Program-made: the position numbers and the translations under genes | Notes under the pieces: generated by a model | The model's input: the letters and a program-made list of their open reading frames with translations, nothing else | What the model was told of the DNA's origin: nothing | Databases searched by the model: none | Shown: in pieces, positions 1-64,000 of the stretch | Layout: each line of letters starts with the position of its first letter | How positions within the stretch are numbered: position 1 is the first letter of the stretch | Source: Styela clava | Taxonomy: Eukaryota | Length of the DNA stretch: 64,000 nucleotides | Direction of reading: 5' to 3' | NCBI RefSeq assembly: GCF_964204865.1 | Contig: NC_135264.1 | Coordinates: forward strand, 2,046,001 to 2,110,000

Positions 1-496
1 TGTTCCAAAATTTTTTTTGAATTGTGCAAATTTAATGTTGCCCGACAAAGATAGTTGGAGTGCAATGAAAACTGTCGGACAACTGCGTCATGAAAAAGAT
101 CAGAAATTACAACCGAACGAAGACTCCCTTTATAGACCAATCGAAAGAGAAACTAGGGTTTTCAATCCTGTTGTAATACCCAAAAAATTACAAAAAGAAT
201 TACCATATAAAGTAAGACCGAAGTTACGAAGAGAAAAAATAGAAAGCAGACAAGAAGGAATGATGAAAGTTGCGATTGTCAGAGAACCGAAAGATAGAAA
301 AATAGTCGAACTTATGACAGCATTGCGTGCGCTTGATCATGACAAAAAGAAAAAGACCAAACAAGAGAAGAGGGTCAAATATCTCAAGCACAGAGAAATG
401 TTAGAAAAAGAGGAAATCAAAAATAAATGGAAACATAAAGAAGCAAAAAGGAAAGCTTACGCAATGCTGAATCAAAAACAGAAGAAGAAAAGATAG
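1..496 (+). CDS. BMS1: Ribosome biogenesis GTPase BMS1, C-terminal coding part (5' incomplete)
   Basis: Frame is open from base 2: VPKFFLNCANLMLP..WSAMKTVGQLR..NEDSLYRPIERETRVFNPVVIPKKLQKELPYK. This matches the BMS1 C-terminus I recognise, followed by a basic coiled tail. TAG at 494-496; AATAAA at 818-823. Confidence 0.92.
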   Translation, partial: VPKFFLNCANLMLPDKDSWSAMKTVGQLRHEKDQKLQPNEDSLYRPIERETRVFNPVVIPKKLQKELPYKVRPKLRREKIESRQEGMMKVAIVREPKDRKIVELMTALRALDHDKKKKTKQEKRVKYLKHREMLEKEEIKNKWKHKEAKRKAYAMLNQKQKKKR

Positions 497-1149
497 GAAA
501 TTTAGTTACACTTGAAGAGCTTCTCATTGTATCTTATATGCTAAATTAAAGCATGAAAGCTATTCAGAATTTTCGACTTATAAGGGCATTAACTAAATAG
601 ATACCAAATAGAAACAATTTTCTTTTACATTTATTAATATCATCCAATTGTATTTTCCACTAAGGCAGCCAGTGTTATGTTGATTGATCCATAGTAATTT
701 TTTGAAAAGAGAGATATTGCATGAAAGGCAGTGTTTCTATTCTTGCATATTCTTTGAAAATACTTTTAGGGGATTTATTTGTGTTTCTTAGCTAAATTTT
801 TCGAATAATGTTAATTGAATAAACAAACAGTCTACTGTCAGGTAGCTTACATGTCATTTTTTTCTCGTACTGCATCTTGTTTAAAAGACATGTATTTGTG
901 TCAAAACTAAGGTTATTTGCATACTACTGTATTTGAAATGGTATTGTAATTATTGATGCCATCATAGACTAATGCTAAATTGTGCTTTCATGTATGTCTT
1001 TCTCCCTCCTCTGGATAGGAACAGTCCTATTTCACTAAGTGTCTTATTATTTTCTTTGCCTAGATGATTACCTAATTTCAGGCACATTAAATTAACATTT
1101 GAGTACTGATTGGCATGAAGACTGAAGTTGTTTTGTGAATATTACAAAC

Positions 1150-1677
1150 ATGGGAAGACGTTATTACTGTGAATTCTGCGATCGGGCATTTTTAGACAAT
1201 CTGAATGCGAGAAAGAAGCATGTTGTGAGCAGTACGCATCAACAGTTGCGGAAGGCCTATTATGACAAATTCAAAACTAAGCAACAAAAGCTGAATGACG
1301 AACTTGCAAAGCCACGAATATGCAAATATTACCAGAATTCAGGGAATTGCCAATTTGGGTCTAGTTGCCGATACCGTCATATTAGCGATGTCGAAATAGA
1401 GAGAATAAAGAAAGAAATTAATGAAGAATCAAAAAAAGATGAAATGAGCAATAGAACTGTCAAAAACTGGCTTTCTTTAAACAAACAAAAACAAATCAGC
1501 AAAGAAAAGCTTGAGAAAACTGGTGGTGCTGCGGTCTCTGAGCGGAAAATCCCTGACATCCCTCAAACATCAACTGTACTCCCAGATTCTTTGAAGCAGT
1601 TGCCCTTTCTTCCTTTGTCGATGCAACCACCTCCAGAAGATGGTTGGCCACGACTTAATGAGGTTGAATGGGGATGA
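1150..1677 (+). CDS. ZMAT5: Zinc finger matrin-type protein 5 (U11/U12 snRNP 20 kDa), single coding exon, 175 aa
   Basis: ATG at 1150. MGRRYYCEFCDRAFLDNLNARKKH...H (matrin/U1-type finger), then a CCCH finger CKYYQNSGNCQFGSSCRYRH, and C-terminal LPLSMQPPPEDGWP...EWG typical of ZMAT5. Confidence 0.93.
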   Translation: MGRRYYCEFCDRAFLDNLNARKKHVVSSTHQQLRKAYYDKFKTKQQKLNDELAKPRICKYYQNSGNCQFGSSCRYRHISDVEIERIKKEINEESKKDEMSNRTVKNWLSLNKQKQISKEKLEKTGGAAVSERKIPDIPQTSTVLPDSLKQLPFLPLSMQPPPEDGWPRLNEVEWG

Positions 1678-1926
1678 TATGATTGGGCCTTTTGACATGG
1701 ATTTCATGTTGATCATTGGTCCTTTGTAAGGCTTGCATGAATTGTAAAACAGAGTAGACAAAAAGTGGTATCTGTGCTGGCGGTGAATTGATGCTCAATT
1801 AAGAATTATTATTAAGGCATTGGATTCTTTGCGATTTCAAGGCAATATAAATTACATTGGTGAGAAACTGTGAATCAGCGTTCTAACTTGAAAAAACTGG
1901 AATCATCTTAAATTTGGACATAAATT

Positions 1927-2155
1927 GGTGCTCCAGAAGTGTGTGTACCAATATGGAGGTAACTAATTTTGTTCGCCTACTTTACATCAGGTTGTGTGAA
2001 GGGACTGAAACCTATGGGCAGGGGTTATGGTATATTCACTTGGCTAACAGAGACAGTCCCTGAACTCGTAATAAACTTAAAATAAGGAAAATTCGGAATA
2101 AAATTCGGAAGGTTATGGCCTTACCCTAACCTGGTACACATACTACGGGAGCACC
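1927..2155 (+). mobile_element. MITE family A (about 215-230 bp, 24-bp TIR GGTGCTCC.G.AGT.TGTGTACCA)
   Basis: Ends ggtgctccagaagtgtgtgtacca and tggtacacatactacgggagcacc are inverted repeats. Homologous copies at 5058-5274 (reverse) and 47167-47376. Confidence 0.85.
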
Positions 2156-2282
2156 TATAAATTATTGTTTCGATCAATGGTATATATGAAATCAGGACAG
2201 AGAACTCATCTATGATTATATTTATTGCCCAGGTATTTGTCAAAGTTCATTTTGTAATATAAAATTAAAATAAAGCAGCACA

Positions 2283-5200
2283 ATGTGGGGTGCCGCTAGA
2301 GGAACTTTTCAAAGATGTGCGATACCTGTTTTAACAGCATGTACGGTCGAAACAAAAATTAATTCAAGGAATGTTTTAAGACCAGTGTCAAGAACACTTG
2401 CTGTAAGTTCATTTCAGTATTGCTATTGTAAATTCAAGTTCATGGTGTTGAACTCTACTATGTTGGTGTGACCGATTAAAAATCTTTGATTCTAATACTG
2501 TGCCTAGCAGCCCACATCCATTGGGTAGTTTCATGTCAAACTTGAATAAACTGGCCTTTTCAAGATATATCAGCTCTTCAACGTTGATAAATTTTGATTT
2601 AGTGAATTATTTCGTGTAGAATTTGTCTAAAAACCAAATTTGTTTCATTCAAAATCACAACAACGCAACATCAGGGAAAATCTATGTTCCAATTGGCATC
2701 TAGTTTCAATCGACACGCATTTTCCTCTGATAGTAATAAAGGGTATTAAAAAACAGCAACACACAAAAACTCTGACTGCCGTCCAAGTACCCCTGGAAAT
2801 CTTCTCGTGAACCCCTGGGGGTTCGCGAACCCCAGGTTGAGAACCCCTGATTTAGATACTTGTAAGTTTGTAACTAAATATTTTCCTCTTCATACGTGCA
2901 TATAATATATTGGTCGATACTGAAATAATACATCTATTCTGAAATAAAAATAATAAAAAAAAATTAATACCTTCAGAAATACATTATAAAAGTTCAATGC
3001 TTCAAATTTCTTTTTCAGGTATCATCAGTGCAATTCAATTCACCGAAACGAGGTTTTCTTGAAAATTTTTTAGATAATCTTAAACAAGAATATAACAAAG
3101 ACGCAGAATTAAAAGAGAGTATTAAAAAATTTCGAAAGGAAGCACAAGAACTTGAAGATTCAGAGGTAAAAGTTTCCTGTGTGCTATAATACCTAGTTCA
3201 GATTTTATTGCACCATATCTAATCCTAATTACCGGTTTTCCATCTCTTTGATATATATCTTCTGCGTAGAAGAATGTCTTCAATAATAATGTACCAATGA
3301 CATCTATTTTTTAATGTAATTTTACAGGCACTTAAAAAAGCAAGACAAAAATATGAGGAGATCAGTCGAGAAACTGGACAAGGTACAGATGCCGTTCGTG
3401 AAACACTTGGAAAAATAAAAAGCAGAGTATCTGAGGTGCTTCTTATTTTAAAATAACAACAAAATATTCGAAATGTGTGAATAATATTAATTTTAAGTAA
3501 TTGTTTTAAAGCATTTATAAAAAAGTCATCATAATTGTTATTTTTTTATGGATATGACAGCAAATATAAAAAGATTTCCCAACGTTATAGCTGACCACAG
3601 CCTTACGTCTTAGTCACAGCCTTAGGTGTTAAGTAAATAATATTTCAGCCAACTTATTGCATGCATAAATGAGAGGCGTGTTTTAATGTGTGTCCAGAAA
3701 AGTTGCGGCGAGAAATTTCGCAGCGGGAAATCTCGCCATAGGAAAATACGCGCATAAAAAATCATCTCAAGCTTTTTGCTGTAAAACAAGTATTTCTGAT
3801 TAAAACAGTTAAGTTTATAGGGTTAGGGTATGCTCTTAAATAAGAATCTTTTTTTAATAAAAAGGTACTTCAAAAACCTAACTGCTTTTATCACAAATAC
3901 TTGTTTTACAGCAAATGCTCATGCAACGATTTTTCTTATGTGGCGAAATTTTCTGCAGCAAGATTTCCTACGGCGAATTTTCCTAGAACCGTTTCTAATG
4001 CTGTTATATCAACCATAAACAGTACTTCAATCAAATTCAAAGACAATTGGACACTAACAGAGATCATTAGTTTTCATGTCATTTCTTAAATTTGTTGATA
4101 GGCCAGTGAAGAAATCAGTAAAACAGAATTTGTCAAACAAGCAAGTCGGGTGTCAGAAGGAATCAGTGAAGCTGCAAAATCTGCAACAGATAGTGAAGCT
4201 TTCAAAAAAGTAGCCTCAGGTTTCGATAACATCACAAAAGGAACTGGAATTCCACCTTCTTCACTGTATAGACCACCAGGTAAATAATGCTTTTCATTTC
4301 GTCGGAATTTAATACAATATAATGAATATTTGAATTCGGAAATAATTTAAAACCTTTTTATTTCAAAATTAGGAATTTCGACGCGCCAGACAAGTAGGGC
4401 TGTTCAAGCTAACCGAATATTCAAAATCGAATCACAAATTATTTGAATCGTTTTGCGGCTAGATTGGGAATTACTAAAATGAGGTACCTAAATCGAAAAA
4501 AGTCTATCCGGCACCTTTGCACGGCGTTTTTTAGCGGGCAAGCAGTGGCTTACCTGATACTAGGACGACTCTTGGTCGCAATGCCCGGTGTTATGTTATT
4601 GTTCAATTGAGACAGATATATAGGATTGCGCAATAATATTCGATACTAATCTAAAAAAAATATTCAATTTTGGACAGCCCTGCAGACAAACAGATCAAAA
4701 CATATGATATCTCAATTAGTAACAAATCCAAATTTACGTCATTTTAGATATGATCAAAATGAAGATATAATGATTTATGTAATTTTCCACATGAGCTTGC
4801 CCCCAATTTGGAATGTATTGGATATTCCGTGTTGAGAATATTTTCACAGAATGTATTCGGAATAGTGAAATATTTGATTTTGGCCACCCCTGGCTTGGTG
4901 TACAAGTTGACAACGTTTTCAATGTATTGCAGCTCTCATCTGGTCACTTGAAATTTATTGCCATTATATGTTGATAACATTTTCTGTCAAAGTTTGTAAT
5001 ATATTTGATAAGACAAATGAGCTTGGAATTATTTAGCGAGCATATTGATAAAAATATGGTACTCCTGTAGTGTATGTACCAGGTTAAGGTGAGGCCATAA
5101 TTTTATTCCGATTTTCCTTATCTTATTTCTTTTACGAATTTGGAGACTGTCTGTGTTAGCCAAGCGAATATATCCCCTGCCCATAGGTTTCAACACCTTT

Positions 5201-8200
5201 ACGCAACTTGACGTAAGGTGGGCGAACAAAATTAGTTCCCTCCATATTGGTACCACACACTTCTGTGGAGCACCAAAAATAATATAATGCAATATAACTT
5301 GAGAATTAGAAGTTGTAACTTGTAGTACCTGTGCTGTGCACTTCATTTAGCCTTGGTGAAAAAGACTTACCGTATTTATTCAATTACAACGCGCACTCGT
5401 GTATTTAAATTTTGAATGAAAATTGGTATAAAATTCTTTTTTTTATTTTTTCTCTAAGTCGAAAGTCATGGGAGTTTCATCCATGTTGCCTATCTGTGAG
5501 AGTTCAAAGTTGTGCTGCTTACGCATACTGATTATAAATGTATGAAATAAATGGATCTTTTCTTCTAAATCTTGAGGCAACTTTTGTGCAATTTTTGTTT
5601 TCTGGCGTAGTGCAAGTCCATGCCTTCTCATAAACTTTTGTGCCCAACCATTAAATGCTTTAAAGGTTGAATCTTTGCAAATCTTTTGTGCACGGAGTCT
5701 AATATGGAGCGAAGTGACGATGTACCCACTAGATCTTTGATCAACTATCCAATCATAAAGCTCCTTCTCCAACTCTGGGTACCGGGCTTGTCTCCCTCGC
5801 CGCGCTTTCTTTGTTTTGTTCATATCTTTTAGAACAATTTTCTGCTTTCTCCAATCTCTGACATTTGTCTCTGGTACATTGAATTCTCTAGAAGCTTTTC
5901 TATTTCCATGAGTTTCCGCATAATCAACAACCTCCAGTTTGAATGCAGCCCTATATGCAGAACGTTTTTGTCTTGCCATAATAGATAATGGGTAATATAT
6001 AATGGGTATCTACAGTACAGTACGATAATGGCAAATAAATATTCTCAACGCAGCGGGAATGTCAAACGCATGCTGAGCTGTCGCATGTGCGTGTGCTTGC
6101 ACGAAATCGAACGCTTGCACGAATGTCAAACGCACGCTGAGCTGTCGCATGTGCGTGTGCTTGCACGAAATCGTCCTGCATTAAATTGTGCATGCGCGAG
6201 CGCACGCACGTTTCAGATGTTTAAAACCACATTTTCAATACCGCATTTCTCAGACCTCGTGTATAACGCGCAGCATTGATTTTTGCCTAAAATTCAGTTC
6301 AAAATTTTGCGCGTTATAATCGAATAAATACGGTACATGTGAAGGTTGCATTTTAAGAGGTTAAAAAGATAATGGGTGTCACTTTATAATCATTGAGTTC
6401 CAAGAATCTTAAGAACAGTGAAATGCGCTCCTTGTGATAAGACCTATGAAACACTGGTACCGACATTTCTAGTATGTGCTAAAAAGTTCGAACTAAATAG
6501 CGACATTTTCTGAAACGAGTAGCAGATATTTCAAACTTTTATTTTTAAAATCTTCTTCCAGCATCTTTACGAATGCGAAATGAACTTCAAACAAAAATAA
6601 ACACAGAAGAAATTGAAGCAAATGAAGATGCAACTGGTGTAGTTATGCATAAAGATTCAGTTTGGAATCAACAATGGGAAAACTTTAAGAACAGTAAAGT
6701 TGGTGAACGTAAGTAAGCCCTAATAAAATTCTCAAGTATTACAGTGTTGGGTACAAATCTTTGAATGCCAAATCGTTAGTCAAGTTGAGTAACCATGTTT
6801 CATCCATTTCGAATTAATTGTTCACTGTACTCCTTAGTCGCCAGCCAAGTTGAGTTCAAAGATTTAATAAACAAAAGTGAAATGGATAAATATGAGTCAA
6901 ATTGACACTATTACATTCACCGCACATTAGTTAAAAAGTCATAATGTATGGACAACATTTACCTTGGCAGTAACGTGTCTTGAGTATTTCCACAAACTAT
7001 CCATGTTGTGAATCATATTTCATCAGTGTTTTTCTCTCTATTTCAAAGACACTGTCAAAATTCTGATCCGTAAACTAGTTTTTCCAGAGGTTTGTCATAT
7101 TCAAGTTGAGTCTTTTTATGTCGATGACTCAGGTCACTGTCATATAAAAAGGTGTTTTGACTTCAGTCACTGACTCCAGTCTCCCCCAACACTATTAGGT
7201 CCATGGTTCTTAGTATAAATTTGTCATCATATTGGCTTTACTCTGCCCGAAGATAATTTTTCCATTATTTGGATTCTAGATTGTCACTGGCATATTTTGT
7301 GTTGATGAATATGGCAGTTCATATCTTGTGTAAGTTTATATTAATAATAAAATTTTTATCGATATTTCAAGGGATATCAGATTTAAGAATGAAATATGAT
7401 GAGAGTGACAACCCGATGATAAGAGCATCACGTTTCATAACAGAAAAAATCGGAGATGTAGCAGGTATAAATCAATACACACTTTCATAATTTTCAAAAT
7501 CCTGAGTTCTACATTTGAAGAATGTTTCAATGGCTGTGGCAACGAACCCAATCGGCACTATTGGATGTATGTAATGGAATTGTTTCTTCAAACACAGTAT
7601 GCACATCTTTAATACTGAAACACATATTTTGGGAACTTTTATTGTTGGTATTAGGTCTTGATTTATTAATTTCGTAAATTTCTAAACAGGAGGTGTTTTC
7701 GGTAAAACTGATGTCTCTGAAGTGATGACGGAAATTGCGAAAATGGAACCAAATTTTTCAGCACAAAGTTTCTTAAGATTTTGTCGTAAAGAGCTCATTC
7801 CTAATATACTTGAAGCTATTTGTCAAAACGAAAAAGAAATCGTTAAAGACTGGTGCACAGAAGCAGTAAGTACTATCCTTTGTCTGCAGGGGTGGGCAAG
7901 GTTTTTGTACCTTTTGTACCAGGGGCCGAGAATTTTGCCCACCTAGACTGCCGGGCCATGTAAGTGTGACGTGAAATGTTACATTTTATGAACAATATTC
8001 ACAATGTTACAAAAGCAAAAGTGGAAAACAATAAGTCTCGTGCCAAAACTAAACTTGATTGCAATCTCAACAAATTCCTTGAGCTATTTTTAAACTTATT
8101 AAACATCAAATATCATCATTTGGTTTTAGTTTGGTTGTGGCAGCATCAGACTGGCCAGATTGAATTACCCAACGAGCCAGAATTGGCGGCATATTTTTCC

Positions 8201-9684
8201 CATGTCAGTTCTATACTTGATAGATACTTGTAATATTAATATGGTAACATGTGCCTAACTTTGTTCATAAATATTTGATATAAATAATACTTCCAAGTTT
8301 AGTAAAATTCACTAATATATCTAAATTGGAATTTACTTTTTAATAAGGTACCGTAATTTTGATAACCTTGTATAACTAATCATGAAAAGTTATTTTTCTG
8401 AAATTCCCACCGATTGGCCAAGTTCCTGTATCATATTTATGTTGTGAAGATGCACCGTTTTTAAACTTCAACAAACCGTTTAATACTTATATTAAAATTT
8501 AAATAAGTTCGTCATGTTAATTGTAGTAACGATTCAAAATTCTTTTATTTCATATTTTAGCCATATACTCAGTTAATATTCCCGATCACTCAAGCGGAAC
8601 AACACGGTCTTCGTTATCACTCCAGGGTGATAGATCTTGATCATATCGATATTGCGGCTGCAACAAAGGTACGAGATATAGCTCGTTTATTACACGATAC
8701 GTTTATATGCGTGACATTTGTGAGTCTGAATGCTTGTCAAATTATATTTATTAGCTTTCATGTCCTGTTACCAGTCCATGTCGGGTATGGAATTATTTAG
8801 CCGATTATTTGTTTTCAGTTGCATGGACTTCATGGTGGAGAAAGTCGTAACAGACCAGCAGTTACGTGAACCACCTTACAGCGGTGAGGTGTCCAGCAAT
8901 CCTCTCGCACATAATTAACTCTGTACAGAATTCAATCCTACAACTCATGCAGGGTAATCAGAGATGCAGTGGCGAGCTTATTCCTAACGCTCAACACGTT
9001 GATACTTGAGTGAGAGTGAAATACAATGTTACCTGTAGTATTTATGAGACAAGAGAGCTATGCTCAAATATATGGACACGTAGCGCCACCCAGTGGCAAT
9101 AATTTTGATGACGTCATAGCGAGAGAAAAAAAGTAATAGCCTTCTGGAGAAAAATTTTATCTTTAACCATTGAAAATATCAAAGCAATTGGTCCAGTACA
9201 ATACAAATAACAATAACAACAAAATTTTGAAACGATCATTATGGCCACTAAACGTGTCCAATAAAACTGGTCAATTTGTATTGATCCTTCTTTGTCTATT
9301 TCTTGTAAAAGTATTATTTTTCTATATCTCAGGTTGATCAGGGTCCTGTACTTGTCATTAGTTTTCAAACACAGCAAATTATTTATGTTCAAAATTCTAG
9401 AGGTGAAGTTGTTGAAGGTGATGCGGTAAGTAGTCATTTTTGTTTGTTTCAAAAAAACCTAAAATATTCAGATGCTTAATATGATCAATACTGTGTAGTT
9501 GAAAATATTTGAATTTAGTTTGATTGTTGAGCAATGAGTTTTATTCATGTTTGTGATGTTACAGGAACAAGTGATGAGAGTATATCATGTGTGGGCTCTT
9601 TGTCGTGACCTAGAAGAGATGAACCCAAGAGCTGCTTGGAGGCTGATCGATCAGTCTATGTCAGCCACCCCAATGTTACTATAA
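2283..9684 (+). CDS. TIMM44: Mitochondrial import inner membrane translocase TIM44, 10 exons, about 429 aa
   Basis: join(2283..2402,3019..3165,3328..3435,4102..4279,6562..6708,7372..7464,7690..7865,8561..8668,9333..9425,9565..9684). All introns are GT-AG and phase-consistent (1290 nt). Arg/Ser-rich presequence; motifs RGFLENFLDNLKQE..KESIKKFR, MKYDESDNPMIRASR, IPNILEA..KDWCTEA, QGPVLVISFQTQQ, YHVWALCRD..AAWRLID. Confidence 0.95.
3690..3991. mobile_element. Foldback-like MITE in TIMM44 intron 3
   Basis: Arms are built from repeated GAAATTTCGC-like units in inverted orientation, with central agggttaggg. Boundaries are approximate. Confidence 0.5.
4395..4682. mobile_element. hAT-type MITE
   Basis: TIR tagggctgttcaa / ttggacagccctg. 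Flanks cagacaag / cagacaaa fit an 8-bp TSD (7/8 match). Confidence 0.75.
5058..5274 (-). mobile_element. MITE family A copy
   Basis: Reverse-complement homologue of 1927-2155 over its whole length. Confidence 0.85.
5443..5979 (-). CDS. Truncated pogo transposase: Brinker-type DBD plus CENP-B/Tc5 HTH, ending just after the first catalytic Asp
   Basis: YRAAFKLEVVDYAE..GNRKASREFNV..VRDWRK; YPELEKELYDWI..QR; FKAFNGWAQKFMRRHGL; IGNMDETPMTFD, then stop. Confidence 0.8.
   Translation of the reverse strand: MARQKRSAYRAAFKLEVVDYAETHGNRKASREFNVPETNVRDWRKQKIVLKDMNKTKKARRGRQARYPELEKELYDWIVDQRSSGYIVTSLHIRLRAQKICKDSTFKAFNGWAQKFMRRHGLALRQKTKIAQKLPQDLEEKIHLFHTFIISMRKQHNFELSQIGNMDETPMTFDLEKK
6057..6173. repeat. 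Tandem duplication, about 53-bp unit, 64-bp period, inside the pogo 5' region
   Basis: gaatgtcaaacgca(t/c)gctgagctgtcgcatgtgcgtgtgcttgcacgaaatcg at 6057 and 6121. Confidence 0.9.
8830..9000 (-). mobile_element. tRNA-derived SINE-like repeat copy
   Basis: Shares the core atgtgc.aga.gattgctggac.cctc.ccg...ggtggttc.cgtaa with 17517-17567. Degenerate A-box-like head near 8980-9000. Confidence 0.6.
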
Positions 9685-10259
9685 CAAAACTGATTAGGTC
9701 GAGATATTGCAATTTCTCAATAATTAGCGAGTGTATTTAAATGTTTAGCCAAGCTTCATTACAAAATTGTGATAGGCCTAAGCTCCATAGTGGATATTTT
9801 TTCATGGTGACAGACATCAGTTTTTCTTTAAGTTTCTCTATGCCTTTAACTACCATTTCTATGATCCTGTATTTGTCCATTATGATCAAATCCTCAATTT
9901 AATAATAAAATGGTTCACACCTTGCAAACTGGGAACAGGACAACTTATATTTGCGCCGAATTCTGTACAGCCGAAGCCGAAGTGTATTCTGACAGCATTT
10001 ATTTCACAAAGCATTCTTCACAGATAATTAAAGAACATTGCATACACCAACATAAGTTTTCGTAGTCGAAATTTTGTCTTCCTGGAGCTAGAGTTTTGGG
10101 TTGAAAGTTCCATTTACCCGGAATTGTTTTTCTAAATTGATCAGAGTTTGGATTCTGGTGTAAATTTTCCCAGACTAACTCTGTGATGTGTAATATTTAA
10201 TATCGGTAGCGTTTATGCGTATGAATAAAACTTCATGCTTATCAAACCGATGAAGAATA

Positions 10260-10732
10260 TAGGCTTACCATATTTCTGAAGTGAAAAAACGGGGCAGTGC
10301 GGATTGGACAAGCCAGTCTGGGTTCGATTCCGGAGGCTTAGTAATAGTTTATTTAAACGTTCGTACCATGGTGGGTAGCTTACAGGCATTGAAATTAGCT
10401 GTAGTTCTTACCAAAATATCCTATATTAATCTTTGATTCAAATTATGGAAATAGCTCAATAGAAGAGTTGCACTCTGTTTTTGGAATTTTGTCGATGAAC
10501 GACAGTACATTTGGGTGGTAATTTAACGCATGGTTTAGAATCATAACAATTTCTCCATCTGAATTAGTGAAGTCAGTTGCAAAAGGCGGTAAATCGGCCG
10601 ACTCCGTCAAAAAAAAGTTCGTTTTAATATCAAATAAAAAATATTTATGACATTCCTACTGCATAACAAAGACGTTTAGATCTACCGATCGGAACGGCGG
10701 GATAAGTTTTTTAAATCGGTACGGTGAGCCTA
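10260..10732. mobile_element. hAT (Blackjack-like) MITE; a related right end lies at about 12100-12191
   Basis: TIR taggcttaccata / tacggtgagccta; cgggac subterminal motifs; second end gtatggtgagccta finishing at 12191. Confidence 0.6.
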
Positions 10733-11281
10733 CTGTATTTCGTATTTGTATACACTAAAATTAGTTTTACTGATTTACCTCATTGTTAATATGGCGGCGT
10801 TAAGCATAGTTGTAGAGTGTTCACTTCATTGGTATCGCGGGGAACCCTGCGCGGATTATAATCCAGTGTGAGCTATTAACTCCAGTACCTATAAATTACA
10901 AGTCGGTAAAATATTTTGAATCAAAATGCTAGTTATAAAGATATAAACATGAGCACAAGTTTGCAATCGTTAAAACGCTTGAGGTTGTATAATGTATACA
11001 TTGCAGTATTTCCCGAAACCAAAATAGGGGATACTGTTAAGGTGGGTAAACTGAAAGGGACTAGCACACATTTTCCAATTGTGACAAGTACACTAGCCCT
11101 GGATGCATCAGAAGTAAATCTGATTTGGTTTGACAAGCAGTTCCCAAAGTGGGCCGTGGCTTACGTTTATTGACGCGTTTTTTTTACCATAAGCCGTATA
11201 TAGCCTATAAATTATGTCGTCCGAAGCGAAAATATCCCTCCAGAGAGACAAAACCAATCTGATGAAACTTTTTCTTATTTA

Positions 11282-11630
11282 TTGATTACCTATTTATCAT
11301 CTTTACAAAAGCGGAATCGACACTCCTCGGGTTCGTGTTGTATCAAGGTAATTGAAATGGACGAGAATTTTTTTAATTCTCAAGCTTGCAACAACTTGAT
11401 ACCGGAGTTACATATTGATATGGAAGTTCGTTTCAAAGATGTATTTCAATCGGAGATTCCGGAATGGATAATTGACCCATTCATTAATATTTACCGACAT
11501 GAAATTCTTGAAAATGGGACGTATCACATTGCAAGGCGATTATACTCTAAGTCAGTGGTTCCCAAACTTTTTTTTTCGCGACCCCAATTTTCATAAAACC
11601 AAAGACTACAGATACTCGCGGCCCCGCTAT
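11282..11630 (+). mobile_element. Decayed hAT Buster-type transposase fragment followed by a CAGTGGTTCCCAAAC terminus
   Basis: LHIDMEVRFKDVFQSEIPEWIIDPF resembles ZBED8/SCAND3-like transposases; hAT-type terminus near 11553. Confidence 0.55.
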
Positions 11631-13207
11631 TAAAAACGTTCAGCAACTTCAAAAATCAGTATATATATCAGTTCAGTTACCTCAATGGGAACAATGTACC
11701 TGTATATCGCTTGAAAGTGGACGCTTACGGTAATTATTGTTCCAAAAATATATGAACGAGTGTCCAATGAGCCGGAATAACGGAAAACTTCAGAAGATTT
11801 GGTAACACAGCGCAAGGCATCGTATGAAAACCACAGTGTAAAAATCCCATAGATTAGAATTATAACGGTTTATTGGCTAAACATATACGGACTTGTTTGA
11901 AAAATAGGAAGGAATATACGTTAACGATATCGGTACAAATAATTCGAATTTAGACTAATTAGTATTGGTTTTACATGCGATACGTCTGCCATCAATAGGA
12001 ATCAGCGGGAAACGAACGCATTCACCTTCAGTAAGAAGGCTAGCGCTGCGCTACACAGAAACAACAGTAACGAAAACATGTTTGTGTATTATGCTGGAAA
12101 AGCCGGACTTTTGGCTGACTTATCGGGACGGCGGGACAAAACGCTGAAAAGCGGGACTGTCCCGCCCAAAGCGGGACGTATGGTGAGCCTAATTATGCTT
12201 GAACTTGTTATTTTGTGTTTGACTGATCGAAACGATTCAAAATTATGTATGAAACTTCTGAATACGTAATATTGCAATGGTGCGATGTGGAAGGGGACAC
12301 GTAGCCTACTCGTAGATTTTAAACACGTGCGCGATTTAAGCGCTTTCGAAACTGATCGAAACCTAAAGTGTGATTTCTCAGCCAAGACACCGCATGGCAA
12401 TCAATGGCATATAATATATACATATACTTGTCAAACGCCAAATGAAGCGAATTTTATATTCGATAACCAAGCAGCTACACTGGTACAAAAAACAAACCAA
12501 CATAATTTCTCGCAGCCTGGCAAAAAAATCAGGTTCATCTACCAGCGAGTGGAACACTGGTTTAACCTGCAGTTACCTATGAATGAAAAGATATTTATCG
12601 CAGAGCTAAGGTCAATTACTCATTCTGATGTAACATGATAAAAATAAGTTATAAAAATGGGAATGTTATTGGGGCTCGGAACACTCTCAATCAATTGCAT
12701 ATAGCCTACTAATACCGGTACCCGCCAACAAGCTGGGTACTAGCAACAAGTTTGAGTTACGGTCACATGAATGTTTTACCGAGCAATTTTGACACCGCTT
12801 GGACGATAAATGGTCGAGTTATTGCTGAAAATAAGGCCATTTTTTCCGAAGTTAGGCATTTTCCGGTACTTGTCGACCAGCACAAATTTCACTTTCCAGC
12901 TTCCCTAGTCACTGCTGTGCGCATGTTTGACAGAAATCAGGCGACCCCGAAAAATCTTAACGCGACCTCACACTTTCCTACTAGTATACGACCCCTTATG
13001 GTTGTAAATTTTATTTGAAAAATATGGAGCATATCGAAATCGTTCTAAGTTACAGTAATGATACAACAAAAAATCAATTCTAGTTCAGGTAGGTCTTCAT
13101 CAGCCAAGCTGTTATAAAACCATGTAAGCTGTGAATTTTAATAATTTTCGTCAACTTTCAATTGAACACAGTCAATAGTACTTTGTTGTGTTAAAGCTGG
13201 AACAGCA

Positions 13208-16186
13208 TTATAGGAATGTCGTCGGCTCCATTCGACTGTTTAGCGTTGAATGTGGATGTATCGTCTCGTTTTCATTTACCTCAGTGATAGGTTCAATATA
13301 TTTGAAGTCAGTATATACGTTTTCGTCATCTTCATATCGGAAGTTACTGAATCCTTCTTCAAAATTTTTTGCTAAGTCTTTAACTGATTTTCTTTTTCGA
13401 TATGGTGGAATTTCATTAATTTGTTCTTCCAAACTCCTCTGACGTTGCGAGTGGCGTATATTGGCTGCTAATTGTGACTTGCTTTTGGACTCTTTTAGTG
13501 TTTGACGCGTTTCATCATTACTGGCTATTGTGTCATTAAAATTACATTGCCGTCCTCTCCCTTTTTGTTTTGATTCTCCCCTGGTACCATCGTCATTTTC
13601 ACGTGTTTTTGTTATCTTTTTACGTCGATTTCGTTCATTCCTAACATCCGAAATCTGATGATTTGACTCTCTGGGAACTCGAGGCTTAGGAACTGGCAAT
13701 TCTGATTGAACTGGGCTAATTTCTGAGTCATCAACAGTCTGTTTTTCTATCATATTTTGCATTGCCTTCGAGGAGGGCCGTGAGGTTGACCTCCTTTTTG
13801 ACTTCACTTTGTTTGGTCTTTGTTTATCCTTGTATATTCGTGGTTCTATTTCATTCATTGCGTTTGTATCAATATCTAGTCCTTGAGATATATCTAAAGC
13901 AGAAGGATTTCTTACTTGTGAAAAATTCAATATTATTTAAGCATTAATGCAATCGTGATTTTTTTCGTATTCCTGTATTCAGTACCACCGTTGCATTTGT
14001 TAACTATGAAAATAGCTTTCGCGTGTACACGCGATCCTTAAACCTGTCATCTCCTTCAATTCTGGCGAAGTCTGAGTGTCCTCTACGAGTTGATAAGGTG
14101 GAGGAGGACCTGATCGAATAAACAAGAATTTATTATTAAAAATACGTCTGCATGATTTGGGTAGCTGAAGCAAGTATGTTTGGTACCTGTGTCATTCGAT
14201 TCAACTGATACGTTTCTAGCCTCTCCTACTTCTGCTTGAATAAAAGCATTATTGTCTTCCCCATATTCAGCCCGTTCCAACATCAGTCGAGCTTTGCTCA
14301 TTTTCTATCGAATTGCAAAAATAATTTAACAATATTTATCCAAATGGTCGGGCGAAAGTTTTAGATAAATAAATACCTTTGACGTATATGTGTGGACTTT
14401 TTCTTTTCCAGTGTCTACATCAACGGTTACTATTCCACCAAGCGTTCGAATATCGGTTCTGAGTGAATAAATAAACTTTGAAATGAAAAAATTATTAGAA
14501 TGATATGTATATATGCCATTTTTGTGAGGCTTCGATACTATAAAAAATGTCTGAGGAAGTCTGACTTTGATGAGACGAAACGTTACATGAACATATTTGT
14601 GTTAGTGTGCAGCAAGACTCTTGTATCAATAATAGAATAACGTTTAACTTGTGTTCATTACAACGTCATCATACTTGCTCTTTCTGTCGCATTCCAAACT
14701 TGTTTCTCCTTTTTCTTCATCCACATTTTGGATATCCATAGAGTTTTTTTCTGTGGTCGAATCCCTATTATTTGGCTTACGTCTCCTGCTGAAAATTTTT
14801 TTACGTCGGGCATACTCTGCAATTGCGATGAAAGCCAATAATGCCACGACCCCAGCACATACCCCAGATATCAATGGTCCGAACAGGAATTGAACAGCAG
14901 CAGATGTGTCATCTGCCGGACCAATATCACCCGCGTTAAGAGATAGCAACTTCTTGACAGAATCTACAACAAATATGCATTACATTATTTTTCATACAAC
15001 ATTTAGTGATTACTATGGATGAAGTTTACTACATCTTTTTAAAAGGTCTCTTATTTTTTTATTTTACCCTATAGTCATTCGCGTCCGTGGATGGATAAAT
15101 AGATATCCACAATTTTGAAGTATTATATCGGATTTTACAACCGTTATAAATCGCATTATTACATTTCCTTTTATAATGCACGCGCCAACGGCATAATGAG
15201 CATCTAATTGTCACTTTCACTAACGCGGTCATTGATGTATTGCCCATTAATTTTATGTTTGTTCCCGTAGCGAATCTTCTAACGAAATAATCCCCGCAGG
15301 ATATTTGCTCAATGTTGAAATATTTGCTTACGTTTAAGAGATCAATTACAGTAATTATGTGATTTATCATTTTTAAAGATGAATCTGATCGTAAAACAGT
15401 ACATTCTATAGTAGTTCTCAACCTGCAATGTTATATGTATAAACAAATAAGATTTACCCGGACATCGAGTTGCATTGCAGTATTCAACGAACTGTTCACC
15501 GCCAACAAAACACCATAAACCCTTTTCGTCATTGTCCGGATTTCGACAGTAATTATGAACCCCTATTCCAAGTTCTCCCAATTTGAACCTCAGGTTTTCA
15601 TCAGTCGTCCAGGGTTGACAAATAGTTCCAGTTTTCGTCAAACTTAATTTTCCCCGATAGTTGAGTCCATTGTCAAAAAAGCAGTAATGATTGTCTGTAT
15701 GTATGGAAAACGATAAAATTGATGTTCAAATTATTTTTATGTCACTATAAATTTAATATTTCAGTTTTATGACTTTAATTGTTTTCTTTTTGACTAACAT
15801 AACTGCCAAAGTAATCTCGTTATCTGATACGAAAAGTGAATGCCGTGTGAAATTATTTTACAAATCCTACGCCAAACATTGCATTTATTCCCGATCCAAC
15901 CCAAGGTGCAAGCACAACTTCGTAATTTTTTATTCCAAATTCCTCCATTTTCACACTTGATTATTTCATCTTCTTTGTCATCAGTTTTCTGTTCTCTTTT
16001 GACACGTCGGTTACTTTGAGTATATTTGAAACTTCTATGATCCAATGAAACGATGGCAAAAAGGACAAAACTGAAGATGCTGCATTGAAAATGGAAGTTA
16101 TAAAGATTGCTAAATGTGTGTATGAAAAACGCATTGCTTGTGGAAGATATAAATTAACTCAATACTCACCAGATGCAAAATTTCAT
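13208..16186 (-). CDS. EGF- and kringle-domain type I membrane protein with a long disordered cytoplasmic tail, about 567 aa
   Basis: complement(join(16186..16170,16079..15871,15694..15458,14963..14675,14458..14377,14304..14187,14109..14044,13893..13208)), GT-AG and phase-consistent (1704 nt). Signal peptide MKFCICIFSFVLFAIVS; RRVKR; EGF CENGG..CACTLGWIGNKC; kringle NYRG..CQPW..HNYCRNPDND..WCF..EYC; TM LISGVCAGVVALLAFIAIAEY then RRKK. The exon 2 donor and last acceptor have in-phase alternatives. Confidence 0.8.
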
Positions 16187-17479
16187 GATAAGTTTTCTTC
16201 TCTCAACTTTCCGCTTTTCCATATTCCATTTATTAGAGTCCATAATTTTTCTTTTTGAGGTTTTATTCTAATGTAGTTATCTCTATAGACATATTTCAGT
16301 CTAAAAATACATTGAAGCATCCCTATATATGTATATATATGAATATTTTAAATATTCATGCGTTTACTCAACGACTAATAATTCTATTCAGGAGATCTAC
16401 TCTCAAGTCGGTGTGCTTCAGAAATGGGGTATCATATATTGTAATTCACGTCTGTCCTTTCCTCTCCAGACTTATAACTCTGAAATGCACTTGTGATATA
16501 TTTCTAACCAGCCTAGCAGTCACCTCCACTTAAGCATAATCCTTAAACTATTCAAAATCACAGTATTAATTTTGAAAATCTGCTTTTAATCTTCAACGTT
16601 GCAACGTTAACTTGCGAAAAACATGCTTAACTCAGCCCGTTTCTTTGTGACAATAAAACAAATTGGTAATTTAAAACTAGGCTATATAATTTCCATCAGG
16701 TGCTCAGTTCATACCCCGAGGCTACATTTTATTTTCGGTCGTCTGTCAGGTTTCTAGTGCCCTTTGCACTTGCACTGCCAGGAAACAGATATCACAACTG
16801 TATGTAGGGTTCTGTTTTTATCAATTCTAATAAAAACTGTCTGTGTTAAAACAAGAGCTTGTATCTTTTGTATTGTTTTATTGAAAGACCCCTTGCATTG
16901 CCGTGAAATAACGCCAAAATGTTGCGTATGTTCTGACAGCTGCTTACGCTGCCGGAATCGTAATTTTAAAAATGTAAAAAAAATTAATGCTTGAACTTTT
17001 CACTTTTATCACGTAACTTTATCGCCAAGTTAGTACCTACACCACAGTCATAGGATTTTAACAAGAATGTTTATCCGATATATCAGGGAGACGTTTAGAG
17101 TAAGAAACGGCAGGAAAAATCATGAAAAATAGCCCATGACCTTACTAAAAAAAATTCATTAAAATAAAGGCTTTATTACGGTAAGGACTGTTCAGTTAGT
17201 TTAAATTACCATACTTTGTTTTTAAAGTTAACGGGATAGAGTTCAAAGTTATAGAAATTCTTTTATTCGGTCGTATTTTAATCTTTTTCATCTTTCAAAC
17301 GATAAATATTTGGAAATATCAACCTGAACAAAAAATACGAGATCTATAAAGTTTTAAACTGACATCATTCTGGAACGAGCCTTCATAGTTTAAAAACAAT
17401 TTAAAATTGGTTGCCAAGGCCCTCGTGGTTTGAGATTCTAGGTTTATTGAGATTCCTACCTTGCCTAACAGTATATATA

Positions 17480-17610
17480 ATAGACCCTGGTTCGAATCTC
17501 ATGAGTGATGTGACAATGTGCAAGATGATTGCTGGACTCCTCGCCGTCGCACGGTGGTTCGCGTAATGGATAATCGTCTGCGTCTTCCTCCGCCAACCAC
17601 TGTGCGGGGC
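17480..17610 (+). mobile_element. tRNA-derived SINE-like repeat copy
   Basis: B-box-like GGTTCGAATC at 17489-17498, followed by the core shared with 8860-8912 (minus strand). Confidence 0.6.
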
Positions 17611-20188
17611 TGCGGGCGCATTGCGCTACAGATTGAGAAGGCGAATATGGGCAAGTCATCAATATTTGTGCCGTTTGGAAGGGTTTATTGCGAATAAGAA
17701 GCGATTGGCAAGTTTGTACATCCATTTTCGTGTTTTTGTTTAGACCTATTTAATATAAAAAAATCAAATAATACAGCCATTCAAAAATACAGCCAAAAAA
17801 CTTGATTTAAAACAATTGTTTTAAAACAATTCCCTTTGAACAAATTCCCAACCGCGTGGCAAAATTTCTATTACTTTTAAATCAATTATAACGTATATAC
17901 ATTTTCCCAATCAGAAAAATTTGAAATATTTGCTCTTGTATTGAAATGTATCGTTTGTAACAGCATTGTCGCCTGTCGTTGGCAGAATGGCGGCAGACCA
18001 TGGTCGAACGATGGTGATAAAGTATTGCTGAAAAACGGTCAATATTTTCGTGCATAAATCTTCATCAACTAACTGGGGCCTTGAAGATTTGTTAATAAAT
18101 CTTTGCGCTGCTGCTTAAAAGATTTCGAATAGTATAGTTGCGGAGTTTAACGCACTGGCTTTTCACAAAAAATATCCTCAATATCTTAGTTTCCAAGAAT
18201 ACTTCTGAGGAATTATAATTTCCCAGAAACATATCTCGGAACCATACCGAGAAAGTCAATATATCAAATGTAAAGTATATATATATATATATATATAAAT
18301 AAATATTAACTACTTGGGTTCATTATGGAACCGATTTGTACCAACTCCAGAATCTTATATAGCAATGCTACTCAACTGGTGTACTGCGGTCTGAATTTCA
18401 AGCATTCAATTAGGACCGCATCTGTTATGTTAATTAAGGAGCATTGGCCACGTTGAGTTTGAGTTTTTTTGAAACTTTATAGTTTTATAGTATTTGTATC
18501 CTTTGATCATATATGCACTCAACTATTTATAAACAAAAAGAATCGTGAATCCAAAATGATGGTATCACGAATAACCAACCCTGTCTTGATTATCAAAAAA
18601 TTACCTGGCAGAGAGCTACAATGTCCATAGAAGGTTGTCGAATATTTCAATTTCCTCAGATATCACAATTCGTTTTTCTGTTAATTTTCAACCCCAAAGC
18701 ATTGAAATATATTTAGAGTCACTAAGAAATATATATATTTGAAATGACATGACCCCGATAATTTTGAAGTTTTGCTAACGATACTTTGAGGGAAATAGTC
18801 GCATATCACTGTTATATAACATAAAATCTCAAGGTATTAGCTAGCTTCACAACAGATTAGGAAAAATAGAAATTGTAGCTTCGTGCCACGCTAGTTTGTT
18901 TCCAATTTTTTCTCGAATATTTCTGCTTGCTTTTCTGTCGATAGTTTTTTCCGCCAAATCTGTAAACACATCAAGGAAGATATTATCAACGAAGATAACT
19001 ATAGACAAAATAAACACCTAATAAAGATATAGCCTACATTCAAATATTTTGATAACAACTTCAACTTAAATTTATATCGAGAATCTACGCAACGTTAATG
19101 AGTAATTTGTGCAGGAACAATGAGTATGATTTCATTTCATTATATAAAATAGTATTGAACAGGTGAGGTGATTAAGCATACTATATATATAAGCATAAGC
19201 TGGCATAAAAATTTCAGACAGAAATTCTCAGTAACATGAATAAAACGCGTAACTTTAAAAACTCATAGACAATTTCATAGACCATTTGAATTTTATATCT
19301 GGCCCTCGTCAACGTCAGTATTCATGAACGGGGAATTTAAGATCCACCGTTTAATATTAGGCAAACCAGAATTATTTAGTTGAAACGTTGTCCTATATTG
19401 GAGAAGTGTAACACGGACTAAATGTTTTTCTACTCGATTCAAATTGTAGAGGAAAAATTGGAAATGTATTTGATACAATTGAACAACAAGACTGTAACAT
19501 CCTCAGTCCACGGGTATTCCATTTATTTGCTAAGAAAAAGAAAACGTAATTGAAAAAAAATGTAAAGGGGAAAAGTTTATGTTTCTACCGTTCAATCTGT
19601 TTCAATGGCCAAACCTGCCCTTATATTATCAATATATATGCAAGAAGATAAGCTTTCGTTGAATGTTATAAATTACTGACCATACTAATATTCGATAGAT
19701 TAGTTATCTTGGCTCCGTTTTGATAAACTCCTCTATTTATTAGTCACATTTTTAACCATTTCGATAAACAAGAAACGCTTTCGTGCAAGTAAATACAAAC
19801 TTGCAAGTTGATAGTCTCAAGTATGTAATGTTTATTGAGATTTGAGATGAATTGTCAAGAGCGTAGCCAGCCCAAAACTTTGAGGGGAAAACTTCCTTTG
19901 CAAATGACGTAATACGACGCTTACTCGTGATTTTTGCTCCGGAAAAAAGCCAGATAAAAGCTGTTTGTAAGCTGTTTCTGTTTGTAAGGTAGCTAGCACA
20001 CTGAGCACAGCCATTAGAGTTTCAAATCCTATTATAGATTTTGCTCGCTTACCTGGTTGCACTCTCTCTACTGTTTGTTGCATTCGAATCAAAATAGATT
20101 TACCCATTTATTAACAAACTTCATTCAGTCGCTCAGTATATTCCAAATATCACTGTTTAGCTTATGATATTTTTGTGATCACCTAGTC

Positions 20189-22108
20189 CAGTGATTCCCA
20201 AAGTGGGCGATATCTCCCCCCGGTAGGCGAAAACGACACAGAGGGGGGGCGAAAAAGTCGAATGGGGGCGATTTCGCGAAACGTGTATTTGTTCAGCACA
20301 TCGTGCACTTGATTACTGTACTCTGCGTCCTTCATAGGTTTGATTCACGTAGACGATTATCACACGCGAAAGGATTGCTGGACTGGTATCCGCAGTAAGG
20401 TACGGTAGTTTGCGAAACCCAGTGGTCGGCAAAATACGGCCGAAGTAAAATAATCTGGCCCGGGACGCTTCACTGAATGGGCTTTTCCGCGACCTTTGAC
20501 CCTGGGAAATTTTCTCTATACTTTCCAATTTTCAAAGTTTCGGTGCTTATTTTAAGATTGGTTTCGCGAGTTGTCGCCTGTAACATGAGGTTTTTGTTTC
20601 AAACTATCATTCTAATTCATACCATTCAACAATCTGTTTTTTAAAGTACCGGTAAAGAATTTTAGTCTAGTCTATCACAGCTATTTCTACACTAATTTTT
20701 GATTACTGGAATTAAACTGAAACTCCTAGGAAAACAGAGTGATCATTGAATTACCTGCTTTATATTTAAATTTCCGAAACACAACACAACACAACGCGAA
20801 AATGAGGTGTATTGTGTGCGACTACGCCTGAAAATCTGTCTGAGTGAGAAAAGTGTCTGAGCGGATGCGAAAGGGGGCATTGTTACCGTAAGTTTAATTC
20901 TGCATCTTGCTGATTGGCCAATGTCACGAAGTAAACATGGAAGTCTATGCCCGGGGAAACATCCATTATACAGACAAAACTCCGGTTTTGACGATGAATT
21001 AATTTTTATTTATAATCTACGCTCGAAGAGTGAATCAGTGAATTTTTGTAAGAATGTATCTCCTTAAAGAAAATCTCTAGCAAAATTTCACAAACCATGC
21101 GAAAATATTCACTTCGATGTCCGGAGGTACATATTTGTGCAAACAATTATTTTGGAAATTATTACATTACAGAGAACAAGCAAAGAACTAGGATTAGTGA
21201 TGCCCATTTAGAAAATGTTCCAATCTTAGCGTCGTAAAGCTATCAAGCGTGATGCAGCAACAAGACAGTGTCACACTAAATGTCATTGTAATTATTTTTT
21301 AATAAGACGACTGAGTTGAGTTCATGAGCTGTCGTGTCGCAGTTTTCGCGCGCTGTTCCATTTTCAACTTTCAAAAAATATATGCGACCCGCAAAAGACT
21401 AGCAACCCTTAATTTTGCACCGTGATCGACATAAAATTCGCCGACCCCTGGGCCGTAGTCGATAGTCGGTCACGACTTTTTTCACATCCGAGTCCATGAA
21501 TCTAAAACAAATGACTGATTTATTCTACGGAATGGTGATCGGACTGTGGAGGCCTCGGATGAAGAATTGAGGATGAATTTTACCGAAGATCGTTATATAT
21601 CATGTATTTCGGTGCAGATCATCAGGCTGTAGGGATGAATGAGATGTACGAAAATTATTATTATAATTTTGGGAAAATTACCTTTGTTTTATTATTTTAA
21701 TTTGCAATGGGGTGAATATTTAGGGAGTTAAGTGCTTTAGTTTAGGCCAAGTACACGGAGGTTTTTGAGAAGAACCCTGGATTCTTTCATTTCCGAACTC
21801 TTATATGATGAAAAAAGGGTTTTCAGCCGTGCTACTATTGCTATCAAAACAACGTAATCGCCTTTCCATCAGTAAATGGGTCGATTTTAGATTGTGTCTG
21901 ACGAGAATGTCTCCAAATAATGAAAAACTCGATAAAAAGCACCAAGCTCATCCATCTCATTAAAACACACCATAAACTATGATTTGTCGTCCTATTTGGT
22001 CTGTAATATATTCGTTTCTAACTTTACATTTTTTTGTAGTGCCGGGGGCGATGAAGTTGTATAAACTACTACAGGGGGGCGATGGTGCAAAAAGTTTGGG
22101 AACGACTG
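20189..22108 (+). mobile_element. Degenerate hAT (Charlie/Buster-type) element, about 1.9 kb, with a nested MITE fragment
   Basis: TIR cagtgattcccaaa / tttgggaacgactg; gggggcga subterminal motifs at both ends; flanks acctagtc / actagtc; no intact ORF. Confidence 0.65.
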
Positions 22109-22115
22109 ACTAGTC

Positions 22116-22601
22116 CATAGGTTCTCAAAGTGCTCAGTACGGAGCCCCAGGGCTTTGCAAAAAAAACAGGGGCTCCGCGAGCTATTCGATTACTTTTTAA
22201 AATAGGCCTACTGACTAATTTTGTAACTGTTCAAAGAAGCAATAACAGCTTTGATAAAATCTAACAACAATATAGCCTCGACATATGGCAAAGAGGCGGA
22301 ATTGAAAATGACATTATCTATAAGCAGGAGCGCAGCCAGGATTTTTAAGAGGGAGGTGGTTCAAAATTGGAATCAGAAATTTCCGCGCCCATCATTCGGG
22401 ATTAGAAAAAAGGGATAACGAGATATCTGTTGCGTAAAATATTCAATCCGTGAGCGGTTCAGCATTTAAATTGAGTAAAGTACTTTTAACTTGCTCAGGA
22501 ATATTAATCTGAAAGTAACAATTTTAACATTTATTTTGGGGCTCCGTGAATAATAGTCAACATTTTCAAGGGTTCCGCAACACCAAAACTTTGAGAACCG
22601 G
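22116..22601. mobile_element. hAT-type MITE directly abutting the previous element
   Basis: Termini ggttctcaaagt / actttgagaacc; internal ggggctccg motifs. Confidence 0.6.
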
Positions 22602-23797
22602 GATAAATATGTAAATCCTATCCTAACCCCTGGCCTAGTCTGCAACCGAATAGAATGCCTTGTCGCCGATGTGAAATAGCGTACTTTCCACTGGATAGCG
22701 CTGTGGAGCAATTATGCATAACAACAAAAAATTGATGACAGAACGAAGAACGCTAAACTCTAATACACACGGCTGGCATAATTATTTACACATTTAGACC
22801 TATTAAAGGTCCCCCATTCGTATATTTTGAATTATTGAGTAAAATTTAAAATATAACAATAAAGTTGTCGCTGCCATAATATTTACAAATACGATCAATT
22901 TATGGTTAAAGTCAATGTGAAAGGTACGAAGGACTCAATAATACAATCAAACGAACATTCGAAATAAAATTATTTACAAAAAAAGAACTCTGGTTAATAA
23001 AAGGATTCGCAGGCTTTTCCATTGGATTGAATAGTACACATTCTTGTTTCCCATGGGACACGTGGGGTAATTAGGACAAGCGGGACACGTAAGACAATTG
23101 GGACAATTTGATATAAGATTTCGTTTTGTGAGTTAACAAAATTAACATTATGACCGTACTGGCGCGGATTTAGCATGATAATGAGGTGACGAGGTAGCAC
23201 GATCGTACATACACACAGTCAAAGTTAGAAAGTGTTGGGCGTATAGCGCAAAACAAAGCTCTACGAGCTGGGAATCCCGACCCCCCCCCCGATGAGCCGC
23301 GAAAGGGCTCAAGAAGATCGCGTTAAAATCTTTTTAGGCCTTAATCTATGTTAAAACAAAATATCGATCAAATTTGGAACCAGCATTCAGACCCACCATC
23401 ACTGAGTGTCCCAAGTTGTCTGGCCAAGTTCTTGTCTACTGAGTTCCTATTTAGTCAAAATTTCGTAGCGGAATTCGAAGTTGCCGTAGACATTCCGTTA
23501 TCTATAAAGAATGTTACCAAAAAGGAAACGAAACCTTTTCACGCTGAAAAAAAAGAGTAAATCTTCGAATGTGAAAACACGCACCAGCCGCGTGATAACT
23601 ACTTTTTGATGTTATTGTCGCTGTATCGATTATTTTTTTGTTAATACCGGCAATGTTTTATCGTCAATCCATTGTCAGTATGATAAACGATAAAAATGAT
23701 CACATAATAATTTAACTTCGTTTTACTTCTTACTTTAAGCAACTTTAAACAATTCCACTGATTTATAATGGCTTGCTGGGATTCACGTACCATTTAT

Positions 23798-24027
23798 GGT
23801 ACTCCCGAAGTATGTGAACCAAGATGGCGGATACCGGAACGTAGTATGTGTACCAGGTTAGGCCATAAATTTATTCCAATTATCTTTATTTTAGTTCTAT
23901 TACGAGTTCGGGGACTAGTCAAGTGACTCATGTAGTATTCGTAACTGAAATTATGGCCTACGCCTGACTTGGTACACATACTACGTTCCGGTGTCCGCCA
24001 TCTTTGTTCACATACTTCGGGAATACC
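23798..24027. mobile_element. Long-TIR MITE related to family A
   Basis: About 60-bp inverted arms with about 4 mismatches; the core shares sequence with family A. Confidence 0.8.
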
Positions 24028-24180
24028 CTATTTATTACACGCTATATCACGGCCAAATAAGAACGAACCAGGGTCCCATCATGATATGCATTGCCTGGTG
24101 TAGCAGATAAGTAGGTGGTTACTCATTTTGCATTATTGTCTCATGATACAAATATCACTTCCTATATAAGGAAAACCAGA

Positions 24181-24350
24181 GGTTCCCGTACAGTTGAACC
24201 TACGACAACTGCACCTGCATTCTATTACACATATTGGAATTTTTTGTTTTGCGGATATTTGAACCCATACTAACCCTAACCCATGGGTTTTAGCACCCGC
24301 ACATAGATTGAACCCTCGGATATACACATGGGTTCAAATGTACGGTCACC
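24181..24350. mobile_element. Short MITE
   Basis: TIR ggttcccgtacagttgaacc / ggttcaaatgtacggtcacc; central taaccctaaccc. Confidence 0.6.
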
Positions 24351-27300
24351 AAAACCAGACGTTTGGAGTGTGTGACTAACGAATAACCTGTGAGCTATTT
24401 ATTACACAAGATACATTTTAATAAAATTTAAACATTTCAGGGTAACATTTGTTCGTGGACGTTCGCTAACAGTTACTTCTTTCCCAGAGCGATTTCTGCC
24501 TCATCAAATAGGTTTCGTGCATTATACATTGTGACTCATCCATTATAAGTATTTAAATTTACATTTTATATTCGCACTCAGGCTTCGCCGGCGCCTAAGA
24601 ATTTGTTATTACTTGAAACGACCACAAGGCCGAACCCGCCCGCGGCCTGAGAAACACCGATAGATTCGTTGAGCAGAAAATTTTTAATCAGCCTTTGTGT
24701 GAAAAGCCAGACACTAAAAAGTTACGTTTCGCCAGATAAATCTATGTAGTGTCAGCAGCTTGCATATGCAGCGAATATTCACACCCCCATTCATTCATTC
24801 ACATTTATTGGTCCCTCCAACGAAATGCCCTTTGGCCGACACCGGGAAAAGTGTCGATACAAAACAACGCTCATCTTCGGCAATCTGTAAGCGAGAATTT
24901 TTTGATGCGTGACTGTCTTCGCCTCTAAAACGAACTTACGTCGAGGTCGTCGCATGCTCAGCGCGTGTTCTCTTCGTGGCCTACAGATCATAACACGTGA
25001 CGTCGGGGGTGTGTCTCTCATTCGCGACGGATGAATGGCGCAGGCGTACTCCTGAAAATGTTTCATAACGTTTCGTTGTTGAATTTGCTGGGATGTTTTT
25101 AGGTATTGTTTGTGTTAAAGATATTTCTTGCGGCTATATTTTACGTAACGCGTACCTAACCTACGTCTATAAATATATATTCGACTTATATAATTGTTTC
25201 CCGGAAATGTTTTCGACTTCTTTCTCATATCATTTCTCTAAATCAATGTCACATAAACGTTATCACCGAGTTGGGAAACTCACTCAAAATACAGAATTAT
25301 AACTCATTTCTTGCAGCTCACTTCATTTTTCCAGCGAACAAGGTAAATGTACTTTTAACCCAACTTTAAAATAACATTTCATTTGATCATAGCGACTGTA
25401 CAATGTGCATTGATGAAATGATTTCAAATTCGTATACCGTGTTCAATACAACACTCAAAAATTCGACAGGTGCAGCTCCGAAACCTTTGTTTCGTTCGTT
25501 ATACTTGTAAACAATGTCATGTTGAAAAGATTTTGGCCAAAATATGGAAAAATGTATTTTACCGATCAAACTTTAAAAATTCTGAAAGTAAACTGGTAAT
25601 CTTAATCTATACTGCAAATGAACGGCGAACGGTTTCCAGTCGAACGTTTGTCCTTATTTTAAATGGAGGAAAAGAAATAGATGATCCATGTTGCTATTTC
25701 AATAGTCACCTCCGCAGTACATATTACTGGGATGCCAAATGCAGTTGCGTACTGCCAATCAAGCCCGATGCTTTATTTTCTTCAAATACTACAGTTTAAA
25801 TAAAAATGTAATATGACTGTTTGCAATTTTGGTATGGTAATTAAAAAAAAATGTGAGTCGTAATTATAAAAATGCTTGTAGTGCCATCATTGAAGCTGAA
25901 ATCGCTGCAACTCGGCGTTCCACGTTCTGCCATAACGGATGAAATATGAAAAATGATTCCATTCCAACAAAATAAAAAATGGAGAATCTGCAGATGCAAT
26001 AAACTCGAGAGCTTGATTTTTGGGTTTTTCATCTACTGAATTTTGATACATTGCTCATAGAAAAATGCCGATGCATGCCTGGTTTTGACCTGTAAACAGA
26101 AATGAAATAGCACTAACACTCGACCCTTAGCATATCTTTATATATATTACGTGGCACATTCAGATTGGTTTATTCTGACAACTCCCGTTATTACATTTTG
26201 TATAATTGTGTCCCACGCGTGAGACACGCGTTGTGATGTCACAGGCCATAAGCCTACCTAATTTAGCCTTTTCGTGAAAAGTTTTTTCTTTTCAACTAGT
26301 ATCATGTACTTGTCTGCAAATGATAGCTTAAATAAAATTATTCACCGTGGGATGCCATGCAAATGATTGTCGCCTCACGTACATTTGTGAAACATTTATT
26401 TCTGTTTTCGTTCTAGGAATCAAATTCATATATCTTCTCTTCTTCATATGAACTGACGTTCATTGACTTTTGATTTAAACACTTTCCCCTTAGTTCCCTT
26501 TGCTTCTTAGATGAGAACAGCGTCTGTTATTGGCTCCCTTGTATGGTTGCCAGTTTCTACAAATCTCACTTCATGATTACTGTATTGTACATTGTGAAAA
26601 AATATCGAAGAAATTTTCTACGTGTTTTGGACGATTTAAAATAATCAATTCCTATAACAAGTCTGCCGCTGGAAATACAGAAACCCTGAGAGAAGTGATT
26701 TGGGTTCAATTCGAACAATTTCACGAGAGAAAGAAAAACATTACCAAATCTGTGATGTTCTTATTTCGAATAGCGTTTTTTTTTATTTGATTCTAGCAGA
26801 TCAGGCCCTGTGAAAATGTTACGGCTTGCTTCTGATACCAATACAATACCACAAGCCTTTAAATCATGGATGGTATAGGGTTCCCGAGTCTTTGGAATGT
26901 GCATAAAATGGTAGATTTAGTGACAAATTTCGTTTTCTTCAATTTAATTTTGAGGTTTATACCCAGAACTGTGCGTTATAAAATCGATGAAGAAAACACT
27001 GACTCCCTAATTTCTTTGTTGGAATTTTACAGAAACTCTTTCGCAAGGTCTGAATCAAAGATATTGTGAAGCTGTGTTCTTAATGAAATTTTGCAGTATT
27101 TGAATTTTCGGATTTCAGCATCAACATCATTTCATTCTATAGGAATAACAAATTCAATCACAATATTGACTTAAACGAATATACATAAATATTGAAAATG
27201 AAAATATTTTAGAAAAGAGGCATACAAATGTAATATCTGACATTTTTTGTCAACGACTCTGGGTGTGGTCGACCATGATTTCATCGTTTTCTGATGTGTA

Positions 27301-29409
27301 CGTATACGTGCGTTAAGTCTGGTTTTCATGATGAAAACCTTTTCATCAATTATTCAAACGCGATTACCTCATTTAAACCTAGTCTACAACGGCAGAAGGT
27401 ACAGTATTGCGAAATATTTAGTTTTAATTAAAATAGGCGTGTATATGGTTGACGTATGTTACATCTTAATATTTGAGAAACATGTTGCATGAATGCATTT
27501 TACTTGTTGTAATATTTATATCAACTTCAACATAAAGCTATTCCGGACATCATCACGAAATCCTTATTCTGATTCCCAGCTCTGGGAAATTTTTTGTTGA
27601 AGTTAACAAACCTGTATCAACTCTGTTAGCTGAGCTGCAGCCGCGGCAGCAATGAAACGGTGATTTAACCTGTTTATTTCCACACAGCGTTTGTCAACCC
27701 TGTGAGTCATTCTGCCTTCGCGTATGTTTGCGTCTTGTTTATCAAATTATGAACGAGTTCAAGCCATACGCTGGCGCCATTTTGAACTAGTCGACACTTA
27801 ATTCTTCGCGCGCTTCGTTTAATTGAACCGTTGAGACTGTTGTTTTCTGAGCGGCGTTTGTGATATCGGTTATTTTTGAAAGAATTTGAGAACAAATATT
27901 CGTTCATATCGTGAGTGAAATAAACTTGTTGCAGCAATTGACCGCCAACGTGGTATACAAGCATTCTTTATCAGAAGAAACGTATTGATTTGGTATACGT
28001 GACTACCATTCTCGTTCGTACATTCAATTTGCATGCCAGGCCAATCATAATGGCATTAAGTTTATGAATATATACATCTTTTAGTTATGGTTGTGGCCAT
28101 TGCACAAACTTCAATAAATTTTTTAAATCGATTGGGATATGTCATTTAATATCTATTTCGAAAGCCGCGTTATAAATGCATAGCAGTATAAGCGGCGTCT
28201 GTCGTTTGCGGAATAAGCAATTTGTTTCATTATAAATCAGCTTTCACATAAATACCACCAAACATGGTGAATAATAATATATTCATCTTTTTTATATTGC
28301 AATGTTCAACAAATTTTATATTCAGTCGAAGTTATTATTCCGCGTCTGTTTAACCTATATTCAACGCAAAATATGCGAAGGTGAAGCAATATATTTCTGC
28401 GTGGTATGGGAGTCGATGTATTCCAGATAAACAGCATCGCTACGCAAATGACCTAAAATTTGATGACTACATGTATTGTTCAGTAAATGTCGAACCGCAG
28501 CGACTATCGTCTGCAATCTTTATGCGGAAAGTAATTTCGTCAGAGGGTATTTCCTTGTTTTTAATGCTGCAATGGCAATTTTGAGTAGCGTTAGACAATT
28601 TTAAGAGTAGAATAAATACAAATCGAACAACTTTATTTTGCGAAATATCTGCAATATTTTCAAATTTTCCCAAAATTCAACAAAGTGATTTTTGGCGTTC
28701 ATTATAAAATGAAACCAAGTTGGATGAACCCATCCCGAATTCGACTATCATTACCTTGTGTTCGATTAGCTAACAGAAGTGTGGCTTCGTGCCTTCCCAT
28801 CAGCTAAAAGGTAACAACTAACTTTGTCATAATAGAACCTTAAATAATGCTTGATTTAAAGACATCTGGTGAGATTGCCCATGCTTGTCTAATTTACATT
28901 ATTATATTCAATAATAATAAAAAAGTTCCTTTTCTGAATACCAATGTTTTGACGAGTAGCGTCGTATCCCTCAACAACGCCTTCATGTGACGACCAATCA
29001 CAGAGCTCCCTTCTTACATCCCACAATTGGCTGTCTCAGATCGTCCCAATTGCTTAAACATGTGGACAAAGACAAAATAGCAAAACGGACTTTAGTTGTT
29101 TATATGTGCCCTCGAGTAATCCATGTTACTACACAATATCGAATGAGATGGATAATAAGCTTGGTCGGATGAAAGCTGTAAACTTCCAGCGGGCTATTGA
29201 GATGTTGGAATTGGGTGTTTTGATGATTACCCAAAATCGAGCTTATATTAAACATATTTCGATCATATGCTTATGTCGAGGATTCCCAAATTCAGGCTAA
29301 ATTGCAATAATAAACATTGCAATTATAATTTCTTCCAAATGAGTTGAAAATTTTAAACCAGCCCATTATCTCTCACTTTTTTTTTAATTTTCAGCAACAC
29401 GCCCTCAAA

Positions 29410-29800
29410 ATTAGTGGGCGGGTGTGTTTATAAATTTTAGCAGCAATCGGGAGTGTAGTATCAAAAATAGACTACTTCCTGATTATTCTTGCCTGAGGCA
29501 ATCAGATTAACTACACAACAGAAGACACGCGCTGAACACGAGGTAAATATAAACGATATAAAAGATGAAAAGATTGTTTTCAAGATATACATTTGGCCGC
29601 TTTTCCGGTAAAAAAAATTCAAAATAAAGAGCGGAATATAGCTTCAAAGTAGAGCCAATTTTTCTTTGTCGGCTTAACTTGAAAAATATTGCTTCGGTGA
29701 CGGAACGATATACCCGCTACTGTACGTACACACTCAGGCGTCCTTGTTTCTGATTGGTGGATTAAATCGCTAAGTTAGGGGTGGGCGCGTTATATAAAAT
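29410..29800 (+). promoter_or_regulatory. Candidate distal promoter(s) of KLF10/11
   Basis: GGGCGG 29416 plus TATAAA 29429; E-box pair 29526-29542 followed by GTAAAT; ATTGG 29753, GGGGTGGGCG 29778, TATATAAA 29791. Confidence 0.45.
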
Positions 29801-32800
29801 TTTATTTGGAATCATTCACGTAATAAATACCTCAAAACACAAAAAGTGTTGCCATGGGACCGCCTAGTACTTAAGTATTTGTGTTGTAATATAGATTTGA
29901 AATCAGAATTGAAATGCAGACAAATATCCCAATAAAATTGAGATTATGTCTGTTGCCTAACTTTAAATATTTAAATAACTAGCACTGAAAAAGTAATAAT
30001 ATGATATATTTACGAACATCGTTGCCATAGAACCAATCGAATCCTGAAGGCCACCTTATTGCTAAAAGATAAAAGATTTATGTAATTTTTTGTTCGGATA
30101 ACGACCAAATTTTTTAATTCCGAAATTAGTTTTTATTTACAATGATGCCAAAATATGTTCATTGCGCATAAAGTTTTCACAACTTTATTTGTGAAACAGA
30201 TCCAGAATCTATAAGAAAGAAAAACGCTATTGCAAAGGTATTTGCTGCCAAAAACATACAAAATGGTTACAATTTTCACAAAACCTTGTACTATTCTGCG
30301 TGACAATGGATATTGCTAATCTTGCGTACCATGTTTTTCCACATGGCAAATAAACACCTTTTTATTCGTAGGCGGCCTGCATTCACGATAGCGAAGACAC
30401 GCCTATTTCGCACGAAATGTCTTTATCACACTGATGCAAAAATTTTGTGATTCAGTAGAGCGTATAATGCAAGTTTGTGCTTCAGAATTCAACAGACCAT
30501 GGGGGAACAGGGCGTGACAAGCCAAGATTGTCGGAACCAATCACAATAATGGGAGTACTGCGGATTACTTTTGTGTAAATACCTAATTCGGTTTGCGCTT
30601 TTCTTGATTTCGAAGTAATCATACTAACACTTTCTTCACAATATCAAACAAAGTCAGCAGATTGTAGCAATTCGACCAAGACTGTTATTGCTATTATTTA
30701 TTTCAGTTGTTTCAAATATAATGCTTGCATCAAGTATGCAAACCGGTAATTTTACTTGTTTACGCTGGTAATCGTGAACTAGAGCTTATGACATATGAGG
30801 GCCATGAGAAGTAAATGTCAGATTCTTTCCGGTTTGTACACACGCAATTCCTTGTATGTATGACCTCAATCATATAATGCTTCCAATTATGGTTTTGTAT
30901 GTGGATCAAATATAGCAATATGAAGCAAACAACTTCCGTCTAACCGTGCCTTACTGGAAGTTGATCATAATCCCCCAAGCGCAGGAGGTGTATTCTGTTC
31001 GGCAATGAAAAGTAAAGTTATGAAATCACCAGCACAAACTCCTTCGGTCACTTACGCGTTTACTTCATTTCTCAATATCGAATACTCTCGAAATATTGAA
31101 AATTAAAACAAAGATACTGTACTGCGGTCTAGTTTGTTAACATCTACGACTTAGATTCTAAGTGTTTGAATATTTAACAAATATTAAGGTTTTGGAAGAA
31201 GTAATTATGAATTTGTCTTTACTTTGATGGAGAAAAGTGTCGACGTCAATACGATCCCAACAATATTGTTGGACTTTTTGTGATATACATAAATTTTTAT
31301 ACAACATAATGACACATCGTCATATATTACTCGGATATTCTGGGTATTTTGCCTTAATTTTACCCAACTGACATTGATCTTCCGAAACTGGCAACTAAAT
31401 TGCGATCACGCATATAAAGAAAGATACGACGCAGGAAATCACACTTTCATCAGGTACTCAGCGTGTGTTCTCGAACATCAGCAACGTGCCGACAGCCTCT
31501 ATGCCGCGTGGGCGATTCATGGGTGCATTGTCACGGGACAAAACCACGGGGTAAACAATGGGACACGTGGACGAATCGACACATTCTCAAAGATATGTGA
31601 TATTTGTTTTACTACTGATTAAATATGACTTGGTTGTCAAATTACACGCGTGAATAGAGTGTCATTGCACTAAAGCACGTTGCTCGTTACAATCGAGGCC
31701 ACCCAGCTCCCCACTCCCACTCGCCTTCCGCACGTATCAATCTTCATATTTATAAGATGGTTGCTCCCTAAACTTTGACCTCATCCCCCCTTCATAAAAA
31801 AGTCTTTCCATACCTCACCAATACGAGTTTTTTCACACTTCCGGCAACGTTTTAATTAGTAGGCTTGTGAAGACTCGTTAATAATCTCTCGAAAATGACC
31901 TTGTGGTTTCATATTTGAAAATGCAAAAACTAATTACCTCAACATATTCATTAATAACTTTAATAGTTATTGAAACATGACTAAGAACCTAGTTCGGATT
32001 CAAGAATTACAAAAAGTCGATGCATTACAATTTGTTTGAGTGGGTGGGTTTGATTTCAGTTGTTGTGTCATGGTCCATGTCTGACAATTCATTGTTTTAA
32101 GCTGTTTTTACCAATATAATAAGAAAAATAGTAAAGAAAAATGTCTGTAATCAACGTTTTAATTTAAATGGTGTCGCCACCCTTTGTTGGTTGCTAGGTA
32201 CCCTAGTTTGGTGTGCTCATGTCGAACTAATAAAAACTTAATAACAAACAACAGTTATAATGACTGTAAGAAAAATTGGTGCAATTTATCGACAGGATAA
32301 AAATAGTTTATTACCGACAGTAAGCCCTGCTGTAAAATTGCTTCAGTTTAAAATATTTTCGTGAGTCACTTCGCACAAACTTCTTTCGTAGTGGTGACTT
32401 GAAAATTCCACTAAATGTTGCTTTACATATAACGCTAGATCGTTAATTAGATTATGTGTTCTAGATTATATGAAAAATATTTTAGTTTCTATTGCTCTAA
32501 ATATTGCGAGAAATATACAAAAGTTCTTCGTTATAATAATTTCCTTTGTCTTCATAACCTGCAAGAGTTTTGCATATTTAACAAAAGCGACCCTTCACAA
32601 AGCAAGGATTATTGTTATTGAATCAGGTGTGACACATTCCAGTTGAATTGGCCAATCACTCGGGAAGAAAACGTGGTGTTTTTATTCTCCCATCACTTGC
32701 TGATCCGTTGTCCTTGTCCCAGTTGCGACTCGAATTATATAAGTTGCGATGAATTCCATTTTGGCCCTTTGTTGTTTACTTATATAACAGAATATCGGGT

Positions 32801-33899
32801 GGCAGAAGTTCTCGTGGTCTAAATCGGTAGGTTGTTGATTGAAAGTTGTGTTTCGTGTTTTCGTAATATTGAGATCATTTTTGTTTCACTATACTGTCAC
32901 CTGAAAGCTTTAAAGTTTGTCGAATATTATATACAAAACGTTCATATATATAGCACAAACTATTTCAACTTTCAGTAGCTCAAAAACAAAGAATTTTGAA
33001 ACCAAAAGCTAGGCCAAAAAAACAACAACATAATATTTCGCTCTTTCAACAGAAGTTTGAATAATCGTGCAATCTGGAATTTGTTTCAGAAGTTTACCAT
33101 GCAGCTCTTATTTTATAGTCAAGGTAAAACAGTCTTCTTTCACTTCTCGCATGAAGTTGAATAATGGCATTTGCTTATATAATTGAAATTTCATAAATGT
33201 GGAAAATAATAAACCTTGGCACCTCTTGCACATTTTTTGCGTATTCGCACGACTAAAAACCACTTTCTTAAATAGAATTTGTAAAGAAGGGCACCCACGC
33301 TATGTCATGCAAGAGTATATTTTGTTCAATTTTAAAATCCAGATATTGATTTGCTGGTGTATTTCTGAAAACGGCCTATCAAATGTGTTTAACGCACAAA
33401 AACCAGACACTGGAAATATTCAGTCGAGTGTATATCTATCTGTGACCATATAAGGTCAAATCCAACATTTGGAATGCCATTAACGACATCGAAGGGTTGT
33501 CGTATATCAATCGATGAATGGGGAATGAATGGCGTTTCATAAACGACGGGCAAAAAGATTTAATGGCATTCCAATAAAGAAACGCTGATATACCATGTGT
33601 TTAATCCCTGTATCAAGGATAAAATATATTTGTCTTAGAGGGTACAAAGTTCAGCTTTGTTCCTTGCCTGTCGAATAACATAAAAGCTTTGGTCACAAGG
33701 GAACTGATAACATACAGTACTGAAATAACGCAAATGCTTAGTTGCCGTGCGACTGTTTTCATCAGATTCAAGTTTAACATGAAATTTTATAAAGCGGAAT
33801 TAATTTGAAAAATTTAAAAAATGTGGTTTCTGGGGGTCATTTATATTGAATACCCGCTTGAATCTCACTAGCCTGTGGTGCAATATTAGTGGCCCTAAA

Positions 33900-34100
33900 G
33901 TTGTGGGCGTGGGCGAGGCAGTTACGTAACGGCCGCCCATGAGCACGTTTCTTTGTGATTCTGAAAGCTTCACGCTATCAAATCAGCTGTTTCACGTATC
34001 GTGCATGCAGTGATCACGCCGCGAGCGCGTGAACACGAGAGACGTTTCCCATCGACGTCGCGATTCAAGCGTTCTCATTGGTTGATTCGCCTCACCCGCC
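33900..34100 (+). promoter_or_regulatory. Proximal CpG-rich regulatory cluster of KLF10/11
   Basis: GGGCGTGGG 33905, palindromic GTTACGTAAC 33921-30, ChoRE-like pair 34015-31, GACGTC, ATTGG and CCCGCCC, all just upstream of the acceptor at 34190. Confidence 0.55.
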
Positions 34101-34293
34101 CATTATTTACGTTTGTTATTTATCATGCCTCGGTGCAATCCCCGACTGTACCTTTTTTTGTAACCTAACTGATCACAGAATTTGTCTCAGATGAATGTTA
34201 TTGTATAATTCGTTCGCACAAAGGCGGCAGCAGTTTTCATTGCTATCATTTTACGGTAGAAATTTTCGACTAAATACATTTAACTGGAAAGGA

Positions 34294-37200
34294 ATGCGAT
34301 CACATCCCTGTTCACCATCACGATCTCCTGACTTCGACGGATTCAACGTAAGTTTTTCAAATATTATAGGGTAGATTGAACTGTTTGAAAGTGGATTTTA
34401 TGTTTTTTCGCTTCGGTACGATGAAATGATTTCGTAAGCTGGTACCGGTAGCAATATTGAGTTTAATCAGATTAGTCACGCACCACTTATTGCTAATACC
34501 TGTAAGCGGAGGGTTCAAATATTACTGAAGTAGCCTTGACTTGTTGAGTCAAATTGTAATTTATATCTGTATGGCTTGAAGTTATGTATCAAAGTCTGCC
34601 TAGGCCACGGGCTTGTTAAAATAACAAAACAGTATGACATTTAAGCTAATTATTATCGAACACTTCATAAACTGATAATACAGCCATGAGAGGTTTTTAA
34701 TTGTGGTCATCTTTTATATGTAAAACATTGAAATTTGATAAATTTATTAGTTGTGACCCTGGTTGAAAATTTTTGGGTTTTTGAACGGAAACAAATGAAA
34801 GTAAAAAAATCGTAAATCGTCTTCCACGTCTTGAACCAATGAATATTTTCCATAGTTAATGGGTAAAATGATATCTTTTTAGGAACGTGTGGGCTTTTGT
34901 ATGTGTGTCTCAGTTGCATAAGAAAATAGTGCGCCTCTTATCGTCATTTCACACTTACGCTAGTTCTGCGCAATCTGTGCCCACTAAACGTTGCTACTAC
35001 GTCATCGGCTCAGACGGCGACGCCCACACCCGAGTTTCCCCATTGACAGACCTCGATCACGCGTTGCCGGCGTGATCGGCAAATGTGCGTCACGTGTCGC
35101 GAAAGACTTCTTAACTGTATGAATGCCACTATATAATATTATTATGTGTATTGGCTTCATATGACAGTATGATCGTGTAAATTATCGAATTGACTTTTAT
35201 TAAAACTTTATTTTTTTTTTTCAGGACTCAATATCACCAACTATACCATATTGCGATTCTCATAGAATGGTATTATTTTCAATGATGCCTGACGAACACA
35301 CACAACACGATCACGATCGTTCTCGACACGACAGCTCAGCGTGCAAAGGGTGTAGTGAATGTGATGCTGCTAAAGTACTAATTTCTATACGTAACTGCGA
35401 CTCAACAAGTACAATGACTTCAACTACCACATCGACTGTTGCTTCACCAGCGAAACTCGTGAGCCCACCTCAAAGAAAAACGCTATTACCTCCAAGGCTG
35501 CGATTTAGAAAGCAATATATCAACAATTATAGTTATCCAAGAAAGACTGATTCTTATTCGGCTCCACCAACGCCGTGTGAGAGTCCAAAGCCGGCGGACA
35601 GCCCCCCTACTACTTTAACCCCTCCATACACTCCCCCACCGAACAATCACAGCACAGACTCTCAATACGTTCCTGCTCAATTTACCAATTCTCAGCCTAC
35701 TGTGGCAATGTCAAATCAATCGTCGTCAACCGTAGTGACTGCCTCGCAGAATCATTTTCTACAAAGTGTCAGTAATAAGTTACTACGTCACAGCAACCAT
35801 CAGATGCTACACCATCCTATTTTATTGGAAAATCATGGACGCCGAAGACACGGTAGTGATGGTTATCTAATTCATCACACCGCTAAAAGAATGCGTATTA
35901 TGCTCGGGGAAGAAAGGCATCAAACCATGGTTGCACCTAGTGGAAAAGTAGTACCCGAACCTCGTACAGTGATTCAGTCGCCGCCAACATCGCAAGAACC
36001 TGGGTGTTCACAAAACGTTACGACGGCAGAATCATTTCCAAAACCTGTTTCCACTATGCACTTAGAGGCTCCAAACCTTTCCCCAAGCTGGTTTCTATCT
36101 TCCCTACCGCCAAGCAATTGCGCTTCTCCAACCGAATTGGAAAAGCACATGAATAATAACAATCCGGCGAATTTACGCACACCTTTATATTTGACTCCAA
36201 TTTCATCTCCGTTGAGCCACCATCATCACCAAAATGAGGAGGCACCTTCAGACCATCAGCAGCTATCATCTATTCAAGAGGAAGCTGATAGCACACGAAA
36301 AGAAGATCTTAGATCACCTCCCAAGATTGTGCAAGCAACTCCGGAGCAGGCTTTGAGAGTTGAAGCCACCAAAAGTCATGACCATCATAATAATTTGAAA
36401 GTTCATTGGAATGATAAGCCCGAAGAAATATTTCCGACCCAACAACATTCACCGCCACCTGTAGTAGCAAAAGAAACAACCCCGAGTTCAACGCAGTTTA
36501 ATGACGCTGCTTTCGTGATTCCTAAACCAATTCCAAGACCTCTCAGGGAAATTAAATCCAACGTAAACAAGCCAACTCCGGTACATTCCGTGTCGGTACC
36601 GACAATATCGAAAGAGCAAGAAATTAACGTTTCTTCTGTTAATCTTGTCAAAATGGAACAAGGAAAAGGCAAAGACACCCAACCTGGACAATTTTTACCT
36701 GTTGCCGGAACCAATATACAAGCAATGCCTATCATGATCATGGGGAACGTGCAAAACCTCACTCAAGCCGGAAGCGCGGTACTTTTGGTTGTGAACCCAC
36801 AACAACAGCAACAAATCTCCACTACTGTAGTATCTACAATATCACAAGCAATTTCACCGCCTCCAGTAAGTTCACCAAGGTCTCCGACTGCTATTGCACC
36901 AGCAACATCAAAACTTCAACCATTGGCGCCTAGTTGCGCGCCAATAATCATTGGATCGACCAATGGGTTAGCTTTCAACCAAAACAATCAACCAATACTC
37001 ATCGGGGCAGGTTCCCCGTCGAACAGTCGAGACGCAGATCCGAGGAGACGTAACCATCAGTGCCATTATCAGGGCTGTGGAAAGACCTACTTCAAAAGTA
37101 GTCACCTGAAAGCTCATCTCCGTACTCACACAGGCGAAAAACCTTTCAAATGTGTTTGGGAGGGATGCGATAAGTGTTTCGCAAGATCAGACGAACTTTC

Positions 37201-37573
37201 TAGGCACAAGCGCACTCACACTGGTGAAAAACGATTTGAGTGTCCGGTCTGTCAACGAAGATTCATGCGAAGTGACCATCTCACTAAGCATATGAGACGT
37301 CATACCGAAGGTCGTCGAATTCCTAACTGGCAAAAAGAAGTTGCCAAGTTGAATCCTAATTCACAGAAATCTCCACCAAGAAATCAACATGCTGCTTCAA
37401 TTGCCCCAGTTCTCTTACCCAATGGTCCCGTTCTTAAGACCGAAGTCACTATGCATTCTACTCCTTTGCAGTTGTCCCAACATGTGTTCGCGGCTGGTGT
37501 TGGGAGGCAGCAGATCAAAATTGCCCCAGCGCCCCCTAAAGAGCACTCATCACCCACTCTTACCCCGGCGTAA
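34294..37573 (+). CDS. KLF10/11: Krueppel-like factor 10/11 (TIEG/cabut orthologue), about 800 aa
   Basis: join(34294..34347,35225..37573), in frame via GTAAGT and TTTCAG; an alternative in-frame ATG lies at 34195. SID-like [11 protein letters not shown]; TPPYTPP; three C2H2 fingers [49 protein letters not shown]; [12 protein letters not shown] as in KLF10/11. Confidence 0.92.
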
Positions 37574-39148
37574 TTACTCAGAAATACTGAATACTTGTCT
37601 TCCACTGTACGCATATGTGCGTGGCACAACGTCATTTATAAGCTGAATTCAAATCTGAACCTTGTATAACGGTGGATGGAATATATATATATGTCTCATG
37701 TTACTGCTATTTTCTTTCAAATTGCCGACAGTGTTCCAATATGTCGAAATTTATCATTGAAATATACTGATCATCCGTGAGTGATATGTAACTCGTGTTT
37801 GATTTTATATAATTCAACGATAAGTTTGTTTCAAGTATTTTTCTGTTTTGTCGAAGCGACTTTTTTCGAATTATTTTGTTCCACTTTGTATTCTTAATAT
37901 ATATCATGAAAATGCAATATGGCAGCATAATTAGGTAAGGGTATGTGGTTGCAGAAAAGGTTGGCAAGATGCCGAGTTGAGTTTATACAGGATCTATATA
38001 AAAAAGGTTAAAAGACTATTTTTTTTGGGAATTCATGGTAGTCGACTCGTCATAGCACAAAGGAGGGACAGCGCTTTTTCGTGATAAGCTTGTTAAATTT
38101 GAGCAAGATCCCATCATTTGGTGTTGGCCTATGCATGAATTTCGTGTGCCGCGAAAAGATTGTGAGGTCGAGAAAAAAATTTTGCAAATTAATTTGATTA
38201 TTTCCTTCCTCGAATCTAAATGTGAAAATATTATTGATTCTCGAATATATTCCATATTGGGCCATGGGTCGAAAGAAACCATAATATTACACAAAAATAA
38301 CGCATCTCTAGGTCTCTAAGCACTTATTGTATCAAACACTCTCGAATTGTGCCCTGTAGGGCATGTCCCACTGAACCCCGGTCCATTGTTCCCCATAGGA
38401 AACAAATATTTTCAGACCATCCCACGGCGAATTTCGGAAGGCACATCCACTCGCCAACGTTATGGATATTTTAGAGTGGACTAAAGCTGAAAAATATCAG
38501 ACGGTGGTTTGTCATGTTGGAAAGGCTAAAGTCGAAAAAAGAAAAAACTGGAAATGTGAAATTTTAGTTTCAACCTCCCAAAACCAAATTCACTTCATAG
38601 CTTGTGCCGCTCTACCCGTCCGTTGTCCGTTCGCGGGGACGTTGTAACTCACCGAAGGGCGGACTGAAACTTCGAACCGCTGACAGGATTGCGGATATAG
38701 TATTAGTGTGAGAGCTGATTTTCCACTGTGTCCCATGTCCCAACGTGCCCCACCTTCCCCTACTACTAAAATATTACTTGTTTTCTTTTATTTTGATTGC
38801 TGCACTTCGTTTGGCGCAATAACTCAATCCCATGTTCATCATTCGAAAAACAGGACGTACTATTATGTGGAATCTATTGTGTATTTACCATATTATTTAT
38901 GTGATATACAAACAATCCAAAGGCAAATGAGTCTAAGGTGTTCAATGTACAACTTATTGCAAGAGTATTCAGGTGATGAAACTACGGAAAGGAGGGATTT
39001 CATTTCCAAGAGAAGTTTGCAAACAAAATATCACTAGAATCAATTTGTCATCTAGTATTGCGCCCCCACTAGGACTGCTCTGTGCTGTGACTGGGAACCA
39101 TACTGCTATGAAGTTTCCATCTTAGGTGGATCACGAAATCCCATAACG

Positions 39149-39641
39149 CAGCGGTTCCCAAAGTGCCGATTTTCTAAGTGCGCCCCGAAAATTAGCAGAA
39201 TTGTGTTAAACATAACGAATATATTATTGAATATGTTAAATATATATTGTATTCATAAATGTTTCATTGTTTCTTATTTTAAATGCTCTGTATATTGTTG
39301 TTTTTCATCGGTTACGTGGTGTCCGCCTCTATTGTTAAGCAACTGCTGCGTAACAATAGAGGTAGACAATACTTCCTGCAATTTTATTTTTGCTGCACCG
39401 TGTTTAGCAAACATTGGTGTTCATTCCAAGTATTTCAAAGAAAAATCAGGCAGGGATTAAGAAGAAGAGTTGACCTTTTGCCGTTATTCCTTAGGCCATG
39501 TTTACACACTTCAAAAGGCATAAAGTACACATTAACATCACAAAATGAATTTTTTTTTGAAGGCAGCTATCTTTTTTCGTGACAGCGCGCCGTGAGTTTT
39601 TTTTTTGGCGCTGCACGAACAAAAAGTTTTGGAACCAAACG
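39149..39641. mobile_element. hAT-type MITE between the KLF10/11 and HADHA 3' ends
   Basis: Termini cagcggttcccaaag / agttttggaacca; gcgcc subterminal motifs. Confidence 0.55.
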
Positions 39642-40317
39642 GATAGCAGTTAAAAAATTCATATTTTAACATCTCGCCCTCGATTTAAACAGGTCACATT
39701 CCTTGCTAAAGACAGGTCCACCAATAGCAATTAGCAACCCTCCTAATAGCTTCATAATCAACATTAAATTCCGAAAAAAAACTGTTAAAAATCGGTTCGA
39801 AAAAAAAAGGTTCAACGTGATAGAGTCGTTGCCCTAGAACAGTGAAGAGCTCAAATACAAAGAAGAATTTGAAGAACAGTTTTGTACAAATTGTCCACCA
39901 TACATTTCCTGGATACGTTACAGCACTGTCACTTAGATTCTGTATCTGAAACTAATCTTAAACTAGAACCAATATAACACACTCAGGTTGTCAGGTCAGG
40001 CAACATCAATAATAATCCACACGAAAACTCAAAAAAGAGACTGACGGCTATCCACTTGCTTTTCAATAGTTAATAATAACTTCGTTTTCATCAATAATAA
40101 TAATTTATTTGGTTTTAGAAACTCAATTCATGGACAAGAATTATAACTATAACAAGGAGTAATAATCCGGAAAGTAATTTGAAATAAACAACAAAAGTAG
40201 GTGGTCATGAACTTCGTGCAAAGCCATCGAAATACAGAAATGCCGGCATTCAAATTTTACTTTTCTCGGGCTAAATTATCACTCGTCGAAACCAAGGTTT
40301 TCAATTTGGTAAAAAAC

Positions 40318-43300
40318 TTAATGTTTGTGGAATTTTTTAGATGGATCTTTTGCGTGTTCCAGAAGTAGATCGCACGGCGTGAAAGCGGCTCCATATTTTT
40401 GTTCAAAACGCCTCATGTGATCAACTAAATTTTGCGCTCCGTGGATATCGATGTAACGGAACGGACCTGTGACGACAATAGTGTTTCAGAATTTAAAATT
40501 TGAGCGAATAAAGGAAAAAATGACAAACAAAAAAATGCTTACCTCCAAGGTTTGGTGGAAATCCTAGACCGAATACAGCACCAATGTCTCCTTCAAGCTG
40601 TGGATAACAGAAATTGAAACACATTTACTCAGTAAATAATAATTATGTCAAGTAACATTCAAAAGTGTTACTAACCGTCTTGAATACTAAATGAAATTTC
40701 ATTGAAGTAGCAATAATTACTGTTCAAACCCCTTATACAGACGTTAATACATTCGAAATGTGACTCTAAATCTATAACACTCTTTCAATACAAGGAGTTG
40801 CCACCCTGATATGTTCATGTATACTTGATACATATCGAACCCTGACAAAAAGAAACATCAACTATTTCAGGAACAAAATATGAATTGGAACTTACTGGAC
40901 TTTCAAGAATTCCGTCTTGTAAACAATGGACAGCTTCATTAGTGAATCTTGTTGCAAAACGCATCGTTACGTCAAGGTCAGATGAACTGTTTAATCAGAG
41001 TAAAATAAAAATGAAAATTTATCAAGCATGGCCATATATACACAGAACCTACTGTAGGACCTAAAAAAATGGCACAGAAATCAGTGAAACTTTTTTTTGC
41101 CTTGAGATCATCCAAGACTGAAGTTCACATTTCAATTGCATTAGGTATAGTTTAAATATTATTTGAAAGCTGGAAAATGAATGAATCTAAATAAGACAAG
41201 TCTATAAGGTTTGTTCAGTTGAACATTACCTGGCACATAAACAAGGGCACACAAATTCACACATTTATTCAAACACAGCTTTTCATATTTGAGGTTTGTC
41301 AAATACTTGCGTTTGTTCGACCTTTCTATACTCTAAAGTGAATTTTTACTGAAAAAATGATTGACCATGTTCGAAGTATCCTCACTACTTACACAGATGG
41401 ATCTGGAGTGACTGCATACTTTTCAATAATCTTCAATGCGTCACTATTCAAAGGACGACTCTTCGAACTTTTGCCATCATAAACGTAAAATCCTTTTCCT
41501 GTTTTTCTACCTAAAAATTAGATTAAAAAAGATATTCATATAAGATACAACACAAGAGATCGATATTGCAACACATTCACCATTTCTAAACAATATCGGT
41601 GCCGCGATAGAGTTCCAACGGACGTGGCTTGATCTAGTCGCATTTGAACTGGCAATAGAGGTAATGGGACTGGATATACCTACCAATACATTTGGGATTA
41701 GATCTGGAAACGAAAAATCAAAAGTTGGGAATGGTTTACAAAACCTACTTCAGTACTACTGTACATTCTCCTCCATCAATTTGGATGGAGCAGCAAAACA
41801 TTGTAAGCACAACTCTGCAAATTACCATATTAATTCTCGAAATGGGATGGACAGTAGGAAATTTAATGACTACAATACAGAAAAATTATCAGTTAGTGGA
41901 ATAGGACAATCATAAAAATGACAGTAAAACGGTATTGGAAAGCTAGTCCAATAGACTATCGTCGAATGTGAAATTTGAAAACTGATCTCATACAGACTGC
42001 TTGTACAACACAAGTTCACAAGCACATGAATCTCAATTAATACTTTTGCACTGATGTTAGAATGTCAGGGCATTGAATATTTCATTTTGTTTGTTGTTGT
42101 TTACTTTTAAGCTGCTTTGTGTGCAGCAGACTGTTGTATGTGCTCAAAACACTTTAATATCATCACAAATTGTACGCCACTTCTTTTTTTGCGCGACATC
42201 GGAGTATTTATGCTCGAATTACCTTCCGCTCACTTTTTTTTAAATTCTCTCCACTGTGTTGTTTAGAGTAAGTGGGCATGCGCTATTCACATTTTGCGAG
42301 CTTTCCTGATTTTTGGTATATTCGTGTATCTTGCCTTGTATTGCGTCTTTGTTTTGTTTTAACAGAAAATCGAAATAAACTTTAACTTTACAATATGAAT
42401 AAAAAAGGTCACAGCTACCAACCCTAGCTATGACCTATGGGTGGCTAAAAACAATTCAGTTTATTCCTAACAAAATCAGAACCATGAATTATAAATATAT
42501 AAAGTATATTTACCACAAAATCCAGCAGTAACCATATCTTTCATTAAATCAATGCTTCCACCTTGCAATCTTTCTCCGAGTGCAGAACCAAGGTATTCAG
42601 CGATGTGTGTGGCAACATCAATGCCCACCTAGATTACATATGCATAAACGTCTTCATTTTTTAAAATGAATAAAGATTAAAACAGCTAATAATAAGACAA
42701 ATAGGGAAGTTAGTTTTTCATCTAATAACAGCATTAACCACAATGTATGAAGCAGAAATAATATATTTGACAATGATAAAGACTAAACAAAAACAAATTG
42801 AATGATATACTACCTCATCTAAAACAGTGGCAACACCAATTGGGAATCCAAATCCTGATGTAAGCTTATCTATTTTCTTCGCATCATGACCTTCTTGGAA
42901 CAATCGAATCATTTCTGACAGACCAGGAGCTAAAATTCTTGTCGTGTAGAAACCGGGACCATCCTGAGTGAGAATAAAAATTTCTCAAAAAAACAGTAAA
43001 TAATGAAATACGGATTGCAGTTCTTCACAATATAAATATTTAAATTTGCCAATAAACATTAATTCTGTGTATCTCAACATAAAGAATATACTCAAATGTT
43101 TAAAAATGACTGTTGTGACTCGATGAAAAGAATCATTTGTACAGTAGTTTCAATCAGCTGGACTTCTCAACAGGCAAGTTTAAAGAATCATAAATGAATA
43201 CGCCCATAATACCAACATTATTAGTTTTACCTTGACTAAAACAACCAATTTTCCTTGTCTCAGACCAACATCAACGGCAGAAGCGATGGTGTCTTTTGAC

Positions 43301-46300
43301 GTCTTGTCTGTTGTGATGATTTCCAAAAGTTGCATTTTATCCACAGGTGAAAAGTAGTGCATTCCAATTACCTAAACATTTTAAAAAGTTCATTCAAAAG
43401 ACTGCGCTAACGCTAGTAAGCTACATAAAAAGAAAGTATTGGCCAAGATGCAAGATATAAATAACATTATTGCAAAAGTAAAATACAACACAATTTATTC
43501 TGGCCTTCTGAAAACTCAACACTCAAAAAACAAATCATATTACAGAAATGCCTGGAAAACAAGCAAAACTCAAGGATGAAGTTTATAACGTGTAATGCAC
43601 GTCAGGCGTTTCATGTGATAGAAAAATGACGCACGCATACAAGTTGAAAACAATGACAAAGTACTTAGTGTATATCGGAGGCAAACAGGTTGCAGACATG
43701 AGACATGTCAACGCATTCGGGCAATAATTACTTTTGGTTGAAGAAAGTGCAAAAAGAAACACAACAAAACAAATGAACGCTGGAACATGTGTAGGCTACT
43801 CGCTACTTTAAAATTTGAAGGCAGTCAAACTGCTTCATATGAGAAATTGAGAACTAATAACAATCAAGATTCCATATACCGGTATTTAAAATCTAAAATT
43901 TGTATTCACAAATTTATTGTAATACAAATAAGATTTGCAAAACGGAGAAATTTAAAACTCATGTTAAAAATTTTTCAATACATACATGGAATTTAAAAAG
44001 TGAAATTAATTAGAAATATACTGAGACTCACAAATGATGTGCGAATAAAGATAAAAGAAATATGGTGATTCTTTATATTCTGTTAGTTGAACCCCTGCAA
44101 CACACAAACATTCCTTACTTTTTCTGGTCTCTTGCTTGCTTTCGCAATATCAGTTATGGGTAATGCTGATGTGTTTGACGCAAAGATACAATGCTCTGGT
44201 ATAACCTAAAAATTAACAAACATGTTTATATTGATTCATATCCTTCTTTTATTTTAAAAAAGAAAACCATTTTCAAACAGTGGGTACTTGCCGCTTCAGT
44301 TTCTTTTATAACTTGATGCTTTACTTTCATATCTTCAAAAACAGCTTCAACAACAATATCCGCGTTTTTCAGACTATCGTATGATAAAGTAGCATCGAGT
44401 TTGGAAACAATTTGATCTCTTTGAAAGCTGTGAAACATAAATGAACATTTTGATTATGCTCATAAAAACAACGTTTTACATCAAATAGGTAATCTTGCAA
44501 TGCTATGAAAACATTTAAAAAAAAATATATATGCAGGTTACTATATTTGAAAAAGTTCGTCATACAAATAAGTAAATATATGAAAATAATTCATAAAATA
44601 ACAATGATTGGTCCAAATGATAATATATCTACAGAATACGACGAAAAGTTCTGCAGGAGGTTAAAAATTCTGATAAGCTTTGACTACACTGGCCAACAAC
44701 ATGTTCACAGGTTTATTGCCACTACAGTCCTGCTACGCTATACATTTTTATCCAATTTAAAGTAGCATCTGAACTCAGCCGATTATCACTACTGTTTTTT
44801 AACGTGCTAGTCAGCAAGATATAAAACAAGTAGTTAAAAAGCAAAAAGCTAACCAAACATTTCGCTTACGTGGTTATTTTCTTCTTTTTTGCTTGCGTAT
44901 TGAAGCCTTTGTAAATTTGTTCCTGCCCTCTTGCTAGCCCGAAAGAAAAACTGTCTTTCAAGATTGTATGGAAACCTTTGTCCAAACTAACTTGTGCAAC
45001 ACCAGCACCCATTAAACCAGCCCCAAGAACAGCCAAGTTCCTAAAAAAAAATCGAATCATCAAACCAAAGAAATTATTAGTAATGGTAAAAAAAAACTCT
45101 TCATCAGTCATCCAGTCTCGATGTTTATACCAATGTTCAATGACATTAAATCTTATATTATTAAATTGTCATCATTCCTACGAATCCTACTTCATTTAAT
45201 AATGTACGGTAAATTTGGATAGATAGTGGAATAGAAAGTACATGCATACTCGACTTTACGCTGGGGTTTTCCATATCTGTTCTTTTTGCAATAAGTTTGT
45301 CCTGCATAAAGACCAATTAAAGCTTTGGATTCGTTTGTTTGAGAAAGTTTTCCAAATGCTTCTGATTCCATTTTATATCCTGCATCCTTCCCCTTAGCTA
45401 TTCCTTCCTGAATTACCTGAAGATATTGTTTTTTAAAAATATAAAATATTATCACACCTGATTTTATCCAAAGCAGTGTGGATTATTTTACATGACAGGC
45501 ACAATTGAAAACTTTCGACTGCTTTTAAAAAAGCAAATTATGTTTTTTTTTCTAAAAGATGTCCATGCGCGGTCTGAATCCAGACTCTCTCGAGTATTCG
45601 ATTCGAACCGCACCTAATTTCTTATATTAGATCATTGGCGCAAATTAGGATATGGGACGGTTTCCTTTAATAAAATGACTTTCATACTTTTATTAATAAA
45701 GGTTGTTACTTATCGATTTCAATCGGTAAGTATGTTGATAGGTATGTGTTTGTTTGTATGTCTGTTAGATGCACGCGATATCTCACGAAAGCGAGATTGA
45801 ATCTGCTCCAGATTTTGCATGTGCATTCATCTTATTCATCTCGGACCAGAAGCCTATTGATTTTGAGCGAATTATGTCTTATAATTAGCGAGTTATTAGC
45901 TCTTTTGATCCGTATAACATATATATTCGTACTACCATCCTTGGTCATAATAGTTATTTTCGGACTATTTTACGTTTATGTTCATGTTTTGTGAAGTATT
46001 CCGCACTAACTAAATCATTTTGAGCATCCAACTATGATCCGTGCTTGATCTGTCAACATTTTGTTTTTTTGTAAATTTTTTATTTTACTACTAAGTGAAT
46101 TTTATTTGTGTAGGTATTTCAAAGCTTAGAGATACACGAAAGTATTTGTCATTACTTCAAAAATAAGTCATTTGAACGAGCGGGAAACAATTTCGCGCAC
46201 ATAATAAACAAACAAAGATTCCAGACAACTATCGTGGACATGCTCTCACATATCATTGATTATTTCGCGTTTCGCTTCGCTTGCGAAGCTGAGTCTGGTT

Positions 46301-49300
46301 TTTCTTCAAAGGTGACGTAACTCTCTTTCCGAAGAGCGCTTGGAATTTCGTTTCTTTGTAACACGTGTTCATCGAAGCGATAAGAGTGTGAAACGTTCTC
46401 TCAAAAATTTTTGAAATTTCTCTCTTCTTACACGCGTAGGGTCGAACGGTTTCGCCTACGTCACTTGGGCGCGTTTTAGTAGGAAGACGCGAAAATAAGC
46501 TTTTTAAAGAGATATTGGGGGTGTTCCTTGTACGTTTGGTTAACTGGTCATTACATATTATAAAATGGTACATAAAGTCGATTGTATACAGCGGAAAAAA
46601 AGGGTTAATTAATTAGTGATGGGACACAAGGTGTCACTATGGAGTAAGAGCGCTGTTTTGGGGGGTCCCCTAACTTTCGATCGATAAGTCTTCAGTCTCT
46701 GACCGATATTCTCGTTTTAGAATTTGCTCATATTTGCACCTGACTATTAAATGAACTGTAGCGCGGAGGAAGTGCGCGTTTAAGGATGTCAAAAACTAGT
46801 AGTCAAAATTTGAAAGAACGCCACTTCTGTTCTGATTCTAAAACAAATCGAAAATACAAACTCACATCAGCAATTAGCAGTGGCGCAGGGTAGAGTCCTT
46901 TTGTTTGTGCTCTGACCTTCTTTTTCACAAGGTTTTCGAAGAAGTAATTGCGTATGAATTCTTTTTGTAGAAGAGAATTTATCATTCCTGAAAAATTGAT
47001 GATTATTAATCTGGCTTTTAGTCAAATTAAAGCTTTCATTCATTGAATATGTATTTAAAAGCCTAAGTAACCTTCTTTCTGTTAAATTTGGCCTATTGTG
47101 CATTGAATAACCATTTTTGTATATCGCTAGGAAAATGTAGTACTCAAGCTTTATACTGATCTTGTCGGCGCACTAGAAGTATGTGTACCAATATGGGGGT
47201 AACTAATTTTGCCTATTTTACATCAAGTTTGTGTAAAGGAACTGAAACCTATGGGCAGGGGGATATTCACTTGGCTAACACAGACATTTTCCGAGCTCGC
47301 AATAGAGGTAAAATGGGAAAAATCGGAATAAAATTATGGCCTAACCCTAACATGGTACACATACTACGGGAGTACCGATTTTCCTATATAATTTAGATAT
47401 TTGTGTAATTTTATGCAATACAATCCTTAGTCATCTTTGTCCCATGATGTATGACAATAAATGGTCGCTTTGATCATAAAATGATGAGGGAACTTATCTA
47501 AATATAAAAAACCAATACTAAGTTATTATATATACATATATCTCAGAAATAATTTTCATCTCATATCAGTTGCATATCTAACAGTTAAGTCAAACTTTGT
47601 CCATCAACTATGAAAAAATTTATCTTCAAACCAAGTCAATATCAAACTAAGCTCACTGTCTTGAAATGATAATTTCCTTGCTGGAATTGACACGGATCCA
47701 TCAGCAAGACCTCTTGCTACATCCACAGCTACTTTCTCTAAATATTGCATAGTCAGTGTTTCTGGATCTTGTAAACCAGGACCTATGATAACAAGAAAAA
47801 GATAGTAATAAGCTGAGGGATTTTAAGTGAAATTGCTCTGCTGTTCGAATGGTCCTCTGTTAATTTAAAGCAGGACAAAAATTGTTTCTTTTTGTTACTG
47901 ATCTTACAGCATTATCAGGAGTGCAGAAATTGTGAGCTAAAATAAAAAGCATAAATTTTTGAAGAAAACTGCTATTCAAATTTATTGTCACACCGACTTT
48001 AAACAAATTCAGTGAGAAACATTTTTATAACATCGTGTATTTTGCAACAGATTTTTGCTAGATAGTTTTGCGAATACGACAACGGCAATCAGGTACTGGT
48101 ATAGGCTTTGAGACAAAAAAAGGATTGGAAATGCCTGCACATAACTAAACTAAAAACTTGTTCTGTGGGCACACCATTCAAAATTGGCACTTCTTCGCAG
48201 GCCGCAGTTTGCACACCCCTGATTTGAAGCATTATTATTTAAGAAAAAAACCCAACCAATATATGCATTTATAATGAAATATGATAAAAATAAAGAGTTC
48301 TAAAACATTTGAACATTTTGCAGATTATATCTTTTATTTTCCAAATTCGGAAATTCACAATCCCCAACAATCTCTAAAATATTACAAAAACAATCTATAG
48401 TGCAGTACCGAAATACATAAAAAGCTTCTTACCTAAAGGATCAACCAAGTGATCAACAAGATTCAGTCTTTTTGCCTTTTTCGCTGGAATATTTTTTCCA
48501 GTCAATGCCATGTCTAGAGCTGTTTGAGCACCAACAAGAGCTGGGAGCCTCTGTGTTCCACCAGCACCTATGATAAGATTTATGATAAATTACCAAACAG
48601 AATGGCAAAGTACACGATATAACAATCATAGAGCAAAATCATGCAAACTACGTAAAACATTATTTTACCTGGTAAAAGTCCAAGCATAACCTCAGGTAAT
48701 CCAAGATTTGTTCTTTTATCTGTTGTTGCAATACGATAGTGGCAAGCGAGAGTCAACTGGAAATGACATTAAGATAAAAGGGAATAATTGATTAATTAAT
48801 TTTAATATCAAATTTAATTTGCGTATAGTATCAAGAACTCCACTAGGAAAGCAACTTAAAAAGGTGACCTCATCAATTTTTTCGCATTGCATTTGTTATG
48901 GAATTCCATCTGGCTGTTTCCATAACAGTGTTTGTTTCAATAGTTCTCACAAAATTTTATATTCAGGATAAAACTATATATTATCGTTCAGTGGCTACTT
49001 ACAAATTTTCTATCAATACTCTTCCTATTATACATTCTCGAGTAAATCTTATGCTGCTAACACGGATATGCCCCAGAACAAGGGATGACCAAAACGGAAT
49101 ATTTTGCAGTTCGAATACATTCTGAGGAAATATTTTTTAATATGAAATATTGGATATATTCTAAATAGGGGGCACATTAGTTGAGATATTTTACATTTTG
49201 ATCTGCTTGTCTGACGGCTCAAAATCCCCAACTTTTAAATAAAATGCTTCAAATTATTCCTAAATTTATGCTCAAAAAATTAGACTCAGACTTCATTGTT

Positions 49301-52300
49301 GAGCCTTGCTGCTGCTCAGAAATAAAAGCAGTTTGCATACCAAAACAGGAAAGCAATGCCCAAATGAAAAATAATTGCTCATCTGGCTTCCATGTTAACG
49401 ATTTAAAAAGTCCAAACTGAGTTACCCATTGGTTGAGGAAAACTGATTTTTCACAACAATGGTAGTAATTTTTCAAACTGATCCATATGTTCACTTCAGC
49501 AACAAGTCGTTTAAATAGTTACCTCGAGACCTCCACCCAATGCCATTCCATGGATAGCAGCAACAAACGGTTTTCTACTTTTTTCAATTTCGGAAAACAT
49601 TTGTTGACCACCAGCTGCAAGATCTCTTGCAGCTTCTTCGTTTCCCGCTCGTTGAATCATACTAAGTTTTTATTAAAATAATTTTACAAAAAGTCAAAAT
49701 ACAAAAGGCTTATTAAAATTTTGAGTAAATAAACTGCATACTCTATATCTGCACCAGCGACGAATGAACCTGGTTTTCCAGATATTAAAACAGCACTTGT
49801 TATTTCCTCAGTCATTTGCACTCGATCAAAGCATTGCCTAAACTCTTCAAAAACTCCCTCACTCAAAGTGTTGAGCTGTGAAGAATAAACATATACATAT
49901 TAAAATAATTGTTTAACTCATTGACAATATTGACCTAACAAGTTACATCGCAAAACCACAATAACAACATGTTGAAATAAATAGAATGAGTATTAGGGCC
50001 GGGGAGCCGGAGCCTAGTACCATAACTTTTGTCCCAGCTTGAACCAAGCTCAACATATTAAATTAAGCTGAGCAGGATGAGGCTCATAGAAATTATAGTA
50101 GTTGCAGCTCCGTATCATTATATTATTTTACCATATTCAAACTTTTCTAGTTGGGTTACGAAAGACTAATTCTCTATTCTTCCTCTATGCCTTTATGCAA
50201 ATGGATCCGAATGCGTATTATGCAATGATGTTGAAGCAGGAATACTACGACTACACTGTGCAATTCAAGAGTCTTGCTGCACACTAATACAAATGTATTT
50301 CTGTAACGTTTCAAGCTCATCTGAGAAAGTCAGTCTTTGGTCAGACGAAACCTTACAGAAATACACACATTCAAAAGTGTTAAATGCATTTGAACAGATA
50401 TTATTTCATGGTGGTGGTTATACCAAAAAATCTCAATGGAAAGGTCAAAACGAACCTCCTGAGATGAAGGCATTGTGATTTCACACCATGTCCCCAGCAT
50501 GATCCAAAATGAAAGAGGTAATATTCAGATGCTTTAATAAATACATGATGATGAATAAAACAAGTATATATATATATTCGACGCAATTTAAAATCTAAAT
50601 CTCTCAATTCATATTTTGGGATTTAGATTAGGGAGGTGTTCACTTCACCCCTGACCCCAATAGTTAGTTACCGTAACTGCACATGATATTTGGTAGTTCC
50701 ATAGTAAGGAAATTTTCATTCTCCAATACAGGGTATATCGGGTTTTTAGTATTGTATTCATAGTATTTTATCACACAAACCTTGGCATCTTGTGAATCAA
50801 GCCGTAATATAGCAACGTCATTTTGAACTTCAAAAGTGATGTGTTTACCTGCAAAAACAGCATTTACAAGCATACATAATATGACATATAATATAATCAC
50901 TGCCAAAATGTTTGAATTGAAAAAAAAATTTAGCAATCTGCATGTCAAAAGTAAGGGTCTCCAGATGTACGCTTGCTAAAGTATAGCTACAATTGTCCAA
51001 AATGGCATTTGAACCGACTATAATGAACTCACTAATGTCAGCAATCTCTCTCTTAACGATATCGTTATGTCGAGAAAAACGAGAGAAATAGCTTGCTCAA
51101 TTCTGAATGACTGTCTGCGTGACCATTCGTATACTTTGAGGGCCGTATTACGGCACTGCGACTTCGCAGTGATGAGATTTTTGAATGGCGTAGTCAGGTA
51201 GGGGTTTGGAATGTGATATGCAAAATTTGTTGAGCCAGGCCAACTAGAAGTACTTCAGGAGACCCGAAAATAATACCTTTCAAATGCAAGAACACCACAC
51301 TGGCATACTTAAGTTTCCAATGCAATTTCCATGTTTGGCCTACATATTTCAAGACAATCAAGAATATAACATTTGAGTGAATAGTTGTAAGAATAATACA
51401 GTACAGCACAGTTTTCCGATTCCAAGAATAACCCCCACATTGAAGAAATCAATTATAATAGCCAGTACAAATCCCTTCTTTACGAGACAGTGTGGGTCTC
51501 CATATCAGTATCGACAAACCAACCTTGTGCAATAAACTAAAATCAAAGGAAGCGCAATCGGGATTGCTCGAAAAATATAATCCAATTTACCGAAGGAAAT
51601 TTTTTTTACCATAATGCCCAAATTTTTCTCACATGGAGGCCGCGATTAATTTAGATTATTACAGAGAAAAGCATGGCGTAATCTGACCCATCTGCAGTTG
51701 TGCCAGACGCCCTCGTTTCAGGAACAAATAGACTTTTTGTTTTATTGAACAAAATATCGTAAAATCTTGGGTTTGTTTGGGGAACCGTGCCCTACTGAAT
51801 AAACTTCTTGTCTGGGGTTAAATCAACCAGATTCGATAAGTTATCTCACCATTCATTTGGGATGAGGTTGACAGATATCTATTTGCTGAACCTGGAAATA
51901 TAAAGTAGAAATTATACATGTGCTCCAAATCATGGCATATATCACATAGAGACATACACTAAAAATATACCTGTATACAGGCAGACAGGTGTGGTGATAT
52001 ACCGGTATATGTTAATATAGAAATATTATTTAATTGGTCTGATAGAGGAAACAGTTAGCATAACCACATTAGTCCACTTATTTCAGTACTTACAGACTTA
52101 TTACCGTGTTAAGCAAAATCTTCAAAAAAATTTATCAATTCAGTACCATAGTTTTTGGACTACCATGATGCAGATGCATGTTATTTTAATTTGTAAATTA
52201 ATGAATGTTGAATAAAAGAAAATTCAGCAATCCAGTAATAGTGAGATCCACAGATTGTATCAGAATATAAAGTGCTTTGAGTAATCTGCATTTGTCAATA

Positions 52301-52462
52301 TGAAATACTGAATATCAGAATACGGGAGATTAGAATAAGTCAGAATGCAGGAATGTGCGAAACAACAAATGAATACAGAATCTTACCAGTTACAAATCTA
52401 TCCACTGTTCTTCGTAAAACGGTATTTCGACTTAAGGATAGACATCTTATAATTGAAGACAT
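40318..52462 (-). CDS. HADHA: Mitochondrial trifunctional enzyme subunit alpha, 20 exons, about 769 aa
   Basis: complement(join(52462..52387,51891..51850,50848..50781,49875..49742,49661..49523,48756..48669,48567..48433,47782..47657,46987..46866,45416..45250,45040..44870,44427..44292,44205..44119,43371..43231,42963..42814,42628..42514,41510..41393,40986..40896,40597..40543,40466..40318)), 2310 nt and phase-consistent. Motifs [82 protein letters not shown]. Confidence 0.96.
45706..46716 (+). mobile_element. Non-autonomous Helentron-associated (HINE/DINE-1-like) element in HADHA intron 9
   Basis: Subterminal IR ACTTATCGAT (45708) / ATCGATAAGT (46680); 5' hairpin acttatcgatttcaatcggtaagt; GTTT/GTAT microsatellite; short 3' segment; T-rich flanks. 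Confidence 0.7.
47167..47376 (+). mobile_element. MITE family A copy
   Basis: Colinear with 1927-2155, including the TIRs and ctaaccctaac. Confidence 0.85.

Positions 52463-64000: not shown

What the first reader, a model, noticed from the sequence alone, without database searches (positions are those of the whole stretch)
800..2300. Putative trans-spliced operon BMS1-ZMAT5-TIMM44 with near-zero intercistronic spacing
Seen: three unrelated housekeeping genes on one strand, about 600-650 bp from stop to next ATG. At both junctions a poly(A) hexamer is followed within a few bases by an AG. At the first, AATAAA(818-823)caaacAG is followed by an 11-nt segment, GT(842) and a good acceptor at 1063. 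At the second, AATAAA(2269-2274)gcAG cacaATG puts the TIMM44 ATG only 8 nt after the hexamer, and a MITE fills much of the gap. Established: ascidian operons are resolved by SL trans-splicing with the upstream 3' end abutting the downstream acceptor. Inference: one polycistronic pre-mRNA links ribosome biogenesis, the minor spliceosome and mitochondrial import.
Basis: partly seen in the sequence, partly recalled or inferred. Interest (0 to 1): 0.7.

Follow-up and report, generated by a model that had tools for sequence, protein, structure and literature searches.

The report
Zero-gap sea-squirt operon, junctions relocated
In a sea squirt, the message of one housekeeping gene ends at the very base where the next gene's message receives its spliced leader, and a third gene likely follows in the same way; this is an ordinary new example of an operon type already known from the sea squirt Ciona.

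Summary
The window is from Styela clava. It holds intronless BMS1, intronless ZMAT5 and 10-exon TIMM44 on one strand. Junction 1 has RNA-contig support. BMS1 contigs of two studies stop at 1064, and one contig carries the 3' end of the stolidobranch spliced leader joined at AG 1062-1063. The genome has a tandem array of predicted SL RNA genes. So there is no intercistronic DNA, as in Ciona. The proposed 11-nt exon and 842-1063 intron are not seen. AATAAA 818 lies 240 nt inside the BMS1 3' UTR. AATAAA 2269 lies inside RNA that a TIMM44 contig covers from 2236. Junction 2 is inferred at AG 2231-2232; no SL was seen there. Ciona BMS1 and ZMAT5 appear to lie on different contigs, so nothing supports a conserved functional link. 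The scan has already noted several ascidian operons of this kind on other DNA. New member of a known kind.

The parts
1..496 (+). 3' end of the BMS1 coding sequence. The whole CDS is one open frame of 1116 aa starting 2.85 kb before the window (L008:3146 = G000:C19:2043146), so it is intronless. Likely the first gene of the operon.
   Evidence: single match in the genome; RNA contigs without joints
497..1063 (+). BMS1 3' UTR (567 nt), unspliced, ending at the G of the AG
   Evidence: X1 and X10 contigs end at 1064 (an A, which fits the first A of a poly(A) tail; X1 has 6 further unlisted letters); no joint
818..823 (+). AATAAA inside the BMS1 3' UTR, 240 nt before the observed 3' end; no sign that it marks the junction
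   Evidence: contigs of 7 of 7 runs pass through it to at least 953
1062..1063 (+). Junction 1: trans-splice acceptor AG of ZMAT5 and last bases of the BMS1 message
   Evidence: X10 contig has 14 leader letters joined before 1062; with the AG they equal the last 16 nt of the published stolidobranch SL
1064..1149 (+). ZMAT5 5' UTR (86 nt) with two short upstream frames, 1064-1075 (MIT, starting at the first base after the SL) and 1115-1138 (7 codons)
   Evidence: translation of these frames not tested
1150..1677 (+). ZMAT5 (U11/U12 20K protein) coding sequence, intronless, 175 aa
   Evidence: single match in the genome
1678..2232 (+). Inferred ZMAT5 3' UTR (555 nt); RNA contigs cover it into the MITE and again to 2201
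   Evidence: X1, X2, X4 contigs reach 1954; an X1 contig covers 2076-2201; 2165-2410 has one match in the genome
1925..2157 (.). High-copy MITE with terminal inverted arms, inside the inferred ZMAT5 3' UTR; holds AATAAA at 2070 and 2097
   Evidence: (3412 first-look candidates, 40 scored)
2231..2232 (+). Junction 2 (inferred): likely trans-splice acceptor of TIMM44 and 3' end of ZMAT5
   Evidence: lies in the 34-nt gap between contigs ending 2201 and starting 2236; ranks 1 of 29 AGs in a weak acceptor model; no SL read seen
2233..2282 (+).
   Evidence: X1 contig covers 2236-2402 without other letters and splices on to 3019
2283..9684 (+). TIMM44 coding sequence, 10 exons, 429 aa; last gene of the proposed operon
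   Evidence: introns 1 and 2 seen spliced in RNA contigs

Best explanation
BMS1 and ZMAT5 form a Ciona-type operon with no DNA between the two messages, and TIMM44 is likely its third gene. Shown in RNA contigs: the BMS1 message ends at the AG at 1062-1063, and the spliced leader is joined to ZMAT5 at the next base. Inferred: one promoter upstream of BMS1 makes a long precursor. SL trans-splicing at 1063|1064 gives ZMAT5 a capped 5' end, and the same cut frees the 3' end of BMS1, which is then polyadenylated without a nearby AATAAA. A second cut, likely at AG 2231-2232, would do the same for ZMAT5 and TIMM44. The grouping is likely a shared-promoter arrangement of broadly expressed genes rather than a functional module.
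For:: the X10 ZMAT5 contig has 14 loose leader letters before 1062; the X10 and X1 BMS1 contigs (two studies) both end at 1064; those letters plus AG equal the 3' end of the SL listed for Halocynthia, Polyandrocarpa and Botryllus; 716 genomic copies of the 16-mer against 1 for the control, and a tandem array on C8 (6 units in the 10 kb fetched, period 1634 bp) reading SL exon, GTAAGT donor, predicted hairpin, Sm-like site; one X2 contig runs 1-1954 across junction 1, while a TIMM44 intron bin (2458-2574) has no cover in 4 of 4 runs, so RNA crosses the junction. No AATAAA lies within 40 nt upstream of 1063 or 2232, as in 16 of 18 Ciona operons (PMC1488885, passages). The first gene is single-exon, as in 60% of Ciona operons (PMC2760879, section 10). 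For junction 2, ZMAT5-side RNA reaches 2201 and TIMM44 RNA starts by 2236.
Against: The SL joint is seen in 1 of 7 runs laid, in one contig, and that run is not on record as RNA (it behaves as RNA: no cover at L008:2826-3177). The data are assembled contigs, not reads: they show no strand, no transcription start and no full-length polycistronic molecule. The poly(A) tail itself was not read. The acceptor model is weak: it ranks the RNA-supported site 1063 only 4 of 34, and 2275 second of 29. Three runs of one study stop at 953-954 with a hole over junction 1, unexplained. An internal promoter for ZMAT5 or TIMM44 was not testable.
Confidence: 0.78

Rival explanations
1. Only BMS1-ZMAT5 is an operon; TIMM44 is a close neighbour with its own promoter (or an extra internal promoter) near the MITE, with or without trans-splicing.
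For: No SL seen at the TIMM44 5' end; the X1 contig simply starts at 2236. The MITE carries AATAAA at 2070 and 2097 that could end ZMAT5 early, and a TATA-like run lies at 2181-2187.
Against: RNA covers the MITE's right end and unique flank to 2201, leaving at most 34 nt between the two messages. A pyrimidine-rich AG that resembles junction 1 sits in that gap. X1 contigs also lack the SL at ZMAT5, where X10 shows it, so its absence in X1 says little.
Confidence: 0.14
2. ZMAT5 is a separately transcribed trans-spliced gene whose promoter and outron lie inside the 3' part of BMS1; BMS1 ends at the same AG only because its run-on transcripts are cut there too.
For: Not excluded: contigs cannot show transcription starts. 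PMC11155486 (passages) discusses two-promoter models for Ciona trans-spliced genes.
Against: The BMS1 3' end matches the acceptor to the base in two studies, with no hexamer nearby. This implies that BMS1-initiated RNA is itself cut by trans-splicing and so yields ZMAT5 message (argument of PMC1488885, passages).
Confidence: 0.06
3. One reading: AATAAA-directed cleavage a few bases before AG 830 and AG 2275/2278, SL added there, and an 11-nt exon cis-spliced 842 to 1063.
For: The letters are present; AG 2275 ranks 2 of 29 in the weak acceptor model, so minor SL use there is possible.
Against: Contigs of 7 of 7 runs pass unspliced through 842-953; the joint table (4 runs, complete) is empty. 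The SL is joined at 1064. TIMM44 RNA extends 40 nt upstream of 2276. The pattern is common (35 of 93). A spacing of 3-6 nt is shorter than the usual 10-30 nt from hexamer to cleavage site (recalled knowledge).
Confidence: 0.02

Closest known systems
SL-resolved operons without intercistronic DNA of Ciona intestinalis/robusta (PMC1488885: passages and section 14 read; PMC2760879: passages and section 10 read; 1,310 operons, 185 with three genes)
   Same: Upstream 3' end at the G of the acceptor AG, SL on the next base, no AATAAA within 40 nt, single-exon first gene, unrelated housekeeping genes.
   Different: Stolidobranch species with a 24-nt SL instead of Ciona's 16-nt SL. This gene pair appears not to be linked in Ciona (different contig lengths). 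The second gene is intronless too, and a MITE sits in its inferred 3' UTR.
Caenorhabditis SL1-type operons (as described in passages of PMC1488885)
   Same: Little or no intercistronic sequence; resolved by the general SL.
   Different: Those upstream genes carry a canonical AATAAA near the junction; here none lies within 40 nt.
Oikopleura dioica operons (as described in passages of PMC1488885 and PMC7986045)
   Same: Tunicate, one SL for operon and non-operon genes, upstream genes without AATAAA.
   Different: Oikopleura keeps 23-30 nt of intercistronic DNA and has a 40-nt SL; junction 1 here has none.

Membership tests
Ciona-type SL-resolved operon | Organism has SL RNA genes and SL trans-splicing | tested here: met
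   Tandem array with SL exon, donor, predicted hairpin and Sm-like site on C8; SL equals published stolidobranch SL; no Rfam match
Ciona-type SL-resolved operon | Same-strand genes with mRNA ends under 100 bp apart | tested here: met
   Junction 1: 0 nt. Junction 2: at most 34 nt between contigs
Ciona-type SL-resolved operon | Downstream gene carries the SL (ZMAT5) | tested here: met
   One X10 contig, 1 of 7 runs laid
Ciona-type SL-resolved operon | Downstream gene carries the SL (TIMM44) | tested here: inconclusive
   No SL in 4 runs laid; 3 have no cover there; loose-end table cut (508 rows not shown)
Ciona-type SL-resolved operon | Upstream 3' end coincides with the acceptor AG | tested here: met
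   BMS1 contigs of X1 and X10 end at 1064; poly(A) letters not displayed; ZMAT5 3' end not located
Ciona-type SL-resolved operon | RNA crosses the junction (unresolved precursor) | tested here: inconclusive
   One X2 contig spans 1-1954; an X3 contig starts 15 nt before junction 1; a contig is not a single molecule; nothing spans junction 2
Ciona-type SL-resolved operon | One promoter, no internal transcription start | not testable with these tools
   Needs TSS-seq, CAGE or ATAC; only contigs were available
Nematode SL1-type operon | Canonical AATAAA just upstream of the junction | tested here: not met
   None within 40 nt upstream of 1063 or 2232

The most novel reading that the evidence does not exclude
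This operon is young and was built by retroposition. Intronless copies of ZMAT5 and BMS1 landed in front of an existing trans-splice acceptor, took over one promoter and replaced their parent genes. Both are intronless single copies here, Clavelina BMS1 has two isoforms that differ by one residue (which suggests an intron), Ciona keeps the two genes apart, and this genome holds hundreds of dispersed SL copies. The locus would then be a datable case of how ascidian operons are born. The retrocopy idea was taken from earlier scan notes.
Probability: 0.3. Interest if true: 0.55.

Novelty: new member of a known kind. Interest (0 to 1): 0.3.

Why it matters
It extends zero-spacer operons from Ciona to a stolidobranch ascidian with a different leader. 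In the library searched I found no paper on Styela operons (1 paper holds all three terms, a Ciona brain study, seen as a listing only) and none on this gene trio (0 papers); most subscription papers are not searched. About one fifth of Ciona genes are in such operons, so one more is expected. The locus is a compact test case for an open question raised in PMC1488885: whether the trans-splicing cut itself makes the upstream 3' end, and whether one precursor can yield both messages.

Tried and rejected
No run was on record as RNA; this was not used as evidence. Contig depth differs between the genes (TIMM44 higher), but the tool says depth cannot rank genes, so it was not used. A 30-letter loose end at 1093 in X1 is not an SL: 29 letters match one place on C4 with no splice donor after them, so it is treated as a chimeric contig. 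A metagenome scan for linked BMS1 loci gave 73 loci, with best segments 37-47% identical to this BMS1 among the top 15 shown, and none held ZMAT5 or the three TIMM44 exons tested; uninformative for tunicates. Rfam found nothing in the SL array. The Atlas did not hold the ZMAT5 sequence. The first acceptor model had three of nine training sites off by one base; it ranked 1063 and 2232 first, but the corrected model ranks 1063 only fourth, so only one search is cited and the model is rated weak. The BMS1 5' end was not reached by any contig (starts at L008:3189-3213, after the ATG at 3146), so whether BMS1 is itself trans-spliced stays open. The position of Ciona TIMM44 was not looked up. Supplementary operon lists of PMC1488885, PMC2760879 and PMC7986045 were not opened and could bear on whether any pair of these genes is in a Ciona operon. 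Look-ups of earlier scan findings near this place and by the Ciona ZMAT5 protein returned nothing.

Full report
Setting. The window is G000:C19:2046001-2110000 of a 377-Mb genome. A TIMM44 exon is 100% identical to a protein labelled Styela clava that lies on a contig of the same length as C19. The two best named BMS1 relatives are from Ciona and Clavelina. The organism is therefore a stolidobranch ascidian.

Genes. BMS1 is one open frame of 1116 aa that starts 2.85 kb before the window and stops at 496. ZMAT5 (1150-1677) matches human ZMAT5 over its full length (E 3.4e-24). TIMM44 maps as 10 exons over 2283-9684. BMS1 and ZMAT5 each have one match in the genome. The hexamer-plus-AG pattern is common, however: 35 of 93 AATAAA on the + strand have an AG ending within 7 nt.

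RNA evidence. Fifteen runs were listed, all as assembled contigs and none on record as RNA. I laid 7 of them in two calls: X1-X4 on 1-3500 and X1, X5, X6, X10 on BMS1 through 1915. They behave as RNA. TIMM44 introns 1 and 2 are skipped, an intron bin has no cover in 4 of 4 runs, and the DNA just upstream of BMS1 has no cover in 4 of 4 runs.

Junction 1. BMS1 contigs of X1 and X10, from two studies, both end at 1064, one base after AG 1062-1063. That base is an A and fits the start of a poly(A) tail, though the tail letters were not displayed. The X10 ZMAT5 contig begins with 14 letters that are not genomic here and then joins at that AG. One X2 contig runs through from 1 to 1954, and an X3 contig starts 15 nt before the junction. 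X4, X5 and X6, all from one study, stop at 953-954 and resume at 1131-1216, so they say nothing about the junction. Contigs of 7 of 7 runs pass unspliced through 842-953. The complete joint table is empty; the table was cut (32 rows not shown). The 11-nt exon and the 842-1063 intron are therefore not supported.

The leader. The 14 letters plus AG equal the last 16 nt of the spliced leader listed for Botryllus, Halocynthia, Polyandrocarpa and Boltenia in PMC3795323 (passages and supplement rows). The 16-mer occurs 716 times in the genome against 1 for the reversed control, and 137 times with a following GT. Most listed GT copies form an array on C8. The 10 kb fetched hold 6 units at a 1634-bp period, each reading TATA-like box, 24-nt leader, GTAAGT, a predicted hairpin and an Sm-like site (the Sm and TATA labels are from recalled consensus). 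Rfam has no match.

Junction 2. ZMAT5-side contigs run into the MITE (to 1954), and one X1 contig covers 2076-2201, which includes single-copy flank. The X1 TIMM44 contig starts at 2236, and its depth alone accounts for that bin. The 34-nt gap holds a pyrimidine-rich AG at 2231-2232 whose last bases resemble junction 1. A small acceptor model trained on the nine TIMM44 introns ranks it 1 of 29, with 2275 second. The same model ranks the RNA-supported site 1063 only 4 of 34, so it is weak. No SL was seen at TIMM44. TIMM44 membership is inferred, at about 80%.

Mechanism. PMC1488885 (passages and section 14) reports that in Ciona operons poly(A) is added to the G of the acceptor AG, the SL is joined to the next base, and 16 of 18 operons lack AATAAA within 40 nt. 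Junction 1 fits all three points. The paper proposes that trans-splicing may itself make the upstream 3' end; I adopt this as the likely mechanism, and it is inferred, not shown. PMC2760879 (passages and section 10) counts 1,310 Ciona operons, 185 with three genes, and a single-exon first gene in 60%. BMS1 fits. The nearest upstream exon-like sequence ends about 6 kb before BMS1, so BMS1 is likely the first gene. Its own 5' end was not reached by any contig.

Conservation and origin. Ciona BMS1 (XP_078492476) is on a 9,879,317-bp contig and the Ciona ZMAT5 relative (XP_078491673; best PDB match human ZMAT5) is on a 9,518,626-bp contig. If both records come from one assembly, which their accession series suggests but I did not verify, the pair is not linked in Ciona. 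That argues against a conserved functional module. Clavelina BMS1 has two isoforms that differ by one residue, which hints at an intron where Styela has none. A retrocopy origin is possible but untested; the idea comes from earlier scan notes, which are unchecked AI notes.

Verdict. A real, RNA-supported Ciona-type operon junction between BMS1 and ZMAT5, with TIMM44 a likely third member. Searches for Styela operons and for this trio found nothing relevant in the library (listings only). The scan has noted several similar ascidian operons elsewhere. New member of a known kind; interest 0.3.

Noticed in passing
window 1064-1075 and 1115-1138: The first base after the SL is the A of an ATG that opens a 3-codon frame, and a 7-codon frame follows. 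These upstream frames may damp translation of ZMAT5. A second AG at 1080-1081 would skip the first one.
   Followed up: partly
L016/L017 and L019/L020 (G000:C1, pairs 6.3-6.5 kb apart); L024/L025: Many dispersed SL copies come in same-strand pairs 5-7 kb apart with near-identical flanks, as if the leader sits within the terminal repeats of a mobile element. Described only; earlier notes report SL-bearing retroelements in this genome.
   Followed up: no
G000:C8:4230890-4576584 (L036 = 4540001-4550000): Array of predicted SL RNA genes, regular at 1634 bp in its distal part and with irregular 4-12 kb spacing in its proximal part, which suggests insertions.
   Followed up: partly
window 5443-6009, - strand: Tc5/pogo-type transposase fragment (HTH_Tnp_Tc5, BrkDBD) inside TIMM44 intron 4; a second copy of the MITE lies inverted at about 5058-5276.
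   Followed up: no
L005:2839-4401: Intronless sulfatase-like gene about 16 kb upstream of the window, broken by one in-frame stop at 3643-3645: a pseudogene, an allele or an assembly error.
   Followed up: no
window 953-954: BMS1 contigs of three runs from one study stop here with no cover over junction 1. This may be a haplotype break, a filtered record or an alternative 3' end.
   Followed up: no
L008:2650-2813 (about 3.2-3.35 kb before the window): Low-depth contigs in X1 and X10 lie 330-500 nt upstream of the BMS1 ATG and may be outron RNA. Candidate acceptors for BMS1 are at L008:3035 and 3132.
   Followed up: partly

What the first reader, a model, noticed from the sequence alone, without database searches (positions are those of the whole stretch)
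23578..35074. Six ChoRE-like E-box pairs (exact 5-bp spacer) around KLF10/11: candidate Mondo-Mlx sugar-sensing enhancer array
Seen: CACGCA-ccagc-CGCGTG (23578-94), CGCATG-ctcag-CGCGTG (24951-67), CACGCG-tgaga-CACGCG (26214-30), CACGCG-ctgaa-CACGAG (29526-42), CACGCC-gcgag-CGCGTG (34015-31) and CACGCG-ttgcc-GGCGTG (35058-74, in the intron). The last two are the same motif in opposite orientation, both GATC-flanked. Half-sites are shared while spacers and flanks differ, so these are not copies of a repeat. I noticed no such pairs elsewhere in the window, though that scan was by eye. Established: the ChoRE is two E-box-like hexamers 5 bp apart, bound by ChREBP/MondoA-Mlx, and mammalian KLF10 and fly cabut are targets of this pathway. 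Inference: a homotypic cluster conserving the sugar-to-KLF10/cabut circuit in this lineage, possibly with a CACGCG-biased half-site.
Basis: partly seen in the sequence, partly recalled or inferred. Interest (0 to 1): 0.8.

Follow-up and report, generated by a model that had tools for sequence, protein, structure and literature searches.

The report
Rare double E-box at sea-squirt KLF gene
Three of the six reported motif pairs are copies of a very rare palindromic double E-box at the start of a sea-squirt KLF gene, built like a sugar-response element and shared with an ATF4-like gene; the other three are weak.

Summary
The window is Styela clava DNA. All six hexamer pairs are at the stated coordinates. 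None matches the published ChoRE consensus CAYGNGN5CNCRTG exactly: five have one mismatch and one has two. That consensus shows no spacer-5 peak across the window or genome-wide (408, 381 and 524 hits for spacers 4, 5 and 6).

Sites 1, 5 and 6 are all CACGC-N7-GCGTG. The window holds three at N7 against about 0.017 expected. The genome holds only 156, mostly copies of one transposon. The tighter form CACGCS-N5-SGCGTG occurs 12 times in 377 Mb. Two of these lie 1,043 bp apart, at the 5' end of exon 1 and in intron 1 of a KLF gene that is expressed and spliced. A third lies upstream of an ATF4-like gene and matches site 5 in 20 of 21 letters.

Mammalian KLF10 and Atf4 promoters are bound by MondoA and MLX (PMC6363388, PMC8528285). 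S. clava has a conserved Mlx; I did not find Mondo. Sites 2-4 are weak.

My best reading is a Mondo-Mlx-type element (confidence about 0.5). Binding, sugar response and conservation are untested.

The parts
34015..34031 (.). Site 5, CACGCC-gcgag-CGCGTG. A strong double E-box at the 5' end of exon 1 (core promoter or transcript start). The extended form is GATCACGCCGCGAGCGCGTGA, from 34012.
   Evidence: Sequence. One of only 12 CACGCS-N5-SGCGTG hits in the genome. The longest transcript contig starts at 34014; the others start at 34148, 34213 and 34231. It matches the ATF4-like site in 20 of 21 letters.
35058..35074 (.). Site 6, CACGCG-ttgcc-GGCGTG. A strong double E-box in intron 1, flanked by GATC on both sides. 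It is the reverse-orientation twin of site 5.
   Evidence: intron 34348-35224. No differing letter is listed inside it in the three runs whose contigs cover it, although nearby intron positions vary.
23578..23594 (.). Site 1, CACGCA-ccagc-CGCGTG. The third CACGC-N7-GCGTG palindrome, about 10.4 kb upstream of exon 1. Its right half is a good ATCACGCG half-site; its left half is weaker (A at position 6 and an A flank).
   Evidence: It does not align to the transposon family that carries a similar palindrome. A hairpin element lies about 200 bp downstream, at 23794-24027.
24951..24978 (.). Site 2, CGCATG-ctcag-CGCGTG, overlapping a second weak pair CGCGTG-ttctc-TTCGTG (24962-24978). Weak.
   Evidence: Two mismatches to the ChoRE consensus and no statistical support of its own.
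26214..26230 (.). Site 3, CACGCG-tgaga-CACGCG, a direct-repeat pair. Uncertain.
   Evidence: It is the only direct CACGC-N6-CACGC pair in the window. One mismatch to the consensus.
29526..29542 (.). Site 4, CACGCG-ctgaa-CACGAG, a direct-repeat pair. Uncertain.
   Evidence: One mismatch to the consensus.
33993..33998 (+). E-box-like CACGTA, starting 19 nt before the GATC of site 5.
   Evidence: The same 19-nt offset holds on the other strand between CACGTG (35091-35096) and site 6.
35091..35096 (.). Perfect E-box CACGTG in intron 1, 19 nt from the GATC of site 6 on the minus strand. TATATAA follows at 35130.
   Evidence: one of 9 CACGTG in the window. Intron contigs have a depth of only 2-5, against 84-520 for the spliced transcript, so no intronic promoter is shown.
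33905..34101 (+). Promoter-proximal block: GGGCGTGGGCG (33905), TTACGTAA (33922), GACGTC (34054), ATTGG, an inverted CCAAT (34077), and CACCCGCCC (34093).
   Evidence: What each motif binds is recalled, not tested. A ChoRE next to CCAAT is described for Txnip in a paper I saw only as a title in a reference list (Yu and Luo 2009, cited in PMC9777120).
34014..34347 (+). Exon 1 of the KLF gene. The 5' limit is uncertain, somewhere between 34014 and 34231.
   Evidence: Transcript contigs and the joint 34347>35225 in 4 of 4 runs. The RefSeq protein P0001 starts at the ATG at 34195.
35225..37895 (+). Exon 2 of the KLF gene. The open frame 35267-37573 (768 aa) carries a DAAKVL motif at residue 33 and three C2H2 fingers near the C-terminus.

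Best explanation
[quoted passage not shown] The extended form of the element is (G)ATCACGCS-N5-SGCGTGAT(C). The most likely factor is Mondo-Mlx, which would make this a tunicate carbohydrate response element.

The elements lie at the transcript start, in the first intron and 10.4 kb upstream of a KLF repressor gene that carries a Sin3-interaction-like motif. Under this reading, sugar-activated Mondo-Mlx switches the KLF gene on, as it does for KLF10 in mammals and cabut in flies. The same element upstream of an ATF4-like gene would place that gene in the same small regulon. Sites 2, 3 and 4 are at most weak accessory sites in a region generally enriched for the CACGC half-site.

Shown here: the sequences, their rarity and clustering, the shared flanks, the gene structure and expression, and the presence of Mlx. 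Inferred: which protein binds, and the sugar response.
For: - Architecture: two hexamers exactly 5 bp apart, with a conserved outer CACG and degenerate inner bases, as in the published consensus (PMC9777120). Each of the three sites has one mismatch to it.
- Rarity and clustering: the window has 3 CACGC-N7-GCGTG at N7 against about 0.017 expected per spacing. The genome has 156, so P(at least 3 in 11.5 kb) is about 2e-8 per window, or about 6e-4 over all such windows in the genome. Only 12 CACGCS-N5-SGCGTG exist in 377 Mb, and two are 1,043 bp apart at this gene (chance about 6e-5).
- Spacing: TCACG-Nx-CGTGA occurs in the window only at x = 9, and both occurrences are these two sites.
- Shared flanks among 22 half-sites (the 12 strict hits plus site 1, less two hairpin-associated hits): T at -1 in 16 of 22 and A at -2 in 14 of 22. 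Without the KLF sites, T at -1 is 11 of 16, P about 0.003. A review states that a 5' T flank disfavours Myc relative to Max, that USF prefers a GT flank, and that MLXIPL-MLX dimers bind tandem E-boxes as tetramers (PMC8431614, passages).
- A second gene: the ATF4-like gene (bZIP Pfam match; its only PDB match is ATF-4, E 6e-10; upstream ORFs in the leader) has GATCACGCC-C-CGAGCGCGTGA about 0.7 kb upstream of its ATG. That is 20 of 21 letters identical to site 5 with unrelated flanks. There it forms CACGAG-N5-CACGCC-N5-CGCGTG.
- Matching mammalian targets: MondoA ChIP found TXNIP, ARRDC4, KLF10 and TMEM97 promoters (PMC6363388). Arrdc4, Fasn and Atf4 are called MLX targets (PMC8528285).
- Mlx is present: 'max-like protein X [Styela clava]', 99% identical to the frame I cut out and 63-64% identical to human MLX over 99% of the query.
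- The KLF gene is expressed: the spliced contig has a depth of 84-520 in 4 of 4 runs.
- The CACGC half-site is enriched in the region and two same-composition controls are not.
Against: - No site matches the vertebrate ChoRE consensus exactly (0 of 6).
- That consensus shows no genome-wide spacer-5 excess (408, 381 and 524 for spacers 4, 5 and 6). By eye, on the rows listed for contig 1, the distinct sequences are about equal across the three spacers.
- The motif CACGC-N7-GCGTG was defined after seeing the sites.
- Once the transposon copies are discounted, N7 is only about 1.5 times N6 or N8 genome-wide (estimated by eye from the first 50 listed sites of each).
- Mondo was not found. 51 HLH matches were reported; I read 30 as loci plus 3 more places covering five further matches, and 16 weaker matches could not be fetched. 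The Mlx protein as query hit only itself and a Hes-like exon.
- None of the 16 Arrestin_N matches lies near a strict hit; the nearest is 237 kb away. The arrestin promoters themselves could not be read.
- Of the other 9 strict hits, 1 is a transposon copy, 2 sit in hairpin elements, and the rest have no recognisable Mondo-type neighbour (a collectin-like gene, GH9 genes, transposon ORFs).
- If the transcript really starts at 34015, site 5 lies at +1 to +17, which is unusual for an activator site.
- The ATCAC flank also fits SREBP (PMC8431614).
- No cross-species data.
Confidence: 0.5

Rival explanations
1. The three strong sites are real binding sites, but for another bHLH-zipper factor of the CACGTG class rather than Mondo-Mlx. 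Candidates are Mnt-Mlx or Max-network dimers, USF, TFE/MITF, SREBP, or a CLOCK-BMAL-like pair.
For: - MAX and MNT co-occupy MLX targets, including Atf4 (PMC8528285). Myc-Max can engage some ChoREs (PMC9777120).
- The genome encodes Max-, Myc-, SREBP- and ARNT/BMAL-like HLH exons (the names are my reading of the sequences).
- ATCAC is the SREBP half-site (PMC8431614).
- klf-10 is also under circadian control (PMC3616910, discussion). A perfect CACGTG and a TTACGTAA lie nearby.
Against: - The strict 5-bp spacing with optimal outer halves and degenerate inner halves is the ChoRE arrangement. TCACG-N9-CGTGA occurs at no other spacing in the window.
- The T at -1 disfavours Myc, and A rather than G at -2 does not fit the GT flank of USF (PMC8431614).
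- The SRE form ATCACnCCAC is not matched at its 3' end, compared by eye.
- The 6-7 bp spacing of tandem CLOCK-BMAL1 E-boxes is recalled, not checked.
Confidence: 0.25
2. The GCGTG cores are sites for a bHLH-PAS heterodimer (AhR-ARNT type, xenobiotic response element core) or for Hes/Hey repressors (class C site CACGCG, N-box CACNAG).
For: - GCGTG is the core formed from the ARNT CAC half-site plus the AHR (T/G)NGC half-site (PMC8431614).
- ARNT-like and Hes-like HLH exons exist in the genome.
- CACGCG and CACGAG are the Hes-type sites (recalled).
Against: - These factors bind single asymmetric or single palindromic sites. A fixed inverted pair at N7 with ATCAC flanks is not their known arrangement (recalled).
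- The -2 position of the extended AhR site falls inside the variable spacer.
Confidence: 0.1
3. The palindromes are remnants or relatives of a mobile element, not host regulatory sites. One transposon family carries GATCACGC-TTCTAAC-GCGTGATC in many copies.
For: - About 30 of the first 50 listed N7 hits are this family or near variants (counted by eye).
- Five of the ten family loci compared are 98-100% identical to the reference locus over 257 bp around the motif; the other four are 54-67% in the ungapped comparison, yet show the same flanks in the printed 60-letter segments.
- L021, one of the 12 strict hits, is a 90% copy over 816 bp and lies beside hAT transposase ORFs.
- The family has the same GATC...GATC flanks as site 6.
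Against: - BLAST of +/-400 bp around all six KLF sites and the ATF4-like site against six family loci found no alignment covering any motif. The only KLF_s1 hit is the separate hairpin element downstream.
- The similarity between site 5 and the ATF4-like site stops at the 21-mer.
Confidence: 0.08
4. Chance in a CpG-rich, CACG-rich stretch: none of the six pairs has a function.
For: - No window-wide or genome-wide spacer-5 peak for the a-priori consensus.
- The region and the refined motif were both chosen after the fact.
- CpG observed/expected is about 1.1-1.2 in this stretch.
Against: - Three CACGC-N7-GCGTG where about 0.017 are expected.
- 2 of the 12 genome-wide strict hits lie 1 kb apart.
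- 20 of 21 letters are shared with the ATF4-like site.
- The flanks are non-random.
- Two control pentamer pairs of the same composition are not enriched.
Confidence: 0.07

Closest known systems
Carbohydrate response elements (ChoRE) of mammalian TXNIP, ARRDC4 and KLF10 promoters, bound by MondoA/ChREBP-Mlx
   Same: Two E-box-like hexamers exactly 5 bp apart, with the outer CACG conserved (PMC9777120). Promoter-proximal position. The target is a KLF gene with a Sin3-interaction-like motif; KLF10 is among four MondoA-bound promoters validated by ChIP-PCR (PMC6363388). An inverted CCAAT lies 46 bp downstream of site 5, recalling the ChoRE-CCAAT arrangement of Txnip, which I know only from a title in a reference list.
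   Different: The half-sites are CACGCG/CACGCC rather than the consensus form, so each site has one mismatch. The ATCAC...GTGAT flanks are strongly preferred. There are copies at the transcript start and in intron 1. Neither binding nor sugar response is shown.
Drosophila Mondo-Mlx to cabut circuit
   Same: A sugar-sensing bHLH-zipper pair driving a KLF repressor with a Sin3-interaction motif as secondary effector. cabut is among the genes most strongly regulated by Mlx (PMC3616910). The Cabut motif AAEVAL and the TIEG consensus EAVEAL (PMC3281117) resemble DAAKVL at residue 33 here.
   Different: Only DNA motifs are known for the tunicate gene. In the passages I read, the fly paper gives no cabut element sequence to compare.
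MLX-bound Atf4 promoter in mouse cells
   Same: An ATF4-like gene in S. clava carries the same 21-mer upstream. Mouse Atf4 is listed with Arrdc4 and Fasn as an MLX target co-occupied by MNT and MAX (PMC8528285).
   Different: In mouse, loss of MLX or MNT raises ATF4 protein, so the sign of regulation may be repressive. The mouse binding sequence was not seen.
Single E-box sites of Myc-Max, USF, TFE/MITF and SREBP
   Same: CACG core; the T-flanked or ATCAC half-sites of SREBP and TFE-type factors (PMC8431614).
   Different: Those are single hexamers or asymmetric 10-mers. Here two hexamers are held at a fixed 5-bp distance, and the inner halves are poor E-box halves.
Xenobiotic response element core GCGTG (AhR-ARNT)
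   Same: The pentamer GCGTG is present in every strong half-site.
   Different: An inverted pair at fixed spacing with a palindromic flank preference. The extended AhR positions are not conserved.

Membership tests
ChoRE (carbohydrate response element) | Two E-box-like hexamers separated by exactly 5 bp | tested here: met
   All six sites have this layout.
ChoRE (carbohydrate response element) | Match to the published consensus CAYGNGN5CNCRTG (PMC9777120) | tested here: not met
   0 of 6 match exactly. Sites 1, 3, 4, 5 and 6 have one mismatch and site 2 has two.
ChoRE (carbohydrate response element) | The 5-bp spacing is preferred over other spacings | tested here: inconclusive
   Met locally: CACGC-Nx-GCGTG gives 3 at N7 and none at any other spacing from 0 to 30 except one at N15; TCACG-Nx-CGTGA occurs only at N9; spacer 5 is the top spacer in 23-36 kb. 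Not met genome-wide for the generic consensus: 408, 381 and 524. For CACGC-Nx-GCGTG the genome-wide counts are 53, 156 and 61, but most of the N7 excess is one transposon family.
ChoRE (carbohydrate response element) | Bound by a Mondo/ChREBP-Mlx heterotetramer | not testable with these tools
   Needs EMSA, DAP-seq or ChIP.
ChoRE (carbohydrate response element) | Confers a glucose or sugar response on the gene | not testable with these tools
   The runs laid are assembled contigs without conditions.
ChoRE (carbohydrate response element) | The organism encodes both partners, Mlx and Mondo | tested here: inconclusive
   Mlx: met. Papers mention Mondo sequences from the tunicates Ciona and Molgula and say the Ciona bHLHZ is divergent (PMC3323566, passages).
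ChoRE (carbohydrate response element) | Present at other canonical targets (TXNIP/ARRDC-type arrestin genes) | tested here: inconclusive
   No strict hit lies near any of the 16 Arrestin_N matches; the closest is 237 kb away. The arrestin promoters could not be fetched, so looser motifs were not examined.
KLF10/11 (TIEG) class | Three C-terminal C2H2 fingers of the KLF/SP type | tested here: met
   Pfam zf-C2H2 matched in 3 stretches, plus zf-H2C2_2.
KLF10/11 (TIEG) class | N-terminal Sin3-interaction motif (consensus EAVEAL; AAEVAL in Cabut; PMC3281117) | tested here: inconclusive
   DAAKVL at residue 33 of the open frame is kept as DAANVL or DAANAL in the three orthologues of 53-58% identity. 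This is a match by eye only, and KLF9/13 share the motif (PMC4558859).
KLF10/11 (TIEG) class | R2 and R3 repression domains, or orthology by phylogeny | not tested
   PMC4558859 finds R2 and the KLF10/11 architecture class only in vertebrates. RefSeq calls the protein 'uncharacterized'. A finger-region search returned only poly-zinc-finger proteins. The recalled '[11 protein letters not shown]' signature of KLF10/11 is present, but that is memory, not a test.
Homotypic binding-site cluster (enhancer array) | Local excess of the same half-site over a composition-matched expectation | tested here: met
   CACGC/GCGTG: 31 in 23-36 kb against 14.7 +/- 3.8 in shuffles. Controls GCACG/CGTGC and CGCAC/GTGCG: 15 against 14.5 and 14.7.
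Homotypic binding-site cluster (enhancer array) | Sites conserved in related species | not testable with these tools

The most novel reading that the evidence does not exclude
Styela clava uses a high-stringency variant of the carbohydrate response element, ATCACGCS-N5-SGCGTGAT. It marks a very small Mondo-Mlx regulon of master regulators: a KLF10/11-like repressor, hit three times, and ATF4. That would make both the sugar-to-KLF10 link and the Mlx-to-ATF4 link ancestral to chordates. A hAT-associated transposon family carrying the same palindrome in roughly ninety or more copies has scattered further sites for the same factor across the genome.
Probability: 0.25. Interest if true: 0.65.

Novelty: new member of a known kind. 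Interest (0 to 1): 0.45.

Why it matters
The sugar-sensing pair Mondo-Mlx drives a KLF repressor in both flies (cabut) and mammals (KLF10). Finding the matching DNA element at the KLF gene of a tunicate, the closest invertebrate relatives of vertebrates, would show that the circuit is old and continuous in chordates.

It would also give a compact, testable element: a 21-mer found at only a dozen places in the genome, two of them at this gene. Spacer and half-site rules can be tested on it in an animal group where reporter assays by electroporation are routine (in Ciona, from general knowledge).

The shared element at an ATF4-like gene suggests a link between sugar sensing and the integrated stress response that could be checked in the same experiments.

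If the binding factor turns out not to be Mondo-Mlx, the element is still a well-defined and unusually specific regulatory motif awaiting its factor.

Tried and rejected
1. Genome-wide spacer test with the generic consensus. It gave no spacer-5 peak, but the counts are dominated by repeat families visible in the listings. It has little power to show a few functional sites. I did not run spacers 3 and 7.

2. Repeat status of the upstream region. Both searches spent nearly all their scoring slots on a high-copy element (window 20165-22600) and a 175-bp SINE-like element (24181-24355). They say nothing about low-copy repeats at sites 2-4. A local BLAST against the one transposon family found later was negative for all six sites.

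3. Orthologous loci.

4. Mondo. The HLH Pfam scan and the Mlx protein as query did not reveal it. Three split-HLH candidates that I fetched were a neurogenin/atonal-like exon and two Hes-like exons.

5. KLF subfamily. A PDB sequence search and a finger-region search of the protein database were swamped by poly-zinc-finger proteins. One search was a wasted costly search.

6. Neighbours of the other strict hits. Pfam on 10 long open frames and a by-eye screen of open frames of 55 aa or more in six of the ten loci gave, besides the ATF4-like gene, only transposon proteins, an armadillo-repeat exon, a collectin-like gene and GH9 genes. No recognisable metabolic Mondo target appeared.

7. Intronic alternative promoter at CACGTG/TATATAA (35091/35130): considered and not supported. 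Intron contigs have a depth of 2-5 against 84-520 for the spliced form.

8. Trans-spliced leader at the 5' end of one contig (18 loose letters before 34148): no AG acceptor precedes that position. Left unexplained.

9. Supplements and figures were not available. Figure 1 of PMC3177325 (presence or absence of Mondo per species) and the supplementary trees of PMC4558859 (Ciona KLF classes) could bear on the Mondo and KLF10/11 points.

Full report
**What the window is.** The 768-aa open frame at 35267-37573 is 100% identical to the RefSeq protein 'uncharacterized protein LOC120334090 [Styela clava]'. An earlier scan note had already named the species. The window is contig 19, 2,046,001-2,110,000, of a 376.8-Mb assembly. 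It is 36% G+C with no CpG depletion (observed/expected 0.99).

**The gene.**
- Pfam finds three C2H2 fingers near the C-terminus.
- Contigs from four public runs were laid on 33000-38900. All four join 34347 to 35225 across a GT..AG intron of 877 bp, so they are transcripts. Depth is 84-520 for the spliced contig and 2-5 in the intron.
- Transcript contigs begin at 34014, 34148, 34213 and 34231 and end at about 37811-37895. The contig that begins at 34014 is preceded by 20 loose letters that I recognise from memory as a sequencing adapter. Some cDNA fragment therefore ended right at site 5. Contigs cannot fix the true start.
- Near the N-terminus the protein has DAAKVL, kept as DAANVL or DAANAL in three orthologues of 53-58% identity. 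This resembles the Sin3-interaction motif EAVEAL of TIEG/KLF10-11 and AAEVAL of Cabut (PMC3281117, passages).
- That motif is shared with KLF9/13. One survey finds the full KLF10/11 architecture only in vertebrates (PMC4558859, passages). I could not settle the subfamily. 'KLF with a Sin3-interaction-like motif, KLF10/11-like' is as far as the evidence goes.

**The observation.** All six pairs are present as written. With any CACGNN hexamer there are 8 at spacer 5. The two extra pairs inside the region lie at 24962, overlapping site 2, and at 35327, in exon 2; one more lies outside the region at 43587.

**Tests with definitions fixed beforehand.** The published consensus is CAYGNGN5CNCRTG (PMC9777120).
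- None of the six matches it. Five have one mismatch and site 2 has two.
- Over the whole window, hits with at most one mismatch number 7 at spacer 5, the same as at spacers 0 and 7.
- Genome-wide, exact hits number 408, 381 and 524 for spacers 4, 5 and 6. Many are repeat copies.
- Within 23-36 kb, spacer 5 is the top spacer under every definition and exceeds block-wise dinucleotide shuffles. The region was delimited by the hits. After removing hits that overlap the six sites, the excess is marginal (16 against 9.75, P about 0.04).

**What is really there.**
- Sites 1, 5 and 6 are all CACGC-N7-GCGTG. The window has three at N7, none at any other spacing from 0 to 30 except one at N15, and about 0.017 expected per spacing.
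- The genome has 53, 156 and 61 at N6, N7 and N8. About 30 of the first 50 listed N7 hits belong to one transposon family carrying GATCACGC-TTCTAAC-GCGTGATC (counted by eye). Unique N7 hits therefore number roughly 60.
- Three within 11.5 kb has a Poisson probability of about 2e-8 per window, or 6e-4 over all such windows in the genome.
- The tighter CACGCS-N5-SGCGTG occurs only 12 times in the genome. Sites 5 and 6 are two of them, 1,043 bp apart (chance about 6e-5).
- Sites 5 and 6 are mirror twins. In opposite orientations both read E-box (CACGTA or CACGTG), 13 nt, GATCACGCCG, 4 nt, CGCGTGA.
- In the window, TCACG-Nx-CGTGA occurs only at x = 9, and only at these two sites.

**A second gene with the same element.** I fetched 10 kb around each of the other ten strict hits.
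- One, on contig 17, lies about 0.7 kb upstream of the ATG of a bZIP gene. That gene's only PDB match is ATF-4 (E 6e-10), and its leader carries short upstream ORFs.
- Its element, GATCACGCC-C-CGAGCGCGTGA, matches site 5 in 20 of 21 letters while the flanks are unrelated. A third hexamer makes it CACGAG-N5-CACGCC-N5-CGCGTG.
- Across 22 half-sites, T precedes CACGC in 16 and A precedes that in 14. These come from the 12 strict hits plus site 1, leaving out two hairpin-associated hits. Without the KLF sites, T is 11 of 16. One of the hits counted there, L021, later proved to be a transposon copy. By my hand count, leaving it out as well gives 9 of 14.
- The other hits sit in that transposon copy, in two hairpin elements, or beside a collectin-like gene, GH9 genes or transposon ORFs. 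No metabolic gene was recognised.

**Which factor.**
- A fixed 5-bp gap between two hexamers, with good outer halves and poor inner halves, is the ChoRE arrangement. MLXIPL-MLX is cited as a tetramer on tandem E-boxes (PMC8431614).
- The T flank disfavours Myc, and the A at -2 does not fit the GT flank of USF (same review).
- MondoA ChIP in human cells singled out the TXNIP, ARRDC4, KLF10 and TMEM97 promoters (PMC6363388). Mouse Atf4 is named as an MLX target together with Arrdc4 and Fasn (PMC8528285). The two S. clava genes that share the element are thus counterparts of two documented Mlx-network targets.
- S. clava has a well-conserved Mlx. The exon I found is 99% identical to 'max-like protein X [Styela clava]' and 63-64% identical to human MLX.
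- Mondo was not found by the two scans I could run. Papers mention Mondo from Ciona and Molgula and note that the Ciona bHLHZ is divergent (PMC3323566).
- My recollection that in-vitro MLX and MLXIPL motifs read ATCACGTGAT would fit the flanks. It was not checked in any call.

**Sites 2-4 and the 'array'.** These three match only loose definitions. The region does carry twice the expected number of CACGC/GCGTG pentamers while two same-composition control pairs are flat. A diffuse homotypic cluster is therefore plausible, but the individual weak pairs are not established.

**What argues against the Mondo-Mlx reading.**
- The refined motif was defined after the fact.
- There is no exact consensus match and no genome-wide spacer peak.
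- No strict hit lies at an arrestin-domain locus, and those promoters could not be read.
- Mondo was not located.
- Site 5 may lie at +1 to +17 of the transcript.
- A transposon family carries a look-alike palindrome, although neither the KLF sites nor the ATF4-like site align to it.
- There is no cross-species, binding or expression-response evidence.

**Verdict.** Three of the six sites form a statistically strong, very rare, ChoRE-like element at the KLF gene's 5' end, and it recurs at an ATF4-like gene. Mondo-Mlx is the best candidate (about 0.5), followed by other E-box factors (about 0.25). If true, this is a new member of a known kind of circuit, with a distinctive half-site variant. 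The joined exon 1 + exon 2 model was not searched; searches used exon 2 or the database protein.

Noticed in passing
L004-L007, L010-L015 and L021 (e.g. G000 contig 2, 23.9-26.2 Mb; contig 5 at 24,056,017): A transposon family of at least 2.8 kb carries the palindrome GATCACGC-TTCTAAC-GCGTGATC, with the same flanks as KLF site 6. It accounts for about 30 of the first 50 genome-wide CACGC-N7-GCGTG hits. One copy lies beside hAT transposase ORFs (DUF4371 and the hAT dimerisation domain). It may be spreading sites for the same factor.
   Followed up: partly
L025 (G000 contig 17, 7,475,638-7,485,637), minus strand: An ATF4-like bZIP gene with short upstream ORFs in its leader, the first only three codons long. 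The KLF-type 21-mer lies about 0.7 kb upstream of the main ATG, extended there to three hexamers each 5 bp apart.
   Followed up: partly
window 33905-34101: Just upstream of and within the KLF promoter lie GGGCGTGGGCG (a GC/EGR-like box), a perfect palindrome TTACGTAA (a PAR-bZIP/D-box-like site, from memory), GACGTC, an inverted CCAAT and CACCCGCCC. A KLF-type box in the gene's own promoter would allow autoregulation, as reported for Cabut (PMC3281117).
   Followed up: no
window 20165-22600; 24181-24355; 23794-24027: A high-copy repeat of about 2.4 kb (75-93% identical copies on many contigs), a SINE-like element of about 175 bp (89-93% identical copies) and a hairpin (MITE-like) element lie in the KLF upstream region.
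   Followed up: partly
window 34195 vs 35267: The RefSeq model (833 aa) starts at an ATG in exon 1. Two of the three orthologues begin at the methionine that opens exon 2, so the 65-residue N-terminal extension may not be translated.
   Followed up: no
window 34148: One transcript contig carries 18 unmatched letters before 34148, with no AG acceptor in the genome there. This could be a mis-assembly, an upstream exon or something else; it is unexplained.
   Followed up: no
L029 (contig 13 at 20,662,024) and L030 (contig 6 at 11,363,225): Two ARNT/BMAL-like HLH exons with identical 52-residue translations lie on different contigs. This may be a recent duplicate or an uncollapsed haplotype.
   Followed up: no
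L024 (G000 contig 16, 18,877,758-18,887,757): Tandem genes with glycoside hydrolase family 9-like exons (named from memory of the sequence). One strict double E-box, without the T/A flanks, lies between them.
   Followed up: no
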